From assembly GCA_018267285.1 (NCBI GenBank), contig JAFDYU010000006.1, positions 14,194 to 78,193 of the forward strand: DNA of 64,000 nucleotides, given 5' to 3'. This document shows positions 1-64,000 of this stretch, in pieces. The position numbers and the translations under genes were made by a program. This stretch comes from Bacteroidota bacterium. Its GTDB lineage: Bacteria; Bacteroidota; Bacteroidia; Cytophagales; Cyclobacteriaceae. Position 1 is the stretch's first letter, and the number at the start of each line of letters is the position of its first letter. The notes beneath the pieces are model-generated. The model had not been told where the DNA came from. It saw nothing but the letters and a program-made list of their open reading frames with translations, and did not search any database.

Positions 1-85
1 AATGCTAAATTTTTTGGTAAGGATATCCTTAGGTTTAAAATTTTTTTCTGTAGATTTTTTTACAGGTCTGCGCCCGACCTATACA

Positions 86-2515
86 TTAGAAAGGATACCC
101 AATACCTATATTATAGATAACCGGCTCGTGAAACGTATAAGGTTTTTTAAAACTCATCAACGGCAACACAAAGCGGCTGCCCACGGGGCGGGCAGGGTCC
201 CAGGCTTTAATGCCCACATCGAAGCGAAGGATTAAAAACGTAAAGTCGAACCGCAACCCAAAGCCGGTGCCCACGCCAAATTCTTTATAAAATTTATCGA
301 AAGCAAAACTTGCGTTAGGGTTTGAGTTGGTCTGCACCGCCCACACGTTGCCGGCATCTACAAACAAAGCATAGTTTAAAAAACCAATTAGTTTTTGCCG
401 CCACTCAACGCTGGCTTCAATCAGCAACTGCCCCGGCCGCTCGAACCGATAATTAAAATATCCGCTTGAAGCTGGGTTGGCATTTACGGGAGGCGGGTCG
501 GAGCCTAAACCCAACCTGCGCGGCCGCCAGGCTCTAACGCTGTTGCTGCCTCCGGCAAAAAAATTTTTTTCGTACGGCAACACTTTGTTCGAACTGTACG
601 CATAACCAAACCCGGTATTGAAACGGTAGGCGAGTGCTTGTGTTTTGCTGATGGCAATATTCTTGCGCAGATCGAAACTTACCCGAAAATATTTGTAAGG
701 CTCAAGCCCCTGATCTTGGATAAACTTTGGCGAGTACACGTTAAGCAACGTGCCTCCGCTTTCAATTGCCGTGCGGATGAAGGTAGAACTCTTCTGTGCC
801 ACCCCATAGTTGTTGTTCCAGGTCATGGAAAAGATCATGCTGCTTACATACGAAGGCTTAAACGCATTGATGAGGTTGTTGCCTTGAAATTTCTGATAAT
901 AATTTAACAACGAATCGAACGCGTGGCTTTTAGTAGAATTGATTACATTAAGTGTGGCCGGGCTAAAAGAAAACTGCAGCCTACGTTGCAGGTCCCAGGT
1001 GTAGGTGGCCGACAAAGCCGTGATGGAACGTTGATATTCGGGGCGGTCGGTGTAGGTGTATCCGGCCAGAATTTTTGTGCGCGGGTTGTTTTTTGCGTAG
1101 CGTATAGCGGCTGCACTTTGAAATGGAAACAAGAATTGCGGAAACGATACCGATGCATTTATGGATGCTTCCGTGCTGCGGTAAAATCCTTGATCGGAAG
1201 TTACGGCCGCCACGCCTTCAAAGCCAAAACGTCCGTTCAGCTCCAAAATTTCCATTCCCCTAAAAACATTTCGTTTCTTAAAATTGCTGCTGATGTACGG
1301 CCCCGGAAAACCTTGTGTAACCGTCATGCCGGCTTCCGTGCCCCAAGTGTAGCGATCCATAGGGCTTGTAAATAAGTTGGCAATAAAATGACCACCGCTG
1401 GTATCATAATTAAGATTTACGAACTTAAAATTATCTAAGTTGGCAAGTTGGCGCTGGGTGTTAAAGGTTTTGGTACGGCTATACAAACTATCTTTCGAGA
1501 CGAACACACGTTGGGCTAATACTTTTTTACTGTACACATCTTCGTAGGAATTGAACGTGATGTGCCGAAAAATGTTGCTTTGTCTTTTTTTATTTTCTTT
1601 TCCGGTTACGGCTGCATCGGTGGTGAAAATCACAGAGTCTATTTTAAACTGCTTGTGGTACCCGCGCTTTGCCGGATTGAGTATTTGCAGTTGCAGCCTG
1701 ATCTTGTGTTTGGTAGTGCTGGTGTCAAGTGCGAAATTGATATACTGTTTGCTGAAATCGTAGAAGCCGTTGTCTTTAAGCAACAGATCGATCCGGTCGC
1801 GTTCTTTGCTTAAATTACTTTGGTCGTATTGCTCGCCTTTTTTAAGGAACGAGGTTGCTTCATTTTTTAAAACAAAAGACAAAACGCGGGAGTCGGGGAT
1901 GTTGTAGAAAATAGAATCAAATACAAAAGCGGGTCCGGGTGTTATTTTGTAGGTAACAACCATTCTTTTTTTCTTTGTTTCGGTTGTTACAATGTCAACC
2001 TTAGAATGAAAGTATCCTTTATTAAATAAGTACGTTTCGATTTTGATGCGGCTTTGTCTTACCGCAGCAGTATCGAAAATAGCGAGCGGCTCACCCCATT
2101 GCATGAACAAATTTCCGTTGTCTATTTTTTTAGTTAATGCTTCCGAAGCATTTTGCTTTCGGTATTGCAGGTTGGCAATCTTTTTTGGTTTCTTGGTGGC
2201 TTCGATTTTCTTATCGAATTTGGCTTCTGTTCTCTCTTTTTTCTCTATGATTTTTTCTTTTTTGAATCTTTTTTTCCCGAAGTAATACATGGCCACCGGC
2301 ATGCTGATGGCGGTAGGCTTCAGTCGGCTGTTTGTTTTCTTTACGTACAAGTCGGCTATGCCCAAAGCGGTAAACCCCTTGGGGTACTCCAACGTTTGGT
2401 GGTACAGCAACTTTTCGTTTTCTTGAAGATGCTTTGTGCCAATGCAGCCACCCGTTACTGCACCCACGGACAGCAGGCAAATGGCATGGCGGAATTGTTT
2501 AAAAGTTAAAGAAAT
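86..2515 (-). CDS. BamA/TamA-family (surface antigen D15) outer-membrane protein; start uncertain
   Basis: Long ORF with a beta-barrel-type C-terminus ending in an aromatic residue (…GIGYPF) and glycine/aromatic-rich alternating strands. The N-terminal lipobox-like LLSVGAVTGGC has no ATG/GTG/TTG immediately upstream. The maximal ORF (to 2632) overlaps the divergent trmH-like gene, so the real start is probably a non-canonical codon near 2515. Confidence 0.6.
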   Translation of the reverse strand: MSLTFKQFRHAICLLSVGAVTGGCIGTKHLQENEKLLYHQTLEYPKGFTALGIADLYVKKTNSRLKPTAISMPVAMYYFGKKRFKKEKIIEKKERTEAKFDKKIEATKKPKKIANLQYRKQNASEALTKKIDNGNLFMQWGEPLAIFDTAAVRQSRIKIETYLFNKGYFHSKVDIVTTETKKKRMVVTYKITPGPAFVFDSIFYNIPDSRVLSFVLKNEATSFLKKGEQYDQSNLSKERDRIDLLLKDNGFYDFSKQYINFALDTSTTKHKIRLQLQILNPAKRGYHKQFKIDSVIFTTDAAVTGKENKKRQSNIFRHITFNSYEDVYSKKVLAQRVFVSKDSLYSRTKTFNTQRQLANLDNFKFVNLNYDTSGGHFIANLFTSPMDRYTWGTEAGMTVTQGFPGPYISSNFKKRNVFRGMEILELNGRFGFEGVAAVTSDQGFYRSTEASINASVSFPQFLFPFQSAAAIRYAKNNPRTKILAGYTYTDRPEYQRSITALSATYTWDLQRRLQFSFSPATLNVINSTKSHAFDSLLNYYQKFQGNNLINAFKPSYVSSMIFSMTWNNNYGVAQKSSTFIRTAIESGGTLLNVYSPKFIQDQGLEPYKYFRVSFDLRKNIAISKTQALAYRFNTGFGYAYSSNKVLPYEKNFFAGGSNSVRAWRPRRLGLGSDPPPVNANPASSGYFNYRFERPGQLLIEASVEWRQKLIGFLNYALFVDAGNVWAVQTNSNPNASFAFDKFYKEFGVGTGFGLRFDFTFLILRFDVGIKAWDPARPVGSRFVLPLMSFKKPYTFHEPVIYNIGIGYPF

Positions 2516-3257
2516 GGTATCCAAAGCAAAAATTAAATTCGTCAAATCCCTGCAAGTAAAGAAATACAGAAAACAGGAACAATCTTTTGTGGTGGAGGGA
2601 GCAAAAAGTGTGGAAGAACTTCTGCACTCCAACTATACGATAGACTGGCTGGCGGCATCCGAAATGTTTCTTAAAAAGAACGAAAACGTAATACAAAAGA
2701 GAAAAGTTGAATACGTGGTTGCCGATGAAAAAGAGCTGGCCCAGCTTGGCCATTTTCAAACCAACGATGCTGCGCTTGCGGTGGCCAAAATGAAGCCGAA
2801 TGTGGCCCCTAATTTAAAGGACGAGTTTTGCCTGGTGCTTGACGGCCTGGGCGACCCCGGAAATGTAGGCACTATACTACGAACCGCTGACTGGTACGGC
2901 ATAAAAAACATCATTGCATCGGAAGATACGGCCGATTTCTATAACCCTAAAACCATAAGTGCTACCATGGGGTCGTTTTGCCGGGTTAGCTTTTTTTATA
3001 CCGACCTGCCGGATTTTTTACAACGGAATACCCAACCTGTTTTCGGTACGTTTATGGATGGAGACAATGTGCATCGGATTGATTTTGGTAAAAGCGGGCT
3101 CATTGTAATTGGCAACGAATCGAATGGAATTTCGAATAGAGTGAGCCGTTTTGTGTCGCAACGCATCACCATACCAAAAACAGGAGGGGCAGAGTCGCTG
3201 AATGCCGCCATTGCCACAGGCATTGTTCTCGATAATGTGTTTCGCTCAAAAAAATGA
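2514..3257 (+). CDS. TrmH/SpoU-family RNA 2'-O-methyltransferase
   Basis: In-frame ATG at 2514 (MVSKAKIKFVKSL…). SpoU-type motifs are present: LVLDGLGDPGNVGTILRTA, IVIGNESNGIS and ESLNAAIATGIVL. Confidence 0.8.
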   Translation: MVSKAKIKFVKSLQVKKYRKQEQSFVVEGAKSVEELLHSNYTIDWLAASEMFLKKNENVIQKRKVEYVVADEKELAQLGHFQTNDAALAVAKMKPNVAPNLKDEFCLVLDGLGDPGNVGTILRTADWYGIKNIIASEDTADFYNPKTISATMGSFCRVSFFYTDLPDFLQRNTQPVFGTFMDGDNVHRIDFGKSGLIVIGNESNGISNRVSRFVSQRITIPKTGGAESLNAAIATGIVLDNVFRSKK

Positions 3258-4022
3258 ACTGCTTTGTTGTGCCGATTCTTCCGAAAGCTTTTCGGCATCT
3301 TCTTTACCAAGGTATTTATCAATAATAAAATGTCCGGCATAAATCAGCGGTGTCAGCAAAATCGCAATGGTGAATTTGTATATATAATTGGTGATACCGA
3401 TAGCCAAAATCTGTTGATTCGAAAAAATACCGGTAAAGGCGAGGTAGAGCACCACAAAACTATCGATAAACTGCGAGACCAGCGTAGAGCCCGTGGCGCG
3501 TAGCCAAAGCATTTTGCTGCCCGTTACTTTTCGTAGTTTTTGAAAAACAAAAACGTCAACCAGTTGCCCCAACAAAAAGGCCGCAAGCGAAGCCACAATA
3601 ATCCGCTGGCCTTGACCCAAAATTTTGTTGAAGGCAAAATCCATATCAAAAAAATTTCCGGAAGCATCTTTATTGTTGGCGTCCAGCCACCATTGCGCGG
3701 GCGGCAGCTTCATCGAAAGAAAAATAATTACAAAGGCGTAGGCAATAAAAATAGCTGCGAGGTAACTGATCCGTTTTACACCGGGCTTGCCAAAATATTC
3801 GTTGATTAAGTCGGAGGTTATAAACACCACCGGCCAGATCACAACCCCGGCCGTCAGGTTGAAATCCATGGTGAAGCCGAGCAAGTGAAGGTTGGCGGGC
3901 GGGAGGCCTAACGTGTTTTCGCCCGAAAAAATTTTCACACCGATGAGCTCTGCAATGATTGCGTTTGTTAAGAATATCCCCGATAAAACAACAAACAGCT
4001 TATTTTTTTTTTGCTCGACCAT
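3246..4022 (-). CDS. yhhQ: VUT/YhhQ-family (DUF165) queuosine-precursor transporter-like membrane protein
   Basis: 258 aa polytopic membrane protein. Its size and the motif around ITSDLINEYFGK are typical of YhhQ-family proteins. Confidence 0.65.
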   Translation of the reverse strand: MVEQKKNKLFVVLSGIFLTNAIIAELIGVKIFSGENTLGLPPANLHLLGFTMDFNLTAGVVIWPVVFITSDLINEYFGKPGVKRISYLAAIFIAYAFVIIFLSMKLPPAQWWLDANNKDASGNFFDMDFAFNKILGQGQRIIVASLAAFLLGQLVDVFVFQKLRKVTGSKMLWLRATGSTLVSQFIDSFVVLYLAFTGIFSNQQILAIGITNYIYKFTIAILLTPLIYAGHFIIDKYLGKEDAEKLSEESAQQSSSFF

Positions 4023-4037
4023 GTTGTAAAGATAAAA

Positions 4038-4955
4038 TCAATCTTGTAAAGTAAAGGTTGTTCCTTCCGTGGCTAGCTCGGTATTTTTAAAAATACTTCG
4101 GGCTTCATCGAGCAGCAGATCGAGCCGATTGTACCGTGCCGAAAAATGACCGATCACCATTTTTTGTACCGATGCCTGCCGGGCAATTTCTGCGGCTTGC
4201 GAAGCCGTGCTGTGTTTTGTTTCTACCGCTTTGGCCAGGTCGGCATGGGCAAAGGTGGCTTCGTGGTAGAGCAGGTCAACATTTTTAATCTGCTCAACCA
4301 TCTGGGTATTTAGGGCGGTGTCGGAACAATAGGCGTACGAAAGCGAAGGCCGTGGCGGTAAGGTAAGCGATTCATTTTTGTACAACAGGTTGCCTTGTTC
4401 ATCGAAAATGTCGGCTCCGGTTTTTAGTGAGGCAATTTGCTGAAGTTTTAGCCCATCAATTATTTTTTCTTTGTTGATCCTTCGGGGCTTTCGTTTTTCA
4501 CGAAATAAAAACCCGGCACATTCCAGTTTATGAATTAACGGTATTGTTTCAACGGTTAAGATTTCATTGTCTATCAGTGTTTCAATTTTATTCGGATCGA
4601 ACGGATGGAAGACGATTTTGTAATTCAACGCAGACTTCGCGTGTTTTAAGTGAAGCGTAATCATTTCATCCAACCCTTGCGGACTGAACAAATGCAGATC
4701 TGTAGCCCGTTTGTGAAGGTGCATAGAAAACAATAAGGGCATCAATCCCAGATAGTGGTCTCCGTGCAGGTGGCTGATGAAAATGTGATCTATTTTATGA
4801 AACGAGAGTTGCAGTTTAGCCAGTTGCATCTGGGCGCCTTCACCACAATCGATGAGGAAATGCCGATTTTGAATAACGAGGTGCTGCGAAGTAGGATATC
4901 TGCCTATGGCCGGAAGCGCGCCACTTGAACCGAGGATTGTAAGACTAAGCGCCAA
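4038..4955 (-). CDS. rnz: Ribonuclease Z (metallo-beta-lactamase fold)
   Basis: Motifs LTILGSSGALP, FLIDCGEGAQ and the HLHGDH zinc motif, at 305 aa. The start codon is TTG. Confidence 0.85.
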   Translation of the reverse strand: MALSLTILGSSGALPAIGRYPTSQHLVIQNRHFLIDCGEGAQMQLAKLQLSFHKIDHIFISHLHGDHYLGLMPLLFSMHLHKRATDLHLFSPQGLDEMITLHLKHAKSALNYKIVFHPFDPNKIETLIDNEILTVETIPLIHKLECAGFLFREKRKPRRINKEKIIDGLKLQQIASLKTGADIFDEQGNLLYKNESLTLPPRPSLSYAYCSDTALNTQMVEQIKNVDLLYHEATFAHADLAKAVETKHSTASQAAEIARQASVQKMVIGHFSARYNRLDLLLDEARSIFKNTELATEGTTFTLQD

Positions 4956-4960
4956 TAAGA

Positions 4961-5332
4961 TTATTCTTTTTTCATGTCTTTCTCAATCTCGTGCATGAAC
5001 ACCGCATCCACGCCTTCTTCTACCGATGGCAAAATATTTAGCACGCTGTCGAGTTGAGAAATTTTAATAAGTTTCATGGTGTGATCGGACAGGCAAGCAA
5101 GGATGAAAATGCCTTCGTCTTCCTGCAATATCCGGTTACCCACCAATAAGGAACTAAGCCCGGATGAATCGGTGTACTTCACTTCGGTTAGGTCCAGAAT
5201 AATGTTGCGAACACCTTCGGCATGGAGCGTTACCATTTCAGATTTTAACTGCGGGGCCACATTCGAATCCAGTTTTTCTTCGTGCAACCGGATGAGTGTG
5301 TATTTTTCTTGTTTATCGATGGTGTACTTCAT
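4961..5332 (-). CDS. STAS-domain protein (anti-sigma-factor antagonist-like)
   Basis: 123 aa with the pattern …LDLTEVKYTDSSGLSSLL…, typical of SpoIIAA/STAS domains. Confidence 0.7.
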   Translation of the reverse strand: MKYTIDKQEKYTLIRLHEEKLDSNVAPQLKSEMVTLHAEGVRNIILDLTEVKYTDSSGLSSLLVGNRILQEDEGIFILACLSDHTMKLIKISQLDSVLNILPSVEEGVDAVFMHEIEKDMKKE

Positions 5333-5363
5333 GTGGGGATAGTGAATTTGGAGCTAAAATAAT

Positions 5364-6299
5364 TTAATTTATTGAATTAACGATACCGACTTCGATTCGT
5401 TCCATAATGTTCGAATAATTTACAGGCTGCAGCGCACTGCCCATCACCAAGCTGTACAATTCTTTGTATCGCTCGGAAATACCCTTTACTATTTCATCTG
5501 TCATTTCCGGTACTTGCTGGCCTTCCTTTCCTTGAAATCCGTTTTCAATCAGCCATTGGCGTACAAATTCTTTTGAAAGCTGCTTTTGCTGCTCGCCTAC
5601 ACGCTGGCGTTGTTCATACCCTTCTTTGTAAAAATAACGCGATGAATCAGGGGTGTGAACCTCGTCAATCAGATAAATTTTTCCGTTATTTTTCCCAAAC
5701 TCATATTTGGTATCGACAAGAATCAAATTACGTGCAGCAGCGAGGGCTGTTCCTTTGGCGTAAAGTTTTAAGGTGTAATCTTCCAGTGCTTCATAGTCTG
5801 CCGTACTCACTATGCCGCGCGAAATAATATCTTCTTTCGATATGTCTTCGTCATGCCCCACACTCGCTTTGGTGGTAGGTGTGATGATTGGGTGGGGGAG
5901 TTGGTCATTTTCTTTCAGGCCTTCGAGCAACGTTACCCCACAGATTTTGCGCTTGCCTAATTTGTATTCGCGCCAAGCATGGCCTGCGAGGTATCCGCGA
6001 ACCACCATCTCAACGGCAAAGGCATTGCATTTATATCCAACGGCCACATTAGGATCGGGAGTTGCAATGACCCAATTCGGAACGATCTCTTTTGTTTCTG
6101 CGAGGTGAAATGCTGCTATTTGATTGAGTACCCTTCCCTTGTCGGGGATAGCACGCGGGAGCACAACATCAAAAGCCGAAATCCGGTCGGTGGCCACCAT
6201 GGCCATCTTGTCGCCAAAATAATATACATCGCGCACCTTGCCACGATAAAATCCTGTCTGCCCTTTAAACTTGAAGTTCGTTTCTTTGATGGCCTCCAT
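5364..6299 (-). CDS. purC: Phosphoribosylaminoimidazole-succinocarboxamide (SAICAR) synthase
   Basis: 311 aa long-form PurC: YRGKVRDVY…, [18 protein letters not shown]. Confidence 0.9.
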
Positions 6300-6359
6300 G
6301 GAGGGAAAAAGTTTGCGGCAAATTAAGACGAATGTTGGAGATGCCGCCCAAAAGGCGAG

Positions 6360-7679
6360 TTATTTTTTTTCGGCAGGCTTTGGCTCAACCAAAATACCGG
6401 CACGGAAATACAGGGTATTAATTACTTTACCATTTTCATCAAACTCTTTCCATTCTTTATGCTTTTTGTTGGCCACATATTCACCCTGCTCTTTTAGTTT
6501 GCCGTTGGGCCAGTAGCTGGTATAAAGTCCGTGCATGCGGTTTGCGCGAAACTCGCATTCGCTTAAAAGTTTCCCGTTCTCGTAATAGTTTTTTACGGGC
6601 CCGGTCACCAGATTAAACTTCCAGGTTTCTTCCAGTTTTTTTTCACCGTTCGGGTAATAGGAGGTACGCAGGCCGGTTAATTGCCCTTCGTCATAATTTT
6701 CTTTTAAGGATAACGTCTTTCCGTCTTTAAAATAAAAATACCAAGTGCCGTGCGGAACTTGATGTCTGAAATTCTTTTCAAATTGTTTGTTGCCGAGACT
6801 ATCGGACTCCGTCAGTTTGCTGTCAATGCCATTGAGCGCAAGCTGCTCTTTGGTTTTTATTTTTCCGTTGTGATGGTAGTCCAGGTTAGTGCCTGTTTTT
6901 CCGCCTTGGTAAAAATTATATTCGTGGCGGATTTTTCCATCGGCAAAGTAACCAACATTGCTGCCGTGTAATTTACCGTACATAAAATGCCCCTTCAGCA
7001 ACAGATGCCCTTGTTTGTCGTAGCTAAGAAACTCACCTTCTTTGTCGCCTTCTTTAATAGTGTAGATCAACTCAAGTTGCGCGTTATCAAAAAATGATTT
7101 GTAGTATCCGCTGATAAAACCATCTTTGTAGTTGGCTTCCGTTTCAATGCTTCCCGACTCATAAAAAGTCTTGGTGATGCCGTTTGGCTTTTGATTTTTG
7201 TATTCAATCTGCCTGTGGATTTTTCCGGAAGGATAATATTCCTTCACGAGGCCATCGGGTTTGCCTTTCTCAAATCGGCTCTCCATTTTGAGTGCCCCCG
7301 TTGGAAAATACGAACGAACACTGTCGACTAATTTGTTGTTGAGATAATGGGCCGTTTGGATCGGCCTCCCTTTGCTATCGTATACTTCCACTTCGCCATG
7401 CCGCATGCCGTTTTCGTAATTGATTTTTCGAAGAAGAATGCCGGTTGTGCTGTACTCGTAAAATGTGCCCGAGCGCACTCCGTTTACAAAATTGCCCTCG
7501 ATGGCGAGCTTACCGCTGATGAAATACTTTCGGTATTTGCCCTCCATGGTCTGATTGTCATCGAGAACAAAATAATCTTCTGCAATGCGAGACTTCCTTT
7601 CATCGTAATATGTTTTGATCTCCTTTTGTGCAACAGACCGAAGGCTTAGCAGAGATAATAGTATAACAAGAAGCCGCAT
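6360..7679 (-). CDS. Secreted MORN-repeat-variant (YwqK-like) repeat protein
   Basis: Repeated roughly 23-aa units of the form G.…YYENGKL…E..Y.NGK.HG. The internal start MRLLVILLSLLSLRSVAQ gives a signal peptide. Confidence 0.7.
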   Translation of the reverse strand: MRLLVILLSLLSLRSVAQKEIKTYYDERKSRIAEDYFVLDDNQTMEGKYRKYFISGKLAIEGNFVNGVRSGTFYEYSTTGILLRKINYENGMRHGEVEVYDSKGRPIQTAHYLNNKLVDSVRSYFPTGALKMESRFEKGKPDGLVKEYYPSGKIHRQIEYKNQKPNGITKTFYESGSIETEANYKDGFISGYYKSFFDNAQLELIYTIKEGDKEGEFLSYDKQGHLLLKGHFMYGKLHGSNVGYFADGKIRHEYNFYQGGKTGTNLDYHHNGKIKTKEQLALNGIDSKLTESDSLGNKQFEKNFRHQVPHGTWYFYFKDGKTLSLKENYDEGQLTGLRTSYYPNGEKKLEETWKFNLVTGPVKNYYENGKLLSECEFRANRMHGLYTSYWPNGKLKEQGEYVANKKHKEWKEFDENGKVINTLYFRAGILVEPKPAEKK

Positions 7680-7832
7680 AAATAAAATGTGATAACGAAG
7701 AATTGTTTTCAAAATTGAGTTTGAAAAACCAAAAATTAAACTGTATGAAGAATCTTTAATACTTTCTTCACGCAAAATTTAGTTCAGGAAGTTGCCGATT
7801 TTTTTTATTCCTCAACTCAGGTGTTGCAAAAC

Positions 7833-9011
7833 TTACAATTTCTCGATTACCAGTGCCGATGCACCACCGCCACCGTTGCAAATACCCGCAACCCCGATGG
7901 ACGAATTGTTTTGCTTTAACACATTGGCGAGTGTAATGGTGATGCGTGCCCCGGAAGCTCCGAGCGGATGGCCGAGCGCTACGGCACCGCCATTTATATT
8001 CACGTTAGCCTCATCGAGGCCGAGCTTAATGTTGTTGGCAATAGCCACAGCCGAAAAGGCTTCGTTGATTTCGTAGAACCCCACATCTTTTTTCTCTACA
8101 CCCGCCATTTTCATTGCCTTGGGTATTGCGAGAGAAGGAGTGGTGGTAAACCACATGGGGTCTTGTGCGGCATCGGCAAAACCGAGAATCTTTACGATGG
8201 GAGTTAAACCAAGTTCTTTGGCTTTGGCCGAACTCATTAACACCACAGCAGCGGCACCGTCATTGATGGTTGAGGCGTTGGCAGCCGTTACGGTTCCTTC
8301 TTTTGTAAACACCGGTTTTAAACTTGGTATCTTATCGAAGTTTACATTTTTGTATTCTTCGTCTTCGGCAAACAAAGTAACCTCCCCTTTTCTACCCGTG
8401 ATCTCAACGGGCACAATTTCATCTTTAAATTTACCGGCAGCCCAGGCGGCTGCAGATCTCTTGTACGAGTTAATGGCGTACGTGTCCTGAACTGCCCGGC
8501 TGATGTTCATTTCTTTGGCGGTGTTGTCGGCACAAACACCCATGGCGCAATGATTGTACACATCGGTGAGGCCATCGTACGTTAAACCATCCAGTATTTG
8601 TCCGTCACCGTACTTATAGCCGTAGCGCGCCTTCATTAAATAGTATGGAATGTTACTCATGCTTTCCATGCCACCGGCTACCACCACATCGTTTTGACCG
8701 AGCATGATGGATTGTGCGCCCATCATAATGGATTTCATGCCCGATGCACAGACTTTATTTACAAGCGTACAAGGAATGTTGTAACCAAGCCCGGCACCTA
8801 CGGCTACTTGAGTTGCGGGAGCCTGGCCCAAGCCTGCTGAAATCACATTGCCAAAAAAAACTTCTTGCACGTGTTTGCCGTCTAAATTAATTTTAGAGAG
8901 TGCGCTTTTCACAGCTAAGGATCCGAGTTTAACAGCCGATAGGCTGGCGAGGCTACCACCGAAACTCCCAATAGGAGTGCGAACGGCCGATACAATTACA
9001 ACTTCTTTCAT
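7833..9011 (-). CDS. Acetyl-CoA C-acetyltransferase (thiolase II)
   Basis: 392 aa. N-terminal VIVSAVRTPIGSFGG, active-site Cys context NKVCASGMKS, C-terminal GLAGICNGGGGASALVIE. Confidence 0.9.
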   Translation of the reverse strand: MKEVVIVSAVRTPIGSFGGSLASLSAVKLGSLAVKSALSKINLDGKHVQEVFFGNVISAGLGQAPATQVAVGAGLGYNIPCTLVNKVCASGMKSIMMGAQSIMLGQNDVVVAGGMESMSNIPYYLMKARYGYKYGDGQILDGLTYDGLTDVYNHCAMGVCADNTAKEMNISRAVQDTYAINSYKRSAAAWAAGKFKDEIVPVEITGRKGEVTLFAEDEEYKNVNFDKIPSLKPVFTKEGTVTAANASTINDGAAAVVLMSSAKAKELGLTPIVKILGFADAAQDPMWFTTTPSLAIPKAMKMAGVEKKDVGFYEINEAFSAVAIANNIKLGLDEANVNINGGAVALGHPLGASGARITITLANVLKQNNSSIGVAGICNGGGGASALVIEKL

Positions 9012-9040
9012 GATATGTGTGTTTTCGATTTACAAATTTC

Positions 9041-9934
9041 CTACCAATCCGGTTTACCTTTTTCTTTTGGCTTTGTTGCCTTGCGTTTGTTCTGCTGAAG
9101 GTATTGTATTTCCTGATTTTTCATGGCCTCTAAAATCATCTTGGCTTTATCTTCACTAATCTGCATGTCCTTCAATTTTTCGGCCAACGATGGATCCGGT
9201 TTTTTCTCATCCTTGTTTTTATTTTTTTCTTCTTGCTCCTTTTGCTGTTGCTCTTTGTCTTTCTGCTCTTTCTTTTGTTGCTCTTTGTCTTTTTGGTCTT
9301 TTTGCTGTTGATCTTTCTGGTCTTTCTTTTGTTGATCTTGCTTGTCTTTGTTCTGCTGATCTTTTTGGTCTTGTTTATCTTTTTGGTCTTTGTTCTGTTG
9401 GTTTTTGTTGTCTTTGTTTTGTTCTTTATTCTTCTCGTCTTTTTTGTCTTTGTTATCCTTGTTTTCTTTATTCTGATCTTTGTTTTGCTGTTGTTGCTTT
9501 TTTTGTTCTTCCAGCTTTTTCTTTACCATTTCATAATTATATCGTGCTTGTTCATTCGCAGGCTCTGCTTTAAGTGCCTGCTTAAAGTAATTCAGAGCCT
9601 CTTCAAATTTGCTTTGGCGGTTGGCCATTACACCCATTTGCTGATTGGCCCAGGACTTTAGCTTGGCATCTTTGCTTACGGTTAGCGGTTGATAATTTGT
9701 AAACGCATTGGTGGTATCGTTGGTTCGGAAGTAAGCGTTTGCCAGGTTCATGTTTATTTCTTCTTCGCTTACGTGCATGGAATCGATGAGGAAACGGTAC
9801 TTGGCAATAGCGGTTTTAAATTCTCCGGCAAGGAATGCTTTTTTGGCTTCCGATTTCAAAGAATTTATTTTGCTCACCTTGGTGGGGTCGGTGAGCGCAA
9901 CGAGCGCAAAGAAAATAAAAGCAAGCCATTTCAT
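9041..9934 (-). CDS. TPR protein, BatC-like, with a long K/D/Q/N/E low-complexity tract
   Basis: Signal peptide and TPR-like N-terminal half. Residues about 138-246 are almost only K, D, Q, N and E. Translationally overlapped (ATGA) with the upstream VWA gene, as in Bacteroides bat operons. Confidence 0.6.
   Translation of the reverse strand: MKWLAFIFFALVALTDPTKVSKINSLKSEAKKAFLAGEFKTAIAKYRFLIDSMHVSEEEINMNLANAYFRTNDTTNAFTNYQPLTVSKDAKLKSWANQQMGVMANRQSKFEEALNYFKQALKAEPANEQARYNYEMVKKKLEEQKKQQQQNKDQNKENKDNKDKKDEKNKEQNKDNKNQQNKDQKDKQDQKDQQNKDKQDQQKKDQKDQQQKDQKDKEQQKKEQKDKEQQQKEQEEKNKNKDEKKPDPSLAEKLKDMQISEDKAKMILEAMKNQEIQYLQQNKRKATKPKEKGKPDW
9197..9523 (-). repeat. Cryptic simple-sequence tract encoding the K/D/Q/N/E-rich region of the BatC-like protein
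   Basis: The DNA is degenerate (CTTTTTG/GTCTTTG/CTGTTG)n on the plus strand. It produces spurious L/F-rich ORFs on the opposite strand. Confidence 0.7.
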
Positions 9935-10899
9935 ATGGTTACCGTTTTTACATCTACCAGCAAATCTAAAACCAAAATCAACAGAGCTGCCAATAAAAAA
10001 TAGTAATATTGATTAGCCGATACGTCCACCATGCGGGCATCGCGAAGCTCTCCCTCAATTTTTCCTATGGTGTTTATCAAGCGGGCCACATCGTTTTGAT
10101 TTTCGTTGATTTCAAAATATTGGCCGTTGGTTTTAGTTGCCAGTGATTTTAACTCCTTCGGGTTTAGTTTAGTTACAACGGCATTTCCCTGGGCATCGGT
10201 TTTATAGCCCCGTCCGGCCAAAATCTGCCCGCCTTTTTCGGTACCTATGCCGAGTGTAAAAAGTTTGATGTTCTTGTCTTCAATTTCTTGTGCAATCTCA
10301 TTGGTTTGTTCGCCAAAATCCTCGCCATCGCTGATCAAAATAATAACCTTAGATTTTTGTTGAGTGCTGGGGCCTTCCTGGTTTTCCAACTTATCCAAAG
10401 CCATGCGCAACGGAGGGCCAAAGTCGGTTCCGCTGGAAGGAACCAAACTGGAGTTCATGGTTTCGATAAATAGATTCAAGGCATTTTGATCGTAGGTAAG
10501 CGGGCATTGCATAAAGGCTTCCGATGAAAAAATAATAACCCCCACGCGATCGGAGTTAAATGCTTCTACAATGCGCTTCATTTCGTATTTGGCTTTCTCC
10601 AGCCGCGTTGGTTGCACATCAAATGCGTCCATCGACTTAGATAAATCAACACAAATCATGATGTCTTTACCGATGGATTTCACTTCACGTTTCGAATCGC
10701 CAAACGTTGGCCCCAAGAATGCCACCAGTAATAAAATAACAAAAGCTGTGCGCAAAATGAGCTTAATAAAAATAGTATAAAATGGAGTATGGAGGGTGCG
10801 GCTTATGCGCACAATCTTAACAATGTAGATTGTGTAGAAAAGTATGAAAGCTACAACTACTATCCATTGGGTCGAACCCCATTCGCGAAACCAAACCAC
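9931..10899 (-). CDS. von Willebrand factor A domain membrane protein (BatA/BatB-like)
   Basis: Two N-terminal TM helices, then a VWA domain with a MIDAS-like motif (DIMICVDLSKSM) and VIILISDGEDF. Confidence 0.75.
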   Translation of the reverse strand: MVWFREWGSTQWIVVVAFILFYTIYIVKIVRISRTLHTPFYTIFIKLILRTAFVILLLVAFLGPTFGDSKREVKSIGKDIMICVDLSKSMDAFDVQPTRLEKAKYEMKRIVEAFNSDRVGVIIFSSEAFMQCPLTYDQNALNLFIETMNSSLVPSSGTDFGPPLRMALDKLENQEGPSTQQKSKVIILISDGEDFGEQTNEIAQEIEDKNIKLFTLGIGTEKGGQILAGRGYKTDAQGNAVVTKLNPKELKSLATKTNGQYFEINENQNDVARLINTIGKIEGELRDARMVDVSANQYYYFLLAALLILVLDLLVDVKTVTI

Positions 10900-10929
10900 G
10901 CTACTTATTTTTTTGTGGCAAATTAATCA

Positions 10930-11808
10930 TTAATGCCCAAAATAGGTAGCCTTTTGATTTGTACAATGATGTTTATGCTGAAGTATCGATTCTATACCTT
11001 TTTGGGCTGTTATGTTTTTTTGTGCACGATCATTATCTGTATTTGTAGTTTCTATTTCTTGCTCTGCTCTATTAACGGTGGTGTTCGCTAACAGAAGAAA
11101 TCCGGAAAGCACCATGGCACCAAAACCAATTTTCCTGAACAACAATTCGCTGATGCGCGGTAATACATACACTATTGTTAGAGAAGATACTATTGAAGCT
11201 GCTGCGATTGAAATGCCCAGGTAGAATGCCGTTGTGGAATACAGGCCTAAGTAGACATACGTTATCAACTTAATTAAATGCAGAGAAATTTCGTTGGCCG
11301 CCCGCGTTGCAATGATTTCTTCTTTGGTTAGCCCATACTTTAAATAGAGCCTGTTGAATAATAAGCCCACCGCACCCATTAACCCCGAAATAAAGCCGGC
11401 CATAAAACCCATTAGCGGTAATAGAAGTGGTGGATAGACTTTTGTTGGTTTTTTGTATTCTTCTTTCTGCTTAAAAACCTGTGGCAAATTGGAAATTAAA
11501 AACAGTGCAATGACTACCTGTAGGTAAACCGGATTGAAATATTTTATCAGATATGCACCGATAAAAACGGCAGGTATGGAACTGGGCACAAAGCGCCAAA
11601 ACATTTGCCAACGGATATGCTTTTTAAAAACAGCGATTCGGGAAGCAGAACTTGCGAAAGTTCCAACCGTTAGGGAAAACGGAACAACCGATGGTGGCAA
11701 CAGTACATTTAATATGGGTATCAGTATCAAGCTGGCACCTCCACCCGAAATAGCGCTCATCCAAAACGATAGAATGGTACCCAGAAAAAGCAAAATCAGT
11801 GTTGACAT
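10930..11808 (-). CDS. TauE/SafE-family (DUF81) anion exporter-like permease
   Basis: 292 aa polytopic membrane protein. The N-terminal GGGASLILIPIL motif is typical of the family. Confidence 0.65.
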   Translation of the reverse strand: MSTLILLFLGTILSFWMSAISGGGASLILIPILNVLLPPSVVPFSLTVGTFASSASRIAVFKKHIRWQMFWRFVPSSIPAVFIGAYLIKYFNPVYLQVVIALFLISNLPQVFKQKEEYKKPTKVYPPLLLPLMGFMAGFISGLMGAVGLLFNRLYLKYGLTKEEIIATRAANEISLHLIKLITYVYLGLYSTTAFYLGISIAAASIVSSLTIVYVLPRISELLFRKIGFGAMVLSGFLLLANTTVNRAEQEIETTNTDNDRAQKNITAQKGIESILQHKHHCTNQKATYFGH

Positions 11809-11884
11809 AGAAAGTGTTTACAATGTGGTTTCACTCGAATTGCTTTGGGCAATTCGTTGGTTGATAAATAATATTTACTGTGAT

Positions 11885-12505
11885 TTATTTTTTGTAACTG
11901 ATCATTATGCCCGAGCGGCTTTTTCGATCAATAGTGGTTTCAAACTTTTTGTCGGCCAGTACAAAGTCGAGGTACTCCTGAGGTGCGTTTCCATCAATCA
12001 CATTATGAGTGGTGTAGCAACCCTTTGGTTTTAACTTTGGCGAAACGTCAATAAAGTATTGTTTGTACCAGTCTTTATCGGCATCGGAAAACACAAAATC
12101 AAATGGACCGGAAAGTGTTTTTACCATTTCATGTGCGTTGCCGAGGTGCGCTTCTACATACTTTAATAACCCGGCTTCTTCTAAATTCTTTAGTGCTTGT
12201 TTGTGCCTGTTCTCATTTCGTTCCAGCGTAACTACTTTGCCTCCGGTTTTGCTCATGGCCCAGGCTAGCCAAATGGTGGAGTGCCCGGTGGAAGTGCCGA
12301 TTTCCAAGGCGGAGGTGTAGCCGTGGCTTACTATAATGTTGTGCAAGGTTTGGCCGTCTACGTACGGCACATTTAGATCGTGCCATTCATTTTTATGTTC
12401 ACGTAAAAAATTTTCAACTTTTGTGTCTATCTCTGCTTGAGTCTGAGCTTCTGATTGTATTGAAAGACAACTGATCAGAGCAATGAGTATCATCAAATAT
12501 TTCAT
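11885..12505 (-). CDS. Class I SAM-dependent O-methyltransferase (family 3-like) with N-terminal signal peptide
   Basis: Signal-like MKYLMILIALISCLSIQSEAQ, followed by the SAM-binding region LEIGTSTGHSTIWLA and …FVFSDADK. Confidence 0.65.
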   Translation of the reverse strand: MKYLMILIALISCLSIQSEAQTQAEIDTKVENFLREHKNEWHDLNVPYVDGQTLHNIIVSHGYTSALEIGTSTGHSTIWLAWAMSKTGGKVVTLERNENRHKQALKNLEEAGLLKYVEAHLGNAHEMVKTLSGPFDFVFSDADKDWYKQYFIDVSPKLKPKGCYTTHNVIDGNAPQEYLDFVLADKKFETTIDRKSRSGIMISYKK

Positions 12506-12519
12506 CTGATTTAAGTTTT

Positions 12520-13062
12520 TTATGATAATAGAAATAAGAAGATCAGGGGAAAAGCAATTCCAAGTAACGCCAGTTTCCAGCCTCGGCTTTTAAAACTCAA
12601 TCGGCCTCGTTCAATGAACATGCCCGTGAGACCGAGCGTGAAGAGCGCAAGGCCGAATACATCGGAAAAATAGATCCACCAACGACTGGTGTCTTTATGA
12701 AGTTTTACCATTTGACTTAGCACCGGAGTGGGTATAAAACTCTCTATTTTACCCTGTCCGGTGTTCAGGTCTATTTCTACGGTGTGATTGACGTAAGAGA
12801 TATTCAAAGTATTCTCTTCAACGCCAATCCTGCGCAGGTCATCGTCAAAACCATTGACCTTGCTAAAGGCAACCGCATAGGCATCGTTGATCGAATCTGT
12901 GAGAGGTACGGATACCGTAATTTGTTTTTTGTCGTAGGTATATTTTGTGGGGTTCCACGACCTGCGGTGGTTGAGGGCAATCCCCGAAAGGGCAAACGAG
13001 AGGATCAGCCCTACATAGAAATAGGCAATATCGCGGTGAGTATTTCTGGCAGTTAGCTTCAT
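12520..13062 (-). CDS. PepSY-associated TM helix family membrane protein
   Basis: 180 aa. The N-terminal TM segment followed by GIALNHR, plus C-terminal TM helices, is characteristic of PepSY_TM proteins. Confidence 0.5.
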   Translation of the reverse strand: MKLTARNTHRDIAYFYVGLILSFALSGIALNHRRSWNPTKYTYDKKQITVSVPLTDSINDAYAVAFSKVNGFDDDLRRIGVEENTLNISYVNHTVEIDLNTGQGKIESFIPTPVLSQMVKLHKDTSRWWIYFSDVFGLALFTLGLTGMFIERGRLSFKSRGWKLALLGIAFPLIFLFLLS

Positions 13063-13189
13063 TTTTTTGATATTTTTTGAGTTAGACTGTTCGGTTGCTT
13101 AAAATATTCCATCCTAAAAAAATATTTTCAAGAGGGGAATAATTAGGCACAAGTTAGTGTCTAAAGCATAAGAATTATTAACTTTTGGA

Positions 13190-13720
13190 ATGGAGACAGA
13201 TGATGAGTTAGTAGCCAAAACCAAAAGTGGAGATCTGGGGGCATTTAAAGATTTGGTGAAGAGATATGAAGGGAAGGTAGCCGGGGTTACCCGCTCCATG
13301 CTGGGCAGCACGGCAGATGCAGAAGATGTAGGGCAAGAGGTCTTTATCAAATTTTACGAATCGTTGAAAAAATACAGAGGAGAGGCATCCATCGGAACTT
13401 ATTTAACGAGGATAGCTATTAATCTTTCACTCAACGAAATAAAAAAGAGAAAAAGAAGGTGGTCGGTTTTTAGTTTGGAAGACGAGGGCTCCGCGATACC
13501 GGCCGAAGAGAATAAAATGGATTTGAAAGAATTGCTGTTGTTTGAACTTGATCGGCTTGAGCCTGATTTTCGTGCGGTGGTTACGTTACGATTGATCGAA
13601 GGGTATTCTACGGAAGAAACCTCCCAGATTTTAAAAGTACCGTTGGGTACCGTGCTTTCGAGGCTGGCAAGAGCTCAGGTTAAATTAAGAAAAGGATTAT
13701 CGGAACACCTTAATGAATAG
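13190..13720 (+). CDS. ECF-type RNA polymerase sigma-70 factor
   Basis: 176 aa. Region 2 has DAEDVGQEVFIKFY. Region 4 has the helix-turn-helix EGYSTEETSQILKVPLGTVLSRLARAQ. Confidence 0.9.
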   Translation: METDDELVAKTKSGDLGAFKDLVKRYEGKVAGVTRSMLGSTADAEDVGQEVFIKFYESLKKYRGEASIGTYLTRIAINLSLNEIKKRKRRWSVFSLEDEGSAIPAEENKMDLKELLLFELDRLEPDFRAVVTLRLIEGYSTEETSQILKVPLGTVLSRLARAQVKLRKGLSEHLNE

Positions 13721-13723
13721 GGT

Positions 13724-14146
13724 ATGATAAAGAATGTAAACGAAGAACTTTTGGCTAAATCATTCGATGCAAACTTATCGCACGTTGAACTTGACGAACT
13801 GCAACACACGAAAAACGACATACAGGCAAAGAAGCTGTTAGCGCAACACGGCAAGCTGCGCCAGTTGTTGCTGCGGAAAGAACAAGATTCGTTTGGCCCT
13901 TTTTTTGCTGAACGCGTTGTAAACCAAATTAAACGATTGAGTAAAGAAATTGATTACCAGATCTATTTCTTTTTTAAAAAATATCAACTGGCAGCCGTTG
14001 GGTTGGTAATCGCACTGATTGTTTTGAATATTTTTTTGTCGGATACCATAACTGTAAAATCTGTGCTAGGGTTTGAGAACCAGCCGGCCGGTTCGGACTC
14101 CGACTTGATCGAGAACTTAGATTTGTTTAACGAACTCACTAATTAA
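13724..14146 (+). CDS. Hypothetical single-pass membrane protein, possible anti-sigma factor
   Basis: Starts 4 nt after the ECF sigma stop and has one TM helix (LAAVGLVIALIVLNIFL). No zinc-finger anti-sigma motif was seen, so the call rests on position. Confidence 0.35.
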   Translation: MIKNVNEELLAKSFDANLSHVELDELQHTKNDIQAKKLLAQHGKLRQLLLRKEQDSFGPFFAERVVNQIKRLSKEIDYQIYFFFKKYQLAAVGLVIALIVLNIFLSDTITVKSVLGFENQPAGSDSDLIENLDLFNELTN

Positions 14147-14152
14147 GCTACA

Positions 14153-14566
14153 ATGACACCGGAAAGAAAAAAAACCATAGCCATAGTTATTGGTACGTTT
14201 TTAATTGGGGTACTTATTGGCGTACTCGGTACCGGTTTGTTGGCACGCCAGCATTACAATAAAGAAAAAATTCCTCACGATAAAGAGATACGGGTAAGTT
14301 CACGCCAAAAGCTATTAAAAAAAATATTGAACAAAATCCATGCAGATTCAATTCAAGAAAAAACGATTCGCCCGATAATTGAAAAGACTTTGGACGATAT
14401 AGACTCTATTCAGACGCGAAGCCGCAGGGAAGGAATTGCAGCCATAGATTCCATGGAAACACAGCTAAAGCCCATGTTAAATCAAGACCAAATTGATCGG
14501 CTTAAAAAAATTTACAAGAGCTACAGAGATGGGCTTATCATCCAAAAGAAAAAGAAAAAAAAGTAA
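14153..14566 (+). CDS. Hypothetical membrane-anchored helical protein, Spy/CpxP-like (LTxxQ-like motif)
   Basis: N-terminal TM helix, helical lysine-rich body, and an MLNQDQIDRLKKIY motif resembling LTxxQ periplasmic stress proteins. Confidence 0.3.
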   Translation: MTPERKKTIAIVIGTFLIGVLIGVLGTGLLARQHYNKEKIPHDKEIRVSSRQKLLKKILNKIHADSIQEKTIRPIIEKTLDDIDSIQTRSRREGIAAIDSMETQLKPMLNQDQIDRLKKIYKSYRDGLIIQKKKKKK

Positions 14567-14611
14567 CTTTTCTCTTTATCGATTTTGATTCTAATTTCGC
14601 GGCTGCGAAAA

Positions 14612-15877
14612 ATGGAATCTTATAAAAAAGCACTGAGCTATCTGTACGAACGCCTCCCCATGTTTCAAAGGGTGGGGGCTGCTGCGTATAAAAATGACTT
14701 GACGAACACTGTTGCTTTGTGTGCTGCCCTCGGGCATCCGGAAAAGAACTTTAAAAGTGTACACGTAGCGGGCACCAATGGCAAGGGCAGTTCATCGCAC
14801 ATGATTGCAGCCGTACTTCAGAAAGCCGGATATAAAACCGGGCTTTATACTTCACCTCACTTAAAAGAATTTACCGAGCGCATTAAAATTAATGGTGCAG
14901 AGGTGCCGCAATCGTTTGTAGTTGATTTTGTAGAACGTTTGAAACCGGTACTTGAACGTGTACATCCTTCCTTTTTTGAAACTACCGTAGCCATGGCTTT
15001 CGATTTTTTTGCCCGCGAAAAAGTGGACATTGCTGTGATAGAGGTAGGGCTAGGCGGGAGGCTCGATTCCACAAATGTAATTACACCCGAAGTTTCACTG
15101 ATTACCAACATCAGTTGGGACCATGCCGATTTACTGGGCGATACGCTAAAAAAAATTGCTGCAGAGAAAGCAGGCATCATTAAGCCGGGTGTTCCGGTGA
15201 TAATCAGTGAGCGGCAAGAAGAAGTTGCTGATGTTTTTGTAAGTAAAGCCGCAGAAACAAACAGCCCGATTAGTTTTGCCTCGGATAAATTCCGTTTTAA
15301 AAAAATGAAAAATGGGGCGTTCATTTTTTCAGAGGAAACCTATCCACTCGATCTTAAAGGTAATTATCAAGAAAAAAATTTAGCAGGCGTACTGGCAACT
15401 ATTGATGAGTTGAGGGCAAAGGGTTATTCGATTTCGAGCAAAAATATTAAAGAAGGATTGCAACAAACCATTGAATTGACTGGCCTAAAAGGCCGCTGGC
15501 AAACATTGAATGAGGGGCCGTTTGTAGTCTGCGATACCGGCCACAATGAAGCCGGAGTTAAAGAAGTGCTCCATCAAATTGCCCAGCAAAAATTCGAAAG
15601 GCTATTTATGGTTTGGGGCATGGTGAAAGACAAAGATCAAAGTAGGGTGTTATCGTTGTTGCCCAAAGAAGCATATTACTTTTTTTGTCAGGCAAAAATT
15701 CCGCGCGCACTTTCCGCTCACGAGCTTCAAGAAAAAGCAAATCAATTTGGTTTGTTTGGGAAAGTGGTTGAAGGCGTTAACGAAGCCATTGCGGAAGCCC
15801 GGCAAAAAGCATCGGCCAAGGATATGATTTTTATAGGTGGAAGTACGTTTGTGGTGGCAGAAATTGCGAATCTATGA
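14612..15877 (+). CDS. folC: Bifunctional folylpolyglutamate synthase / dihydrofolate synthase
   Basis: P-loop HVAGTNGKGS, plus EVGLGGRLDSTNVI and ITNISWDH. ATG at 14612 is preferred over the upstream TTG at 14585. Confidence 0.9.
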   Translation: MESYKKALSYLYERLPMFQRVGAAAYKNDLTNTVALCAALGHPEKNFKSVHVAGTNGKGSSSHMIAAVLQKAGYKTGLYTSPHLKEFTERIKINGAEVPQSFVVDFVERLKPVLERVHPSFFETTVAMAFDFFAREKVDIAVIEVGLGGRLDSTNVITPEVSLITNISWDHADLLGDTLKKIAAEKAGIIKPGVPVIISERQEEVADVFVSKAAETNSPISFASDKFRFKKMKNGAFIFSEETYPLDLKGNYQEKNLAGVLATIDELRAKGYSISSKNIKEGLQQTIELTGLKGRWQTLNEGPFVVCDTGHNEAGVKEVLHQIAQQKFERLFMVWGMVKDKDQSRVLSLLPKEAYYFFCQAKIPRALSAHELQEKANQFGLFGKVVEGVNEAIAEARQKASAKDMIFIGGSTFVVAEIANL

Positions 15878-16533
15878 AGAGCAAATTAAAGCGTTTTGAA
15901 ATTATTGCCGGTCGTGAAAATGTGATAGAGCCCGGAAAAGTAATATATGACCGGGTGAAGGGCCGTTGGAACGAATTGTATTTTAAAAACTCCAATCCTC
16001 TTACGGTAGAACTTGCCTGCGGCCGGGGAGAATATTCGGTTGGCTTAGCGCGTAAATTTCCAGATCAAAATTTTGTGGGTGTAGATGTGAAAGGCGATCG
16101 GTTGTGGAAAGGGAGCACGTGGGCTCATGAAGAGGGGCTTAAAAATGTTGGCTTTTTGCGTACTCAAATATTAAATATTGAAAATTTTTTCAACGAAAAT
16201 GAAATCGATGAAATTTGGCTCACGTTTCCGGATCCCCGCCCACGCAAACGCGATATTAAACGCAGGCTCACGAGCCCCCGGTTTCTCGAAATGTTTAAAA
16301 AGATTTTGAAAACAGACGGCTGGTTTCGGTTCAAAACCGACAATACCGGTTTGTTTAATTATACCCTTGACGAATTAAGCCTGCGCACAGACATCAACGA
16401 GTTTAAGTTTACCCACGATCTGTATCAATCGGATTTGCAAGCAGAGTGTTTCGATATTAAAACACGGTATGAAGAAATGTTTGCGGCCGAAGGAGAAAAG
16501 ATTAAATATTTGAGATTTAAGTTTAAAAAATAA
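15874..16533 (+). CDS. trmB: tRNA (guanine-N7)-methyltransferase
   Basis: 219 aa with VELACGRGEY, FPDPRPRKR and RRL motifs. ATGA overlap with folC. Confidence 0.85.
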   Translation: MKSKLKRFEIIAGRENVIEPGKVIYDRVKGRWNELYFKNSNPLTVELACGRGEYSVGLARKFPDQNFVGVDVKGDRLWKGSTWAHEEGLKNVGFLRTQILNIENFFNENEIDEIWLTFPDPRPRKRDIKRRLTSPRFLEMFKKILKTDGWFRFKTDNTGLFNYTLDELSLRTDINEFKFTHDLYQSDLQAECFDIKTRYEEMFAAEGEKIKYLRFKFKK

Positions 16534-16538
16534 AATAG

Positions 16539-18719
<2,181 letters not shown>

Positions 18720-18721
18720 AG

Positions 18722-19270
18722 TTAATCTATTTCCAGGCTCTCCAAAATTTCGGAAAGCGGATATTCTTTTAACCCCGGCCGCGACTCGGCATTTCCATTC
18801 AGGCTTATCCCTGTAACAGGCAACTCAAGAATAAATTCCAGATCGGAAGGCAACGGATTGTTGATGAAGACATCGAACTCTTTTGCTATCTGTTCTATAA
18901 TTTTTTCAGAATCACGAATCGAATTAATGTGTAGATCTATGCCAATGATTTTTTCCTTCAACGGTAACAATTTTACTTTTTTTTCGAACCATTCATTTAT
19001 ACGCAGGCTGACAAATACGTTTTTTCCATGGCTAAATTTTTCGAGCGAATCGATGGTATGCTCAAAATAATCCGCTTCGTATTCATTCTTTTCGATTGAA
19101 TCGGTTTCAATAATAAACTTTGGCCCGGCCACCCAGCCGGTTATCTCTTGAAAAGTTTTGGTATCAACGGTGGCCGCAGGGAATGACAGAAAATCTACAC
19201 CCATGCCTGCACAATAGCGAGCTTCGCTGAGGTTGGTAATGTTACCTACTTTTACTTTTGTTTTTAGCAT
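18722..19270 (-). CDS. TrpF-like (phosphoribosylanthranilate isomerase fold) paralogue, probably non-canonical
   Basis: 182 aa. The N-terminus KVKVGNITNLSEARYCAGMGVDFLSF aligns with the genuine TrpF in this window ([28 protein letters not shown]). The C-terminal GISLNGNAESRPGLKEY resembles the TrpF phosphate-binding GVDVSSGVE.SPG.KD motif. Confidence 0.5.
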   Translation of the reverse strand: MLKTKVKVGNITNLSEARYCAGMGVDFLSFPAATVDTKTFQEITGWVAGPKFIIETDSIEKNEYEADYFEHTIDSLEKFSHGKNVFVSLRINEWFEKKVKLLPLKEKIIGIDLHINSIRDSEKIIEQIAKEFDVFINNPLPSDLEFILELPVTGISLNGNAESRPGLKEYPLSEILESLEID

Positions 19271-19339
19271 GGCTCAAATATTGAAAAGAAAAAAATAACT
19301 TTGAGGTTATATTATTATTTTTCTTTCGAAAAGATTTTT

Positions 19340-20050
19340 ATGAAGGGTATTGTAGGGAGTGCTTGGGTGTGCTTGTTTCTGCTTTCTGCATGCAATTCAG
19401 AAAGCACTTTGGTATCCGGTAAAGCATATTTCCCTTTACAAACGGGCGATTTCAGAATTTATTCTGTTGCTGAAACGAACATTGAGCAGTTGACGTGTGG
19501 CGATGGCGGGCAAACACTAAAAGACTATCAGCTTAAAGCATTGATTACCGATTCTTCTAAAAATACAGATGGCAGTTTCACCTACGATATTCACCGATAC
19601 ACCCGCCCGGACAGCACACAACCCTGGACAGATTTAGATACGTGGACGGCACGCATAACGAGTAACCAGATTATTGTAACACAGGGCAATGTTTCGTATG
19701 TAAAGTTGCCCTTAATGTTTTTTGCAAACGAAAAATGGAACGGCAATTTATACAACGACCAAGGCGAAGAAGATTATACATTAAAAAATTTAGGACAATC
19801 CTATACTTTGTCGACAACAACCAATTATCCGGGAACAAAATATCCATCTTCCGTAACTGTAGTTCAAAGCGATAATCAGGATTTTTTTGTGTATCAAGAT
19901 AAACGAATTGAAGTATATGCAGCAGGCATCGGCTTGATTTACAAAGAGACCACCCAACTGACTTACTTTCAGGATCCTTGCTACGGTCAACAGAAAGTGA
20001 AAAATGGGTTAATCTATATGCAGACACTGGAAAGCTACGGGCATGAATAA
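19340..20050 (+). CDS. Hypothetical lipoprotein
   Basis: Lipobox LLSAC after MKGIVGSAWVCLF. No recognisable domain. Overlaps the downstream S8 protease gene by 8 nt. Confidence 0.5.
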   Translation: MKGIVGSAWVCLFLLSACNSESTLVSGKAYFPLQTGDFRIYSVAETNIEQLTCGDGGQTLKDYQLKALITDSSKNTDGSFTYDIHRYTRPDSTQPWTDLDTWTARITSNQIIVTQGNVSYVKLPLMFFANEKWNGNLYNDQGEEDYTLKNLGQSYTLSTTTNYPGTKYPSSVTVVQSDNQDFFVYQDKRIEVYAAGIGLIYKETTQLTYFQDPCYGQQKVKNGLIYMQTLESYGHE

Positions 20051-21641
20051 AATTGCCTTTTTATTGTTTGTGTTGCCATTGCCGCTGTTCGGTCAGCCGA
20101 ACCGATATTTTGTTTCATTTAAGGATAAAGCAAATACAAATTATTCACTCACGCGGCCACTCGAATTTTTGTCGCAAAAAAGCCTGGACCGAAGAGCTCG
20201 CGAATATTTTAATCTTATTGAAGAAGACCTGCCGGTTGACACATCGTATGTAAATCAACTTAAAAGAGCGGGAGCATCAACCTATTTTACTTCGCGTTGG
20301 TTTAATGGTGTGCTTGTACAAGCAGATTCTACGGTGATGAGCACTATTCAAAACCTTCCTTTTGTATCCAAAACAGAATTAGTTGCACCGGGAACAAAAT
20401 TGATGGGAGGTAGAAAAACGGTAACGAATAAATTCGAGAGGACAAACACCTCAACTACAATTATAGATAAAGTTCAGCTCCAAATGATCGGCCTTAATCA
20501 AATACATGCTGCCGGTTACCACGGTGAAGGAATTGATATTGCGGTATTTGATGGTGGTTTTATTGGTGTATATACACTGGTTGGGTTTCAGCCCTTGTTT
20601 CAAGAGGATAGAATAAAAGAAACCTACAATTTTGTTACCAACGACAGTTATGTTTTTACTGCTCATCAACACGGCACGGAAACGCTCTCCATATTGGCCG
20701 GTACTATCGACAACACGTATTCGGGGGCCGCGTACGCTGCAAATTACTTTCTGTACATAACCGAAGATGTTTCGAGCGAATACCGCATTGAAGAATACAA
20801 CTGGCTTTTTGCTGCCGAACGTGCCGATAGTGCCGGGATAGATGTAATCAGTTCGTCCGTAGGCTATAATGAGTTTGACGATGCAAAAATGAATTACACC
20901 TATGCCGATATGAACGGAAGCACAACGGTAATATCTCGCGCAGCACGTAAAGCTTTTTTGCGTGGTATTTCAGTTGTAAATTCTGCAGGCAACGAGGGGG
21001 CTTTGTCTTGGCGCCACATTTTAGCACCTGCCGATGCCGATGGTGTGATAGCCGTGGGTGCAACCGATTCGCTGGGCTTGGTTGCAGCGTTTAGCTCTAT
21101 AGGCCCGAGTGCCGATGGCCGCATTAAACCCGATGTGTCTGCACTGGGTGTAAACAGTGTTGTCTTTACGCCAACTCAATGTTGTGTAACAGGTAACGGC
21201 ACATCGTTTTCTTGCCCATTGGTAGCGGGGCTTGTGGCCGATTTGCATCAGATGTTTCCACAAGAGTCGGCAAACGATATTCGCAACCGCCTGATTTTGA
21301 TGAGTACACAACGATTACAACCCGATAACAGGATTGGCTATGGGATACCTGTTTTTAGATTTACAGATACAAATGAAGACAATAATTTAAGTTTTGATAT
21401 TTTTCCAAACCCTCTGAAAGAGGATAAATTGAATATTTCATTAAAAACAAAGCAAGAAATATCTGTTGACATTACTGTTGTGAACACCTTAGGGCAAAAA
21501 ATTGCAGAGCAACAGATTGCAATATCTAACGAACAAAATAGTATTTCACTGGATGCTGCTGCCTGGCAATCGGGAATTTACTTTGTCCGGATCACCACTT
21601 CTAAAGGGAAGGCAATCAAAAAGGTGGTTAAGCTATATTAA
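20043..21641 (+). CDS. S8-family subtilisin-like serine protease with T9SS C-terminal sorting domain
   Basis: Signal peptide and catalytic triad contexts (IAVFDGGF, HGTETLS, GTSFSCPLVAG). The C-terminal roughly 80 aa (FDIFPNP…GIYFVRITTSKG…KVVKLY) is a type-A Por/T9SS sorting domain. Confidence 0.85.
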   Translation: MNKIAFLLFVLPLPLFGQPNRYFVSFKDKANTNYSLTRPLEFLSQKSLDRRAREYFNLIEEDLPVDTSYVNQLKRAGASTYFTSRWFNGVLVQADSTVMSTIQNLPFVSKTELVAPGTKLMGGRKTVTNKFERTNTSTTIIDKVQLQMIGLNQIHAAGYHGEGIDIAVFDGGFIGVYTLVGFQPLFQEDRIKETYNFVTNDSYVFTAHQHGTETLSILAGTIDNTYSGAAYAANYFLYITEDVSSEYRIEEYNWLFAAERADSAGIDVISSSVGYNEFDDAKMNYTYADMNGSTTVISRAARKAFLRGISVVNSAGNEGALSWRHILAPADADGVIAVGATDSLGLVAAFSSIGPSADGRIKPDVSALGVNSVVFTPTQCCVTGNGTSFSCPLVAGLVADLHQMFPQESANDIRNRLILMSTQRLQPDNRIGYGIPVFRFTDTNEDNNLSFDIFPNPLKEDKLNISLKTKQEISVDITVVNTLGQKIAEQQIAISNEQNSISLDAAAWQSGIYFVRITTSKGKAIKKVVKLY

Positions 21642-21712
21642 GCCATGGATTTCAAAATTTTATATGTCTGCTAATATTTCCTAATTTTCGCGATTATTCT
21701 ATTAATTTATTC

Positions 21713-22498
21713 ATGCACAAACCCACCCTCTTGCTATTATTGGCTGCTTTAGCATGCTCCTGTGTGCCTAACCGAAAGGTTTTGTATTTGCAAAAAAATG
21801 ATTTGGTTAAGCACCGGGCCGATACATCTATTGCACGGGCATACACATTGAAGGGCTTTGACTATAAAATTCAGACCAACGATATTATTTCGGTTCGTTA
21901 CCAAAGCCTTACACAAAAAGAGTTCGACTTTTTAGGTTCACAAAATCAAACCAACATAGGAAACTCTATGTACATTGGTGGCGCGCTGTTGTACGGTGAC
22001 CTGGTTGACGAAAAAGGCGAGATTCCGATGCCGGTGGTTGGTAAAGTAAAAGTAGCAGGCCTCACAATCTATCAAATACAAGACACACTTCAGGCGTTGG
22101 CAAATAAATATTTGGAAGCTCCTGTGGTTAAGGCGCGGTTGCTCAACTACCGGGCGGTTATTTTGGGCGAAGTAAAAAAAGAAGGAGACATTACCTTTAA
22201 CAATAATCGCGTAAGCCTGATGGAAGCCATTGGCATGGCGGGTGGGTTGGGAGAATTGGCCGATCGATCCAATATAAAAATCATTCGCCAACAGAACTCC
22301 AAGGTTGAAGTGCACTACGTGAATGTTCTGGAAGAAGACTTTCTTAATTCTCCTTTTTATTATGTCCATCAGAACGATCTCATCATTGTGCCTCCACTTC
22401 GTCAGCGCCCTTACCGCTTGTATTTCGGTCAGAACGTGTCGTTGATTCTTTCGTCCGTATCAATCCTTCTCCTCTTAATCACCCTAAATAAAAAATGA
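21713..22498 (+). CDS. wza: Polysaccharide export outer-membrane lipoprotein (Wza/BexD family)
   Basis: Lipobox LAALACSC. Poly_export-type motif YKIQTNDIISV…GEIPMPVVGKVKVAGLT…, followed by a SLBB-like region. Confidence 0.8.
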   Translation: MHKPTLLLLLAALACSCVPNRKVLYLQKNDLVKHRADTSIARAYTLKGFDYKIQTNDIISVRYQSLTQKEFDFLGSQNQTNIGNSMYIGGALLYGDLVDEKGEIPMPVVGKVKVAGLTIYQIQDTLQALANKYLEAPVVKARLLNYRAVILGEVKKEGDITFNNNRVSLMEAIGMAGGLGELADRSNIKIIRQQNSKVEVHYVNVLEEDFLNSPFYYVHQNDLIIVPPLRQRPYRLYFGQNVSLILSSVSILLLLITLNKK

Positions 22499-22499
22499 T

Positions 22500-24854
22500 A
22501 TGGGAATGCAAGGGATGGATTCATTTTCTCAGGAACCGCACAATCAAGGATTTAAAATTGATTTTAAACGCGTTGCCGATCGGTCGTTAAGGTATTGGTA
22601 TGTAGTAGTTTTGTCATTAGTTATTTCGCTCACCATTGCCTACCTGCGAAACCGCTATGCCGTACGCATATACCCGATTACGGCCTCCGTTATCATCAAA
22701 GAAAAAGAAGAAACCAGCGGGGCAGAACTCTTATATAATAACGCACTGATCAATCCCTACCGAAATTACTTAAACGAACCCTATATTATTCGGTCGTATC
22801 CAATCATTCAACAGGTGGTTGAGGACTTGAATTTTGAAGTTGTTTTTTTTAAAGAAGGAAATATTAAAACAACGGAATCGTACGGCCTTCCGGTAAAGGT
22901 AAAATTGCTCAAGCGAAACGGATCGTACAACGCTTCGCTAAATTTTAAAGCACTTGACGAAAAGACTTATTCCATTAGCAGCAATGACCCCGGAGAAAAA
23001 CATGCAGAACAGATTTTTAAATTCAATGATAGCGTGGTTTACAACGGCCATCATTTTTTAATAAAGAACGACCTGGATCGCATCAATCAAATTAAAAATG
23101 ATCCATACATACTTACTTTTTTAGATCCCTTAAGTGTAACGGGAGGCTACGTAAATGCGCTTAAAGTGGAGTGGGCAGAAGAAGGTGCCGGTGTAATTAA
23201 TTTGGCCATTAATGGAGCAAATACAAATAAAGAGATTGACTTTTTGAATAGCTTGATTCTGACCTATCAGAAACACGATCTTGAAAAGAAAAACCAAGCA
23301 GCCGAACGAACCATACAATTCATAAAAGGCCAGTTGTCGGAAATTACGGATTCGCTGAAAAATTTTGAATTTAAACTCCAGCAATTTAAGATGGTCAACT
23401 CGGTGGATAAGCTGGACGAAGACACAAAACGAATTTTTGAAAAATTAACTCCGCTCGAAGCCCAGCAAATTGAATTGACCATCCGATCTAACTATTACGA
23501 TTATCTTACAAAATATATTAAAGAAGGGAAGAATCTGGATTTAGTGATACTGCCCTCAGCCATGGGCATTGATGATCAGGTACTCACCAACATGATCAAT
23601 AAAATGGTTGAATTACAACTCGAAATAAAATTATTTATCAGTAAAAATTTGCAGGAAAATCCGGCCGTGCAATCTGCAATGAGAAAGGTGAATGAGTTAA
23701 AAGATAATTTACAGGAGTCGGTGAGTGCACTGCGAAAGACGGATAAAATAAAAGGCGATCTTATTTTAAAACAAATTGGTGATTTGCAAAAACAGATTGA
23801 CCAACTACCCCTGCAACAACGGCAATTTGTTTCCATACAACGAAACTATTCGTTGTTAGAGGGGCTTTATGTATTTCTGATGCAGAAAATGTCTGAAGCG
23901 GCCATATCAAGAGCGTCTAACGTATCGGATATTGAAGTGGTTAATCCGCCTATGCAAGGAGATGCCATTACACCCAACACACGACAGAATTATACAATTG
24001 GCTTTTTGCTTGGGCTTTTCATCCCTCTTGGAATTTTTGTGTTGCTCGAAGTTGTAAATCAAAAAATTCAATCGAAAGAAGACATCGACAAATTTTCTGA
24101 CTTACCTTTTTCGGGTGGTATCGGGCACAGCGATTTGGTTGATAATATGGCAATCACCGCAAACCCAAAATCTGCAGTTGCCGAGTCATTCCGAGCCATC
24201 CGGTCGAACCTCAATTATTTTACAGGCAATGTGTTGAAGAAAGTTTTCATGGTGAGTAGTTCGATCAGCGGTGAGGGGAAAACGTTTACTACGATCAATC
24301 TTGCTACTGTCTTTGCGATGTCCGGTAGGAAGACGCTCATTATCGGTGCGGATATGCGAAAACCAAAAATTTATTCAGACTTTAATCTGGATAACCGGGT
24401 AGGGTTGAGCGGATATCTGAGCCGATTAAACACCCTGCAAGAAGTAATACAAAACACAACGGTCGAAAATCTGGATTTGATTAGCGGTGGCCCTGTTCCA
24501 CCTAACCCCGCGGAATTACTTTTAACAGATCGGTTCGGTGAATTGATTCAGGATGCTCTGAAGTTGTACGATTATATAATTATTGACACGCCTCCGTTAT
24601 TGCTGGTTACCGATGCCTTTGTGCTTTCAAAATATGCCGATCATACTGTGTTTGTAGTTCGCCAAAATTATACGCCAAAAACTTTCCTTCGGAACATCAG
24701 CGATTTTTACAACACGGGTAAACTAAAAAACATAAGCCTGATATTGAACGACATCTATAAATCCGGCTTCGGTTATGGATATGGATATGGCTATGGATAC
24801 AGCTATGCCTACGGCTACGGGAAAAAGAAAAATGGGGACGGGTACTACTCTTAG
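22500..24854 (+). CDS. wzc: Polysaccharide co-polymerase / BY-kinase (Wzc, GumC family)
   Basis: 784 aa. Wzz-like N-terminal domain with two TM helices and a coiled-coil periplasmic region. Walker A SSISGEGKTFTT, IIIDTPP, and a C-terminal Tyr cluster. Confidence 0.85.
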   Translation: MGMQGMDSFSQEPHNQGFKIDFKRVADRSLRYWYVVVLSLVISLTIAYLRNRYAVRIYPITASVIIKEKEETSGAELLYNNALINPYRNYLNEPYIIRSYPIIQQVVEDLNFEVVFFKEGNIKTTESYGLPVKVKLLKRNGSYNASLNFKALDEKTYSISSNDPGEKHAEQIFKFNDSVVYNGHHFLIKNDLDRINQIKNDPYILTFLDPLSVTGGYVNALKVEWAEEGAGVINLAINGANTNKEIDFLNSLILTYQKHDLEKKNQAAERTIQFIKGQLSEITDSLKNFEFKLQQFKMVNSVDKLDEDTKRIFEKLTPLEAQQIELTIRSNYYDYLTKYIKEGKNLDLVILPSAMGIDDQVLTNMINKMVELQLEIKLFISKNLQENPAVQSAMRKVNELKDNLQESVSALRKTDKIKGDLILKQIGDLQKQIDQLPLQQRQFVSIQRNYSLLEGLYVFLMQKMSEAAISRASNVSDIEVVNPPMQGDAITPNTRQNYTIGFLLGLFIPLGIFVLLEVVNQKIQSKEDIDKFSDLPFSGGIGHSDLVDNMAITANPKSAVAESFRAIRSNLNYFTGNVLKKVFMVSSSISGEGKTFTTINLATVFAMSGRKTLIIGADMRKPKIYSDFNLDNRVGLSGYLSRLNTLQEVIQNTTVENLDLISGGPVPPNPAELLLTDRFGELIQDALKLYDYIIIDTPPLLLVTDAFVLSKYADHTVFVVRQNYTPKTFLRNISDFYNTGKLKNISLILNDIYKSGFGYGYGYGYGYSYAYGYGKKKNGDGYYS
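24771..24821 (+). repeat. (GGN-TAY)n hexanucleotide repeat encoding the GYGYGYGYGYGYSYAYGYG tyrosine cluster of Wzc
   Basis: Direct reading: ggt tat gga tat gga tat ggc tat gga tac agc tat gcc tac ggc tac ggg. Confidence 0.9.
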
Positions 24855-24860
24855 AAGTGC

Positions 24861-25799
24861 GTGAAGAAATCATCTAAAATATATGTTGCAGGCCATCGGG
24901 GAATGGTAGGCTCTTCTATTATTAGAGAACTGAAAAAACAAGGCTACTCATCTGTTATTGGAAGAACCTCATCCGAACTGGATTTGCGCAATCAAAAAGA
25001 GGTTCAGTTATTTTTCGAACAAGAAAAACCGGAATATGTTTTCTTGGCAGCTGCTAAAGTGGGTGGCATACTGGCCAACAGTTTGTATAAAGCTGAATTC
25101 ATCTACGATAATCTGATGATGGAAGCAAATGTTATTAAAGCTGCCCATGATACAGGCACAACTAAACTCATGTTGCTTGGGTCTTCGTGCATTTATCCAA
25201 AGTTTGCAGAGCAACCCATCAAGGAAGGGTCTTTACTCACCGGAATCCTTGAAGAAACCAACGATGCGTATGCTGTAGCAAAAATTGCCGGTATAAAAAT
25301 GTGCCAGTCGTTTCGCCAGCAATACGGAGATAATTTTATTAGTGTGATGCCCTCTAACTTGTATGGGTATGGCGACAATTATCACCCGCAAAATTCGCAT
25401 GTGCTTCCGGCATTGATTCGAAGATTTCACGAAGCGAAAATAAACAATCAACCATCGGTTACGCTGTGGGGCACCGGCAAGCCCTTGCGCGAATTTCTTT
25501 TTGCAGATGATCTGGCCGAGGCCTGTGTTTTTTTGATGAACGAATACAATTCTCCGGAAATTATTAACGTAGGAAGTGGTGTTGAAATTTCTATTCTGGA
25601 ATTAGCTCAACTCATTGCTCAGATTGTAGGCTACCGGGGAGAAATAATAAACGATCTATCTAAACCCGATGGCACTCCAAGAAAATTGATGGATGTAAGT
25701 AGGGTACGTGCACTCGGCTGGCATCATAAAACAGACCTACACTCCGGCATTGCATTGTCGTATCAAGATTTTTTGAGCCGCAACGAAAACATAAAATGA
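24861..25799 (+). CDS. fcl: GDP-L-fucose synthase (GDP-4-keto-6-deoxymannose 3,5-epimerase/4-reductase)
   Basis: 312 aa with [12 protein letters not shown], the LGSSCIYPK motif and a YAVAK catalytic dyad. GTG start. Confidence 0.9.
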
Positions 25800-26923
25800 A
25801 AACAGCACTTATCACAGGTATTACAGGTCAAGATGGAGCTTATTTAACCGAACTGCTGCTGAGCAAAGGATATTTTGTACACGGCATTAAGCGCAGGTCG
25901 TCACTTTTTAATACAGACCGAATAGATCATCTCTACCAAGACCCACACGAAAAAAACCTTAAACTAAAATTACATTACGGTGATCTCACCGACTCAACGA
26001 ATTTGATTCGGATTATTCAAGAAACACAGCCCGATGAAATTTACAATTTGGCAGCGATGAGCCATGTGAAGGTGAGCTTCGATACACCGGAATATACGGC
26101 CAATGCAGACGGCATCGGAACGCTGCGCATACTCGAAGCCGTGAAGATGCTGGGGTTAACAAAAAAAACAAAAATATACCAGGCTTCAACTTCCGAACTC
26201 TACGGGTTAGCTCAGGCTGTTCCACAATCGGAGAAAACTCCATTTTACCCTAGGTCTCCTTATGCCGTTGCCAAATTGTATGCCTATTGGATCACCGTAA
26301 ACTATAGGGAAGCATATGGTTTGTTTGCTTCCAATGGAATTTTATTTAACCACGAGTCTCCCTTGCGTGGCGAAACATTTGTAACGCGCAAAATCACGAG
26401 GGCAGTTGCAAAAATTTCTCTCGGGCTGGAACAGAAACTTTTCATCGGTAATTTAAATGCTAAGCGCGATTGGGGTCATGCAAAAGATTTTGTAGAAGCC
26501 ATGTGGTTGATTTTGCAACATAATGAACCCGATGATTTTGTTATTGCCACCGGCAAAACAACCACCGTGCGCGATTTCGTAACGATGGCCTTTGCCGAAG
26601 TGGGGTATCAAATTCAATTTGAAGGAAAGGGCAACGAAGAAAAAGGAATTCTTGTTTCTGTAGACGAAACCAAAGTTCCTGTAGCAGGTAAAAACCCAAA
26701 ACCGGGCGATGTTTTGGTGGCCATAGACAAAGAATATTTTAGGCCCACCGAAGTAGATCTTTTGATAGGCGATGCATCAAAGGCAAAATCAAAATTAAAT
26801 TGGAACCCAAAGTACGATCTCCCAGCTCTCGTTAAGGAAATGGTTCATGCCGATGTAGAACTCTTCAAGCGCGATCTGCACCTGCTGCAGAAAGGCCACA
26901 AAATTTTGCGCCAGATAGAGTAA
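25796..26923 (+). CDS. gmd: GDP-mannose 4,6-dehydratase
   Basis: 375 aa with [33 protein letters not shown] and [12 protein letters not shown] overlap with fcl. Confidence 0.92.
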
Positions 26924-26963
26924 GCTACTACAAAAATTTATGGTTATCAATTTGTTAAGATAA

Positions 26964-28724
26964 ATGGAACTCATTCAGGTTTACGTTTTGCTGGTGATTT
27001 GTTTCCTGATTTACGCCTTGTACAAGGAATTGTTTAATCCATCGCTGTCCTTCTTTATTGCTACCCTTGCCCTGCTGATCGTCAAAGCAATTTCTCCGGC
27101 AGATTTATTGCGAGGCCTGTCCAATCAGCAAGTAGTTATTGTATTTCTACTTGTGCTGGTAACGGCCGGCATCCGAACTATTTTTGGGGTTGAGTGGTTT
27201 GCGCGCTTATTTAGTTTCAACTTAAAGCCAAAAACTTTCTTGCTGCGGATGACGATGTTTGTATCATCCATCTCAGCGTTCTTAAACAACACGCCCATCG
27301 TTGCTTTTATGATACCGTATGTAAAAGCCTGGGCGGAGCGCACCGGCCATGCGCCATCTAAATTTTTGTTCCCGCTTTCCATGGCTACTATTCTCGGTGG
27401 CATGATCACCGTTATCGGTACATCTACCAGCCTGATCTTGGCCGGGTTGATTCAGGAATACAAACTGCCCATGCTTGTGTTTACCGATTTTCTGTATTTG
27501 GGATTGATTGTTACCGTAACAGGCTGGGCGTATCTTTATTTTTTCGGGTATAAACTTTTACCGGAAACCACCAGCCGTATTGAGGCGTTCAGGCAAAATG
27601 TAAAAGAGTATATTGTTGAAACCGAAATTTTTTCCGGTTCTATGCTCATTGGTAAAACGGTGCGAGATGCCGGGTTGAGAAACCTGAAAGATGTGTTTCT
27701 GGTTGAAATCATTCGCAGTGAAGAAATTATTTCTCCGGTTAGCCCGGAAATGAAATTAATGGAGGGCGACACACTTTTTTTTTCGGGCAATAAGCAATCC
27801 ATCTACCGACTGATAAAAGACGATAACGGCTTGCGCATTCCCAAACAAGATAAACTTGAGGTAGAAGGCCAATTTAATTTTGTGGAAGCGGTGATACCTG
27901 CCGGGTCGGAGTTGGTAGGAAGGCGCATCAAAGATTCTGATTTTAGAAGAAGGTATAACGCTTCCATCATCGCCATCCACCGCGATGGGAAACAAGTATC
28001 CGGCAAAGTAGGAGAGATGAAAATGAGCGGTGGCGATTTTTTGCTTTTGCTCACCAAAGATGAAACACTCAACCAAAGCTCGATTACCGATTTATTTTTT
28101 GTTTCCGTTCCCGATAAAATCGATTCGAAAGAAAACAAATGGATTCGTTGGTTTGGAGCAGCTTGCTTTTTGTTTTTGATTGCCGGCATCGTAGGCGTGC
28201 TTCCACTCTTTATGGTGTGCATGATACTTCTCATGGCTATGATTGCATTTAAAATTCTGGATATAACGGATATCCGCAAAGAACTTGATCTTGGCTTGTT
28301 GTTGATCATGGTGTCTGCGTTGGCCATCGGTGTGGCACTCGACAAGACCGGCACTGCGCCCATGCTTGCCCATGGAATAATCAAGGTTGGTAATTCACTG
28401 GGGCCAGTTGGTGTTATATCGTTATTTTTTATTGTAACAACGTTGATAACCTCATTGGTAACCAATGCAGCTGTGGTGGCAGTTATGTTTCCAATCGCTA
28501 TGTCTATTGCCGATCAAATGCACCTGTCGTACACTCCTTTTTTTGTTGCGTTAGCATTTTCGGCATCGGGAGATTTTATGACACCCATCGGGTACCAAAC
28601 CAACCTGATGATTTATGGGCCTGGTGGTTATCGTTTTAAAGATTTTGTAAGGGTAGGTGTTCCATTTACCGTGCTCTACACCGTTATTTGCATCGTATTT
28701 ATTGCTTACTACTATCATTTGTAA
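26964..28724 (+). CDS. SLC13/DASS-superfamily anion permease with two central TrkA-C (RCK_C) domains, probable sulfate transporter
   Basis: 586 aa with TM blocks at both ends. Two cytoplasmic TrkA_C-like repeats (…GKTVRDAGLRNLKDVFLVEIIR… and …GRRIKDSDFRRRYNASIIAIHRDG…). Immediately upstream of cysC-cysD-cysN. Confidence 0.7.
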   Translation: MELIQVYVLLVICFLIYALYKELFNPSLSFFIATLALLIVKAISPADLLRGLSNQQVVIVFLLVLVTAGIRTIFGVEWFARLFSFNLKPKTFLLRMTMFVSSISAFLNNTPIVAFMIPYVKAWAERTGHAPSKFLFPLSMATILGGMITVIGTSTSLILAGLIQEYKLPMLVFTDFLYLGLIVTVTGWAYLYFFGYKLLPETTSRIEAFRQNVKEYIVETEIFSGSMLIGKTVRDAGLRNLKDVFLVEIIRSEEIISPVSPEMKLMEGDTLFFSGNKQSIYRLIKDDNGLRIPKQDKLEVEGQFNFVEAVIPAGSELVGRRIKDSDFRRRYNASIIAIHRDGKQVSGKVGEMKMSGGDFLLLLTKDETLNQSSITDLFFVSVPDKIDSKENKWIRWFGAACFLFLIAGIVGVLPLFMVCMILLMAMIAFKILDITDIRKELDLGLLLIMVSALAIGVALDKTGTAPMLAHGIIKVGNSLGPVGVISLFFIVTTLITSLVTNAAVVAVMFPIAMSIADQMHLSYTPFFVALAFSASGDFMTPIGYQTNLMIYGPGGYRFKDFVRVGVPFTVLYTVICIVFIAYYYHL

Positions 28725-29323
28725 TGTCGCAACCCAAAGAATTATATCCTGTACGATCGAAAGTCATGTATAAAGACCGGGTTGAGGCAATGGGGCAAAT
28801 TCCGCTGCTGATCTGGTTTACAGGCTTGTCGGGGTCAGGCAAATCAACGCTGGCAATTCAGTTGGAATCTTTGCTTTTTAAAAAAGGCTATAAAACGTAT
28901 TTGCTCGAAGGAGATACCATCCGCACCGGGTTGAACAGCGATCTGAGTTTTTCGGAAGAAGGAAGAAATGAAAACATGAGGCGCATAGCCGAAGTTGCCA
29001 AGCTGATGGTTGATGCGGGCATGGTAGTGTTGGCGGCATTTGTTTCGCCCTGGAAAAAAAACCGCGACTTGGTAAAAAAAATTGTTGGAGCAGACAGGTA
29101 TTTTGAGGTTTTTGTGGATGCACCTCTCGAAGTATGCGAGCAGCGCGATGTAAAAGGACTTTACAAGAAAGCACGTACAGGCGAGCTAAAAGATTTTACG
29201 GGGATAAGCTCTCCCTACGAAAGACCTGAACACCCAAATGTTGCAGTGCAAACCGATAAGATAAATCAAGAAGAGGCTATTAATTTACTATTGAAAAAAG
29301 TTGAAGACCGGATTAAACCATGA
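28724..29323 (+). CDS. cysC: Adenylyl-sulfate (APS) kinase
   Basis: P-loop WFTGLSGSGKST, LLEGDTIRTGLN and FVSPW. The ATG at 28724 overlaps the permease stop (TAATG). Confidence 0.9.
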   Translation: MSQPKELYPVRSKVMYKDRVEAMGQIPLLIWFTGLSGSGKSTLAIQLESLLFKKGYKTYLLEGDTIRTGLNSDLSFSEEGRNENMRRIAEVAKLMVDAGMVVLAAFVSPWKKNRDLVKKIVGADRYFEVFVDAPLEVCEQRDVKGLYKKARTGELKDFTGISSPYERPEHPNVAVQTDKINQEEAINLLLKKVEDRIKP

Positions 29324-30225
29324 ACCAGTATTATTTAAGTCATTTAAAAGAGTTGGAGTCGGAAGCGATTTTTGTGATCCGCGAAGTGGCTGCACAATTC
29401 GAGCGGCCCGCATTGCTTTTTTCCGGAGGAAAAGACTCGATCGTTCTATCGTATTTGTCGAAAAAAGCTTTTTACCCGGCACGGATTCCTTTTCCATTGA
29501 TACACATAGACACGGGGCACAACTTTCCAGAAACGATGGAGTACCGCGATTGGTTGGTGAAAGAGCTTGGTGTAAACCTAATTGTTGGGTCGGTGCAAGA
29601 GAGCATCGACAAAGGAAGGGTAAAAGAAGAGACCGGTATAAATGCAAGCCGTAATGCGTTGCAAACCGTAACGTTATTAGATACCATCGAAGCCCATAAA
29701 ATTGATGCAGCTATTGGTGGTGCACGCAGAGACGAAGAAAAAGCACGGGCCAAGGAACGATTTTTCTCGCACCGTGATGAGTTCGGACAGTGGGATCCCA
29801 AAAATCAGAGACCGGAGCTATGGAATTTATTTAACGGACGCAAACAAATAGGTGAGCATTTCCGGGTCTTCCCGATTTCGAATTGGACAGAGATGGACGT
29901 GTGGCAATATCTTTTTACCGAAAAGATTGCAATACCCCGGCTTTATTTTGCCCACGATCGAGAAGTGATTGTGCGCGATGGCGCCATTCTCTCCACATCG
30001 CCCTGGTTAACGTTACGCACCGGAGAAACACCGGCAATTAAACGCGTGCGCTTCAGAACCTGCGGAGACATGCCCATTACCGGAGCGGTGGAGTCGGAGG
30101 CAGATACCATGGAAAAAATTATTGCAGAAGTTGCGGCATCGCGAAAAACCGAGCGCGGCACACGGGCTGACGACAAGCGATCGGAAACCGCCATGGAAGA
30201 CCGGAAAAAATCAGGATACTTTTAA
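29320..30225 (+). CDS. cysD: Sulfate adenylyltransferase subunit 2
   Basis: 301 aa with HLKELESEAIFVIREV, PP-loop LFSGGKDS and RFFSHRDEFGQWDPKNQRPELW. Confidence 0.92.
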   Translation: MNQYYLSHLKELESEAIFVIREVAAQFERPALLFSGGKDSIVLSYLSKKAFYPARIPFPLIHIDTGHNFPETMEYRDWLVKELGVNLIVGSVQESIDKGRVKEETGINASRNALQTVTLLDTIEAHKIDAAIGGARRDEEKARAKERFFSHRDEFGQWDPKNQRPELWNLFNGRKQIGEHFRVFPISNWTEMDVWQYLFTEKIAIPRLYFAHDREVIVRDGAILSTSPWLTLRTGETPAIKRVRFRTCGDMPITGAVESEADTMEKIIAEVAASRKTERGTRADDKRSETAMEDRKKSGYF

Positions 30226-30236
30226 TACGATAACCA

Positions 30237-31481
30237 GTGAACCAACTATTACGTTTTACTACTGCAGGAAGTGTTGACGATGGCAAAAGCACATTGATCG
30301 GTCGGTTGCTGTACGATAGCAAATCTATTTTCGAAGACCAGCTTGAGGCCATCCAAAATTCAAGTTCGAAAAAAGGATTTGATTATGTCGACCTTTCGCT
30401 CTTAACCGATGGCCTAAAATCGGAACGCGAGCAGGGCATCACCATCGATGTTGCCTATCGGTATTTTGCTACACCCAAAAGAAAATTTGTTATAGCCGAT
30501 ACGCCCGGCCACATACAATACACCCGCAACATGGTAACGGGCGCATCTACGGCAAACCTTGCCTTGATTTTGATCGATGCCCGCAAAGGTTTGGTAGAGC
30601 AAACCTATCGACATTCGTTCATCGCATCGTTGCTAAAAATCCCGCACATCATTGTTTGTGTGAACAAAATGGACCTGGTTGATTTCAAACAGGAGGTCTA
30701 CGATAAAATCACGGAAGAGTATCGGGCATTTTCATCAAAGCTTGAGGTGCACGACATTCAATTTGTGCCGATCAGCGCACTTACAGGCGATAACGTGGTG
30801 AACCGTTCGGAAAAAATGAGTTGGTACCAAGGAGCGGCTTTGTTGTATATGCTCGAAACGGTGCACATCGAGAGCGATCAAAACCATATCGATAGCAGGT
30901 TTCCGGTGCAGTACGTGGTTAGGCCACAGTCAAAAGAAAATCATGATTTCCGCGGGTATGCCGGCCGTGTGGCCGGAGGAATTTTCAGAGCAGGCGATGA
31001 AGTGATTTCATTTCCTTCAGGATTTAAGTCGCGAGTAAAAGAGATCTTTTCCGGATCCGAAAAACTGAAAGAAGCTTTTGCGCCCATGTCGGTTACCATG
31101 ACACTGGAAGACGATATAGATGTTAGTCGGGGCGATGTGATCGCTAAGCCAAACAATCACCCTCAAACCGAACAAGATATTGATCTGATGATTTGCTGGA
31201 TGAACCAAAAACCTGTGAAGCCCGGAGAAAAATTTTTTATACGGCATACCACACGCGAAGTGAAAGGGATACTCAAAGAAATTCAGTATAAAATGGACAT
31301 CAACAGTTTGCAGCGCATAGAAAATGCAGATCAACTGGTGATGAACGACATTGCGCGAGTTAGAATCCGCACAGCTCAGCCCTTGTTTTTCGACAGCTAT
31401 CGAAAAAATAGAATCACAGGCAGCCTTATTATGATTGAAGAAGGAACGAACGAAACCGTAGGTGCTGGAATGATTATTTAA
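30237..31481 (+). CDS. cysN: Sulfate adenylyltransferase subunit 1 (GTPase), no fused APS-kinase domain
   Basis: 414 aa. G1 GSVDDGKSTLIGRL, DTPGH and NKMD motifs. GTG start. Confidence 0.9.
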   Translation: MNQLLRFTTAGSVDDGKSTLIGRLLYDSKSIFEDQLEAIQNSSSKKGFDYVDLSLLTDGLKSEREQGITIDVAYRYFATPKRKFVIADTPGHIQYTRNMVTGASTANLALILIDARKGLVEQTYRHSFIASLLKIPHIIVCVNKMDLVDFKQEVYDKITEEYRAFSSKLEVHDIQFVPISALTGDNVVNRSEKMSWYQGAALLYMLETVHIESDQNHIDSRFPVQYVVRPQSKENHDFRGYAGRVAGGIFRAGDEVISFPSGFKSRVKEIFSGSEKLKEAFAPMSVTMTLEDDIDVSRGDVIAKPNNHPQTEQDIDLMICWMNQKPVKPGEKFFIRHTTREVKGILKEIQYKMDINSLQRIENADQLVMNDIARVRIRTAQPLFFDSYRKNRITGSLIMIEEGTNETVGAGMII

Positions 31482-31633
31482 TTTTTTATTTTATGGTAGT
31501 CATTCTCGATTATGGTGTTGGCAATTTAGCTTCCATAAATAATATGCTCAAGCGGATAGGGGTGGAGGCTGTTGTTTCAGCACAAGGTGAAGTGATGCAA
31601 CAAGCTTCGCATATTATTTTGCCCGGAGTAGGC
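31376..31633 (+). repeat. Direct repeat copy 1 (cysN 3' end + spacer + first 47 codons of hisH)
   Basis: By-eye alignment with 32502-32758 gives about 94% identity, with roughly 15 substitutions or small indels. Weaker similarity extends about 15 nt further left. Confidence 0.9.
31493..31633 (+). pseudogene. Truncated 5' fragment of hisH-like amidotransferase gene
   Basis: MVVILDYGVGNLASINNMLKRIGVEAVVSAQGEVMQQASHIILPGVG matches the N-terminus of the intact gene at 32618 (4 aa differences). Similarity ends abruptly at 31633, and the ORF then runs into unrelated sequence until 31771. Confidence 0.85.
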
Positions 31634-31755
31634 CACTTCTTTATCAAAATGAAAGTAAAGAAGGGGTGCGGCTATGAACTAGTAGGCGAAATTAAACAAA
31701 AGATATTTTCGGTTCTCACTCTTAAGGCATTTGTTGAGTTGGATTCAAATGCAAA

Positions 31756-31784
31756 TTTGTATCTTTGTTGATAAGTTAAATTTG
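31756..31784 (+). promoter_or_regulatory. Candidate Bacteroidetes sigma-A promoter for the TA pair
   Basis: TTTG (31756-31759), a 17-nt spacer, then TAAATTTG (31777-31784), an exact match to the TAnnTTTG -7 consensus. The antitoxin ATG lies 10 nt downstream. Confidence 0.4.
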
Positions 31785-31793
31785 AAAAATGAT

Positions 31794-31994
31794 ATGAGGA
31801 CAGCCATAGTTGCCATCAAGAATAAAAGTGAAGAAACTTTTTTAAAGACATTTTTTAAGAAAGCCGGTATTCGTGCCCGTATCATGAAACAATTTGAAAT
31901 TGAAGATGCCATTTTTGCGGCCTTAATTGATGAAGGCATGAAGACTGAAACCGTTTCCGAAAAATCAGTATTGAAGGCCCTGCATACAAAATGA
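31794..31994 (+). CDS. Putative antitoxin of the RelE/ParE-type module
   Basis: 66 aa (MRTAIVAIKNKSEETFLKTFFKKAGIRARIM…). Small and acidic, with its stop overlapping the toxin start (ATGA). The call is based on position and size. Confidence 0.5.
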   Translation: MRTAIVAIKNKSEETFLKTFFKKAGIRARIMKQFEIEDAIFAALIDEGMKTETVSEKSVLKALHTK

Positions 31995-32260
31995 TAGTTG
32001 CCTATAAGGGAGCTTTCAGAAGGGATGCATCGAAAATTAGCGACCGTCTGATAAAAAAATCGATAAGCTCAATTATTGTGCAGGTTAAAGAAGCTTCAGG
32101 CATTTCCAATATTCATCGACTAGTAAAACTTCGCAAGTACAAGGTTCACTACAGAATTGAAATTGAAAATAACTACCGCGTTGGGTTAATTATCAGGAAT
32201 AATAAGGTTTGGTTTGTGAGGGTGCTACATAGAAGTAAAATTTATAAAAAATTTCCTTGA
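31991..32260 (+). CDS. RelE/ParE-family type II toxin (mRNA interferase-like)
   Basis: 89 aa with the pattern F.RD..K…(helical)…KL…YRI.I..NYRVGLII..NKVWFVRVLHRSKIYKKF, typical of ParE_toxin/RelE-StbE proteins. Confidence 0.7.
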   Translation: MIVAYKGAFRRDASKISDRLIKKSISSIIVQVKEASGISNIHRLVKLRKYKVHYRIEIENNYRVGLIIRNNKVWFVRVLHRSKIYKKFP

Positions 32261-32501
32261 TTAAGATGGAACATAGAGGAGAGCGTAGGGAATTAGATGT
32301 TGATTCTCTCGTTGACTGAACCATTATTTTTTTAAAAATTTGCAATTTCCATTTTCAAATTTTAAGTAAGCATGCCTCCAGTTATACAGGTAACTAACAG
32401 TCTAAAAAAATTATTATCTCTTACGAAAAGAGAGAACGCTGTACCTCCCTACGCGATGTGGTGGTCAGGTGTTTTAAAAAGATATTTAGGATACGCACGG
32501 C

Positions 32502-32608
32502 ACAGCCCTTGTTTTTTCGACAGCTATCGAAAAAACAGAATCACAGGCAGCCTTATTTTGATTGAAGAAGGAACGAACGAAACCGTAGGTGCCGGGATGA
32601 TTATTTAA
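32502..32608 (+). pseudogene. 3'-terminal remnant of cysN
   Basis: Encodes …FFDSYRKNRITGSLILIEEGTNETVGAGMII*, nearly identical to the last 31 aa of the intact CysN. Nothing upstream of it resembles cysN. Confidence 0.85.
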
Positions 32609-32758
32609 TTTGTTATCATGGTAGTCATTCTCGATTATGGTGTTGGCAATTTAGCTTCCATAAAAAATATGCTGAAGCGGATAGGGGTGGAGGCCGTTGT
32701 TTCGGCAGAAGATGAAGTGATGCAACAAGCTTCGCATATTATTTTGCCCGGAGTAGGC
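32502..32758 (+). repeat. Direct repeat copy 2 (cysN 3' remnant + spacer + start of intact hisH)
   Basis: See copy 1. Confidence 0.9.
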
Positions 32759-33238
32759 GCTTTTGATACGTGCGCCACTCAACTTCACAATTCGGGATTG
32801 ATCAACTCGCTCACGAAAAAAGCTTTAGCTGATAAAACTCCTGTGCTTGGAGTATGCGTAGGTATGCAGTTGTTGCTCGAAGGAAGCGATGAAGGCAAAC
32901 AGCCGGGGTTGGGTTGGATAAAAGGACGTAACGTAAAATTCGACAGTAAAAAATTAACTAACGGTTTGAAAATACCGCACATGGGCTGGACCGATGTGCA
33001 CCCGGCTAAAGCTTCCGGTATTATGGAAGGGTTAGACAACGGTTCACGATTTTACTTTGTTCATTCCTACCACGCACAGCTTACCAACCCTACGGATGCT
33101 TTGATTTGGGCAGACTATGGATATGAATTTGCAGCAGGTGTGGGGCGTGATAATGTCATTGGCGTGCAGTTTCATCCGGAAAAGAGCCATAAATTTGGAA
33201 TGCAGTTGTTGGGGAATTTTGTAAAGAATTACACATGA
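32618..33238 (+). CDS. HisH-like glutamine amidotransferase (WbuY-type, polysaccharide-associated)
   Basis: 206 aa class-I GATase with nucleophile context VLGVCVGMQLL and C-terminal GVQFHPEKS. Located inside the polysaccharide locus. Confidence 0.8.
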   Translation: MVVILDYGVGNLASIKNMLKRIGVEAVVSAEDEVMQQASHIILPGVGAFDTCATQLHNSGLINSLTKKALADKTPVLGVCVGMQLLLEGSDEGKQPGLGWIKGRNVKFDSKKLTNGLKIPHMGWTDVHPAKASGIMEGLDNGSRFYFVHSYHAQLTNPTDALIWADYGYEFAAGVGRDNVIGVQFHPEKSHKFGMQLLGNFVKNYT

Positions 33239-33993
33239 AAAGAATACGGGTAATCCCTAGTTTGCTCATTCAAAACGGTGGCTTGGTTAAATCCATCAAA
33301 TTTAAAGACCACAAATACGTAGGCGATCCGATCAATGCCGTAAAGATTTTTAATGAAAAGGGCGTTGACGAGATCGTGATGCTCGACCGAACAGCATCTG
33401 CTTCGGGCCCTAACTTTGAAGCGATTGAAGATTTTGCGAGCGAAGCCTTTATGCCACTCGGCTATGGCGGTGGAGTTTCTTCCGTAGAACAAATAAAAAA
33501 ACTTATTTCCATTGGCGTGGAAAAAGTTATTCTAAACACAAACGCTTACAAAAATCCAAAACTAATTTCCGAGGGTGCCTCGTACGTGGGCAGCCAGAGT
33601 ATTGTAGTTTCTGTCGATGTAAAAAAAGACTGGCTCGGCAGGTACAAAGTTTTTATCGAAAATGGAGCGAAAAATACCGGCTTCGATCCTATAGATTATG
33701 TAAGTAAAATAGAAGAAGCCGGGGCAGGTGAAATTTTGTTAAACTCCATCGATCGCGATGGCACGTTTGCCGGTTACGATTTAAATTTGGTAGATATGAT
33801 TTGTTCATCGGTGAGTATTCCGGTAGTTGTGGCGGGCGGAGCCGGCTCGGTTGCCGACTTTAAAGAAGCGGTGCGCCACGGGGCATCGGCAGTGGCTGCA
33901 GGAAGTTTGTTTGTATTTCAGCGCCCGCATCGGGCGGTACTGATCAGCTACCCTTCTGAAACAGAGTTGAAAGAAAAGGTGTATTTAGAATAG
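33235..33993 (+). CDS. HisF2/AglZ/WbuZ-like cyclase subunit (acetamidino-sugar modification type)
   Basis: 252 aa. RVIPSLLIQNGGLVKSIKFKDHKYVGDPINAVKIFNEKGVDEIVMLD matches the HisF2-type signature rather than housekeeping HisF (RIIPCLDV…). ATGA overlap with the hisH-like gene. Confidence 0.75.
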   Translation: MKRIRVIPSLLIQNGGLVKSIKFKDHKYVGDPINAVKIFNEKGVDEIVMLDRTASASGPNFEAIEDFASEAFMPLGYGGGVSSVEQIKKLISIGVEKVILNTNAYKNPKLISEGASYVGSQSIVVSVDVKKDWLGRYKVFIENGAKNTGFDPIDYVSKIEEAGAGEILLNSIDRDGTFAGYDLNLVDMICSSVSIPVVVAGGAGSVADFKEAVRHGASAVAAGSLFVFQRPHRAVLISYPSETELKEKVYLE

Positions 33994-34077
33994 AATGAAT
34001 GTAATGAGAAATATTAATGACTTATTTTTGGCCATTATTTTTAAAGGTTAAAAACAGGAATAGCTGAAATTTAAGAA

Positions 34078-34899
34078 ATGCAATCAACTAGAATAATCAT
34101 AGAACCGGGTAGATCCGAAAAAAATTATTGGAGAGATCTATGGCTGTTTCGGGAGTTATTTTATATTCTTTCTTGGCGCGATATTAAAGTGAGGTACAAG
34201 CAGACCGTAATCGGTGCAGCCTGGAGTATCATTCGCCCGTTACTTACCACCATTATATTTACCATTGTGTTTAGCCGTGTAGCAAAGCTGGGTTCTGTAA
34301 GTGGAGCACCTTATTCCATTCTTGTTTTTGCGGGGATGCTGCCGTGGCAATTTTTTGCCAATTCATTGAGCGAGGCAAGTAACAGTTTGATAGGCAATGC
34401 TAATCTTGTTTCAAAGGTCTATTTTCCTAGAATGATTATTCCGGCCAGCTCCATTATCACCAGCTTTGTTGACTTTGCTATATCTTTCCTTATTTTATTA
34501 GGCATGATGGTATTTTACCAATACATGCCCAGTACAAAAATAGTTTTGCTCCCTATATTTATTTTACTTGCCTTTATTGCGGCCTTTGGTATTGGGCTAT
34601 ATATCACGGCACTGAACGTAAAGTACCGGGATTTCCGATACATAATACCTTTTATTGTTCAGATCGGATTATATATTACCCCGGTAGGCTTCAGCAGCAC
34701 CGTGGTTCCAGAAAAGTGGAGATTCTGGTATTCTCTAAATCCGATGGTGGGCGTAGTGGATGGATTTAGGTGGTGCATTATTAGTGAACCGTTGTATTGG
34801 CCGAGCCTGGTTACCTCTTTTTCGATGACTTTGCTTTTCTTGGTGATTGGTATTTTTTATTTCCGTAGAACGGAACGGAGTTTTGCGGACAATATTTGA
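34078..34899 (+). CDS. wzm: ABC-2 type polysaccharide export permease
   Basis: 273 aa with six TM helices. The N-terminal motif …LWLFRELFYILSWRDIKVRYKQTVIGAAWSIIRP is diagnostic of Wzm/TagG/KpsM permeases. Confidence 0.88.
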   Translation: MQSTRIIIEPGRSEKNYWRDLWLFRELFYILSWRDIKVRYKQTVIGAAWSIIRPLLTTIIFTIVFSRVAKLGSVSGAPYSILVFAGMLPWQFFANSLSEASNSLIGNANLVSKVYFPRMIIPASSIITSFVDFAISFLILLGMMVFYQYMPSTKIVLLPIFILLAFIAAFGIGLYITALNVKYRDFRYIIPFIVQIGLYITPVGFSSTVVPEKWRFWYSLNPMVGVVDGFRWCIISEPLYWPSLVTSFSMTLLFLVIGIFYFRRTERSFADNI

Positions 34900-34902
34900 G
34901 CT

Positions 34903-36186
34903 ATGAGCGAACCGGTTATAAAAGTTGAAAATCTATCTAAGCGCTTTGTTATCTCTCACGAAAAACAAGAGCGTTACACCTCTCTGCGCGATGTGGTGGC
35001 AAGACGTGCTAAAAAGATATTTTCCTTTCCTGCGCAGCCAACTACTAACATACCCGCAAAAGAAGATTTCTGGGCGCTGAAAGACATCAATTTTGAAATT
35101 AATAAGGGCGACCGTGTAGGCATTATTGGAAGAAACGGAGCCGGCAAGAGCACCTTACTGAAAATATTGAGCCGAATCACTGAGCCGACTAAAGGGCGCG
35201 TTACAATAGATGGCCGTGTAGCCTCTTTACTCGAAGTAGGCACAGGCTTTCATCCTGAGCTCACAGGTAGAGAAAACATTTTTTTAAATGGAGCGATCCT
35301 GGGCATGAGCCGCGCAGAGATCAGAAGTAAGTTTGACGAGATTGTGGCTTTTGCCGAAATTGAAAAATTTTTGGATACTCCTGTGAAACATTACAGTAGC
35401 GGCATGTACGTGCGCTTAGCTTTTGCCGTAGCAGCACATCTTGAACCCGAGATTCTGATCGTAGACGAGGTGCTAGCCGTGGGCGATGCACAGTTTCAAA
35501 AGAAGTGTTTAGGCAAAATGGAGGAGGTTAGCAAGAATGAAGGACGTACCATTCTCTTTGTTAGCCATAACATGAATGTCATTAGTGCTCTTTGTTCGAA
35601 TGCAATTCTTCTTAGTGGAGGAAGAGTTATTGAATCAGGAAGATCGATTGATGTGATGAATAGTTATGTGCTTGGTAGCGGTGGGAAAAGTTCCGAGCGA
35701 GAATGGGTTGGAAAGATGAGGCCAGGCAATAATATTATTAAATTGAATAGTGTTCGCATGATTGATGCGTCCAGATATTCGAAGGATACTTTCTCAATTA
35801 ACGAGGAAATTGGAATTGAAATGAACTATGAGGTCCTTGAAGATAATAATGTATTGTGGTTAGGACACAATTTGTACAATTCTGAGGGAGTAAATGTTTT
35901 TGATACACACAGCGTAAGCACTGACTTGTACGTGAAGCCTCACAAAAAGGGTAAGTATTCTTCCGTTGCTTGGATACCCGCGAACTTATTACCTGAAGGA
36001 ACATTCATTATAGGCAGTGGTGTATTTAATCATTCTGAGCATAGGATTCACTTTCATGAAAGAGATATTGTGGTTTTTAGTATTGTAGACACATATGATG
36101 GAAAAAGTGCGAGAGGATTAACCACAAGTCATTTTAGCGGAGTTGTGCGCCCATTACTTAGGTGGAATATAAATGCGAAAAAGTAA
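34903..36186 (+). CDS. wzt: Polysaccharide export ABC ATPase with C-terminal substrate-binding (Wzt_C-like) domain
   Basis: Walker A GRNGAGKSTLLK, signature YSSGMYVRLAFA and Walker B ILIVDEVLAVGD. An extra roughly 170-aa beta-rich C-terminal domain is present. Confidence 0.88.
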   Translation: MSEPVIKVENLSKRFVISHEKQERYTSLRDVVARRAKKIFSFPAQPTTNIPAKEDFWALKDINFEINKGDRVGIIGRNGAGKSTLLKILSRITEPTKGRVTIDGRVASLLEVGTGFHPELTGRENIFLNGAILGMSRAEIRSKFDEIVAFAEIEKFLDTPVKHYSSGMYVRLAFAVAAHLEPEILIVDEVLAVGDAQFQKKCLGKMEEVSKNEGRTILFVSHNMNVISALCSNAILLSGGRVIESGRSIDVMNSYVLGSGGKSSEREWVGKMRPGNNIIKLNSVRMIDASRYSKDTFSINEEIGIEMNYEVLEDNNVLWLGHNLYNSEGVNVFDTHSVSTDLYVKPHKKGKYSSVAWIPANLLPEGTFIIGSGVFNHSEHRIHFHERDIVVFSIVDTYDGKSARGLTTSHFSGVVRPLLRWNINAKK

Positions 36187-36189
36187 AAA

Positions 36190-36993
36190 ATGAAAAACTG
36201 GACAGGAGAAAGATTGGAAACGTTTGTTTTTTCTGAAACTACATTTGAACACCTTCATCGCTATGCCTTAGCTATTCAACTAGCAGTAGGCAAGGTGGTC
36301 TTAGACATTGCATCAGGGGAAGGTTATGGTTCTAACCTGTTGAGCGATGTGGCTTCTAATGTTATTGGTGTAGATGTGTCGGAAGAGGTTATAGAAAATG
36401 CAAAGAAGAAATATAGGAAAGCCAACCTCGATTTTGTTGTAGGTTCGGCCGATCACATACCAATACCTGATAAAAGCATAGATGTCGTAGTTAGCTTTGA
36501 AACAATTGAGCATCACGACAAGCATGATGAAATGCTTTTCGAAATAAAAAGAGTTCTTAAGGATAAAGGGTTGATGATTATGTCTTCGCCTAATAAGCTT
36601 AATTACACTGATAGGTCGGCTTACAAAAATCCATTTCATGTTCAAGAATTGTATGAAAACGAATTCAAGGCCTTGATTAATAAAAATTTTCGAATGGCAA
36701 CATTTTTGCACCAGCAAACTTTCTATGGATCGTTAATTTTTGCCGAAGGAAGGAGCGAATTTTTTGTTGAGTATAAAGGAAATTATGACGCTATAACGCG
36801 TCAAGAAGGTTTTACAAGCTACTACATAATAGCAATTGCCTCTGATTTGGCTTTGCCTGATGTAGGTTCAAGCTTATTCAAAGATTCGTTTGCCATTAAG
36901 GCTCTAATTGATGGGATTAAGAAATCACGCAGTTTTAGATTGGGTTATTTATTGCTAACTCCATTGAGATCTCTCAGAAAAATTTTGAAGTAG
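36190..36993 (+). CDS. Class I SAM-dependent methyltransferase
   Basis: VLDIASGEGYGSNLL (motif I), IGVDVS and VVVSFETIEH. Confidence 0.8.
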   Translation: MKNWTGERLETFVFSETTFEHLHRYALAIQLAVGKVVLDIASGEGYGSNLLSDVASNVIGVDVSEEVIENAKKKYRKANLDFVVGSADHIPIPDKSIDVVVSFETIEHHDKHDEMLFEIKRVLKDKGLMIMSSPNKLNYTDRSAYKNPFHVQELYENEFKALINKNFRMATFLHQQTFYGSLIFAEGRSEFFVEYKGNYDAITRQEGFTSYYIIAIASDLALPDVGSSLFKDSFAIKALIDGIKKSRSFRLGYLLLTPLRSLRKILK

Positions 36994-37075
36994 ATAGAGA
37001 CCTAGTTTAAATATTGATTGTAGCTTACGTGAAGAATTGGTAACGCAGTTACCATAACACCTTAATTTTAAAAGA

Positions 37076-37999
37076 TTGATTACCATAGGACGCCCACTTA
37101 TTTCAATATTGATGGTTTCCTATAATTCCGAGCGATTTATTGGAGAGGCGATAATGAGTGCTTTGAATCAAACTTATTTTGATTTTGAATTGATTATTGT
37201 AGATGATAATTCAAAAGATAACACTTGGCAAATAATTGATTCATACACTGATGGACGAATTAAAAGGTATAGAAATGAAGTGAATATTGGAGAGTATGCC
37301 AATCGAAATAAAGCAATCAGTTTGGCACGGGGTGAATACCTAATTTTTATTGATGCTGATGATGTAGTTTACTCGAACGGACTGGAGTTTATGATGCAAT
37401 TTGTTGCGAACTATTCAGACTGTGCCATGATTATAGCACGGCCATGGCATGAAAAGATAATTTATCCAAAGCGGATAACTCCGCACCAGTTTTATTCATT
37501 TGAATATCTGGGTAGGGGGATATGCGGAATTAATTTTACGAAAGTCTTATTCAAAACATCAGCCCTTCAGAAAGATATTCCATTTACGTTTAATGTTAAA
37601 CTCGGAGATTATTATATACAACTTAAACTCGCACGTAATTATAATAGTGTAATCATTCCAGACGCAGCAACTTGGTGGAGAAGGAATAATGGTCAAGCTT
37701 CTGAAAAACTTTTGAAAGATGCCGCTCTTTATACAATGCACTGTCTTTGGATTCAATTAGAAATGTTGAAGCATGAAAAATGCCCCTTTACTCAAATTGA
37801 GATTGAAGCAGCACTTACTAATTTGTATTCAGGTTTTTTAAGGATATTGATTAAGCAGATGATGCGATTAAGAATCAGTGTTGCGTGGAAATTGATAATG
37901 CAATATCCTGTACCAGTTAAATATTGGTTTTCTATTTTAAAGAAAGTGAAACGAAACTATCCGGAAAATTATTCAGGCTCTAATCCAATGCATGATTGA
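37076..37999 (+). CDS. Glycosyltransferase family 2
   Basis: ISILMVSYNSERFIGEAIMSALNQT…ELIIVDDNSKDNT…FIDADD (DxD). TTG start. Confidence 0.85.
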   Translation: MITIGRPLISILMVSYNSERFIGEAIMSALNQTYFDFELIIVDDNSKDNTWQIIDSYTDGRIKRYRNEVNIGEYANRNKAISLARGEYLIFIDADDVVYSNGLEFMMQFVANYSDCAMIIARPWHEKIIYPKRITPHQFYSFEYLGRGICGINFTKVLFKTSALQKDIPFTFNVKLGDYYIQLKLARNYNSVIIPDAATWWRRNNGQASEKLLKDAALYTMHCLWIQLEMLKHEKCPFTQIEIEAALTNLYSGFLRILIKQMMRLRISVAWKLIMQYPVPVKYWFSILKKVKRNYPENYSGSNPMHD

Positions 38000-38589
38000 G
38001 AATTAACAGAGCAATATCGTTTTTTAAGGAACATTCTTTAATTGATCTCTTAAGGAAGTTATTTTTCTTTTTTACGAAGAGGAGACAATATGTTGGTAGG
38101 CGTATTTTGAATGCATATAGATTTAAAAATTGGGATCTTGTTACAGGACGAAATATTTCAGTTCAGGGGCAGATATACAATATTAAAATAGGCGCGAACA
38201 CGAGTATATATGATAACTGTATTTTTGAATTTTCGGCCAAGGGTAAGGTGCTGATTGGGAGCCATGTGATTCTCTCTTATGGAGTGTTGATAGCTTGTAG
38301 CCAATCAGTCACAGTTGGCAACGATGTTCAAATAGGAGAATATACTTCGATACGAGATAGTACACATCAATACAAACTTGATGAGCGATCAATGAAGTAT
38401 ATGCCCGATATTGTGGCGCCAATTAGTATAGGTAATAATGTATGGATAGGTAGGGGGTGTTTGATACAGCCGGGAACTGTTATTGAAGATGGTGTTGTTG
38501 TGGCTGCAAATAGTGTGGTGAAGGGAAGATTACTATGTAATGGTATATACGGTGGCACACCAGCTAAATTGATAAAGTACAGAGAATAA
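37996..38589 (+). CDS. Hexapeptide-repeat (LbH) O-acetyltransferase
   Basis: Repeated [LIV]-G-x4 hexapeptides (IGSHVILSYGVLI…VGNDVQIGEYTSI…IGNNVWIGRGCLI). Confidence 0.8.
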   Translation: MRINRAISFFKEHSLIDLLRKLFFFFTKRRQYVGRRILNAYRFKNWDLVTGRNISVQGQIYNIKIGANTSIYDNCIFEFSAKGKVLIGSHVILSYGVLIACSQSVTVGNDVQIGEYTSIRDSTHQYKLDERSMKYMPDIVAPISIGNNVWIGRGCLIQPGTVIEDGVVVAANSVVKGRLLCNGIYGGTPAKLIKYRE

Positions 38590-38741
38590 TTGATTCGTGG
38601 TTTTGAAAAAACTACACAGGATGTTTCGGAAGTAGATTGGAGAGTTAACAACTTTCAATTCGTTAAAAGGGTTATTTTTGTTGAAAAAAAATTGAATCAA
38701 TTTAATTTAACAAGCAAGGATCAAATAAATAATACATTCAA

Positions 38742-39392
38742 ATGCCTGAGATCAAGAGCCAAAAGATTTATGTTCAATATGGGTGTGGTCTGTCAGCACC
38801 AAGCCAGTGGATTAATTTCGATGTATCTCCTACGCTAAGAATACAAAATACGATAGTGCTGGGTATGTTATTAAGAAAGCATCTCAACACTAAGTTTCCT
38901 AGTAATGTCAAGTACGGTGATATAATTACTGGGCTACCAATCGCAGATATGTCGTGTGATGGAATATATTGCTCACACGTATTGGAACACCTATCACTAA
39001 CTGATTTTAGAATTGCAATTCAAAATTCTTATAGACTTTTAAAGAAAGGGGGAATATTCAGATGTGTTGTTCCAGATTTGGAATATTCCGTAAAAGAGTA
39101 CCTCAGAATACTGAGTGCGGGAGACCACAGTGCCAGCCTGAAATTCATGAATGAAACGTTGCTCGGAATCAATATCCGGCCAAGAGGCTTAAGGGGTTTT
39201 ATTTCGTCCTTTTTTGGTAATTCTCGCCATCTGTGGATGTGGGATCATGCGTCTCTTACCGAAGAACTATTACAGGGAGGATTTTCGGAAATTCGAAAAT
39301 GTAAGTTTAATGACAGTATAGATGAAATGTTCAAGTACGTGGAAAGTGAAGGCAGATTTCAAAATGCAGTGGCACTAGAGTGTCGCAAATAG
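38742..39392 (+). CDS. SAM-dependent methyltransferase (Methyltransf_11-like)
   Basis: VQYGCGLSAP…, DGIYCSHVLEHL and LLKKGGIFRCVVPD. Confidence 0.7.
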   Translation: MPEIKSQKIYVQYGCGLSAPSQWINFDVSPTLRIQNTIVLGMLLRKHLNTKFPSNVKYGDIITGLPIADMSCDGIYCSHVLEHLSLTDFRIAIQNSYRLLKKGGIFRCVVPDLEYSVKEYLRILSAGDHSASLKFMNETLLGINIRPRGLRGFISSFFGNSRHLWMWDHASLTEELLQGGFSEIRKCKFNDSIDEMFKYVESEGRFQNAVALECRK

Positions 39393-39400
39393 AGCTATAT

Positions 39401-40171
39401 ATGAAAGTTCTAATTCTTGCTGGTGGCTTTGGTACACGCCTTAGTGAAGAGACCGAAGTTCGCCCGAAACCTATGGCTGAGATTGGTGGTAAGCCAATTC
39501 TCTGGCACATTATGAAAATTTACTCACACTATGGATTCAATGAATTTGTGCTGCTCTTGGGCTATAAAGGCTATCAGATAAAAGAATATTTTTTCAACTA
39601 CTATTTGCATCAAAGTGATGTAACGCTTGATCTCAGCACCAACAAGATGGATGTGCATAACAGCAACTCTGAACCATGGAAAATTACTTTGCTGGACACC
39701 GGATTGAATACGATGACCGGTGGCCGCATCAAGCGAGCGAAAGAATACATCAATAAAGAGCCTTTCTTGTTGACATATGGCGATGGTGTCGCTGATGTGA
39801 ACATTGCAAAGACGGTTGATTTTCATAAATCGCACAAGAAACTGCTTACGATGACCTCCGTGCAACCAGAGGGAAGATTTGGAGCGCTGTCTTTCGGTGC
39901 ATCTGATAAGGTTGATGCATTTATGGAGAAACCCAAGGGCGATGGTTCGTGGATTAATGGTGGATTCTTTGTATGTCAACCGGAAGTCATGAATTACATT
40001 GCAGGGGATGAAACGATATTTGAAAGAGAACCTCTGGAGCGTATGGCTTCGGAAGGGCAACTGTATTCGTACAAGCACGAGGGTTTCTGGAAATGCATGG
40101 ACACGCTACGCGATAAAAATCAATTAAATGAACTGTGGGATAGCAAAAACCCTAAATGGAAAGTATGGTAG
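39401..40171 (+). CDS. rfbF: Glucose-1-phosphate cytidylyltransferase
   Basis: MKVLILAGGFGTRLSEETEVRPKPMAEIGGKPILWHIMKIYSHYG…, WINGGFFV and FWKCMDTLRDK. Confidence 0.9.
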   Translation: MKVLILAGGFGTRLSEETEVRPKPMAEIGGKPILWHIMKIYSHYGFNEFVLLLGYKGYQIKEYFFNYYLHQSDVTLDLSTNKMDVHNSNSEPWKITLLDTGLNTMTGGRIKRAKEYINKEPFLLTYGDGVADVNIAKTVDFHKSHKKLLTMTSVQPEGRFGALSFGASDKVDAFMEKPKGDGSWINGGFFVCQPEVMNYIAGDETIFEREPLERMASEGQLYSYKHEGFWKCMDTLRDKNQLNELWDSKNPKWKVW

Positions 40172-41271
40172 GCTTTGGTAATGTTTTCGCGAACAAGAAA
40201 GTAATAGTTACGGGCAACACTGGCTTCAAAGGAGCGTGGCTAACGGTGTGGCTCTTGAAATTGGGAGCAAAGGTAGTGGGAATTTCCAAAGATGTTCCTA
40301 CCAGTCCATCTATGTTTGGAGTGCTTGACCTGAAAAACAAAATCAAGCACTACGAGAAAGATATCCGCGATATCGAGACGATGAAAAAAATTTTTGATAG
40401 CGAGAAGCCAGATTTTGTTTTCCATTTGGCTGCCCAACCAATTGTTTCTGAATCGTATACCAACCCCATTGAGACAATCACAAGTAATGTAGTAGGCACC
40501 GCGAATATTCTTGAAGCACTGCGCGGATTGAAAAACCGTTGCAATGCCGTGATCATCACGAGCGATAAGTGTTATGATAACGTGGAGTGGACCTGGGGTT
40601 ATCGCGAGAACGACCCTTTGGGAGGAAAAGATCCTTATAGCGCATCAAAAGGCGGAGCGGAGCTAATGGTGAAAACTTATTTCCATTCTTTCTTTTCAAA
40701 ACCGGAAAGTAATATCAAGTTGGTATCAGTGCGGGCGGGTAATGTGATTGGTGGTGGCGATTGGGCGGTAAATAGAATTGTGCCCGATTGCATTCGAGCG
40801 TGGGTTCAGAATAAACCTGTGGAACTAAGGAATCCAAATGCTACGCGCCCATGGCAACACGTACTCGAACCGCTGAGTGGCTATTTGCGAAGCGCACAGC
40901 AACTTGCACAAACTCCTGATAAGGGCCATGGTGAGGCATATAATTTTGGGCCTAACGCAGACCAAAGTCATACCGTGTTTGAGCTTCTTAAAGAAATGTC
41001 TACTTATTGGAAATCGAATGAGCTAAATGAGTACTTCATATTGAACGAAGTCAAGAATTTCCACGAAGCAGGGCTACTGAAGTTGAATTGCGATAAAGCT
41101 TTGCACGACATGAGATGGAAGCCTGTATTTAATTTTAATCAAGCAGCCGAGTTCACAGCGTTGTGGTACATTCAATTTTATTCTAAGTCTGCTATTTTTG
41201 ATTTTACACAGCAGCAGATAACTGAGTATACACGCATTGCAGCAACGAAAAACTTGTCGTGGGCCCAATGA
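40156..41271 (+). CDS. rfbG: CDP-glucose 4,6-dehydratase
   Basis: KKVIVTGNTGFKGAWLTVWL, SDKCY and YSASKGGAEL, at 371 aa. Confidence 0.9.
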   Translation: MESMVGFGNVFANKKVIVTGNTGFKGAWLTVWLLKLGAKVVGISKDVPTSPSMFGVLDLKNKIKHYEKDIRDIETMKKIFDSEKPDFVFHLAAQPIVSESYTNPIETITSNVVGTANILEALRGLKNRCNAVIITSDKCYDNVEWTWGYRENDPLGGKDPYSASKGGAELMVKTYFHSFFSKPESNIKLVSVRAGNVIGGGDWAVNRIVPDCIRAWVQNKPVELRNPNATRPWQHVLEPLSGYLRSAQQLAQTPDKGHGEAYNFGPNADQSHTVFELLKEMSTYWKSNELNEYFILNEVKNFHEAGLLKLNCDKALHDMRWKPVFNFNQAAEFTALWYIQFYSKSAIFDFTQQQITEYTRIAATKNLSWAQ

Positions 41272-41702
41272 AAGGAGTGGTCGTTACACTGCTGAAGAAA
41301 ATTCCGGGTGAACTGGGCGATGTTCGCCATGGCCTAAAGCAAAGCGACAGCGACTTTCAATCTTTTGGTGAAGCGTATTTCTCTACGGTAAAAAAAGGAT
41401 ATGTAAAAGGATGGAAGAAACATCAACGAATGGTGTTGAACCTGATTGTGGCCGAGGGGAAAATCAGATTTATTATTTACGATGACCGCCAAGGCAGTGA
41501 GACCCAAGGTCAATACTTTCAGATTACTCTTTCTCCGGCTGAGAATTACTCTCGTCTCACGATTCAGCCTGGCCTGTGGCTTGCTTTCGAAGGTGTTGGT
41601 GATGGAAATAATTTACTTCTCAATATTGCATCAATAGAACACGATCCGACAGAGGCAGAAAGTAGCTCTGTGACAGATGGTAAAATAAAATTGCCGATAT
41701 AA
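41268..41702 (+). CDS. Small RmlC-like cupin, putative CDP-4-keto-6-deoxyhexose epimerase
   Basis: 144 aa. …GWKKHQRMVLNLIVAEGKIRFIIYDDRQGSETQGQY… resembles the His-containing core strands of dTDP-4-dehydrorhamnose 3,5-epimerase-type cupins. ATGA overlap with rfbG. Confidence 0.5.
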   Translation: MKGVVVTLLKKIPGELGDVRHGLKQSDSDFQSFGEAYFSTVKKGYVKGWKKHQRMVLNLIVAEGKIRFIIYDDRQGSETQGQYFQITLSPAENYSRLTIQPGLWLAFEGVGDGNNLLLNIASIEHDPTEAESSSVTDGKIKLPI

Positions 41703-42637
41703 TGAGAAAAATTCTCATCACCGGTGGCTTAGGGTATGTCGGAGGAAGATTGGCGCAAGAACTGTCTAAATCCAACGTAGTTATTTTGAGTTCTAGAAAT
41801 GAGCCGCCAGCCGAAGCGAAGGCTTTGCTAAAAACAACCTCGTTTCTAAAACACGATTCTTTACTTAGCCCCACTTCTTTTCCAGAGGATATTGACGTAG
41901 TTATTCACTTAGCGGCATTGAATGAAATTGATTCTGTGCAGCAACCTGACCTGGCCATTGAAGTCAACATAAACCAAACAAGGAAAATACTTGAGAATGC
42001 AATCACTCGGAGAGTGAAGAGATTTATTTACTTCTCCACCATTCATGTGTATGGTAAATCCCTTGCCGGTGAAATAGACGAGCAAACCTTGCCAAGGCCA
42101 ACACATCCGTATGCCATTACACATCGCGCGGCAGAAGATTATGTTATTGCTGCAAATGACCAGGGAAAGATTAATGGTATTGTAGTGCGACTCTCGAATT
42201 CATTTGGTACCCCCATTTTGCCAAACGTTAATAGATGGACTTTACTTGTCAACGACATTTGTCGTCAGGCGGTGACAACGCGTCAGATAAAACTAAGCTC
42301 CAATGGATGTCAGTATAGGGATTTTGTTACTTTGAACGATGTGACGGCAGCTACGAAATTTTTATTGAGTGATTCTACTGCAAATGGGATTTATAATTTA
42401 TCATCGGGCGTTTCAATGCCTGTGATGAAGATGGCGGAATTAGTTCAGCGAGCTGCAGAAAAAACAGTAGACACTCATATTCCTATTTCCTTGCCTGAAG
42501 GAAGTAACCCCACTCAAGAAATTTTTTATGTCATTAAGTCAAAACGACTAACCGAAGCAGGGTTTATTACCGCTAACCATTTTGAAGATGAGATAGACCA
42601 GCTCGCTGGCTTTTGTAAGAAGTATTTTGGAAGCTGA
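41702..42637 (+). CDS. NAD(P)-dependent epimerase/dehydratase-family SDR, putative 4-ketoreductase
   Basis: ILITGGLGYVGGRL Rossmann motif and a YAITH (YxxxK-like region). 311 aa. TAATG overlap with the cupin gene. Confidence 0.7.
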   Translation: MRKILITGGLGYVGGRLAQELSKSNVVILSSRNEPPAEAKALLKTTSFLKHDSLLSPTSFPEDIDVVIHLAALNEIDSVQQPDLAIEVNINQTRKILENAITRRVKRFIYFSTIHVYGKSLAGEIDEQTLPRPTHPYAITHRAAEDYVIAANDQGKINGIVVRLSNSFGTPILPNVNRWTLLVNDICRQAVTTRQIKLSSNGCQYRDFVTLNDVTAATKFLLSDSTANGIYNLSSGVSMPVMKMAELVQRAAEKTVDTHIPISLPEGSNPTQEIFYVIKSKRLTEAGFITANHFEDEIDQLAGFCKKYFGS

Positions 42638-42645
42638 AACTTAAG

Positions 42646-43830
42646 ATGCAATCAAGTAAAACCAAAAGAGAAAGTAGAACCGCGATAGTGGCGGTTTATT
42701 CGCACGCTGAATTTTATCCTCCTACGCTGAATGCCCTGCATTTGCTTTCGCCTCGATTCGATAAGATCTATGTATTGTGCAGAAATGTTTTGGTTAGTAC
42801 ATGGAAATATCCGAAAAATGTAGAATTGATTGTTGTGAGTGAATTCGATACGATTGATAACACCACGAAGTATTCTTTTGTAAAAAAGCTTTGGTCATAC
42901 TTTCAGTTTGGAAATAAGTTAAGGGAGTTAACTAAAATACATAAGCCAAGTTTGGTTCTGGTTTATGATACGATACCGTTTGCCTTGTATTGCCTTTTTA
43001 AAAAACGACTGCCGAGAAAAGAGCCATTTGTTTGGTATCACAACCACGATGTGACGGCTAAGAGCGAGTTAGGTAAGTTTAGTATTGCAAAATTGTTTCT
43101 GTTGATCGAGAGAAAGAATTTCCGCAAACTGGATCTTTTTACGCTGCCCACGAAAGCCAGGCTTGAATTTTTTCCTGTTGATAAATTAAGAAGCCAACTG
43201 GTTATCCTTCCAAACTATCCTTCCAAAACGCTCTTTGGAAAGTGGAGAAGTGAAACAAAAGCTGGTGAGGCCTTCAAGATCATTTTTCAAGGACACATTA
43301 GCAGTCTCATGGACATTGAGGAGTTTGTAAAACAGCTTCCGCATAAAGTGATGGATAAACAGATTGAATTGCATCTGGTCGGCCCCATATCAGAACAGTA
43401 TAAAATGAAATTGCTTCAGCAGGCCAATGAACTTGACGTGAAAAAGTGGTTATATATCTATGGAAGGATTCCTTATGATCAGCTTCCAAAATTGACGGCA
43501 TCATGCCATATTGGTGTGGCCATCTATCCACCACACAACTCAATGACAAGAACAATGAGTACGGCATCGAATAAGATATTTGAATATGCATCCGTGGGCT
43601 TGCCTGTGCTGCTCAACGAGCGAGAAGATTTCCGAACCGAATTTTCAAGTTATCGGTGGATTAAATTTTTGAAAAATATTGAAATAAACGAAATTCAAGT
43701 TGTTTTGGAATCCTTAATTCAGGATTACGAATTTATATCTGAGCAAGCGGTGAAAGACTTTCAACGAGAACTAAACTATGAATTTGTGTTTGGACAAGTA
43801 AACAATGTATTAGTCGAAAAGTTATGGTGA
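42646..43830 (+). CDS. Glycosyltransferase (GT-B fold, GT4-like)
   Basis: 394 aa. The C-terminal half has the GT-B EX7E-like region (…SNKIFEYASVGLPVLL…). Confidence 0.6.
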   Translation: MQSSKTKRESRTAIVAVYSHAEFYPPTLNALHLLSPRFDKIYVLCRNVLVSTWKYPKNVELIVVSEFDTIDNTTKYSFVKKLWSYFQFGNKLRELTKIHKPSLVLVYDTIPFALYCLFKKRLPRKEPFVWYHNHDVTAKSELGKFSIAKLFLLIERKNFRKLDLFTLPTKARLEFFPVDKLRSQLVILPNYPSKTLFGKWRSETKAGEAFKIIFQGHISSLMDIEEFVKQLPHKVMDKQIELHLVGPISEQYKMKLLQQANELDVKKWLYIYGRIPYDQLPKLTASCHIGVAIYPPHNSMTRTMSTASNKIFEYASVGLPVLLNEREDFRTEFSSYRWIKFLKNIEINEIQVVLESLIQDYEFISEQAVKDFQRELNYEFVFGQVNNVLVEKLW

Positions 43831-44981
43831 TATTGTCCACCATCCCCAAACTCGATGCGTTTATGATGGCGGAAGACCTAAATCAACGAAACATGCTTGC
43901 GCATTTGTACACAGGCTTTGCCTCGCAAAAGGAGAGATGGGTCAATAAAATTATAAAGAGACGGGATTCAGAGAAAATTGATTTAAATCTGATTTCAGAC
44001 TTTTGGTTGCTTCAGGCGCTGCAACGTGTTCAACCAAGCTCTATATACAATGATTTATTTGATAGATTGGTGGCGAGTCGGATAGAAAGCCGAAACGACT
44101 ATAAGGCAGTTATGACGTGGAGTGGTATGGGAGAACGCACTTTGAGAATAGCAAAAAAGAAAAATAAATTTTTAATGGTAGCCCGCTACTCCTGCCACAT
44201 TGAATCTCAAAATGAAATTCTCTGGTCTGAATTTTCAAAGTATGGTAAGGAGTATAAAGGAGACAGTCGCATCACTAGGAAAGAGCTTGCTGAATATCAA
44301 CTAGCCGATTGCATTTATGTTTGTTCCTCATTCATCAAAAAATCTTTTATTGATAGAGGTATAGACGAAAAAAAAATATTTGTCAACCCTATTCCTCTTT
44401 CGAATTTGTTCAAGCCAAGTTACGATTTGGTTCAAAAAACAAAGTCGAAGTTTACAATTCTTTTTTTGGGAAAACTTAGTATCCGCAAGGGGCTAAAGTA
44501 TTTGTTTGAAGCGTTGAAAAAAGTTAACATAAATGATTCTGATTTCGAGGTTTGGTTTGTTGGAGGAGCTGATAAGGAAATCCGCGAAGAATTTGAACAG
44601 AAAAAAAAGCCGAATTGGAAGTACCTCGGATTTGTGCAACAGCAAGAATTGCCAAAACTAATAGCACAAGCCGATGTTGGTGTATTCCCATCTATAGAAG
44701 ATGGATTTGCACAGGTGGTTCCTCAGCAACTTTCATGTGGCGTACCAGTAATTACCACGACACATACGGGCGCATCAGATGTCATAAGGGAGGGCTATAA
44801 TGGATTTGTAGTACCACCTTTTGATTCAGATTCTATCGCCCAATGGATCACAAAATTGTATGATGATAGTCAATTGCTTTCTGCTATGAAAGCAAATGCA
44901 ATAAAAATTACAGACGAAGCCTTGTCGAAAGATGTAATCTTTGGTCGGTTAGTGTCTAAAATCAAAGACAATATTGCATAA
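43824..44981 (+). CDS. Glycosyltransferase family 4
   Basis: FLGKLSIRKGLKYL…, FPSIEDGFAQVVPQQLSCGVPVITT and a GFVVP motif. Confidence 0.8.
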   Translation: MVILSTIPKLDAFMMAEDLNQRNMLAHLYTGFASQKERWVNKIIKRRDSEKIDLNLISDFWLLQALQRVQPSSIYNDLFDRLVASRIESRNDYKAVMTWSGMGERTLRIAKKKNKFLMVARYSCHIESQNEILWSEFSKYGKEYKGDSRITRKELAEYQLADCIYVCSSFIKKSFIDRGIDEKKIFVNPIPLSNLFKPSYDLVQKTKSKFTILFLGKLSIRKGLKYLFEALKKVNINDSDFEVWFVGGADKEIREEFEQKKKPNWKYLGFVQQQELPKLIAQADVGVFPSIEDGFAQVVPQQLSCGVPVITTTHTGASDVIREGYNGFVVPPFDSDSIAQWITKLYDDSQLLSAMKANAIKITDEALSKDVIFGRLVSKIKDNIA

Positions 44982-46044
44982 TATGAGACTTCTCGTTTCC
45001 GGATCAAAAAAGAATACAAATACTGTCGGAGCTTTTATTTACAGCAACATAGACAACTTCATTCATTTTGAAATTCTGTCTTTCCCCGATCGATTTACGG
45101 AACTGATGGAATCACTACCCATGCGTTTTATTTACCTTTTTTTCCCAAGACTGATTGTGGATAGGATGGATAAGCTATTTGTGAATCAGGTAAAGCATTT
45201 TAAGCCAGATGCAGTATTAATTCTGAAAGGAATGGAGATCAGTAAGCGATCTTTGTCAGAGGTGCAAAAACTAAATGTCAAGTTGGTAAATTATAATTTG
45301 GATCACCCGTTCACGCACTTCTCTAAAGGAACAGGAAACAGGTTTGTAGAAGAGGCGATACCGTATTATGATCTTCATATTTCATATAGCTCAATCATTG
45401 CACAGCAACTTCACGAACACTATGGTGTAAGGACAGCAGTTCTTCCATTTGGTTACCAATTAACAGATCAGCAATTTGAAAAAATAATTCAAAATGAACC
45501 ATCTGAGATTAACGAAGTGTGTTTTGTGGGCAACCCGGATGAGCTGCGAATAACCGCATTCAAAGAATTAATGAAATCCAAAATCAAAGTAAACCTCTAT
45601 GGTTTCGGATGGGAAAAATCTTTTGAAGAGTCTGAGTGGGTAACAATTCACAAACCAAGAAAGGGTGGTTCATTTTGGGCAGATCCCTTGGAATTTTGGA
45701 AAGTGATAAGACAGTATCGTGTTCAGTTAAATTTCTTTAGACCCCATAATGAAGGCTCGCATAATTTGCGCACCTTTGAAGTTCCATCTGTAGGTGGTAT
45801 ACTTTTAACCCCTGACAGTGGTGAACAAAGACAGTTTTTCGAGGGGGACAGTGAAATATTTTTTTATTCTGATATCACCGATATGATAAATCAGTGCCGC
45901 AGACTTTTGAACATGAATCAGAGTCAAGTATATCAGATCAGAGAAAATGCGCGAAGTAAATCTGTTTCAAAAGACTATTCTTATAAAAGAAGAACGAATG
46001 ACTTGGTGCAATTGCTCTCCACCTTAATCGAAGAAAAAAAATAA
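44974..46044 (+). CDS. CgeB-family/DUF3880-like glycosyltransferase-fold protein
   Basis: 356 aa. The C-terminal NLRTFEVPSVGGILLT…FFEGDSEIFFY is typical of Glyco_trans_1_2 / CgeB-like proteins. Confidence 0.55.
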   Translation: MHNMRLLVSGSKKNTNTVGAFIYSNIDNFIHFEILSFPDRFTELMESLPMRFIYLFFPRLIVDRMDKLFVNQVKHFKPDAVLILKGMEISKRSLSEVQKLNVKLVNYNLDHPFTHFSKGTGNRFVEEAIPYYDLHISYSSIIAQQLHEHYGVRTAVLPFGYQLTDQQFEKIIQNEPSEINEVCFVGNPDELRITAFKELMKSKIKVNLYGFGWEKSFEESEWVTIHKPRKGGSFWADPLEFWKVIRQYRVQLNFFRPHNEGSHNLRTFEVPSVGGILLTPDSGEQRQFFEGDSEIFFYSDITDMINQCRRLLNMNQSQVYQIRENARSKSVSKDYSYKRRTNDLVQLLSTLIEEKK

Positions 46045-46064
46045 GACCGTTAGCACCTGTAATA

Positions 46065-47159
46065 ATGATTCCAATTTCACAGCCCTCCATAACAAGAAAG
46101 GAAATTGATTACGTCACCGATGCAGTTAAATCTACGTGGATATCCTCTTTAGGAAAATACATTGACCAATTTGAAGCGGAGTTTGCAAAGTTTTGCGGAA
46201 CTGAATATGCCATCGCAGTATCTAATGGTACAGTGGCTATTCATCTGGCGTTGATTGGAAATAGGATTGGACCTGATGATGAAGTGATCATACCCAACCT
46301 AACATTTGTTGCAACGGCAAATGCCGTTTTACATGCGGGCGCTAAACCTGTAATTGTCGACATCGATCCATATAATTGGTGTATCGATCCGGCTTCTATT
46401 GAAAAGGCGATTACCCCCAAAACAAAAGCAATCATGCCCGTGCATTTGTACGGCCATCCAGCCGACATGAAAAGAATCTTGGAGATAGCTGATCAACATA
46501 AATTGATAGTTATAGAGGATGCGGCAGAAGCTCACGGAGCAAAAGCATACGGAAAGACTGTAGGGGGTTGGGGCAAATGTGCTACGTTCAGCTTTTACGG
46601 CAATAAGAACCTAACCACGGGCGAAGGCGGGATGATCACCACCAACGATAAGGAACTCAATGCTCGGTGCCGTTACTTGCGAGATCATGCCATGAGCAAA
46701 GAAAAAAGATACTGGCACACCGAGGTTGGGTTTAATTACCGGATGACAAACATTCAGGCAGCTTTGGGTTGTGCACAACTCGAACGCATAAGTGAACTCA
46801 TGCTGAAAAGACAGCAACTATTTAATTGGTACCAACGTGAATTGAAAGATGTAAAAGGAGTGGGGTTGAATCGCACGAGTGAATGGGCCACTAATTCGTA
46901 TTGGCTTATCTGCATGTATTACAGTGAGTGGAATGAAAATGAAAGAGATCAATTTATTGCAAAGTTGAAGAGTAAAGGCGTAGATTCGCGTCCATTTTTC
47001 TATCCTCTTTCTATGATGCCGTATCTGAATCAACAGGTAAATACATCGGTAACCATGAATACTTACGTGAAAGGTATTAACTTGCCTACCTACTTTGACT
47101 TGAAAGAAAAAGAAGTCGAGATAGTTTGTCGTGAAATAAAAGCAATCTTAAATGGGTGA
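46065..47159 (+). CDS. DegT/DnrJ/EryC1/StrS-family PLP-dependent sugar aminotransferase
   Basis: IPISQPSITRKEIDYV…, AVSNGTVAIHLAL, a FSFYGNKNLTTGEGG lysine motif and GFNYRMTNIQAALG. Confidence 0.88.
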   Translation: MIPISQPSITRKEIDYVTDAVKSTWISSLGKYIDQFEAEFAKFCGTEYAIAVSNGTVAIHLALIGNRIGPDDEVIIPNLTFVATANAVLHAGAKPVIVDIDPYNWCIDPASIEKAITPKTKAIMPVHLYGHPADMKRILEIADQHKLIVIEDAAEAHGAKAYGKTVGGWGKCATFSFYGNKNLTTGEGGMITTNDKELNARCRYLRDHAMSKEKRYWHTEVGFNYRMTNIQAALGCAQLERISELMLKRQQLFNWYQRELKDVKGVGLNRTSEWATNSYWLICMYYSEWNENERDQFIAKLKSKGVDSRPFFYPLSMMPYLNQQVNTSVTMNTYVKGINLPTYFDLKEKEVEIVCREIKAILNG

Positions 47160-47805
47160 TGAGTTTCTTGGTTTCATCGAATTCTTAATTAGAAATATCA
47201 GCGGGCGAATTGGACGCGCAATACGCTATTCTTATTATCGGAGGCGATTGGGCAGTTGTGGTAAGGGTGTGATTATAGAGCAGGGTGTATTTTTTCAAAG
47301 TCCTAAATCAATTTTTCTTGGAGATTATGTATGGATCGATAAGTATGTCCTTCTTATCGCTGGGCCGTTCTCACCATCTGGCCGAAAGTTTCACAATAAA
47401 GTAAATAAGAGTTACAGTGGTAAGCCTGGCCATTTGAGAATCAGTAACGGAGCTCACATCGCTCCGTTTGTTCTTCTTCAATCGCACGCAGGCCTTTCCA
47501 TTGGAAAAAATGTAACTATAGCATCAGGTGCAAAAGTGTACACATTATCTCATCACTACCGAAACTTGAATGATCCGCAAGACCAGAAGCGTTATTCTTT
47601 TTCTTCGATGGCTCCAAAGGAGGATCAATTTTTGATTGCGTCTCCTGTGGCAATCGGTGATCACGCTGCTGTTGGCTTGAACTCCGTAGTCTTACCCGGA
47701 ACTACGATTAGTGATGGTACTTGGCTTGGCGTACTCACGCATGTGGAAAGCAAGGTCACTGAAAGTAATGCAATATATACGGCAGAGCCGAACAGCAAAA
47801 AATAA
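47152..47805 (+). CDS. Hexapeptide-repeat acyl/acetyltransferase
   Basis: LbH repeats (ISNGAHIAPFVLL…IGKNVTIASGAKV…IGDHAAVGLNSVV). Overlaps the aminotransferase stop. Confidence 0.75.
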   Translation: MGDEFLGFIEFLIRNISGRIGRAIRYSYYRRRLGSCGKGVIIEQGVFFQSPKSIFLGDYVWIDKYVLLIAGPFSPSGRKFHNKVNKSYSGKPGHLRISNGAHIAPFVLLQSHAGLSIGKNVTIASGAKVYTLSHHYRNLNDPQDQKRYSFSSMAPKEDQFLIASPVAIGDHAAVGLNSVVLPGTTISDGTWLGVLTHVESKVTESNAIYTAEPNSKK

Positions 47806-47807
47806 CC

Positions 47808-48947
47808 ATGAAGATCATTTACCTGACTCCGGGTTGCTTTGACAAAGGGGGAATAAGTCGATATAATAGGTACCAGATCACGGCACTTCGCGAATTAAAA
47901 GGTTCACATAATGTGAAAGTCTGCTCGCTCCACGGACGAAAACCCGATGACTTTGAAGAACCATTTGATGTTGATTTTGCTGGGGGTGGCATTGGTGCGA
48001 TCAGTAAAATTCGTTTTGTGCTGTTCGTTGTCAAGAATTTCTTTTTTTGGCAACCTGATATCATTTGGATCGGACATGTGAATCTCTCAGGGATGGCCTA
48101 TTTGTTGTCGCGCATTTCGGGAGTTCGGGTTGTGCTGAATACGTATGGGCTGGAGGTCTGGAGCGGACTCACAAAAGATGCGGCCTATGGTTTGAGAAAA
48201 GCTCATTATGTTATTTCAGATTGCCATTTTACAGCCCGGTACCTGGAAGACGAGCAATGGCGTTCAAGAAATTCTGTTGTTGTGATCTGGGACTGCGTTG
48301 ATTTGAAGCGTTTCTTTCCAGCCGAAGCGAGCAAGGAGGCATTGACAAAATACGGCATTCCTGACCCTATACGCCACCAGCTAATAGTCACGCTTGGAAG
48401 AATGGCAAAGGTCGCTGCACATAAGGGATATGATCGATTGATCAGAACATTTGCTAAGATTCATCAAAAGTTTCCAGTGGCGCGATTGGTGTTGGCGGGA
48501 AAGGGAGATTGGATGGAAGAATTGAAACTTCTTGTTGATAACGTGGGGCTTACTAGTAAGGTAACGTTTACAGGAATGGTAGACGAGAAACATTTGGTGG
48601 ACATCTACAGGTCGGCTTATGTATTCTCCCTTGTGTCAGACAGAGGCAAAGGGCGCGGTGAAGGAATTCCCTTAACGCCACTCGAGGCGATGGCATGTGG
48701 TGCACCTGTAATCGTAGGCAATCAGGATGGGTCTCAAGAAGCAGTGACTGAAGAATTAAATGGTTTTGTAATCGATCCATTTGACCTTGAAGCGCACGCG
48801 ACAAGACTTTCTGCTTTGCTGGCTGATCGCCACCTCCGTCAGGAGAAGTCGCTAGGAGCAATTCAACGAGTGCACAACGAATTCGCATACGAAGGATTCA
48901 GAGAAAAGCACAAACTCTTTCTTCAAAAATACTTCACGGAGCAATGA
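47808..48947 (+). CDS. Glycosyltransferase family 4
   Basis: GRMAKVAAHKGYD…, EGIPLTPLEAMACGAPVIVGN and NGFVIDP. Confidence 0.85.
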   Translation: MKIIYLTPGCFDKGGISRYNRYQITALRELKGSHNVKVCSLHGRKPDDFEEPFDVDFAGGGIGAISKIRFVLFVVKNFFFWQPDIIWIGHVNLSGMAYLLSRISGVRVVLNTYGLEVWSGLTKDAAYGLRKAHYVISDCHFTARYLEDEQWRSRNSVVVIWDCVDLKRFFPAEASKEALTKYGIPDPIRHQLIVTLGRMAKVAAHKGYDRLIRTFAKIHQKFPVARLVLAGKGDWMEELKLLVDNVGLTSKVTFTGMVDEKHLVDIYRSAYVFSLVSDRGKGRGEGIPLTPLEAMACGAPVIVGNQDGSQEAVTEELNGFVIDPFDLEAHATRLSALLADRHLRQEKSLGAIQRVHNEFAYEGFREKHKLFLQKYFTEQ

Positions 48948-50122
48948 ATAAAGAGATAAAGATATTGGTAGTCTCTCATGCCTGCATACGGCAAATCAAT
49001 CGATCTGTGTATCGTGAGCTAGCCAACTCTATTCCTAATATTAAAGTTATTATTCCTCAAAAAGTGACAACGGCCTCAGGGTTAGAATTAAAATACGAGC
49101 CTGCAGCTGATCGTGATCCACAGTTAGTTCCGCTTGAGCTAAATGGAAACAATCCCAGGACTTACCTATACGATGGACTCGTTGATCAACTAAATCAATG
49201 GGGCCCGGATGTAGTGCTTATAGAGAACGACCCGGTATCTAAATTGACCTTCGTGTTGTCGAGCTGGTGTCGGAAGCACGGAAAAAAACTGATTTGTCAA
49301 ACGTACGAGAACACAAGACGCGGGGTGATTTCAACAATACGTGAACAAGGCTGGAAAGCCTTGCCAAAGAACCTTACTATTTATATGCTCAATAAGTGGA
49401 TGTCGCAAAAGGTCGATGCATTGCTGGTGGTTAACCGAGAGAGCGATTCGATTTTTAAAGAATACGGCTACAAGCAAGTAACGCTCATTCCACTTGGCTA
49501 TGATAAAAGTATCTTTTACCTCGAAGAATCGCTTAGGCAGAAATATCGTTCGCTGTTGCAAATTTCCCCAGATACTCCACTGATAGCCTATTTTGGAAGG
49601 ATGTCACGACAGAAGGGTGTGCACACCTTGATTCAGGCACTGTCGCAGTTGAAATCGGTGAAATGGAAGCTGCTGCTTGATCATGCTTTTGACCCGCAAA
49701 ATCAATATGCTACGTACATTCAGTCGTTAATCAAAGAAAATCAGTTAGAAGACCGCGTCATTTTTTTTGAGGCAAATCACTATGAGATTGCAAACTACAT
49801 GCGAGCAGCTGACGTTGCAGTGGCACCATCTATTACAACCAAAGAATTTAAAGAGCAGTACGGCAGAGCAGTTCAGGAAGCGATGGCTTGCGGATGCCTC
49901 TGTCTGGTCTCTGAATCAGGTCACTTGCCAGATTTAGTAAAAAATCCGAGCCTCGTATTCAATGAGAATTCAGTTGACGCCCTCAAACAATCTCTAATAA
50001 CGTGGTTGAATGATAAAATGGCAACTGAAAATTGTAAATTAGAGCTTGCGAATCGGGCGGCTGTGTTATTAACCACCGATTGTCAAGGTAGAACACTCGC
50101 TGAATTGATACAACGAATTTAA
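48944..50122 (+). CDS. Glycosyltransferase family 4
   Basis: FGRMSRQKGVHTL… and EQYGRAVQEAMACGCLCLVSESG. ATGA overlap with the upstream gene. Confidence 0.8.
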   Translation: MNKEIKILVVSHACIRQINRSVYRELANSIPNIKVIIPQKVTTASGLELKYEPAADRDPQLVPLELNGNNPRTYLYDGLVDQLNQWGPDVVLIENDPVSKLTFVLSSWCRKHGKKLICQTYENTRRGVISTIREQGWKALPKNLTIYMLNKWMSQKVDALLVVNRESDSIFKEYGYKQVTLIPLGYDKSIFYLEESLRQKYRSLLQISPDTPLIAYFGRMSRQKGVHTLIQALSQLKSVKWKLLLDHAFDPQNQYATYIQSLIKENQLEDRVIFFEANHYEIANYMRAADVAVAPSITTKEFKEQYGRAVQEAMACGCLCLVSESGHLPDLVKNPSLVFNENSVDALKQSLITWLNDKMATENCKLELANRAAVLLTTDCQGRTLAELIQRI

Positions 50123-50127
50123 ACTAG

Positions 50128-51420
50128 ATGGGACTTTTGACTTTAGGTGTATTGCTTACTTCTTACTTCTTGTTGATGCGGAAGGCTAGCAAAACGTTCC
50201 CCATATTACACCTATTTTTCTTTTTCTATTTTCTTCAATACATTTTTACGAGTTATGTCATTTACAATAACTATCGTGAGTTGAAAGCGTACATGCCGAT
50301 TTCGCAGGAGATGTATTTTAGTTATACTTTGCCTGCAATATTTTTTTTATTTCTCGGTGTTTTCCTGTTTCAAAAGGAAGTCAACATTAAGGAATACATC
50401 CATAAAATTTCTGCGAAAGATGCGCAGAAACTGGGTTACGTTCTTTTGCTGATTTCGCTTTTTTTTGATGGACTAAGCTTTATAGGCATTCCCGCGATCG
50501 GTTCAGTGGCTTCATTTACTGGGCAATTGAAATATCTTGCGGCATTTTGTTTTTTATTCTCGGGTTCACTATTTAGTTACTTTTTGATTGGCTTGATCTA
50601 TATCGAGCTGGCAGTTCTAGTTTTGAGGACAGGGGTTTTTGTAAGCTTTTTTATATGGTCTCTTTATCTGGTTGTTTTCTTTGGTTTGAAGTATTCAGTG
50701 TCTTTTTGGATTAGGTTTTTGTCTTTCTTTTTATTTATCCCGGTGATTATCACAATACAAGGCGTAAAGGAGGATTATAGAAAAAGAGTATGGAGCGGCA
50801 AGGAAGAGGGGAGTATTGGACTTATTTCGGACTTGGCAGAGAAACATAAACCAAAGGATGATGAACCTTTTTCCAGGTCGAAAGGTATTGTTCGAACAAT
50901 TGGGCGGCTATGTGAAGGGTGGCACCTGGGGCTCACGTTGAAGCAAGTGCCAAAAAAGGTGCCGATTTCGCAAGGCAAGGAGATGCTTGCTGATATTGGC
51001 TCATCCGTGATTCCACGACTAATTGTAGCAGACAAAAAATCCGTAAATTCACAGGAAAAATTTTTTAAATACACTGGTCATAAGCTGCGTGGCAAAACAT
51101 CGATGTCGATAGGGGTGCTGGGAGATTTTTACATAAATTTTGGCAGGTATGGCTCCTATATAGGATTGTTTATTTTTGGAGCATTCATTTCTTTTTTTGT
51201 TCGTTGGTTTACTGTTAAGTATGTCATACCAGATCCCATAAACATTATCTGGATACCATTTATTCTCAGCTATCTCATCCGGGCCAACAATGATTTTTAC
51301 ATTTTCCTTAATGCGCTGGTAAAGGGATTTATTATTTTCCTTGCAATAGATTATGCTCGCTATAATTTTTTAGGTGAACGCAAAAAGAAGTTAGATACTC
51401 AATTTCCCGTGCCATCTTGA
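50128..51420 (+). CDS. Polytopic membrane protein, putative Wzy-like O-antigen/EPS polymerase
   Basis: 430 aa with about 10 predicted TM helices and one long hydrophilic loop (about aa 215-330). No family motif could be verified by eye, so the call rests on topology and context. Confidence 0.45.
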   Translation: MGLLTLGVLLTSYFLLMRKASKTFPILHLFFFFYFLQYIFTSYVIYNNYRELKAYMPISQEMYFSYTLPAIFFLFLGVFLFQKEVNIKEYIHKISAKDAQKLGYVLLLISLFFDGLSFIGIPAIGSVASFTGQLKYLAAFCFLFSGSLFSYFLIGLIYIELAVLVLRTGVFVSFFIWSLYLVVFFGLKYSVSFWIRFLSFFLFIPVIITIQGVKEDYRKRVWSGKEEGSIGLISDLAEKHKPKDDEPFSRSKGIVRTIGRLCEGWHLGLTLKQVPKKVPISQGKEMLADIGSSVIPRLIVADKKSVNSQEKFFKYTGHKLRGKTSMSIGVLGDFYINFGRYGSYIGLFIFGAFISFFVRWFTVKYVIPDPINIIWIPFILSYLIRANNDFYIFLNALVKGFIIFLAIDYARYNFLGERKKKLDTQFPVPS

Positions 51421-52535
51421 AGCGCATTCTCATTTTGTATTCTCATTTTCCGCCAGCTTTCAAAGGAGGTGGGCCAATACAGTCTCTCGCTAATCTGGTA
51501 GAATTACTACAACACGATTTTCAAATCCGAGTGGTCTGTAGTGCGTATGATCTGCAAGAGACACAATTACTTAAAGGGATTGTTCCTGATGTTTGGAATA
51601 GTTATCTCGATAATGTTGAGGTGTTCTATGCGACAGGAAGTGGAGGGGCGGCTGTAATTGATGCTATTAGAGTCTGTAACACCGATATTATTTTTATTAA
51701 TGGCATTTTTCTCCCGGTTTATAATTGGCTTCCTCTTATATGGATCAACAAGAAAAAGCAACGAGTAATAATGTCCCCAAGGGGGATGCTTCATACAGGT
51801 GCTCTTGCAGTTAAGCCGATAAAGAAAATTTTTTTTTTGAAACTCTTTAAGTTTTTCAGGTTGCATAAGGGCATTCTTTGGCACGCAACGGATGCTCAGG
51901 AGAGGGAAGATATTAAGAAAACTTTTGGCGAGAATGCGCTAGTGACCGTTGCGGCTAATATCCCCAAGCATCCGGTATCGTTTTATCGAGAGGGAAAGAA
52001 GGTTGGAGCGCTTAGAATGGTTTTTTTGTCGTTAATAACAGAAAAGAAGAATCTACATATAGTACTGGAGGCCTTAAAGCTTTTGAAAACCAGGATTCAT
52101 TTTGATATTTATGGCCCGGTAAAGGATCATTACTATTGGCAAAAGTGCCAAAGGCTTTTTCAAAAGCAAATTCATGAGATAACTTATAGAGGTTTGGTTA
52201 ACCCAACCGAAGTACAGCGTAAATTATCCGAATATGATTTATTTATTCTTCCAAGCAAAGGGGAGAATTTCGGACACGCTATTTATGAAGCCTTGAGTGT
52301 TGGTACACCAGTTTTGCTAAGCAAGTATACTCCTTGGGGAGATGTACAAATGAAGAATGCCGGTGTAACTATTGCCAACTATGAAGTAAAATCTTGGGCA
52401 TCCGGCATAAACCAGTTTGTTGAAATGGGACAAGAAGAACACTCCATTCATAGCCAAGGTGCAACTGAACTCGCGAAAGACTACTTTAACTCGAAAGATT
52501 TTAAGTCTGAGTACCTCAAGCTATTTTTGAGTTAA
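51417..52535 (+). CDS. Glycosyltransferase family 4
   Basis: ILILYSHFPPAFKGGGPIQS…, PSKGENFGHAIYEALSVGTPVLLS. TTG start overlapping the upstream stop. Confidence 0.8.
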   Translation: MKRILILYSHFPPAFKGGGPIQSLANLVELLQHDFQIRVVCSAYDLQETQLLKGIVPDVWNSYLDNVEVFYATGSGGAAVIDAIRVCNTDIIFINGIFLPVYNWLPLIWINKKKQRVIMSPRGMLHTGALAVKPIKKIFFLKLFKFFRLHKGILWHATDAQEREDIKKTFGENALVTVAANIPKHPVSFYREGKKVGALRMVFLSLITEKKNLHIVLEALKLLKTRIHFDIYGPVKDHYYWQKCQRLFQKQIHEITYRGLVNPTEVQRKLSEYDLFILPSKGENFGHAIYEALSVGTPVLLSKYTPWGDVQMKNAGVTIANYEVKSWASGINQFVEMGQEEHSIHSQGATELAKDYFNSKDFKSEYLKLFLS

Positions 52536-52607
52536 AAAGAAGGGTTCTATTACCCTATTGTTGATAGAATTCCCATTCTTATCGCTGAAGAGCGCCAAGG
52601 GCACTAA
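52536..52607 (+). pseudogene. Start-less C-terminal relic resembling a Trm112/UPF0434 (YcaR)-family small protein
   Basis: The frame reads KEGFYYPIVDRIPILIAEERQGH*, directly after an in-frame TAA with no start codon. The P-I-x-D-x-I-P-x-L-x3-E-x-R pattern matches the conserved C-terminal motif of Trm112-like proteins. Confidence 0.4.
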
Positions 52608-52674
52608 TCTTTTTTTAGAAAACGATTTTAGAGACCACTCATAAAATCATAGTTTTGAATTTTCTAAAACCACT

Positions 52675-54402
52675 ATGATCATCCTCGGACTTAACGCTTA
52701 CCACGCAGATTCATCAGCAGCCATTTTTAAAGATGGAATTTTAATAGCCGCCACGGAAGAAGAACGCTTTCGCAGAATAAAACACTGGGCAGGTTTCCCA
52801 AGTGAAGCGATAAAGTTTTGCTTACACGAAGCAGGCGTTACGCTGGATCAAGTAGATCACATTTGCATAGGCCGCGACCCAAAAGCCAAGTTTTGGAAGA
52901 AGGTGCAGTTTGTGCTTAAAAATGTGCACAAGAAAAACACGTTATTGACTGATCGGATCAAGAATACCAAGAAGATTGCTTCCATAGAGAATGAACTGGC
53001 AACACTCAGTGGTTTGAGCGAGTCAGTTATTAGACCAAAGATTGTAAACGTAGAACATCACCGTGCCCATTTAGCATCAGCTTTTTTTGCGAGCCCTTTT
53101 AACGAAGCCGCGATCTTGTCGATTGATGGATCGGGAGATTTTACTACGACCATGATCGCCACCGGCAAGGGCAATCAAATCAACGTAATCGATTCTGTAG
53201 ACTTTCCTGTTTCCGCAGGATTGTTTTATACGGCCTTCACACAATATCTCGGTTTTCCACACTATGGAGACGAATATAAAGTGATGGGTTTGGCACCTTA
53301 TGGAAACCCTGTTTATGCAGATGAAATCAAAAAGTCATTGAAGTTCACCGATAATGGATTGTTTAACTGGGATGAAGATTACTTTGCCAACGCCACACAA
53401 ATCAAGCTGGATTACTCAACGCATGTGGCCGACACCTCAACTCTATATGGAAAAAAGATTGTAGAGGTATTCGGAGAGCCGCGCAAAGCGGGAGAGGAGC
53501 TTACACAAAAACATAAAGACATTGCCGCCAGCGTGCAACGTGTGTGCGAAGAATTGATTTTTCATATTTTAAATCACCTTTACAAAAAGACAGGGTTAAA
53601 AAATATTTGTATCGCTGGTGGTGTGGCACAAAATTCAGTTGCCAACGGAAAAATTTTGGAAAACACCGGATTCGAAAACCTGTACATCCCTTCGGCAGGC
53701 CATGATGCGGGGATTAGTATGGGGAGTGCCTTGTATGTGTACAATCATTTGCTGAAGAAGGAAAGAGCCCCAGCCATTTACAGTGCATATACCGGCAGCA
53801 AGTTTTCGAACGATGAGATTGAAGAATTTTTAAAAGGGCGAAACATCATTTTTGAACGACTCGATGACGATAAGCTGTTTGATCGGATCGTGGATAAATT
53901 GATTGAACCGGGTGTAGTGGGCTGGTTTAATGGCCGCGCTGAGTTTGGACCACGAGCTCTTGGCGCAAGATCCATTATTGCCGATCCCAGAAATCCGAAA
54001 GCTAAAGAACTGTTGAACTCCAAGATTAAACGCAGAGAGAGTTTCCGCCCGTTTGCGCCTTCTATCCTCAACGAATACACCCGTGAATATTTTGAAAAAG
54101 TGGAAGAGGTTCCTTTTATGGAGAAAGTTTTTCCGATAAAAAAAGAAAAAAGAGAAACTATTCCGGCTGTTACTCACGTAGATGGCACTGGTCGCTTGCA
54201 AACCGTGAGGAAGGAAGTGTCTCCGAGATACCATGCACTCATCGAAAAATTCAGACAAAAAACGGGCGTACCTATTTTATTAAACACTTCGTTTAACGAA
54301 AACGAACCTATTGTTAACACGCCACAAGAAGCTTTGGATTGTTTTTTGAGAACTCAAATGGATATGCTGGTGCTCGAGAACTGTGTGGTAGAGCGCAAAT
54401 AA
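52675..54402 (+). CDS. NodU/CmcH-family carbamoyltransferase
   Basis: 575 aa. ILGLNAYHADSSAAIFKDGILIAATEEERFRRIKHWAGFP, a central GGVAQNSVANG and C-terminal LLNTSFNENEPIV. Confidence 0.9.
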   Translation: MIILGLNAYHADSSAAIFKDGILIAATEEERFRRIKHWAGFPSEAIKFCLHEAGVTLDQVDHICIGRDPKAKFWKKVQFVLKNVHKKNTLLTDRIKNTKKIASIENELATLSGLSESVIRPKIVNVEHHRAHLASAFFASPFNEAAILSIDGSGDFTTTMIATGKGNQINVIDSVDFPVSAGLFYTAFTQYLGFPHYGDEYKVMGLAPYGNPVYADEIKKSLKFTDNGLFNWDEDYFANATQIKLDYSTHVADTSTLYGKKIVEVFGEPRKAGEELTQKHKDIAASVQRVCEELIFHILNHLYKKTGLKNICIAGGVAQNSVANGKILENTGFENLYIPSAGHDAGISMGSALYVYNHLLKKERAPAIYSAYTGSKFSNDEIEEFLKGRNIIFERLDDDKLFDRIVDKLIEPGVVGWFNGRAEFGPRALGARSIIADPRNPKAKELLNSKIKRRESFRPFAPSILNEYTREYFEKVEEVPFMEKVFPIKKEKRETIPAVTHVDGTGRLQTVRKEVSPRYHALIEKFRQKTGVPILLNTSFNENEPIVNTPQEALDCFLRTQMDMLVLENCVVERK

Positions 54403-54466
54403 TATTTCGAAAAATTTATTTTGAACTATTTTGTAGGAGCAACGGTTTTACTACAAATTATAGTAG

Positions 54467-55153
54467 ATGACAAAACCGTTCGTTAAAATAGATGTAATAT
54501 CTGATTTGGTGTGCCCGTGGTGCTACATTGGAAAGAGAAGGCTGGAAAGAGCAATTGATCAATTAAAAGACAAAATCGAAGTTGAGGTAGAGTACCACCC
54601 GTTCGAACTTAATGCCGATACACCAAAAGAAGGCGTCAACCATAAAGAATACCTGCTTAACAAATTTGGCAGTACAGAACGGTATGAGCAAATCCATAAC
54701 CACGTAACTAAAATTGCGCTGCAAGAAGATATAAAATTCAATTTTTCTGATGCCCTGGTAACGCCCAACACGTTTGATGCACATCGGTTGATCGCTTTTG
54801 CAAAACTTCACAACAAGCAAAAAGAAATCAAAGAAGCGTTGATGAGCGCTTTCTTTGAAAAAAATATTGACCTGACACAAAACAAAAACCTTGTTGCGAT
54901 CGCTTCCGATTGTGGTCTTAACGCAAATGATGTTGAAAAATTTTTAGCGAGCGATGATCTTTCTCACCAAATAAGAGAGGCGGAAAAGTTAAATTACAAA
55001 AGGGGTATTTCGGGAGTTCCGTTTTACATTGTTAACAATAAATACGGTGTTTCGGGTGCGCAGCCAACCGAAACTTTTGTTAAGCTACTAACCGAAGTCA
55101 GTGCAGAAAGTCTGCAAGGCGAGGTGTGCGATGTAGCTGAAAAGAATTGTTAG
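54467..55153 (+). CDS. DsbA-family (FrnE-like) thiol-disulfide oxidoreductase
   Basis: CPWCYIG active site near the N-terminus, GVPFYIVNNKY…GAQ near the C-terminus. 228 aa. Confidence 0.85.
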   Translation: MTKPFVKIDVISDLVCPWCYIGKRRLERAIDQLKDKIEVEVEYHPFELNADTPKEGVNHKEYLLNKFGSTERYEQIHNHVTKIALQEDIKFNFSDALVTPNTFDAHRLIAFAKLHNKQKEIKEALMSAFFEKNIDLTQNKNLVAIASDCGLNANDVEKFLASDDLSHQIREAEKLNYKRGISGVPFYIVNNKYGVSGAQPTETFVKLLTEVSAESLQGEVCDVAEKNC

Positions 55154-55160
55154 CGTATTT

Positions 55161-56474
55161 TTATTTTTTGCGACTAGGCCCCGAGCCATCGTTCTCGCGG
55201 TGTGGCAAATTCTTAGCTTCAATATGTGCTGTCCAAATACTGGTTTTACCGTTGTCATTTTGCGTCCAGATTGGTGCGATGAGGCCATCATGCGCATCGA
55301 TGTGGCATGTGCCGTTAAAAATTTTTCCTGTTTCAGGAGAAAACGGGCTTTCGCTGATCTTAACCTCATCGAAAGAATTTCCGCCATCCACAGAGTAGGC
55401 AAGGTAAACATCGGTTTGCAGGTTGTCGTAATTTCTTCGATCATAATAAACGACATAAACGTTCCCGTTAGTAGGGTCAACCGAAATCCAGGGGTGAAAC
55501 TGATGTTTGCCCGGCTCGTCTTTGTTTACGCGCACCGGCTCAGACCAATAGTCGCCATGGTTGCGCGAGCGGATAATCCAGATGTCGGTGTCGTCTTTGC
55601 CCATCGATTGGTCAGCCCACAGCAGGTAAAGCGTTCCTTTAAAAAGTCCGTTGGAATTATCTATTGACAGCAACGGCAAACTAGTGTAGCTCTGCACTCC
55701 CGGTATTTCAATAGACCAGTCAATGGGCTTTTTGAATACGGTTAAATCAGTATCAAGCCATGTGTTGCCATCGTCATACGAACGATCAAAATAAATCTTT
55801 TTTTCGTGTGCCCATGCCGAATACATTTTCCCATCCGTACCAATCGCAAGTGGGGCGTTTGCCATGGTGTTGTCGTAGTTCTCGCAGCCTCCGGAGTTTT
55901 TATTTACTTGGCTGGGGCTCGACCATTTATTTCCGTTCATTGATTTGCTAACGAAAATATTGGATTGGCAACCGGGCTCATTTTTTTCTTTTTTATTGAA
56001 CTGTGTGTAGGATACAAATACAGAATTTTTTTTGGGATGAGCCAAAGGCCAGGCATTACGCTGAGCGACCTCGGAGTTGTTTTCTATGAAAGTTCCTGGA
56101 CTAAACATGGTTTCTTCTTGAAGGTAGTTCTGGCATGCGATGCGGTAAGGCAGCTCACCCGTATTGCTATTATTCAGAATATCGGGAACGTGAAAATAAA
56201 ACAAGGAGCCTTTCGAATTAGAAACAACATAAGGATAAAAGCCCGAACCGGATAATGATTTGAGTGTTTTCTCGTTCCAGGTTTTACCGCCATCGTTGGA
56301 AATCACGAAACTTTCAGCCACAATTCCGGCCACAATATTTTCAGCATTTTTTTTATTTATGGTAATGGTAGGTCTGGGGTTGGTGGTCTGCTCAACGAGC
56401 TTAACATTTTTGTACTGCGAATAAGCAGGGATAGAGAGTGTAACTATTATACTAATAAACATTTTGTTTTTCAT
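55161..56474 (-). CDS. Secreted BNR/Asp-box repeat protein (sialidase-like beta-propeller)
   Basis: Signal peptide from the internal start MKNKMFISIIVTLSIPAYSQ. Asp-box motifs SNDGGKTW, SYDDGNTW, SRNHGDYW and SVDGGNSF. Confidence 0.75.
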   Translation of the reverse strand: MKNKMFISIIVTLSIPAYSQYKNVKLVEQTTNPRPTITINKKNAENIVAGIVAESFVISNDGGKTWNEKTLKSLSGSGFYPYVVSNSKGSLFYFHVPDILNNSNTGELPYRIACQNYLQEETMFSPGTFIENNSEVAQRNAWPLAHPKKNSVFVSYTQFNKKEKNEPGCQSNIFVSKSMNGNKWSSPSQVNKNSGGCENYDNTMANAPLAIGTDGKMYSAWAHEKKIYFDRSYDDGNTWLDTDLTVFKKPIDWSIEIPGVQSYTSLPLLSIDNSNGLFKGTLYLLWADQSMGKDDTDIWIIRSRNHGDYWSEPVRVNKDEPGKHQFHPWISVDPTNGNVYVVYYDRRNYDNLQTDVYLAYSVDGGNSFDEVKISESPFSPETGKIFNGTCHIDAHDGLIAPIWTQNDNGKTSIWTAHIEAKNLPHRENDGSGPSRKK

Positions 56475-56658
56475 AACACCCTGAAACATGGAATACAATT
56501 CTCACTAATATTTCTATTTAATCAAAAAGATTGTTTACTTGATTTTTATTTACCTCCATTTTAATATCTGATGTTACGTCAGCTTTTCAATCATAGTCAG
56601 TCTCTCCGAAGGATTCCTATGGACAATTTGACAACTAACATCAGCTAATATACCCTCT

Positions 56659-57792
56659 GTGAGAACCTGGATCCGACATTCGATATCTTTTATAGAAAAT
56701 GAAAAATCAGGAGGTGTTCTATTGCTGGCCTGCACGATCTTTTCGTTAACATTAGCCAATAGCCAGACTGGAAGTGGTTACACTCATTTTTGGCACACGA
56801 ATTTTTTTTCTAAGCCTCTTGAATTTTGGGTCAATGAGGTATTGATGTCTTTTTTCTTTTTACTGGTAGGCTTAGAGATTAAGCGCGAAATTTTTGTAGG
56901 TGAGCTAAACGATTTTAAGAAGTCAGTTTTGCCGGTGCTTGCTGCATTTGGTGGTATGTTGCTGCCGGCTTTAATTCATTTTGTGTTCAATCACGGCACG
57001 GTAACCCAAAACGGCTACGGTATCCCGATGGCAACGGATATAGCTTTTTCGCTTGGGCTTCTGTCTTTGTTGGGCAAACGAATTCCGCTGTCATCTAAAG
57101 TATTTCTTACCGCATTGGCAATTATTGACGACCTGGGAGCAATCATTATCATTGCGATTTTTTATACCGATCACCTTTCGTTCACACACTTTGGCATGGC
57201 TGCTCTGGTTGCGGCTTCCTTGTTGGTGTTAAATCGGTTACAAGTCTCAAACTCGTTATTTTACCTTGCACTGGGAGGTGCGCTCTGGTATTTTCTTTAT
57301 CGGGCCGGCATCCACCCAACCATTGCGGGCGTTGCGCTAGCTTTTGCCATTCCGCTCGGCACTGGTAACTATAGTTCGTTATCTGCTGTTTGGCAACATC
57401 GGTTACACAAACCGATTACGTTTGTAGTATTGCCCATTTTTGCCATGGCAAATACAGCCATTGTTTTGCCGAATGCGGTTGGCATGGAGCTCCTATCGCA
57501 CAACAGCCTTGGAATATTTTTTGGTTTAGTGCTGGGCAAACCGCTCGGCATTTTTTTGTTTGCTTGGGCTGGTGTAACTCTTGGTTGGTGTGTGCTTCCG
57601 CAGCGTATGCAACTGAAGCACGTGTTTGCGGTGGGTATATTAGCAGGCATTGGGTTTACGATGTCCATATTCATCACCCTGCTTGCTTTTGATGAAACCC
57701 ATCTGGTTGACGAGTCTAAAATGGCTGTACTTTTGGGGTCGTTTGTTTCTGGTACGATCGGGATTTTTGCATTGATGAAGGTTTATCGGTAA
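56659..57792 (+). CDS. nhaA: Na+/H+ antiporter NhaA
   Basis: FIENEKSGGVLLLACTIFSLTLANS, FFLLVGLEIKRE and ALAIIDDLGAIIIIAIFY (the DD motif). GTG start. Confidence 0.88.
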   Translation: MRTWIRHSISFIENEKSGGVLLLACTIFSLTLANSQTGSGYTHFWHTNFFSKPLEFWVNEVLMSFFFLLVGLEIKREIFVGELNDFKKSVLPVLAAFGGMLLPALIHFVFNHGTVTQNGYGIPMATDIAFSLGLLSLLGKRIPLSSKVFLTALAIIDDLGAIIIIAIFYTDHLSFTHFGMAALVAASLLVLNRLQVSNSLFYLALGGALWYFLYRAGIHPTIAGVALAFAIPLGTGNYSSLSAVWQHRLHKPITFVVLPIFAMANTAIVLPNAVGMELLSHNSLGIFFGLVLGKPLGIFLFAWAGVTLGWCVLPQRMQLKHVFAVGILAGIGFTMSIFITLLAFDETHLVDESKMAVLLGSFVSGTIGIFALMKVYR

Positions 57793-57811
57793 AAATTTAA
57801 CTGCACCGATG

Positions 57812-57842
57812 TTTGTAACTTCGTAAACCTTGCTTATTATTG
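57812..57842 (+). promoter_or_regulatory. Candidate Bacteroidetes sigma-A promoter upstream of the THX gene
   Basis: TTTG (57812-57815), a 19-nt spacer, then TATTATTG (57835-57842), one mismatch to TAnnTTTG. Lies 22 nt upstream of the THX ATG. Confidence 0.35.
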
Positions 57843-57863
57843 CCCCATAATTTTTAAACTTCA

Positions 57864-58046
57864 ATGGGACGAGGAGACAAAAAATCTAAAAAAGGCAAGC
57901 GATCGCACGGATCGTATGGTGTGTCGAGAAACAGAAAAAAAATTAAAACTCGTTTAAAGCGCACGGCAAGTAAGAAGCCTTCAGCTTCTAAAAGTGAAAC
58001 CGCAAAACCTAAAGCTCGTAAAACAGCTAAGAAAAAAGAAGAATAA
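57864..58046 (+). CDS. 30S ribosomal protein THX with lysine-rich C-terminal extension
   Basis: The N-terminus MGRGDKKSKKGKRSHGSYGVSRNRKK follows the Thermus/Bacteroidetes THX pattern MGKGD(R/K)4GK…G(T/S)YG..R.RKK. Confidence 0.8.
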   Translation: MGRGDKKSKKGKRSHGSYGVSRNRKKIKTRLKRTASKKPSASKSETAKPKARKTAKKKEE

Positions 58047-58049
58047 CAC

Positions 58050-58121
58050 ATGAATAAAATCTCTGCAAATGCATGGTGGTGGTACAGATCATTTTTTGAT
58101 CGGTGTCCGGCTATGCCTTAG
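58050..58121 (+). CDS. trp operon leader peptide (23 codons, three consecutive Trp codons)
   Basis: ATG at 58050, MNKISANAWWWYRSFFDRCPAMP, TAG at 58119. TGG TGG TGG at 58074-58082. Followed by a terminator directly upstream of trpE. Confidence 0.7.
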   Translation: MNKISANAWWWYRSFFDRCPAMP

Positions 58122-58146
58122 TGGAAGGTAATTACGATAAAATCAG

Positions 58147-58178
58147 AAGCCCGCCCGATCATTCGAGCGGGCTTTTTT
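58147..58178 (+). terminator. Rho-independent terminator / trp attenuator
   Basis: AAGCCCGC (58147-58154) pairs with GCGGGCTT (58167-58174). The stem is extendable by CGA/TCG around a TCAT tetraloop. A T-run runs through 58178, about 20 nt before the trpE ATG. Confidence 0.8.
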
Positions 58179-58197
58179 ATTTAAAACCATTAAAGGA

Positions 58198-59574
58198 ATG
58201 AAATACAAATTACATACTTATCAAAAAAAGATTCTGGCCGATACACTAACCCCCGTGAATATTTATTTAAAACTCCGCGATGAGTTCATGGGCAGTATTT
58301 TACTCGAAAGTTCCGATTATCACGGACGCGAAAACAGCCTTTCTTTTATTTGCTGCCAGCCAATTGCCTCGCTCGAACTGAAGCGTGATGAAATAGAGCT
58401 TAAATACCCGGACAGCTCATCTAAAAAAATTAAACTTTTAAATAATCGGTTGGAATCGGTTATCGATGAATTTAGAAACTCGTTCGAACTCGATACGCCC
58501 GAGCCACGATTCGGGTTGTTCGGGTACACTGCCTTCGATGCAATCCGTTTTTTCGAGAACGTGGAGATATCCAAACACCAGGATGCGATTCCGGATATGT
58601 TATATAAACTCTACCGGTATGTTATTGTTATCGATCATTTTTCGAACGAAATGACTTTGCTCGAATTTACGGATGGAACCAACACGCTCGATCGGATTGA
58701 GCAACTGATTTTGAGTAACAAGTTTTCTACGTTCAAATTCTACACAACTGGTGAAGAACAATCTAATCTCACCGATGATGATTTTATGAAAATGGTAGAA
58801 AAGGGTAAAGAACATTGTTTTCGGGGTGATGTATTCCAGATTGTATTGTCACGCAGGTTTTCGGTTTCATTTAAAGGGGATGAATTTAATGTATATCGGG
58901 CGCTGAGGTCGATCAATCCATCGCCCTACTTGTTTTATTTCGACTACGGAAATTTTAAACTTTTTGGTTCTTCACCCGAAGCTCAGTTGCAGATAAAAAA
59001 TAACGAGGCGTTCATTTATCCGATAGCCGGAACATTCCGCAGGAGCGGAAGTGATGAAGAAGATGCGGCCTTAGCCGAGCGGCTTGCTGCCGATGAGAAA
59101 GAGAATGCTGAACACGTGATGCTCGTAGATCTGGCCCGAAACGACATGAGCCGCCATGCCGATCAGGTGAAAGTTAACGTTTTCAAAGAAATACAGTTTT
59201 ACTCGCACGTGATACACTTGGTTTCTAAGGTGTCTGGAAAACTACTGAAAGGTTCGTCTGTTGTACGGATGTTTACCGGCACATTCCCGGCCGGAACACT
59301 CTCGGGTGCACCTAAAGTGATGGCCATGAACCTGATTAACAAATACGAAAACATCAACCGCAGTTTTTATGGTGGAGCAATCGGTATGATTGGCTTTGAT
59401 GGTTCGCTAAACAAAGCGATTATGATCCGAACATTCTTAAGTAAGAACAATCAATTGATTTTCCAAGCAGGCAGTGGAATCGTCTCAAGGTCGGTAAAAG
59501 AAAACGAACTCCAAGAAGTGAGCAATAAACTGGCTGCCTTACGCAGAGCCATTAAACAAGCAGAACAAATTTAA
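58198..59574 (+). CDS. trpE: Anthranilate synthase component I
   Basis: 458 aa with LLESSDYHG, SPEAQLQ, GTFPAGTLSGAPK and GGAIGMIGFDG motifs. Confidence 0.92.
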   Translation: MKYKLHTYQKKILADTLTPVNIYLKLRDEFMGSILLESSDYHGRENSLSFICCQPIASLELKRDEIELKYPDSSSKKIKLLNNRLESVIDEFRNSFELDTPEPRFGLFGYTAFDAIRFFENVEISKHQDAIPDMLYKLYRYVIVIDHFSNEMTLLEFTDGTNTLDRIEQLILSNKFSTFKFYTTGEEQSNLTDDDFMKMVEKGKEHCFRGDVFQIVLSRRFSVSFKGDEFNVYRALRSINPSPYLFYFDYGNFKLFGSSPEAQLQIKNNEAFIYPIAGTFRRSGSDEEDAALAERLAADEKENAEHVMLVDLARNDMSRHADQVKVNVFKEIQFYSHVIHLVSKVSGKLLKGSSVVRMFTGTFPAGTLSGAPKVMAMNLINKYENINRSFYGGAIGMIGFDGSLNKAIMIRTFLSKNNQLIFQAGSGIVSRSVKENELQEVSNKLAALRRAIKQAEQI

Positions 59575-59576
59575 TT

Positions 59577-60143
59577 ATGAAAATACTGGTATTAGACAAC
59601 TACGATTCGTTTACGTACAACCTGGTGCACATCCTTCGCGAGCTCGGGCATCAACCGGATGTATTTAGAAACGATCAGATTGATGTTGCAGAAGTTGCGC
59701 GGTACGATAAAATATTAATTTCACCTGGGCCGGGAATCCCGGATGAGGCCGGCATTATGAAACAGCTTATACACAGCTACGCTGCTACAAAAAGCATTTT
59801 GGGAATTTGTCTGGGGCATCAAGGTATTGCCGAATCTTTTGGAGCTCAACTCTACAACCTACCCAATGTATTGCATGGAGTTACTTCGATAACGAAAGTC
59901 ATCGATTCAAAAGAAAAACTCTTCACGGGTGTTGCAGTAAATTTTCAAACTACCCATTACCATTCGTGGGCAGTAAAACCGGAAACCATTCCCCCTGAAT
60001 TGAACGTTACAGCCGTAAACGATGATGGCCTGATTATGGGGTTGAGCCATATTCACTACGATGTGAAAGGATTACAGTTTCACCCCGAGTCGGTGATGAC
60101 AACCGAAGGGCCTAAAATAATTTCGAATTGGTTAAAAAACTGA
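59577..60143 (+). CDS. trpG: Anthranilate synthase component II (glutamine amidotransferase)
   Basis: ILVLDNYDSFTYNLV, ILGICLGHQ and LQFHPES. 188 aa. Confidence 0.9.
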   Translation: MKILVLDNYDSFTYNLVHILRELGHQPDVFRNDQIDVAEVARYDKILISPGPGIPDEAGIMKQLIHSYAATKSILGICLGHQGIAESFGAQLYNLPNVLHGVTSITKVIDSKEKLFTGVAVNFQTTHYHSWAVKPETIPPELNVTAVNDDGLIMGLSHIHYDVKGLQFHPESVMTTEGPKIISNWLKN

Positions 60144-60227
60144 TGTTATTCAATTTTCTGTCAGCCTGAAGTTGAAGGCGTTCGGCAAACAACAGTCTCT
60201 TATTTAAAAAGAACAAATAGATACAAT

Positions 60228-61211
60228 GTGAAAAAAATACTTAGTGAATTAATCGAGCATCGATCCTTGAGCAAGGAAACAGCGCGACAAGTGTTGATCG
60301 ATTTGGCTTCGGGTAAATTCAATCCTAGCCAGGTTTCATCGTTTATAACGGTGTACATGATGCGCGGTGTTACACTTGATGAGCTTGCCGGCTTTCGCGA
60401 TGCCATGCTGGAGCTGTGTGTGCCCGTTTCATTCGATCAGCCCGTGATGGACTTGTGCGGTACCGGAGGCGATGCAAAAAATACGTTTAATATCTCAACA
60501 CTTTCATCGTTTGTGGTGGCCGCAGCTGGTCAGCCTGTGGCCAAACACGGCAACTATGGGGTTTCTTCGCTCTCCGGTTCCTCCAATGTTATGGAGTATT
60601 TTGGGTATCGGTTTACAAACGATGTTGACGAACTGAAGAAATCATTGGAGCGGGCAAACATTTGTTTTATGCACGCACCTTTGTTTCACCCCGCAATGAA
60701 AAACGTTGCACCGATTCGAAAAGAACTGGGTGTAAAAACATTTTTTAACATGCTCGGACCAATGGTAAACCCCGCTTTCCCGAAGATACAACTGGTGGGC
60801 GTTTTTAATTTAGAGCTTGCACGTCAATATGCTTACTTATATCAGCAAACCGAGAAACAGTTTGTGATCGTACATTCGGTGGACGGCTATGATGAAGTTT
60901 CGTTGACAAGCCCGACAAAAGTTTTTTTTAACGGGGGTGAGTTGTTGCTCGAACCCGAAGATGTTAAAATGAAATTATTGCCAGACGATTTGCGGGGAGG
61001 GGATTCGGTTGAAGAATCGGCAACTATTTTTATGCGAATTTTAGAAGGCAAGGGTACAAGCCAACAAAATGCAGCCGTTATTGCCAATGCCGGAATGGCC
61101 TTGTTTTGCGCAAATCAAAACAAAGAGTTGAACACTTGTTTACTTAAAGCGGAAGAAGCACTTGAATCCGGGAAAGCGTTAAAAGCATTTAAGCAGTTGC
61201 TCAGTAAATAA
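60228..61211 (+). CDS. trpD: Anthranilate phosphoribosyltransferase
   Basis: MDLCGTGGDAKNTFNIST, VAKHGN and LGPMVNP. GTG start. Confidence 0.9.
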   Translation: MKKILSELIEHRSLSKETARQVLIDLASGKFNPSQVSSFITVYMMRGVTLDELAGFRDAMLELCVPVSFDQPVMDLCGTGGDAKNTFNISTLSSFVVAAAGQPVAKHGNYGVSSLSGSSNVMEYFGYRFTNDVDELKKSLERANICFMHAPLFHPAMKNVAPIRKELGVKTFFNMLGPMVNPAFPKIQLVGVFNLELARQYAYLYQQTEKQFVIVHSVDGYDEVSLTSPTKVFFNGGELLLEPEDVKMKLLPDDLRGGDSVEESATIFMRILEGKGTSQQNAAVIANAGMALFCANQNKELNTCLLKAEEALESGKALKAFKQLLSK

Positions 61212-61219
61212 GATTGCCA

Positions 61220-62011
61220 ATGAATATTTTAGAAAAAATAGTGCTGAAGAAGAAAACAGAAATTACTGACCGGAAAGCGTCCGCACCGATTAATGTTTTG
61301 GAAAAGAGCTCATTGTTTAAAAGAAAAACGGTTTCCTTGAAGCATGCTCTTCAGAATGGTAGGCATGGTATCATTGCTGAATTCAAAAGAAAATCTCCAT
61401 CCAAAGGAATTATCAATTCGATGGCATCTGTTAGAAATGTTACAAACGGTTATGTTCAGGCCGGGGCAAGTGCTTTATCCGTACTTACGGATGAAGAGTT
61501 TTTTGGTGGCAGCAATCAAGATTTAGTTACTGCAAGAAAATCTAATTCATGCCCGATACTTCGAAAAGATTTTATTATTGATGAATATCAGATTGTTGAA
61601 GCCAAGGCCATTGGGGCGGATGTGATCTTGTTAATTGCCGCAATATTAACACCGCAACAAGTAAAGAGCTTTAGCATCTTAGCCGGCTCGCTTGGCCTCG
61701 AAGTTTTGCTTGAAATCCATGACGAAGAAGAATTGAAAGCAAATTATGATTCTAATATTGGATTGATAGGTGTAAACAACCGAAATTTAAAAACCTTCGA
61801 AGTGGATGTAGAAAATTCGAAAAAGCTTTCGGAACTCATTCCCAAAGGAGCAGCCCGAATTTCCGAGAGCGGAATTAATTCCCCCAACACCATCATCGAA
61901 TTAAGAAAGTTTGGTTTTAAAGGTTTTTTGATGGGCGAAAATTTTATGAAACATCCTAATCCGGTAGTGGCAGCAAATGATTTTTTCACAAAACTCTCCG
62001 AACTGTCATGA
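61220..62011 (+). CDS. trpC: Indole-3-glycerol phosphate synthase
   Basis: IIAEFKRKSPSKG, LSVLTDEEFFGGS, ILRKDFIIDEYQI and GVNNRNL. Confidence 0.9.
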   Translation: MNILEKIVLKKKTEITDRKASAPINVLEKSSLFKRKTVSLKHALQNGRHGIIAEFKRKSPSKGIINSMASVRNVTNGYVQAGASALSVLTDEEFFGGSNQDLVTARKSNSCPILRKDFIIDEYQIVEAKAIGADVILLIAAILTPQQVKSFSILAGSLGLEVLLEIHDEEELKANYDSNIGLIGVNNRNLKTFEVDVENSKKLSELIPKGAARISESGINSPNTIIELRKFGFKGFLMGENFMKHPNPVVAANDFFTKLSELS

Positions 62012-62634
62012 ACAAGTTGAAAGTAAAAATCTGCGGAATGCGAGACCCAACAAATATTCTGGAAGTGGCCTCACTCGCTCCCGATTTTATGGGGTTTATT
62101 TTTTATGAAAAATCGAAACGATACGTGGGCAAAGATTTTAAAATACCCGAACTATTTCCTTCCGTTATAAAAAAAATTGGCGTGTTTGTTAATCAATCAA
62201 TAGACGAAATAGCTTTGCTGGCCAAGAAACATTCGCTTGATTACGCCCAACTACACGGAAATGAATCGGCTGATTTTTGCTTCAAGCTGAAAAATAAAAT
62301 TAAAGTGATTAAAGCTTTTTTAATCGATGAATCTTTTGATTTTTCGGAAACGGAAAAATACTGCAGTGTAGATTATTTTCTCTTCGATTCTAAATCTACC
62401 GACTATGGAGGTTCCGGTAAAACATTTGATTGGAACTTATTGCATAAGTTCCATGGCAATACACCGTTTTTCTTAAGTGGAGGTTTATCTGTCGAGAATC
62501 TCACTGACTTAAAAAAAATTCCTAATGCCAACTTTTACGCAATAGACATCAACAGTAAGGCCGAATCGGTCCCTGTCCTAAAAGACATGAATATTCTACA
62601 CTCGATGTTTAAAACATTAAACAATAATTCTTGA
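62008..62634 (+). CDS. trpF: Phosphoribosylanthranilate isomerase
   Basis: KVKICGMRD (catalytic Cys), QLHGNE, FLFDS…GGSGKTFDW and FLSGGL. ATGA overlap with trpC. Confidence 0.88.
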
Positions 62635-62650
62635 TTTTAATTCTTTCATC

Positions 62651-63847
62651 ATGAAATACACAGTTGATAAACGAGGCTACTATGGAAACTTTGGAGGTGC
62701 ATATATTCCTGAAATGCTTTACCCAAATGTAGAAGAACTCAGGTCTAAATATGAGCAGATTATCGAATCTGATGATTTCCAAAGAGAATTTATGCATCTG
62801 CTAAAAAATTACGTAGGTAGGCCAACTCCCTTGTTTTTAGCCAAACGCCTTTCAGAAAAACACAATGCTACCATTTATTTAAAACGCGAAGATCTTTGCC
62901 ACACCGGTGCGCACAAAATTAACAACACCATTGGGCAAATTTTGCTCGCCAAAAAATTAGGCAAGCAAAAAATCATTGCCGAAACAGGTGCCGGGCAACA
63001 TGGAGTGGCCACAGCAACAGTTTGCGCACTCATGGGCATGGAGTGTGTAGTATACATGGGGCAACTCGACATGGAACGGCAGCGGCCTAACGTAGAACGA
63101 ATGGCTATTCTCGGGGCAAAAGTTGTTCCGGCTACGTCAGGCAAAATGACTTTGAAAGATGCAACCAACGAAGCCATGCGCCACTGGATAAACCACCCGG
63201 TGGATACGCATTACATTATCGGCTCGGTTGTAGGGCCACATCCTTACCCCGACATGGTGGCCAAGTTTCAATCGGTGATTAGCGATGAAATAAAAAAACA
63301 ACTGACAGAGGAAACAGGCAATCCTTTTCCCGATTATGTAATTGCTTGCGTGGGGGGTGGCAGCAACGCGGCTGGTGCGTTTTATCATTTTCTCAACCAT
63401 GAGCATGTAAAATTGATCGGTGTGGAAGCAGCCGGCAAAGGTGTGGATACGAACGAGTCAGCGGCCACTACAGTGCTTGGAAAAATTGGAATCCTTCACG
63501 GCAGTAAATCACTTTTAATGCAAACAGGCGATGGGCAGGTAATTGAACCGTACTCCATTTCGGCAGGGCTTGATTATCCCGGTATCGGCCCTATGCACGC
63601 GCATTTGTTTGAAACCGGGCGAGTTACTTTTTTGAACGCAACCGATGAAGAGGCCATGCAGGCCGGGGTTGAACTGAGCAGGCTCGAAGGAATAATCCCG
63701 GCCATTGAAAGTGCCCATGCCGTTGCTGCGCTCTCGAAACTTGAACTGAATCAGGAAGATGTTGTGGTTATCAATCTTTCGGGGCGTGGAGATAAAGATA
63801 TGGACACGTACATCAAATGGGGAAAATATAAATCGGAAATTTTTTAA
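62651..63847 (+). CDS. trpB: Tryptophan synthase beta chain
   Basis: [10 protein letters not shown], the [14 protein letters not shown]-lysine motif, [10 protein letters not shown] and GGGSNAAG. Confidence 0.95.
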
Positions 63848-63861
63848 TTTTTGAAACAGAA

Positions 63862-64000
63862 ATGAAAAACAGAATCAATTATCTTTTTGAAAAAAAAAAT
63901 AAAGAAATCCTTTCCATCTTTTTCACGGCCGGGTTTCCCACTTTGAACGACACCGTAACCATTGCCATTGCTTTAGAAAAAGCAGGAGCCGACATAATCG
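63862..64000 (+). CDS. trpA: Tryptophan synthase alpha chain (5' part, runs off the window)
   Basis: Translation MKNRINYLFEKKNKEILSIFFTAGFPTLNDTVTIAIALEKAGADII matches the TrpA N-terminus. It is positioned after trpB. Confidence 0.8.
   Translation, partial: MKNRINYLFEKKNKEILSIFFTAGFPTLNDTVTIAIALEKAGADII

Follow-up and report, generated by a model that had tools for sequence, protein, structure and literature searches.

A toxin-antitoxin cassette between diverged copies of a cysN-wbuY junction in a Bacteroidota polysaccharide operon: a possible insertion with long target duplication

The junction between cysN and a hisH-like gene of the wbuY type is present twice in the 64-kb window (the whole 64,000-nt stretch of DNA that was analysed), and between the two copies lies an 852-bp insert carrying a putative antitoxin gene and the gene of a RelE-family toxin. 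The locus is a recombination scar of a described kind, and not a new type of mobile element. The explanation that we put forward, tentatively and as something short of probable, is that an addiction module underwent a recombinase-free "insertion with long target duplication", in which a foreign 852-bp fragment would have come to lie between allelic copies of the junction and would have spread by homologous recombination.

Results

The cysN-wbuY junction is duplicated

Formal alignment placed the direct repeats at 31360-31633 (274 nt) and 32486-32758 (273 nt), both on the + strand, with 93.1% identity (256 matches, 16 mismatches and 3 gap columns). Each spans the 3' end of cysN, the spacer and the initial 141 nt of the hisH-like gene. 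The left copy (allele a) consists of the cysN 3' end (31360-31481), an 11-nt spacer and nt 1-141 of the hisH/wbuY-like gene (31493-31633), which is cut off at the insert junction; the right copy (allele b) consists of a cysN tail remnant (32486-32608) with one additional T within a T-run, a 9-nt spacer and the initial 141 nt of the intact hisH/wbuY gene. An earlier note on this DNA had given about 94% identity over 31376-31633 and 32502-32758. That estimate is sound for those limits, where 13 substitutions and 3 gap columns give 93.8%, and the repeat itself begins 16 nt further left; the duplicated part of cysN is 122 nt in the formal alignment, not about 105 nt. A long target duplication calls for a flanking direct repeat of more than 30 bp that does not recur in the genome region, and this is the sole pair of that kind in the window. 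The other long repeats in the window are a wzt fragment (see below), an ungapped 45-nt inverted pair of 71% identity and a tandem low-complexity array at 9203-9526. The junction repeat and the wzt fragment are far beyond chance.

Both flanking genes are intact, as had been claimed. The left copy completes cysN (30237-31481, + strand, 414 aa; NCBIfam CysN TIGR02034, E 1e-171, and Pfam), the last 122 nt of which belong to the left repeat in its allele a form; from the right copy come a cysN tail and the beginning of the 206-aa hisH-like gene. The name hisH had to be revised, as the NCBIfam profiles indicate a wbuY/wbuZ-type sugar-amidation pair and not histidine biosynthesis. The hisH-like gene (wbuY-type, 206 aa) and the hisF-like gene (wbuZ/AglZ-HisF2-type, 252 aa), together at 32618-33993 (+), are the first genes 3' of the cassette; TIGR01855 and NF038364 scored above cutoff for this pair, and TIGR03572 WbuZ gave 288.8 bits, under its cutoff of 299.7. 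Pfam matches at 34078-36186 (+) identified the resident transporter genes, wzm for an ABC-2 permease and wzt for an ABC ATPase that has a Wzt_C domain. The left copy leaves a 47-codon hisH stump, which forms part of a chimeric 92-codon ORF (31493-31771, +) composed of 47 HisH codons followed by 45 codons from insert DNA and lacking a Pfam family. With the greater part of the amidotransferase domain absent, this ORF presumably has no function. The stump carries N16, which is found in none of 119 homologues, and G32, found in one of 119; both residues are consistent with slight decay.

The insert carries a toxin-antitoxin pair

The putative antitoxin gene (66 aa, 31794-31994, +) lies directly 5' of the toxin gene (89 aa, 31991-32260, +); the antitoxin stop and the toxin start share 4 nt (ATGA). 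The order is antitoxin first and the genes are co-directional, and with the 4-nt overlap this is the gene arrangement of a type II system. By sequence and predicted structure the 89-aa protein is a RelE-fold toxin. Its match to PF05016 (22.7 bits, E 1.5e-4) falls just below the cutoff of 23, seven of the eight family members match PF05016, and the profile of the toxin family matched RelE3 (PDB 3bpq_B) over its full length with E 1e-11. The AF2 model of the toxin (pLDDT 87.6) gave RelE, YoeB, HigB and YafQ as best Foldseek matches, with a TM score of 0.73 to RelE/YoeB. The 66-aa protein and its family alignment had no match in Pfam, NCBIfam or PDB and thus belong to no known antitoxin family there, and its single-sequence model (pLDDT 58) was unusable; the designation as an antitoxin is putative. 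A gene of 66-76 aa lies directly 5' of the toxin homologue in every homologous locus (L082/83, L084-86/169, L087/88, L170, L172 and L173). The two-gene module occurs in six unrelated contexts, and conservation is limited to the two genes. The original description of a RelE/ParE-like toxin with a 66-aa partner is borne out by the RelE fold and the conserved pairing.

The remainder of the insert includes a fragment of another wzt gene

The 852 bp are made up of a 160-nt leader, the antitoxin and toxin genes, a 111-nt spacer and about 115 nt of foreign wzt, with a G+C content of 31-39% compared with 40-47% in the flanks. The leader (31634-31793, +) had no similarity to anything searched and gave nothing from Rfam. 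It holds two TAnnTTTG motifs (31760-31767 and 31777-31784) and the short inverted repeats TTCAAAT (31744) and ATTTGAA (31780), and the region just 5' of the antitoxin ATG is a putative promoter/operator. The motif had been recorded before, as a single copy; it is present twice, and with 53 occurrences in the window against 70 expected it is no commoner than chance and so constitutes weak evidence of a promoter. The 111-nt spacer (32261-32371, +) has stop codons in every frame, no similarity to wzm or to anything else, and no + strand terminator.

The segment 32261-32484 had been regarded as featureless, and the whole insert as unique DNA around the gene pair. The pair is indeed present, but the insert closes with 115 nt from the start of another wzt gene: an ABC-transporter remnant at 32372-32487 (+), with a start codon and about 39 codons interrupted by one frameshift. 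Its counterpart is the 5' end of the resident wzt (34903-35022), with which it shares 78% DNA and 69% protein identity (blastn E 1e-7; tblastx of SKKIIISYEKRERCTSLRDVVVRCFKKIF against SKRFVISHEKQERYTSLRDVVARRAKKIF, E 1e-7; family D4 of the repeat search). The remnant is fused directly to the right-hand cysN remnant at a 2-nt (TT) microhomology, and the left edge of the right repeat copy is thus an illegitimate joint. From the resident wzt the piece has diverged by 22%, whereas the adjoining cysN remnant is nearly without neutral decay; the wzt piece hence derives from a different wzt gene, and a second polysaccharide locus or allele must have taken part in the rearrangement.

The repeat copies differ as alleles do

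Seven of the eight substitutions in the cysN tail are synonymous (P = 1.3e-4, or about 0.004 when allowing for constraint on the functional copy), as are 10 of the 14 coding substitutions in the entire repeat (P = 1.2e-4 combined). The sole amino-acid difference in the cysN tail is M/L. Because the differences are mostly synonymous, the copies are, judging by this pattern, alleles from two lineages and not the products of a duplication that decayed in place, an argument that rests on the 14 coding substitutions only. An origin of the roughly 6% divergence in a related strain, as first suggested, is supported by the same bias.

These data bear on the idea that the cell's own sequence was duplicated in tandem, with a toxin-antitoxin fragment as filler, and that the copies diverged by mutation. 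The joint between the wzt and cysN remnants does resemble the novel joint of such a duplication, spanning from the cysN tail to the wzt 5' end. Mutation in place would, however, have put most changes in the non-functional halves, about 77% of them non-synonymous, against the single non-synonymous change seen in the cysN tail, where it is the remnant that keeps the consensus residue (L). Divergence of the wzt remnant also significantly exceeds that between the junction copies (Fisher P 5e-5), and we consider this origin highly improbable.

Both insert junctions recur in an independent assembly

Three Logan contigs of run SRR24111707 match the window at 100%. The first (L174) ends at 31461, the second (L001) covers 31604-32588 and the third (L171) begins at 32729. 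In each case the break lies exactly 30 nt inside sequence that both copies share. L174 links the full-length cysN to the allele a tail up to 31461, and the remnant cysN tail has nothing but the insert in front of it. The junctions between nt 141 of hisH and the insert, and between the insert and the cysN tail, are real DNA, because an independent short-read assembly reproduces both.

What could still be mistaken is the phasing, if the chromosome had a single junction and the cassette with one copy formed a 1.13-kb circle or a tandem array, or if a mixture of strains had been collapsed. The copies share runs of 34, 47 and 46 nt in the k=31 graph, where the Logan contigs stop, and a circle plus an empty-site path is topologically allowed. 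Against this, the 90-kb contig resolves the tandem order, and as the longest shared run is 47 nt, reads of 100-150 nt phase it. In L001 the wzt remnant continues without a break into the allele b cysN, so that there is no full-length cysN of allele b and a b-insert-b strain mixed with an allele a strain does not account for the data. A circle would in addition be without replication functions, and we give mis-phasing little credence.

No mobility genes accompany the cassette

No integrase or transposase was found among the checked ORFs of at least 150 aa (those scanned or with Pfam matches on record, which are most of those in the 64-kb window), in agreement with the initial statement that a recombinase is lacking. 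No inverted repeats were found at the ends of the insert, and the cassette had no phage, plasmid or viral-contig matches. A transposon or IS was rejected, since the duplication of 274 bp compares with 2-15 bp for such elements, the insert ends are without inverted repeats and the checked ORFs include no transposase; the earlier note had likewise judged the duplication too long for a transposase target site. A site-specific integrative element was also rejected, as the checked ORFs include no integrase and the insert terminates on the right in a gene fragment, fused through the TT microhomology.

Integration of an element can supply a diverged replacement for a gene end, as with phage 21 and e14 in icd. 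The repeats could accordingly be read as the remnant of a larger element that was integrated with a replacement target junction by a tyrosine or serine recombinase and that has decayed to 0.85 kb or is mobilised in trans. Direct repeats that spare both target genes are typical of such elements, and the repeat holds identical cores of 46-47 nt. The checked ORFs, the database searches and the microhomology edge, which is a gene fragment and not an att arm, all go against this, as does the fact that the homologous cassettes share nothing beyond the two genes, and there is scarcely any likelihood that this reading is correct.

The insert, at 852 bp, is well below 20 kb, holds a complete addiction gene set and has no linked mobility genes among the checked ORFs, which is what the definition of long target duplications calls for; that definition (Furuta et al. 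2010) concerns restriction-modification genes, and we extend it to the present pair by analogy.

Related loci and homologous cassettes

The closest CysN is 84% identical, and hisH follows cysN in none of 80 loci. The closest HisH proteins were 66% identical in JGI metagenomes and 71% in a set of 5.8 billion proteins. Neither an empty site nor this architecture turned up in any genome of the collections searched, so that insertion as opposed to replacement is not demonstrated.

Cassettes of this toxin-antitoxin family are flanked by repeats of host sequence in three independent contexts. In L082 a 47-nt direct repeat (83%) brackets the cassette, the order being an intact RND pump gene, the toxin-antitoxin pair and a 47-nt piece left over from the pump gene, in which the differences are mainly synonymous; in L084/L085 the bracketing repeat is 48 nt long (100%). 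The metagenomic locus L084 carries three successive cassettes with their own direct repeats (284 nt, 95%, flanking a neighbouring DUF4258 module; 203 nt, 91%; and 48 nt, 100%), in addition to three allelic-looking copies of a glycosyltransferase fragment.

Discussion

Proposed origin of the duplication

We propose that the cassette was earlier located just 5' of wzt in another ABC-transporter polysaccharide locus, that it gained a copy of the cysN-wbuY junction via two illegitimate joints, and that it was then transferred between related lineages (synonymous divergence of about 0.17) by homologous recombination through the junction. The simplest route would be for a 1.13-kb circle to integrate by a single Campbell-type crossover, so that a donor and a recipient allele would both be present at every variable position. 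The cargo does lie between two copies of one homologous fragment, and donor and recipient alleles are unphased without reference alleles. The Campbell crossover of the earlier note fits the geometry and the synonymous-biased allelic differences, but these do not support it uniquely, as a replacement of the block fits them about equally. The proposed route also has its own difficulties: no way is known in which the 1.13-kb circle could replicate or be transferred, no such circle was observed, and the k=31 graph permits it but offers neither coverage nor read evidence for it; the initial origin of the two illegitimate joints is unaccounted for; and the wzt remnant is explained solely as a passenger from the earlier location.

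The pair would be transcribed with the operon by read-through and probably also from its own promoter, and there is no + strand terminator after the toxin gene, between the pair and wbuY-wbuZ-wzm-wzt. Recombination between the 274-bp repeats would delete the labile antitoxin and free a RelE-type ribosome-dependent mRNase; since deletion would remove the antitoxin and release the toxin, loss of the cassette would be counter-selected. The cassette may thus supply or modulate transcription of wbuY-wbuZ-wzm-wzt and may lock the arrangement against repeat-mediated deletion. From the features described above we infer the sequence of events, the circle, the activity of the promoter, the toxicity and the stabilising effect.

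Replacement of the polysaccharide block as an alternative

In the second explanation, which is possible if rather unlikely, the duplication arose through block replacement by homology-facilitated illegitimate recombination. The resident allele a would have been cysN-wbuY-...-[toxin-antitoxin]-wzt(old), and an incoming fragment from a relative of about 94% identity, starting inside cysN(b), would have brought wbuY-wbuZ-wzm-wzt(new) and further genes. With a downstream homology anchor, its free end would have been joined illegitimately to wzt(old), about 115 nt into that gene, through the TT microhomology. The redundant old segment from wbuY nt 142 up to and including wzm would later have been deleted, the pair being kept because its loss would be lethal. 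The pair would then never have entered the junction by insertion, and the direct repeat would be a by-product.

In few steps this explains why the wzt remnant is both diverged and fused to the cysN remnant, why the latter resembles a pristine piece of a functional allele, and the unusual residues in the truncated wbuY stump. The neighbourhood of cysN is also a variable polysaccharide region, because relatives place wzm-wzt loci 3' of it (a wzm-wzt locus in L040; in L003 a wzm match only, 7.6 kb downstream), and the RND pump arrangement of L082 follows the same logic. Yet the 160-nt and 111-nt flanks are without a trace of wbuZ or wzm while a wzt piece of the same age is easily detected, so the later deletion would need to have ended exactly in the cassette flank. 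The pair would, moreover, need to have lain between wzm and wzt in the old locus, and no relatives showing the old arrangement were present among the collections searched.

Implications

Should our preferred reading, an insertion with long target duplication, be correct, the locus is a clean case, from a poorly sampled Cytophagales lineage, of an addiction module that entered an essential-looking operon without breaking its neighbours, and the long-target-duplication mode would be extended from restriction-modification genes to a toxin-antitoxin pair. The pattern of substitutions in the repeat would then both date and source the event, pointing to alleles of different lineages with almost no later decay. 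It would further suggest that addiction modules survive the repeated overwriting of variable polysaccharide loci.

The three contexts with host repeats and the three stacked cassettes of L084 hint at a more general and quite speculative idea, for which the prospects are poor at present: that small toxin-antitoxin and defence cassettes in Bacteroidota polysaccharide loci are a class of recombinase-free mobile units, spreading and stacking by means of an allelic target copy and host homologous recombination. They would then be a toxin-antitoxin counterpart of the "insert, amplify, release" cycle that Kobayashi proposed for restriction-modification genes, and would form integron-like arrays with host-gene fragments as "att sites". 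Current concepts are unchanged by this locus; its value is that of a well-documented case and of a lead for a systematic survey.

Comparison with known systems

The cassettes of chromosomal integrons that carry toxin-antitoxin pairs are similarly small, promoter-bearing (the promoter being putative here) and stabilise variable arrays, but no integron integrase was found here, no attC-like ends were noticed in searches not directed at attC, and the repeats are host coding sequence. A Campbell insertion-duplication has the same order of homologous fragment, cargo and homologous fragment, with intact flanking genes and allelic substitutions between the copies, whereas the present insert has no vector, replication or integrase function.

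Homology-facilitated illegitimate recombination was reportedly described by de Vries and Wackernagel in 2002, and capsule and O-antigen switching occurs by replacement of the serotype locus within polysaccharide loci. Shared with such processes are the 2-nt microhomology joint beside a long homologous tract, the gene remnants at the edge of the block and the variable polysaccharide locus. They normally leave neither an intact duplicated junction nor a retained addiction module, however, and the downstream crossover is not locatable here.

Compared with RelBE (RelE3-RelB3 of Methanocaldococcus jannaschii, PDB 3BPQ), the pair has the same antitoxin-first order and 4-nt overlap, the family profile of its 89-aa toxin matches RelE3 from end to end, and the predicted fold matches RelE, YoeB, HigB and YafQ; in contrast, the 66-aa protein matches no antitoxin family or solved structure and the toxin is just under the Pfam cutoff.

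The closest precedent is the insertion with long target duplication of restriction-modification genes, with repeats of 46-423 bp and 93-99% identity that often span start or stop codons, and no mobility genes (Nobusato et al. 2000, Gene 259:99; Furuta, Abe & Kobayashi 2010, NAR 38:2428, PMC2853133). Our locus resembles these in its addiction-type pair, the lack of a transposase or integrase, the length of the repeat (274 bp, within the range given), the intact neighbour genes, the operon-like target and the lower G+C of the insert. It differs in that the cargo is a type II toxin-antitoxin pair, so that the double-strand-break activity invoked for restriction enzymes is missing, in that the insert also carries a gene fragment of another locus, and in that the repeat copies are allelic and not a duplicated single target.

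Duplication of the cysN-hisH junction

The junction between cysN and the hisH-like gene (a wbuY-type amidotransferase gene) is present twice, as direct repeats at 31360-31633 (274 nt; the left copy) and 32486-32758 (273 nt; the right copy) with 93.1% identity (256 matches, 16 mismatches and 3 gap columns). The earlier note had placed the identity at about 94%, and alignment over the span it proposed gives 93.8%. Each copy comprises the last 122 nt of cysN, a spacer of 11 or 9 nt and nucleotides 1-141 of the hisH-like gene. Both flanking genes are intact, as had been claimed; the left copy completes a 414-aa cysN and leaves a 47-codon hisH stump, and the right copy starts the 206-aa hisH-like gene and leaves a cysN tail. 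There are two illegitimate joints, one from hisH nt 141 into the 852-bp insert (31634-32485) and one from wzt nt ~115 to cysN nt ~1124. A repeat search of the whole window found no other long dispersed repeats except the wzt remnant pair described below and a weak 45-nt inverted pair with 71% identity. A 23-nt near-palindrome (TTTTTCGACAGCTATCGAAAAAA) lies within the duplicated cysN tail (31386-31408 and 32512-32535), and its edge coincides with the sole indel (T5 versus T6) of the repeat's coding part.

An independent assembly of run SRR24111707 (k=31) contains three contigs identical to the window (100%): L174, which stops at 31461, L001, which covers 31604-32588, and L171, which begins at 32729. 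Each breaks exactly 30 nt inside a run common to both copies (runs of 34 and 46 nt). Both novel junctions are thus real DNA, which speaks against the earlier concern that the duplication might be an assembly artefact. L001 is continuous into the cysN tail of the right copy, so the sample holds no full-length cysN bearing that tail. The assembly graph taken alone would also accommodate a chromosome with one junction and a separate 1.13-kb circle; against this, the longest run common to both copies is 47 nt, so that ordinary reads phase them, and the 90-kb contig of the window resolves the copies as a tandem.

The polysaccharide locus and its relatives

In gene content the window is an ordinary polysaccharide locus of the chromosome, with housekeeping genes on its flanks. 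It carries genes for Wza/Wzc-like proteins, epimerases, a sulfate permease, cysC-D-N, wbuY/Z, wzm/wzt, methyl- and glycosyltransferases and a carbamoyltransferase. The locus itself is one long unit at 21713-54402, with Wza/Wzc-like export genes (21713-24854) as well as a Wzm/Wzt ABC exporter (34078-36186). The sulfate-permease-like gene and cysC-cysD-cysN (26964-31481) are embedded within it, which suggests a sulfated glycan, and in relatives the permease and cysCDN occur together with different downstream genes. The genes at 32618-33993 were rejected as histidine biosynthesis genes, as the second (hisF-like) matches NCBIfam AglZ/HisF2 (acetamidino modification) above cutoff; its WbuZ match is just below cutoff. 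Based on these profile matches, the hisH-like and hisF-like pair is predicted to amidate a sugar of the polysaccharide. Elsewhere in the window, a low-complexity array at 9203-9526 lies in a TPR-domain gene (minus-strand ORF 9041-9934), with 21 overlapping copies of 9-, 12- and 15-nt periodicity encoding a charged K/E/Q-rich tract.

A scan of genome contigs yielded 80 CysN loci, all at ≤84% identity, and no empty site among them, as hisH follows cysN in none. For HisH, the best match in a metagenome scan was 66% and the next-best in a search of 5.8 billion proteins 71%, and an exact-protein look-up of HisH gave no match because the Logan contigs break within the gene.

The two copies as alleles of different lineages

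The cysN tails differ by eight substitutions, all single-base, of which seven are third-position synonymous changes. The eighth gives M in the functional copy and L in the remnant, and L is found in 72 of 81 CysN relatives, so the cysN remnant holds no non-ancestral amino-acid change and its sole lesion is the extra T in a T-run. Under random placement, at least seven synonymous changes of eight would be expected with P = 1.3e-4, or an estimated P of ~0.004 if the functional copy can change synonymously only. The hisH part has three synonymous and three non-synonymous changes. Slight decay of the truncated stump is suggested by its N16 (0 of 119 homologues) and G32 (1 of 119), as the intact gene has the consensus K16.

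Overall, 10 of the 14 coding changes are synonymous (P = 1.2e-4), and synonymous divergence between the copies is roughly 0.17 per synonymous site. On this pattern duplication in place followed by decay is rejected, and from it we infer that the copies are alleles which diverged as functional genes in two lineages and were recently united. The suggestion that one copy came from a related strain is thus supported by the synonymous bias of the differences. This reading of the repeats, together with the wzt remnant, is what is new in this analysis.

The toxin-antitoxin pair

The insert encodes a 66-aa and an 89-aa ORF that overlap by 4 nt. The larger had been proposed as a RelE/ParE-like toxin, and it matches Pfam ParE_toxin at 22.7 bits, slightly below the threshold of 23; seven of eight toxin family members match this Pfam family too. 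The family profile aligns end to end with PDB 3bpq_B (RelE3 of M. jannaschii; E 1e-11), and the AlphaFold model of the 89-aa toxin (pLDDT 87.6) retrieves RelE, YoeB, HigB and YafQ ahead of ParE. Because of these Pfam, profile and model matches, we call it a putative RelE-type mRNA interferase. The 66-aa protein has no relative in Pfam, NCBIfam or PDB, nor does its family alignment (A4; 31794-31994 and homologues), and a model built from its sequence alone was of too low quality to be searched for folds. In all contexts recovered, a homologue of it immediately precedes that of the toxin, and the protein is possibly an antitoxin of an undescribed family.

G+C is 31-39% in the insert and 40-47% in its flanks. 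The 160-nt left flank of the insert has no similarity to anything searched, and holds two TAnnTTTG motifs and small inverted repeats directly upstream of the first gene. One such motif had been noted before as a -7 element; the motif is not enriched in the window and so is weak evidence for a promoter, and a sigma-70 promoter scan is uninformative for Bacteroidota. No intrinsic terminator was found on the plus strand from the toxin to the downstream gene, and Rfam gave only a sub-threshold chance match at 31300-32800. The pair points in the direction of the operon, with no terminator after it. Its transcription is probably by read-through and from a putative promoter of its own, and the pair may also add to transcription of wbuY-wbuZ-wzm-wzt. 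A crossover between the 274-bp repeats would remove the pair precisely; if the putative toxin outlives the antitoxin, deletants would be inhibited and the arrangement stabilised.

Homologous cassettes in other loci

A search for the cassette elsewhere recovered the two-gene module in other contexts, but not on mobile DNA: the 852-bp insert had no match among plasmids (distant blastn), nor did the toxin among plasmids and phages (tblastn) or its family among viral contigs. The pair was found after an RND pump gene (contigs L082/L083), in a glycosyltransferase region rich in toxin-antitoxin modules (L084-86 and L169), adjoining a methyltransferase (L087/88) and on three short contigs. These cassettes have the two coding regions alone in common, and their flanks do not align between contexts.

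In L082 the RND efflux pump gene is intact directly before the cassette, and a 47-nt piece of it encoding the last transmembrane segment (4070-4116) recurs after the cassette (4786-4832; also in L083) at 83% identity with mostly synonymous differences, giving the same layout as in the window: gene end, cassette, gene-end remnant. The metagenomic locus L084 (1-6555; JGI 3300078429) holds three successive cassettes, each enclosed by a long direct repeat of its own: a DUF4258 pair (284-nt repeats, 95%), an AAA_14/DUF4143 ATPase gene (203-nt repeats, 91%) and the RelE-type pair (exact 48-nt repeats, also in L085). It has three copies of a glycosyltransferase C-terminal fragment (93-96%) with little protein-level difference. 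Two more of its genes, one NTP_transf_2 and one PIN-domain, resemble further toxin-antitoxin modules. L085, L086 and L169 are variants of L084; in the L169 haplotype one 48-nt copy is missing and the toxin is truncated by a 34-nt deletion. Although anecdotal, these repeats of host sequence around homologous cassettes hint at a recurrent process.

A wzt remnant and the origin of the scar

The segment 32261-32484 had been described as without recognisable feature. The 111-nt right flank of the insert has stops in all frames, and a wzt-like 5' remnant is present at 32372-32487, made up of a start codon and ~39 codons interrupted by one frameshift. Against the beginning of the resident wzt (34903) it shows 78% DNA and 69% protein identity, with E-values of 1e-7 in both blastn and tblastx, and the repeat search finds it independently. 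A TT microhomology marks the point at which the remnant passes straight into the cysN tail of the right copy. Of 77 positions aligned with the resident wzt, 17 differ, compared with 14 of 258 coding positions between the two junction repeats (Fisher P 5e-5). Since the neighbouring cysN remnant shows hardly any decay after the joint arose, the 22% divergence of wzt is older than the joint, and the remnant therefore derives from a different wzt gene. This could be an earlier neighbour of the cassette in another locus or a former wzt of this lineage; when a 40-aa peptide reconstructed from the remnant was used as query, no near-identical Wzt emerged.

A 78-codon chimeric ORF (32372-32608) runs from the wzt-remnant ATG through the remnant out of frame, and the extra T in the T-run of the cysN remnant brings it into frame with CysN, so that it terminates at the stop codon of that remnant, 9 nt short of the hisH/wbuY ATG; if the T were absent, termination would come ~50 nt sooner. 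Translational coupling into wbuY could be maintained in this way, or the arrangement may be coincidental.

We regard the structure as an addiction module that entered together with a long duplication of its target; an equivalent description is a scar left by recombination in a polysaccharide locus that is variable. No integrase or transposase was found among the ORFs of at least 150 aa examined, which make up most ORFs of this size in the 64-kb window, in agreement with the claim that there is no recombinase. The wzt remnant would be explained more naturally by block replacement, in our estimation the less likely of two histories that fit, in which a fragment from a ~94% identical relative overwrote the downstream block. 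The fragment would begin inside the cysN of the right-copy allele, bring in the present downstream genes and be anchored downstream by homology, and its free end would join the resident wzt illegitimately at an internal point; redundant old genes would be deleted later and the pair retained since its loss is harmful. As tblastx finds no wbuZ or wzm trace in the unique flanks of the insert, this deletion would need to have ended exactly in the cassette's own flank.

The account that we prefer, with somewhat less than even confidence, is that the cassette, once the upstream neighbour of a wzt gene in another polysaccharide locus, acquired a copy of the cysN-wbuY junction through two illegitimate joints, and that homologous recombination would then have carried it between lineages. 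The simplest route would be a Campbell-type single crossover, after which every variable site would automatically carry one allele from the donor and one from the recipient; the Campbell-type origin claimed before fits in this form, but block replacement fits also. Transfer of the cassette with its junction copy agrees with the repeats that flank homologous cassettes in other loci. It also has a counterpart in restriction-modification genes, which are flanked by repeats of 46-423 bp with 93-99% identity, often crossing start or stop codons, with mobility genes absent (PMC2853133); the pattern of this scar matches theirs.

Follow-up and report, generated by a model that had tools for sequence, protein, structure and literature searches.

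A tryptophan attenuator directly behind a ribosomal-protein gene: a probable common transcription unit of THX and the trp operon in Cyclobacteriaceae

Which promoter serves a tryptophan operon whose leader peptide starts almost at the stop codon of a ribosomal-protein gene? The question arises in the window, the whole 64,000-nucleotide stretch of Cyclobacteriaceae DNA analysed here, in which the gene order on the plus strand is THX, trp leader, terminator and trpEGDCFB(A). The first-pass annotation had put the leader start 3 nt past the THX stop codon, and all its coordinates proved correct on re-reading. The bTHX gene, for a 30S ribosomal protein, occupies 57864..58046 (60 aa, no Trp codon, TAA at 58044-58046). 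By direct reading, the 3-nt spacer CAC (58047..58049) separates it from the trp leader ORF (58050..58121), whose 23 codons run from ATG 58050 to the stop codon at 58119-58121 and encode the peptide MNKISANAWWWYRSFFDRCPAMP. The trpE gene, for anthranilate synthase component I, follows at 58198..59574, and its best profile match is TIGR00564 trpE_most (E 1.7e-123), with a score of 413 bits that lies under the curated cut-off of 517.7. NCBIfam matches identify trpG (59577-60143), trpD (60228-61211), trpC (61214-62011), trpF (62008-62634) and trpB (62651-63847), joined from trpG to trpB by tight or overlapping junctions. The last open frame (63862..64000), cut by the window end, is a putative start of trpA named by its position only; this 46-aa piece has no family match in the NCBIfam search.

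The THX ORF scores 39.6 bits against TIGR04560 ribo_THX (cut-off 26) and covers model positions 1-26 of 26, and its match to Pfam Thx is sub-threshold (19.7 vs 29.7). In addition, the protein matches bTHX chains from solved mitochondrial, chloroplast and Thermus ribosomes. Judged by these matches, the product of 57864..58046 is a true bTHX. It gives the single TIGR04560 match in the whole genome (3.33 Mb), and a second THX gene that would make this copy dispensable is rejected for this genome.

The predicted attenuator

The leader is short and repeats the codon of the regulating amino acid: three UGG Trp codons stand in a row at 58074-58082. Its core, A-W-W-W-H-R/K-S..D-R/M/L/W, is kept in all related loci, where the leaders carry WWW or, rarely, WW. 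Read-through from THX into the leader to make one fused protein was also considered; it is rejected because the frame relation differs between loci, with gaps that are not multiples of 3.

Folding predicts three competing structures in the RNA behind the Trp codons. Segment 1 (GAUCA, 58087..58091) lies 2-3 codons past the Trp codons and forms the 1:2 hairpin with UGAUC of segment 2 (58097..58112). The antiterminator is formed when UGAUCGG..GGCU of segment 2 pairs with segment 3 (58146-58161, containing CCGAUC at 58155-58160), so that 58097-58112 is paired with 58148-58161. Segments 3 and 4 (58163-58175) make up the terminator stem-loop at 58146..58175, placed by folding and covariation, and the terminator as a whole is given as 58146-58178. 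Its GC-rich stem and the T-run TTTTTTATTT (58173..58182, read directly and kept in the alignment of relatives) lie 20 nt before trpE. A terminator is therefore predicted between leader and trpE, together with an antiterminator that excludes it and would be favoured by a stalled ribosome. With the RNA masked to 58095 and the 3' arm of the terminator not yet made, the antiterminator is the minimum-energy fold, at -19.7 kcal/mol.

Covariation was scored on the alignment of relatives. In the 1:2 helix 3 pairs are changed on both sides (27 sequences), in the terminator 93.8% of cells are paired with compensatory changes in 6 of 12 pairs, and in the antiterminator the paired share of cells is 92.3%, three sequences having A-U in place of G-C, figures to be read with controls that are partly inflated by relatedness and with structures derived from the very sequences scored. 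In a second subgroup the same positions are occupied by another complementary pair of words, GUGAACAGC and GCUGUUCAC. Compensatory changes thus back the predicted 1:2 hairpin and terminator well, and the antiterminator thinly.

The design is that of E. coli trpL (RF00513), in which tandem Trp codons in a short ORF are followed by a 1:2 hairpin, a 2:3 antiterminator and, just ahead of trpE, a 3:4 terminator with its T-run. By this identical predicted logic the leader would work like trpL and respond to tryptophan. Unlike trpL, it has three Trp codons instead of two and follows a ribosomal-protein gene as second cistron, apparently with no promoter of its own. It also falls outside RF00513, with a Trp_leader score of 21.6 bits against a threshold of 41. 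Membership in this or any other curated Rfam family was rejected, since the matches are all sub-threshold and located around the terminator, those to other families being lower still.

Promoter elements around THX

The first-pass annotation had named one promoter-like element, upstream of THX, and this element stands as the sole conserved promoter. It consists of a -33-like TTTG (57812..57815) in the conserved context TTTTGTAA, a 19-nt spacer, and a -7-like element TATTATTGC at 57835..57843 (TATTATTG at 57835-42). Upstream of THX the clade shares the consensus TTTTG-N18-20-TAtAnTTGC, which is a Bacteroidota-type promoter; its -7 part differs from the Bacteroidota TAnnTTTG at one position. This putative promoter is present in 54 of 56 related loci, with a -33/-7 distance of 18-20 nt (mode 19). 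In these 54 loci the T, A, T, T and G of the -7 box are invariant, and the box ends 16-26 nt ahead of the THX ATG. When the window was scanned with a matrix built from other genomes only (leave-one-out), the THX promoter site scored 25.2 bits, the best on both strands of the 64 kb; the next site scored 15.8, and the highest score in 20 shuffles was 18.4. A sigma-70-type scan found no more promoter-like sites than in shuffles, and is therefore uninformative for a Bacteroidota genome. Its terminator entry was confined to the minus strand, although a T-run can be read plainly on the plus strand.

Between THX and the leader there is no promoter-like box and no terminator. The first-pass annotation had seen no TAnnTTTG motif inside THX. 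This is true here and in all related loci: the motif occurs in THX and the spacer in 0 of 56. The relaxed TAnnnTTG is found in six of the 56, at non-conserved positions. Searches with the exact consensus, the relaxed consensus, a THX-promoter matrix and an unfused-leader matrix all failed to find an internal promoter, and neither matrix scored the region above control coding DNA. With the unfused-leader matrix, the 110 nt before fused leaders have a median score of -22, vs -16.4 for control coding windows. Bacteroidota leaders that are not fused to THX offer the comparison. TAnnTTTG stands 12-32 nt upstream of the leader ATG in 30 of 37 of them. The leaders of Flavobacteriales and Chitinophagales, which likewise have a homologous-looking ..N-x-W-W-W.. 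peptide and a terminator before trpE, differ from the present one in having their own TAnnTTTG at this distance and no THX upstream. In relatives from the same family in which THX and leader are loosely linked, a promoter box is squeezed between the two; eight of nine score -3.8 to +16.8, over the control 95th percentile of -6.3, and the ninth scores -6.6, just under it.

A cryptic promoter within THX, non-canonical or read by another sigma factor, could nevertheless drive the leader and the trp genes, with THX transcripts merely sharing the hairpin as their end. A remnant of the probable ancestral trp promoter beside THX might persist, and motif searches cover canonical boxes, so that other sites could escape them. 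Against this stand the scarcity and scatter of the motifs, the low scores from two different matrices, and the composition of the final THX codons, which are rich in Lys and Glu and hence in A and G, a poor fit to a T-rich box. We consider such a promoter quite improbable. A single transcription unit of THX, leader and trpEGDCFBA, started from the promoter upstream of THX, is the reading we hold with good, though not full, confidence. Because THX runs straight into the leader, one promoter probably serves THX and trp, and the two share the hairpin. Folding finds no hairpin between THX and the attenuator, and the attenuator probably also terminates the co-transcribed THX message. The promoter and terminator calls are all sequence-based.

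Conservation and origin of the junction

Whether the THX-leader-trpE synteny recurs in relatives had been put forward as a check, and it was found conserved across a deep clade that is monophyletic on the TrpE tree. The layout is present in 58 fetched loci and, within the family, in 10 of the 120 genera sampled, with TrpE identity down to about 56% across the fused clade. All 40 fused loci with a complete TrpE form the one starred, monophyletic clade. The only other row in that clade has its contig cut 57 nt before trpE, and one row with a very long branch (L130), probably a wrongly picked frame, is to be disregarded. The isolates Parachryseolinea silvisoli and Dawidia cretensis share the fused layout. 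Measured from THX stop to leader ATG, the gap falls between -4 and +8 nt in 51 of the 58 loci; in 12 it is zero or negative, and ATGA and TAATG overlaps occur among the junctions. In nine further genera the gap is -8 to +19 nt, and the intact loci overall span -8 to +20 nt. Since the juxtaposition is kept in the 58 loci and the nine further genera, it is not due to chance. The genome is a 25-contig draft, and nothing else speaks for an assembly artefact or a genomic accident without functional link; recurrence in 58 independent assemblies, isolates included, and across the sampled genera refutes this explanation, to which we give next to no weight.

Conserved stop and start codons that overlap or lie a few nucleotides apart are what is expected of a coupled gene pair, and translational coupling of THX and leader is likely on these grounds. 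The leader could instead be initiated afresh on the A-rich junction of a common transcript, in which case the tight spacing would be ordinary operon compaction. Translation of unfused Bacteroidota leaders evidently proceeds from a very short 5' end, with no cistron upstream, the other junctions of the trp operon are just as tight, and folding finds no structure occluding the leader ATG that would force coupling. In addition, several fused loci have gaps of 12-20 nt; therefore, very tight spacing is not obligatory. However, the -4 to +8 nt gap has been held in most loci despite deep divergence, overlaps of the ATGA and TAATG type are typical for coupled genes, and the loosely linked relatives show gaps of 20-165 nt, though solely where there is a promoter box. 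Fresh initiation is thus a rather unlikely account of the junction, to be taken more seriously than an internal promoter, and coupled translation of THX and leader is the reading followed below.

Because the loosely linked relatives carry their box between THX and leader, an independent trp promoter beside THX is probably the ancestral state. The relatives display apparent intermediate states, from unlinked, through linked at a distance and adjacent with an own promoter box, to fused. In two genomes from the same genus, a search for trp genes found none, and THX is kept, followed by a plain terminator. One of these genomes (G067), 100% complete, shows the same kind of promoter box, TAATATTG, upstream of THX; neither trpE nor a close trpB was found in it.

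A shared hairpin and its meaning

In the proposed mechanism, the polymerase would start ~15 nt before the THX ATG, with a ribosome translating THX close behind. This ribosome, or its 30S subunit, would restart on the leader 3 nt past the THX stop. When tRNA-Trp is charged, the ribosome would pass the Trp codons to the leader stop and cover segment 2, and therefore the 3:4 terminator would form, giving a short THX-leader mRNA of roughly 330 nt. When charged tRNA-Trp is scarce, the ribosome would stall at UGG-UGG-UGG and cover segment 1; segment 2 would then pair with the 5' arm of the terminator, and the polymerase would continue into trpE. Under this mechanism, therefore, the hairpin would have two roles, as the point where the ribosomal-protein message normally ends and as a regulated entrance to the trp operon. 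A link of tryptophan synthesis to ribosome synthesis, as the first-pass annotation had envisaged, is plausible.

Bacteroidota start translation without Shine-Dalgarno pairing. More tentatively, with the chances somewhat against it, the THX of this clade may have become an obligatory ribosome-delivery cistron for the trp leader. If true, the ribosome reading the attenuator would be one that has just finished a ribosomal protein, and attenuation would reflect the charging of Trp-tRNA only in cells whose general translation is in good order. A stall within the Lys/Arg-rich THX frame would lead to super-attenuation, and the maximal trp output would track the growth-rate control of a ribosomal-protein promoter.

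Parts of this arrangement are known from other systems. In Bacillus subtilis, transcripts from the upstream aroF promoter meet the trp attenuator. The trp operon of this species is inserted into a six-gene aro operon, forming the aro/trp supraoperon (PMC1173090). As in the present locus, the attenuator lies inside a longer unit and is a regulated terminator for RNA carrying upstream genes. Unlike here, the TRAP protein takes the place of the translating ribosome as sensor, the genes upstream are those of the aromatic pathway, and trp has retained a promoter of its own as well. The conserved string of aromatic amino-acid biosynthesis genes and S1 likewise brings biosynthesis and a ribosomal-protein gene together. 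There S1 comes last and no leader-peptide attenuator joins the parts, whereas THX comes first here and abuts the leader.

The E. coli rpsU-dnaG-rpoD and rplT-pheM-pheST arrangements each have a partial or regulated terminator between a ribosomal-protein gene and the non-ribosomal genes behind it. The rpsU terminator is not known to sense an amino acid. The rplT-pheM-pheST operon resembles the present locus in having a leader-peptide attenuator 3' of a ribosomal-protein gene, but there a separate promoter serves pheST, and rplT is closed by a terminator of its own.

Textbooks present leader-peptide attenuation as the model of transcription coupled to translation, and every description known to us places the leader at the head of its own transcript, as the first cistron. 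No published description of the THX-trp leader arrangement was found in the literature on THX/bTHX, on attenuation in Bacteroidetes and on ribosomal proteins in connection with the trp operon (Merino et al. 2008 and Xie et al. 2003 not included). The THX-trp fusion extends two known kinds of organization, leader-peptide attenuation and mixed-function supraoperons.

The intermediate states in relatives offer a way to study operon merger and promoter loss. The fused layout also makes it possible to ask: does an attenuator gain from an upstream cistron that hands over its ribosome where initiation is not directed by Shine-Dalgarno pairing? For genome annotation of these organisms, the trp promoter is to be expected upstream of THX. 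In a clade of Cytophagales from soil and freshwater, the trp leader is kept in second place, joined to the end of a ribosomal-protein gene, and a single hairpin there would both terminate a ribosomal-protein mRNA constitutively and gate a biosynthetic operon by sensing an amino acid.

Organization of the THX-leader-trp locus

The THX gene, which encodes the small 30S ribosomal protein bTHX, is a 60-codon ORF on the plus strand (57864-58046) starting MGRGDKKSKKGKR. With the NCBIfam (TIGR) equivalog model for 30S ribosomal protein THX it scores 39.6 bits (cut-off 26), covering all 26 positions. Its product also matches the bTHX chains in solved mitochondrial, chloroplast and Thermus ribosomes; in Pfam, the hit to Thx falls short of the threshold. 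The 3.33-Mb genome (97.7% complete) contains only this THX match. The stop codon TAA (58044-58046) is followed by CAC and then by the ATG of a 23-codon leader ORF, MNKISANAWWWYRSFFDRCPAMP (58050-58121, plus strand), carrying three Trp codons (WWW). A GC-rich hairpin with a T-run (58146-58182) lies 3' of the leader, and trpE starts at 58198. It is followed on that strand by trpG, trpD, trpC, trpF and trpB, which abut closely or overlap, and the window end truncates an open frame in the trpA position. Upstream of THX, nhaA ends at 57792 on the same strand; beyond it, on the minus strand, a gene for a 445-aa BNR-repeat (sialidase-fold-like) protein (55161-56498) has weak family matches only. The first-pass annotation described the ORFs, spacer and hairpin of 57800-58200 as the sequence reads, and the juxtaposition of THX, leader and trp genes is confirmed.

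The THX model was searched in 40 relatives. Among 22 same-genus genomes with a match, 20 were fetched as loci and examined, and 19 carry the order THX, WWW leader, terminator, trpE; the sole exception, L013 (genome G023), has THX and then a plain terminator. A TrpE-anchored fetch from public genomes, which supplied the named records, recovered the layout in about 45 Cytophagales assemblies labelled Cyclobacteriaceae, Roseivirgaceae, Flammeovirgaceae, Chryseolinea, Ohtaekwangia or Chryseosolibacter, including the isolates Parachryseolinea silvisoli and Dawidia cretensis. The THX-leader-trpE synteny is thus kept in relatives. THX adjoining trpE was not found in nine other families of the order, and WWW leaders without upstream THX occur in Flavobacteriales, Chitinophagales, Marivirga and one Cyclobacteriaceae metagenome-assembled genome. 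The THX stop and leader ATG are -4 to +8 nt apart in 51 of 58 loci, ATGA and TAATG overlaps among them; the single 64-nt gap (L038) reflects a THX frame broken by a frameshift. Because the frame relation between THX and leader differs between loci, the two are separate cistrons, and a single read-through THX-leader protein is ruled out. Two metagenome-assembled genomes (L045 and L038) have a frameshifted THX with leader and trpE intact, either by assembly error or by decay.

A family sample of one genome per genus (120 genera) shows the tight layout in the window's genus and in nine others, with sequence-checked gaps of -8 to +19 nt. In about ten further genera THX is the gene directly upstream of the leader, at 20-165 nt, and in about ten it lies 1-10 kb upstream, in the same orientation but separated by intervening genes; in the remainder, THX and leader are unlinked or THX has no match (the unpublished genome G151 is counted among the unlinked cases and bears on nothing beyond these tallies). 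A FastTree phylogeny built from 97 TrpE sequences groups the 40 tight loci, without exception, in a single branch (local support 99%). The one further row in this branch comes from a contig that breaks off 57 nt ahead of trpE, and the loosely linked forms fall outside it. This distribution suggests that the fusion probably arose once and was then inherited. In 46 of 121 family genomes, many of them 99-100% complete, the THX model has no match, so that across much of the family THX appears to be either dispensable or too diverged to be matched. Some relatives' THX proteins carry very long Lys/Ala/Pro-rich C-terminal tails (L115, 369-1022; L116, 300-743; L123, 239-499), reaching 217 aa against 60 in the window.

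The predicted promoter upstream of THX

Upstream of THX, TTTTG(T/G)AA and TAtAnTTGC, 18-20 nt apart, occur in 54 of 56 non-redundant loci, and the second box ends 16-26 nt ahead of the THX start codon. Apart from one relaxed position, the arrangement is the -33/-7 pattern of Bacteroidota. Scored with a matrix built without its own locus, the window site (box at 57835) reaches 25.2 bits, the highest on both strands across 64 kb; the runner-up has 15.8 bits and the maximum in 20 shuffles was 18.4. The promoter-like element proposed in the first-pass annotation is thus both conserved and the best in the window. The main rival to co-transcription is a cryptic promoter inside THX. Six of the 56 loci do contain a relaxed TAnnnTTG within THX and the spacer, at scattered positions, but TAnnTTTG itself, previously reported absent from the window's THX, is found there in none of the 56, and the THX-promoter matrix gives a median best score of -6.4 bits in this region versus 28 at the real site. 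The motif evidence thus speaks against an internal promoter, which is considered unlikely.

Among unfused Bacteroidota leaders, 30 of 37 have TAnnTTTG 12-32 nt ahead of the leader ATG. With an independent matrix trained on these sites, the 110-nt stretches preceding fused leaders have a median score of -22 and reach at most -10.9, against a median of -16.4 and a 95th percentile of -6.3 for control windows of equal size within trpE. Scores of the loosely linked relatives range from -6.6 to +16.8, with eight of nine above the control 95th percentile; in most of them a TAnnTTTG-like box is visible 8-15 nt before the leader ATG, and most have no terminator after THX. In G067, which belongs to the same genus and is 100% complete, no trpE was found, only a distant trpB-like gene; THX is kept there, preceded by a TAATATTG box and ended by its own simple terminator. 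Together, the promoter conservation, the empty THX and spacer, the unfused controls and G067 indicate that the predicted promoter belongs to THX and that no separate promoter is detectable for the trp operon of the fused clade. G067 (L140, 293-545) and G023 (L013) both have a monocistronic THX with a plain terminator, and no trp operon was found in either; they are probably Trp auxotrophs that lost leader and operon and kept THX. In many Flavobacteriales and Chitinophagales loci (L068-L110), no more than 12-17 nt separate the TAnnTTTG box from the leader ATG, and at this distance the leader-peptide mRNA would be leaderless or nearly so.

The predicted RNA switch

Unmasked, the leader folds at -47.6 kcal/mol (z = -4.0 for a slightly longer stretch). 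The stem takes in the Trp codons, its core being the 1:2 hairpin (58087-58091 with 58097-58101), and the 3:4 terminator also forms. In a stalled-ribosome model, with the RNA masked to 58095, as by a ribosome halted on the third Trp codon, and the terminator 3' arm omitted, the best fold is the 2:3 antiterminator (58097-58112 with 58148-58161, -19.7 kcal/mol). Pairing was counted over 27 aligned loci that share this terminator type, and the counts lean towards structure because it was derived from these sequences and the relatives are not independent: 93.8% of cells are paired in the terminator (two-sided changes in 6 of 12 pairs), 75.7% in the 1:2 hairpin (3 of 7 pairs) and 92.3% in the antiterminator, where three sequences have G-C to A-U swaps. 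All three values drop sharply on sliding the partner columns. In a second group of loci, the leader carries GUGAACAGC where the first group has GAUCGG, and the terminator carries GCUGUUCAC in place of CCGAUC, which amounts to a wholesale compensatory change of the antiterminator. Across 56 aligned loci of the fused clade (window 58098-58103 and 58155-58160), the GAUCGG/CCGAUC design comes with a long terminator and a peptide ending ..DR(C..), and the other with a short terminator, a UUCA loop and a peptide ending ..D(M/L/W). The switch would work like E. coli trpL; it does not belong to the Rfam enterobacterial Trp_leader family, with which it scores 21.6 bits against a threshold of 41.

A consensus scan also scored the hairpin (58147-58174) as terminator-like on the minus strand (tail CTGATTTTAT), which gives it the appearance of a bidirectional terminator; there is no convergent gene downstream of it at this locus. 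Tandem pairs of WWW leader ORFs precede trpE in several other genera of the family (L124, 463-510 and 583-645; L116, 764-853 and 919-984; L129, 390-440 and 518-583), which suggests tandem attenuators. In L128, the spacer between THX and the leader (625-684) holds an earlier WWW frame, and this first frame is followed by a terminator-like hairpin and T-run of its own.

A probable placement of the trp attenuator within a ribosomal-protein transcript

The best-supported reading of these sequences is that THX, leader and trp genes form one transcription unit. The promoter at 57812-57843 would serve all of them, with the attenuator as the sole terminator after THX. With ample Trp, the product would be limited to a THX-leader RNA of ~0.33 kb; when Trp runs short, a ribosome halted at the three UGG codons would leave segment 2 available to hold the terminator 5' arm, and transcription would proceed into the trp genes. 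The first-pass annotation suggested that the trp operon rides on the THX transcript and that one hairpin has two roles, THX terminator and trp attenuator. This interpretation is supported: its parts and their conservation stand and the comparative evidence agrees, while co-transcription itself is inferred from sequence.

The near-zero spacer, kept over a deep clade, points to translation restart at the THX/leader junction. Bacteroidota generally do not use Shine-Dalgarno pairing, and in such organisms restart would guarantee a ribosome trailing the polymerase into the leader. Alternatively, the leader may initiate afresh on the A-rich junction, which we consider less likely.

In Bacillus subtilis, read-through from aroF reaches the trp attenuator, which likewise terminates RNA already bearing upstream genes. 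There, trp is inserted into the aro operon, forming the aro/trp supraoperon (PMC1173090). A Pseudomonas serC...cmk-rpsA supraoperon, as cited within PMC1173090, strings aromatic-pathway genes with a ribosomal-protein gene. In the literature that was accessible, we found no report of a leader peptide as second cistron right behind a ribosomal-protein gene, or of any THX-trp link. The locus offers a clean, conserved and testable case of an amino-acid attenuator that appears merged into a ribosomal-protein message, accompanied by apparent evolutionary intermediates.

Follow-up and report, generated by a model that had tools for sequence, protein, structure and literature searches.

Introduction

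The Escherichia coli trp leader, trpL, follows the Yanofsky model of kinetic attenuation: its leader peptide is 14 codons long, contains two Trp codons, and has its stop codon before segment 2. In other phyla trp operons are known to be controlled by alternatives such as the T-box, a TRAP-like protein or a riboswitch. Leader peptides are not confined to the Proteobacteria: experimental support for trp leader peptides in Corynebacterium glutamicum and Streptomyces venezuelae is cited in PMC4833913. For the Bacteroidota, Weinberg et al. (2010; PMC2864571) described the 'Bacteroidete tryptophan peptide leader RNA', Bacteroid-trp, which is Rfam family RF01692. It was presented as a presumed peptide leader with at least two UGG codons, found upstream of trpB or trpE, and with 'a loosely conserved hairpin'; a consensus, an antiterminator and an anti-antiterminator were not drawn (PMC2864571). 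The RF01692 seed includes the Cytophagales C. hutchinsonii, Microscilla and Algoriphagus, and a 2019 paper reported that the trp operon of Flavobacterium psychrophilum is preceded by a Bacteroid-trp element. No experimental study of a Bacteroidota trp leader came to light in the searchable literature. An initial annotation of the DNA studied here had held that leader attenuation is 'essentially never annotated' in this phylum; that was overstated, as RF01692 has been available since 2010 with Cytophagales in its seed.

The DNA analysed is a stretch of 64,000 nt, called the window below, from contig JAFDYU010000006.1 of a member of the Cyclobacteriaceae. The part of concern here is the spacer between a gene for ribosomal protein THX and trpE. 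The genes around that spacer are as follows.

57864 to 58046, + strand: gene for 30S ribosomal protein THX, 60 aa (NCBIfam TIGR04560 ribo_THX, 39.6 bits, cut-off 26)
58198 to 59574, + strand: trpE (Pfam Anth_synt_I_N and Chorismate_bind)
59577 to 60143, + strand: trpG (Pfam GATase)
60228 to 61211, + strand: trpD (Pfam Glycos_transf_3)
61214 to 62011, + strand: trpC (Pfam IGPS)
62008 to 62634, + strand: trpF (Pfam PRAI)
62651 to 63847, + strand: trpB (Pfam PALP)

A gene for a Na+/H+ antiporter lies upstream of THX, while trpA presumably falls beyond the end of the window.

The leader ORF and its pairing segments

In the spacer the initial annotation had placed a 23-codon ORF running from an ATG at 58050 to a TAG at 58119-58121, with a run of TGG codons at 58074-58082. 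On rechecking, the ORF coordinates proved exact, with MNKISANAWWWYRSFFDRCPAMP as product, and the sequence has the TGG run at that position. An exact-protein search matched only a Logan metagenome assembly, SRR24111707. The leader ORF is missing from the gene calls of the source assembly, and no Shine-Dalgarno sequence precedes it; the Bacteroidota are, to our knowledge, a phylum without Shine-Dalgarno-led initiation. The string TGGTGGTGG occurs twice in the 64-kb window, against 0.38 occurrences expected. Its second copy, at 40749, is irrelevant here, being out of frame within an ORF of 371 codons (40156-41271). Also set aside was an ORF in an alternative frame at 58069-58131 (MHGGGTDHF...), which has no Trp codons; relatives conserve the WWW frame instead. 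The leader and the segments defined around it are listed below.

58050 to 58121, + strand: leader peptide ORF (trpL-like), with its start, stop and product as given above
58074 to 58082, + strand: run of three Trp codons (TGG TGG TGG), proposed as the place of sensing
58071 to 58092, + strand: segment 1, the 5' half of the anti-antiterminator, with an outer arm at 58071-58076 (which contains the first Trp codon) and an inner arm at 58082-58092
58096 to 58116, + strand: segment 2, partner of segment 1 or of segment 3, defined by pairing, covariation and folding
58097 to 58103 (TGATCGG), 58105 to 58106 (GT) and 58109 to 58112 (GGCT), + strand: antiterminator arm in segment 2
58146 to 58161, + strand: segment 3, the terminator 5' arm and loop, of which 58148-58161 doubles as the antiterminator 3' arm
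58163 to 58182, + strand: segment 4, the terminator 3' arm (58163-58175) with a T-run at 58173-58178 and then 58180-58182

The terminator spans 58146-58175, with 12 pairs and an energy of about -19.7 to -19.8 kcal/mol according to a consensus scan, a hairpin search and folding. The coordinates first proposed for it hold: AAGCCCGC (58147-58154) pairs with GCGGGCTT (58167-58174), three further pairs (58156-58158 with 58163-58165) close a TCAT loop, and the T-run ends about 20 nt before the trpE ATG at 58198. The antiterminator was also there as proposed, with GATCGGTGTCCGGCT (58098-58112) complementary to AGCCCGCCCGATC (58148-58160), and RNAduplex extends it to 7+2+4 pairs joining 58097-58112 to 58148-58161. 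This duplex has an energy of -18.2 kcal/mol, and among 200 dinucleotide-shuffled versions of the upstream segment one reached that value. The initial inventory of elements was thus right in its ORF, terminator and antiterminator, and it left out segment 1 (58071-58092). Segment 1 pairs with segment 2 through 58082-58092 with 58096-58106 and through 58071-58076 with 58111-58116, and this 1:2 helix alone has an energy of -20.3 kcal/mol. The 1:2 helix is important here, since of segment 2 only the 3' half is covered when a ribosome sits at the stop codon. Computed on the window, the 1:2, 2:3 and 3:4 pairings are mutually exclusive around the shared segment 2, and folding of 58040-58200 gives z = -4.0 relative to shuffles.

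Conservation of the leader in related trp loci

A TrpE scan of one genome per GTDB species yielded 80 loci from the Cytophagales, Chitinophagales and Flavobacteriales, and leader counts are based on the 79 of them that have at least 200 nt upstream of trpE. The nearest species representatives are Cytophagales, with TrpE identities of at most 70%. It had been suggested with the initial annotation that related spacers be examined for a conserved Trp-codon ORF, and the outcome favours the leader: a short ORF with WW or WWW lies upstream of trpE at 78 of the 79 related loci, against 0 of 79 in the reverse-complement control. The full WWW is kept in 75 of the 79. A mononucleotide shuffle control gave WWW in 1 of 1580 sequences and WW in 17 of 1580. 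The leader ORFs of the related loci sit 69-219 nt before trpE, and in every leader-bearing locus (78 of 78) a hairpin followed by a T-run is found 19-48 nt past the leader stop.

The leader peptides share a homologous pattern, ...AWWWH.S..D..., and in the Cytophagales they come in two types. Type A peptides have at most 18 codons and end in ...AWWWH.S..D[LMW] followed by the stop. Their segment 2 begins 17-20 nt after WWW, and the leader stop falls inside it. Type B peptides, to which that of the window belongs, mostly have 23 codons and end in ...AWWWH.S..DRC.A.. followed by the stop; their segment 2 begins 13-14 nt after WWW, and the leader stop lies just 3' of it.

Covariation of the alternative helices

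Covariation was studied in an alignment, A1, of the window with 13 type-B relatives (14 sequences, MAFFT). The antiterminator and the 1:2 helix were scored with explicit structures, because a one-base deletion that the window has in the 5' arm of the terminator shifts its 3' arm in the MAFFT alignment. Compensatory changes in the stems, which the initial annotation had named as something to look for, were found in both helices. Of the three helices the strongest covariation is that of the anti-antiterminator formed by segments 1 and 2, in which 86% of cells are paired, 15 cells are changed on both sides, and 0 of 500 shuffles reached the observed covariation score. For the antiterminator (columns 51-66 with 108-122), 86% of cells are likewise paired across the 14 sequences, and all of these sequences keep its core of six pairs (columns 52-57 with 116-121). 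Sliding the 3' partner by 1-3 columns left at most 51% of cells paired. Within the type-B set, 2 of the 13 antiterminator pairs are changed on both sides; most are invariant or changed on one side.

Two columns of segment 2 vary together with both of their partners. At column 52 (58098) most sequences have G opposite C41 and C121, and L024, L025 and L031 have A opposite T41 and T121. At column 51 (58097) the window and L032 have T opposite A42 and A122, L022 has A opposite T in both partners, and in L024, L025 and L031 a G faces C in both, so that this column is matched on both sides in 6 of the 14 sequences. A single base that covaries with two alternative partners is the signature of a structural switch. 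When RNAalifold was applied unaided to the 14 sequences, it recovered only the inner 1:2 hairpin, part of the terminator and a 3-bp hairpin in the UGG run (columns 27-29 with 34-36).

Segment 2:3 complementarity is preserved across clades whose sequences are unrelated. Type B pairs GATCGG with CCGATC, type-A Cytophagales pair GTGAACAGC with GCTGTTCAC, and loci whose records bear the label Chitinophaga, Bacteroidia or Bacteroidota pair GAGAACGG with CTGTTCTC; in the Flavobacteriales the pairing is CGTGA:TCACG, which is weak.

Folding with a ribosome on the leader

The window RNA was folded with the positions covered by a ribosome masked. When the ribosome was placed on one of the three TGG codons, whichever it was, and the RNA ended at 58163, the antiterminator came out as the minimum-energy fold; this nascent fold containing 2:3 has an energy of -19.7 kcal/mol. 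With the ribosome at the stop codon (58104-58131 masked), the inner 1:2 hairpin and the terminator form. Once the full terminator has been transcribed, the terminator state, at -29.2 kcal/mol or lower, lies below the -19.7 kcal/mol of the nascent antiterminator, even with a stalled ribosome. The comparison of 2:3 with 3:4 energies suggested at the outset therefore has a divided answer, with 2:3 winning in nascent RNA and the terminator winning once it is complete. We reject the idea that the antiterminator competes thermodynamically with the terminator, since the terminator wins at equilibrium. Because the terminator is the more stable structure at equilibrium, control must be kinetic, as in E. 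coli. As modelled, the attenuator is dependent on the kinetics of co-transcriptional folding, and only its nascent-RNA version works. The mask outcomes were identical at 41 of 41 THX-linked loci, in a check made without a shuffled control, where a free segment 3 tends to pair upstream.

Mask folding agrees with the initial proposal that a ribosome stalled on WWW leaves 58098-58112 free to hold the terminator arm. The companion proposal, that a ribosome at the stop codon covers 58098-58112, stood in part: the 3' half is covered, and the GATCGG core is not, being re-captured by segment 1. Shut-off in the 23-codon subtype would accordingly appear, from the folding model, to rely on segment 1 re-pairing with that core. 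The following cycle is proposed. With ample charged tRNA-Trp, a ribosome would pass WWW and reach the stop codon at 58119, where it would cover the 3' half of segment 2. Segment 1 would then re-pair with the GATCGG core behind the ribosome, the 3:4 terminator would form, and transcription would halt about 20 nt before trpE. With scarce tRNA-Trp, the ribosome would stall on 58074-58082 and hold segment 1. The freed segment 2 would pair with segment 3 once segment 3 emerges, and the 2:3 helix would block the terminator, letting RNA polymerase proceed into trpE. Four points of this scheme are inferred: that the leader ORF is translated, that transcription terminates at 58178, that the outcome responds to tryptophan, and that the helices fold in this kinetic order.

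Conservation, covariation and folding all support ribosome-mediated trp attenuation as the initial annotation had put it forward. The element is very probably a classical ribosome-mediated leader-peptide transcription attenuator of trpEGDCFB(A), and the Cytophagales form of the Bacteroidota tryptophan leader. A different output might follow the same sensing step, with the leader ORF sensing Trp and acting through Rho-dependent polarity, control of trpE translation or mRNA stability. The termination side of the attenuator draws on sequence, and the terminator is only 20 nt from the trpE start, where it might affect initiation. However, a canonical GC-rich stem and U-run are conserved at a fixed distance past the leader stop in all 78 leader-bearing loci, and the trpE start at 58198 is outside all paired segments, and we consider an output other than termination improbable.

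The THX junction

The THX stop codon, TAA at 58044-58046, is separated from the leader ATG by 3 nt. The same arrangement recurs in relatives: a THX gene stands directly before the leader in 40 of 40 assessable Cytophagales relatives as well as in the window, and none was detected within 90 nt upstream in the other 38 leader-bearing loci. In the 40 relatives the leader ATG follows the THX stop at a median distance of 3 nt, and in 36 of them this distance lies between -1 and 12 nt; two large gaps (64 and 90 nt) accompany truncated THX frames. Cultured organisms are found among the THX-linked relatives, namely Parachryseolinea silvisoli (L018) and Dawidia cretensis (L019). A promoter-like motif lies upstream of THX.

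57835 to 57842, + strand: promoter-like Bacteroidota -7 motif TATTATTG (fits TAnn[ACT]TTG), 29 nt upstream of the THX ATG

This motif overlaps a sigma-70-like match at 57813-57840. All 40 THX-linked relatives, like the window, have a TAnn[ACT]TTG motif 24-34 nt ahead of the THX ATG, and in none of these 41 loci does one occur from the THX start to the leader ATG. The exact form TAnnTTTG was found within 80 nt upstream of the leader ATG in 0 of the 40 THX-linked loci versus 32 of the 38 other leader-bearing loci. The motif at 57835 may be taken as the promoter of a THX-trpL-trp transcript, and it is likely that the attenuator has no promoter of its own and is co-transcribed with THX. With only 20 nt between terminator and trpE and 3 nt between THX and leader, trpE is reachable only by read-through.

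The close association with THX invites another reading, in which the hairpin and T-run are a plain THX terminator, the WWW ORF arose by chance or has no function, and regulation of the trp operon is achieved by other means. THX ends just before the ORF, the window has no other terminator between THX and trpE, and the attenuator terminator probably does end THX transcripts as well. Yet a plain terminator would leave unexplained a WWW ORF that is kept in 75 of 79 relatives, among which are also the 38 leader-bearing loci without THX upstream, and it does not account for the covariation of segments 1, 2 and 3. In addition, the 20 nt from T-run to trpE have no room for an independent promoter, so that trpE expression needs regulated read-through. 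We regard this reading as very improbable and keep to the attenuator.

If the attenuator is co-transcribed with THX, ribosomes might also pass from one frame to the other. The tight stop-start spacing suggests coupling of THX and leader translation by termination and reinitiation, and it is equally possible that ribosomes initiate independently on the leader, at the A-rich 3' end of THX. We put forward only tentatively, and would lean somewhat against, the full reading of the junction as a fusion within one Cytophagales clade, in which the leader's promoter has been lost, THX is co-transcribed, the terminator is shared and the THX ribosome functionally re-initiates on the leader. If it were true, the re-initiating THX ribosome would already trail RNA polymerase, solving the synchrony of transcription and translation in a phylum without Shine-Dalgarno-led starts; the promoter of a ribosomal-protein gene would drive the trp operon, with attenuation as its sole gate. 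A literature search found no paper linking THX with tryptophan. The THX junction is the only part of the locus that is a possible new variant.

Relation to the Bacteroid-trp family

RF01692 gave no match on 57700-58400 even at E <= 10, and a search of the whole window with Rfam at gathering threshold gave 0 matches. The gathering score of RF01692 is 49 bits; the window scores below it and so lies outside the family as operationally defined. At that score the model also found 0 of the 13 Cytophagales or Chitinophaga-labelled loci tested. It scores 58-81 bits on four Flavobacteriales loci, L047, L058, L063 and L079. A covariance model, R1, was built from the 13 type-B Cytophagales relatives with the window excluded. 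R1 matched the window end to end over 58050-58183 (92.2 bits, E about 1e-22), found leaders in 65 of 67 other loci, and scored 33-43 bits at the RF01692 sites of the four Flavobacteriales loci. Judged by these models, the window element is of the same kind as Bacteroid-trp, to which it is linked via intermediates, and it is a non-member by Rfam's operational definition.

Permissive Rfam searches of 57700-58400 returned RsaE, PyrR, Trp_leader (21.6 bits) and a trpB motif (20.5 bits); these were discarded as sub-threshold matches driven by the terminator or the Trp codons. That the spacer is read in trans, by uncharged tRNA-Trp (T-box), a TRAP-like protein or a riboswitch ligand, is scarcely credible, as nothing specific speaks for it and no T-box or riboswitch family matched, either on 57700-58400 at E <= 10 or in the whole window at gathering threshold. 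Moreover, what is conserved is an ATG...WWW...stop ORF read in frame and not a binding platform, and the conserved positions of WWW and stop relative to segment 2 fit only a ribosome.

Comparison with known systems

The mechanism is a textbook one and the class is already in Rfam, so that the attenuator confirms rather than surprises. The present analysis extends the long-predicted Bacteroidota tryptophan leader class to a clade that the Rfam model misses. It also gives a four-segment model, with covariation for the anti-antiterminator and the antiterminator and a conserved terminator, that was lacking in the 2010 description. R1 or an equivalent model could serve to annotate such leaders in genomes of the Cytophagales and Chitinophagales, in which they now go unseen. 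In the THX fusion the leader starts a few nucleotides past a highly expressed ORF, which could show how the coupling of ribosome and polymerase that attenuation needs arises in a phylum without Shine-Dalgarno initiation.

Bacteroid-trp is the closest of the described systems. The window element shares its phylum and its position upstream of trpE, and like it has an ORF containing consecutive UGG codons (three) and an intrinsic terminator. It differs in having the THX gene upstream, whereas several seed sequences have a TAnnTTTG box before the leader ATG, and in that three helices are defined and supported here. The likeness to E. coli trpL (RF00513, Trp_leader) is one of design: both have tandem Trp codons in segment 1, alternative 1:2, 2:3 and 3:4 pairings, an intrinsic terminator, and kinetic control with the terminator thermodynamically favoured. 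There is no detectable sequence homology, the Trp_leader model giving E = 0.08 for its 21.6 bits on the window against a gathering score of 41, and the window element is an analogue, not a member, of RF00513. In contrast to E. coli trpL, the window has three Trp codons, 23 codons and a stop 3' of the antiterminator core; its leader start codon is 3 nt past the upstream gene, it lacks a Shine-Dalgarno sequence, and no repressor or operator is evident. The actinobacterial trp leaders of C. glutamicum and S. venezuelae are independent cases of attenuation through Trp codons, but they belong to a different phylum and are unrelated in sequence.

For the THX junction a parallel is the E. coli pheM leader, which lies directly downstream of rplT (L20) and receives read-through transcription from it. 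There, pheST can also be transcribed from a promoter of its own, and a terminator belonging to rplT precedes pheM. In the window, by contrast, the gap is 3 nt, with no promoter motif and no separate terminator for THX. What the two loci have in common is an amino-acid leader-peptide attenuator that adjoins a ribosomal-protein gene.

Gene arrangement upstream of the leader

The THX-leader arrangement was scored for the window and for related trpE loci L001-L037, L050, L052, L054 and L056. In all 40 assessable Cytophagales relatives, the stop codon of THX, a 30S ribosomal protein gene, precedes the trp leader ATG, with a median gap of 3 nt, and the window is alike (57864-58050). A search for a promoter motif from the THX start to the leader ATG found none in the window or the 40 Cytophagales relatives. 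The Bacteroidota promoter box TAnnTTTG lies shortly 5' of the leader in 32 of the 38 leader-bearing loci that lack THX. Upstream of the leader in two relatives, L008 and L015, the THX frame is shortened to 45 and 26 codons, at a distance from the leader of 64 and 90 nt, respectively. Leader and terminator are intact in both. The shortened frame could be due to a frameshift in MAG assembly or to genuine decay of THX.

Among loci with full upstream sequence, the sole case without a WW-containing short ORF is L065, a MAG labelled Chitinophaga pinensis. The stretch scored there is the 400 nt upstream of trpE, and R1, the covariance model built from 13 type-B relatives, has no match in it. This locus may have another regulator or an altered gene order.

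Other RNA signals and Trp-codon runs

No Rfam family reached gathering score across the 64 kb window. In three relatives, Bacteroidales_small_SRP RNA (RF04183) was found at 72-78 bits, 1.6-2.4 kb 5' of the leader:

L011, 1137-1239: Bacteroidales_small_SRP (RF04183)
L024, 441-543: Bacteroidales_small_SRP (RF04183)
L050, 1168-1272, minus strand: Bacteroidales_small_SRP (RF04183)

The Trp-codon run TGGTGGTGG recurs just once elsewhere in the window, at 40749-40757, and was ruled out as a second leader, being out of frame within ORF 40156-41271.

The terminator hairpin (58147-58174) also scores as terminator-like on the minus strand, with the tail CTGATTTTAT, and R1 gives a weak reverse-strand match at 58138-58215. 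Given that no convergent gene is present, these minus-strand signals are probably nothing more than stem symmetry.

Within the multiloop of the antiterminator fold there is a small hairpin, UGCCUU-AGUGG-AAGGUA (58114-58128), that includes the leader stop UAG.

The codon after WWW

In nearly all Cytophagales leaders the residue following the three Trp codons (WWW) is His (CAC or CAT), while in the window it is Tyr (TAC, 58083-58085; columns 34-36 of A1, the alignment of the window with the 13 type-B relatives). Because two of the codon's three bases pair with segment 2 (58096-58116) through A1 columns 34-59 and 36-57, pairs that are maintained via G-U, the "conserved His" may reflect a constraint on the RNA rather than on the peptide.
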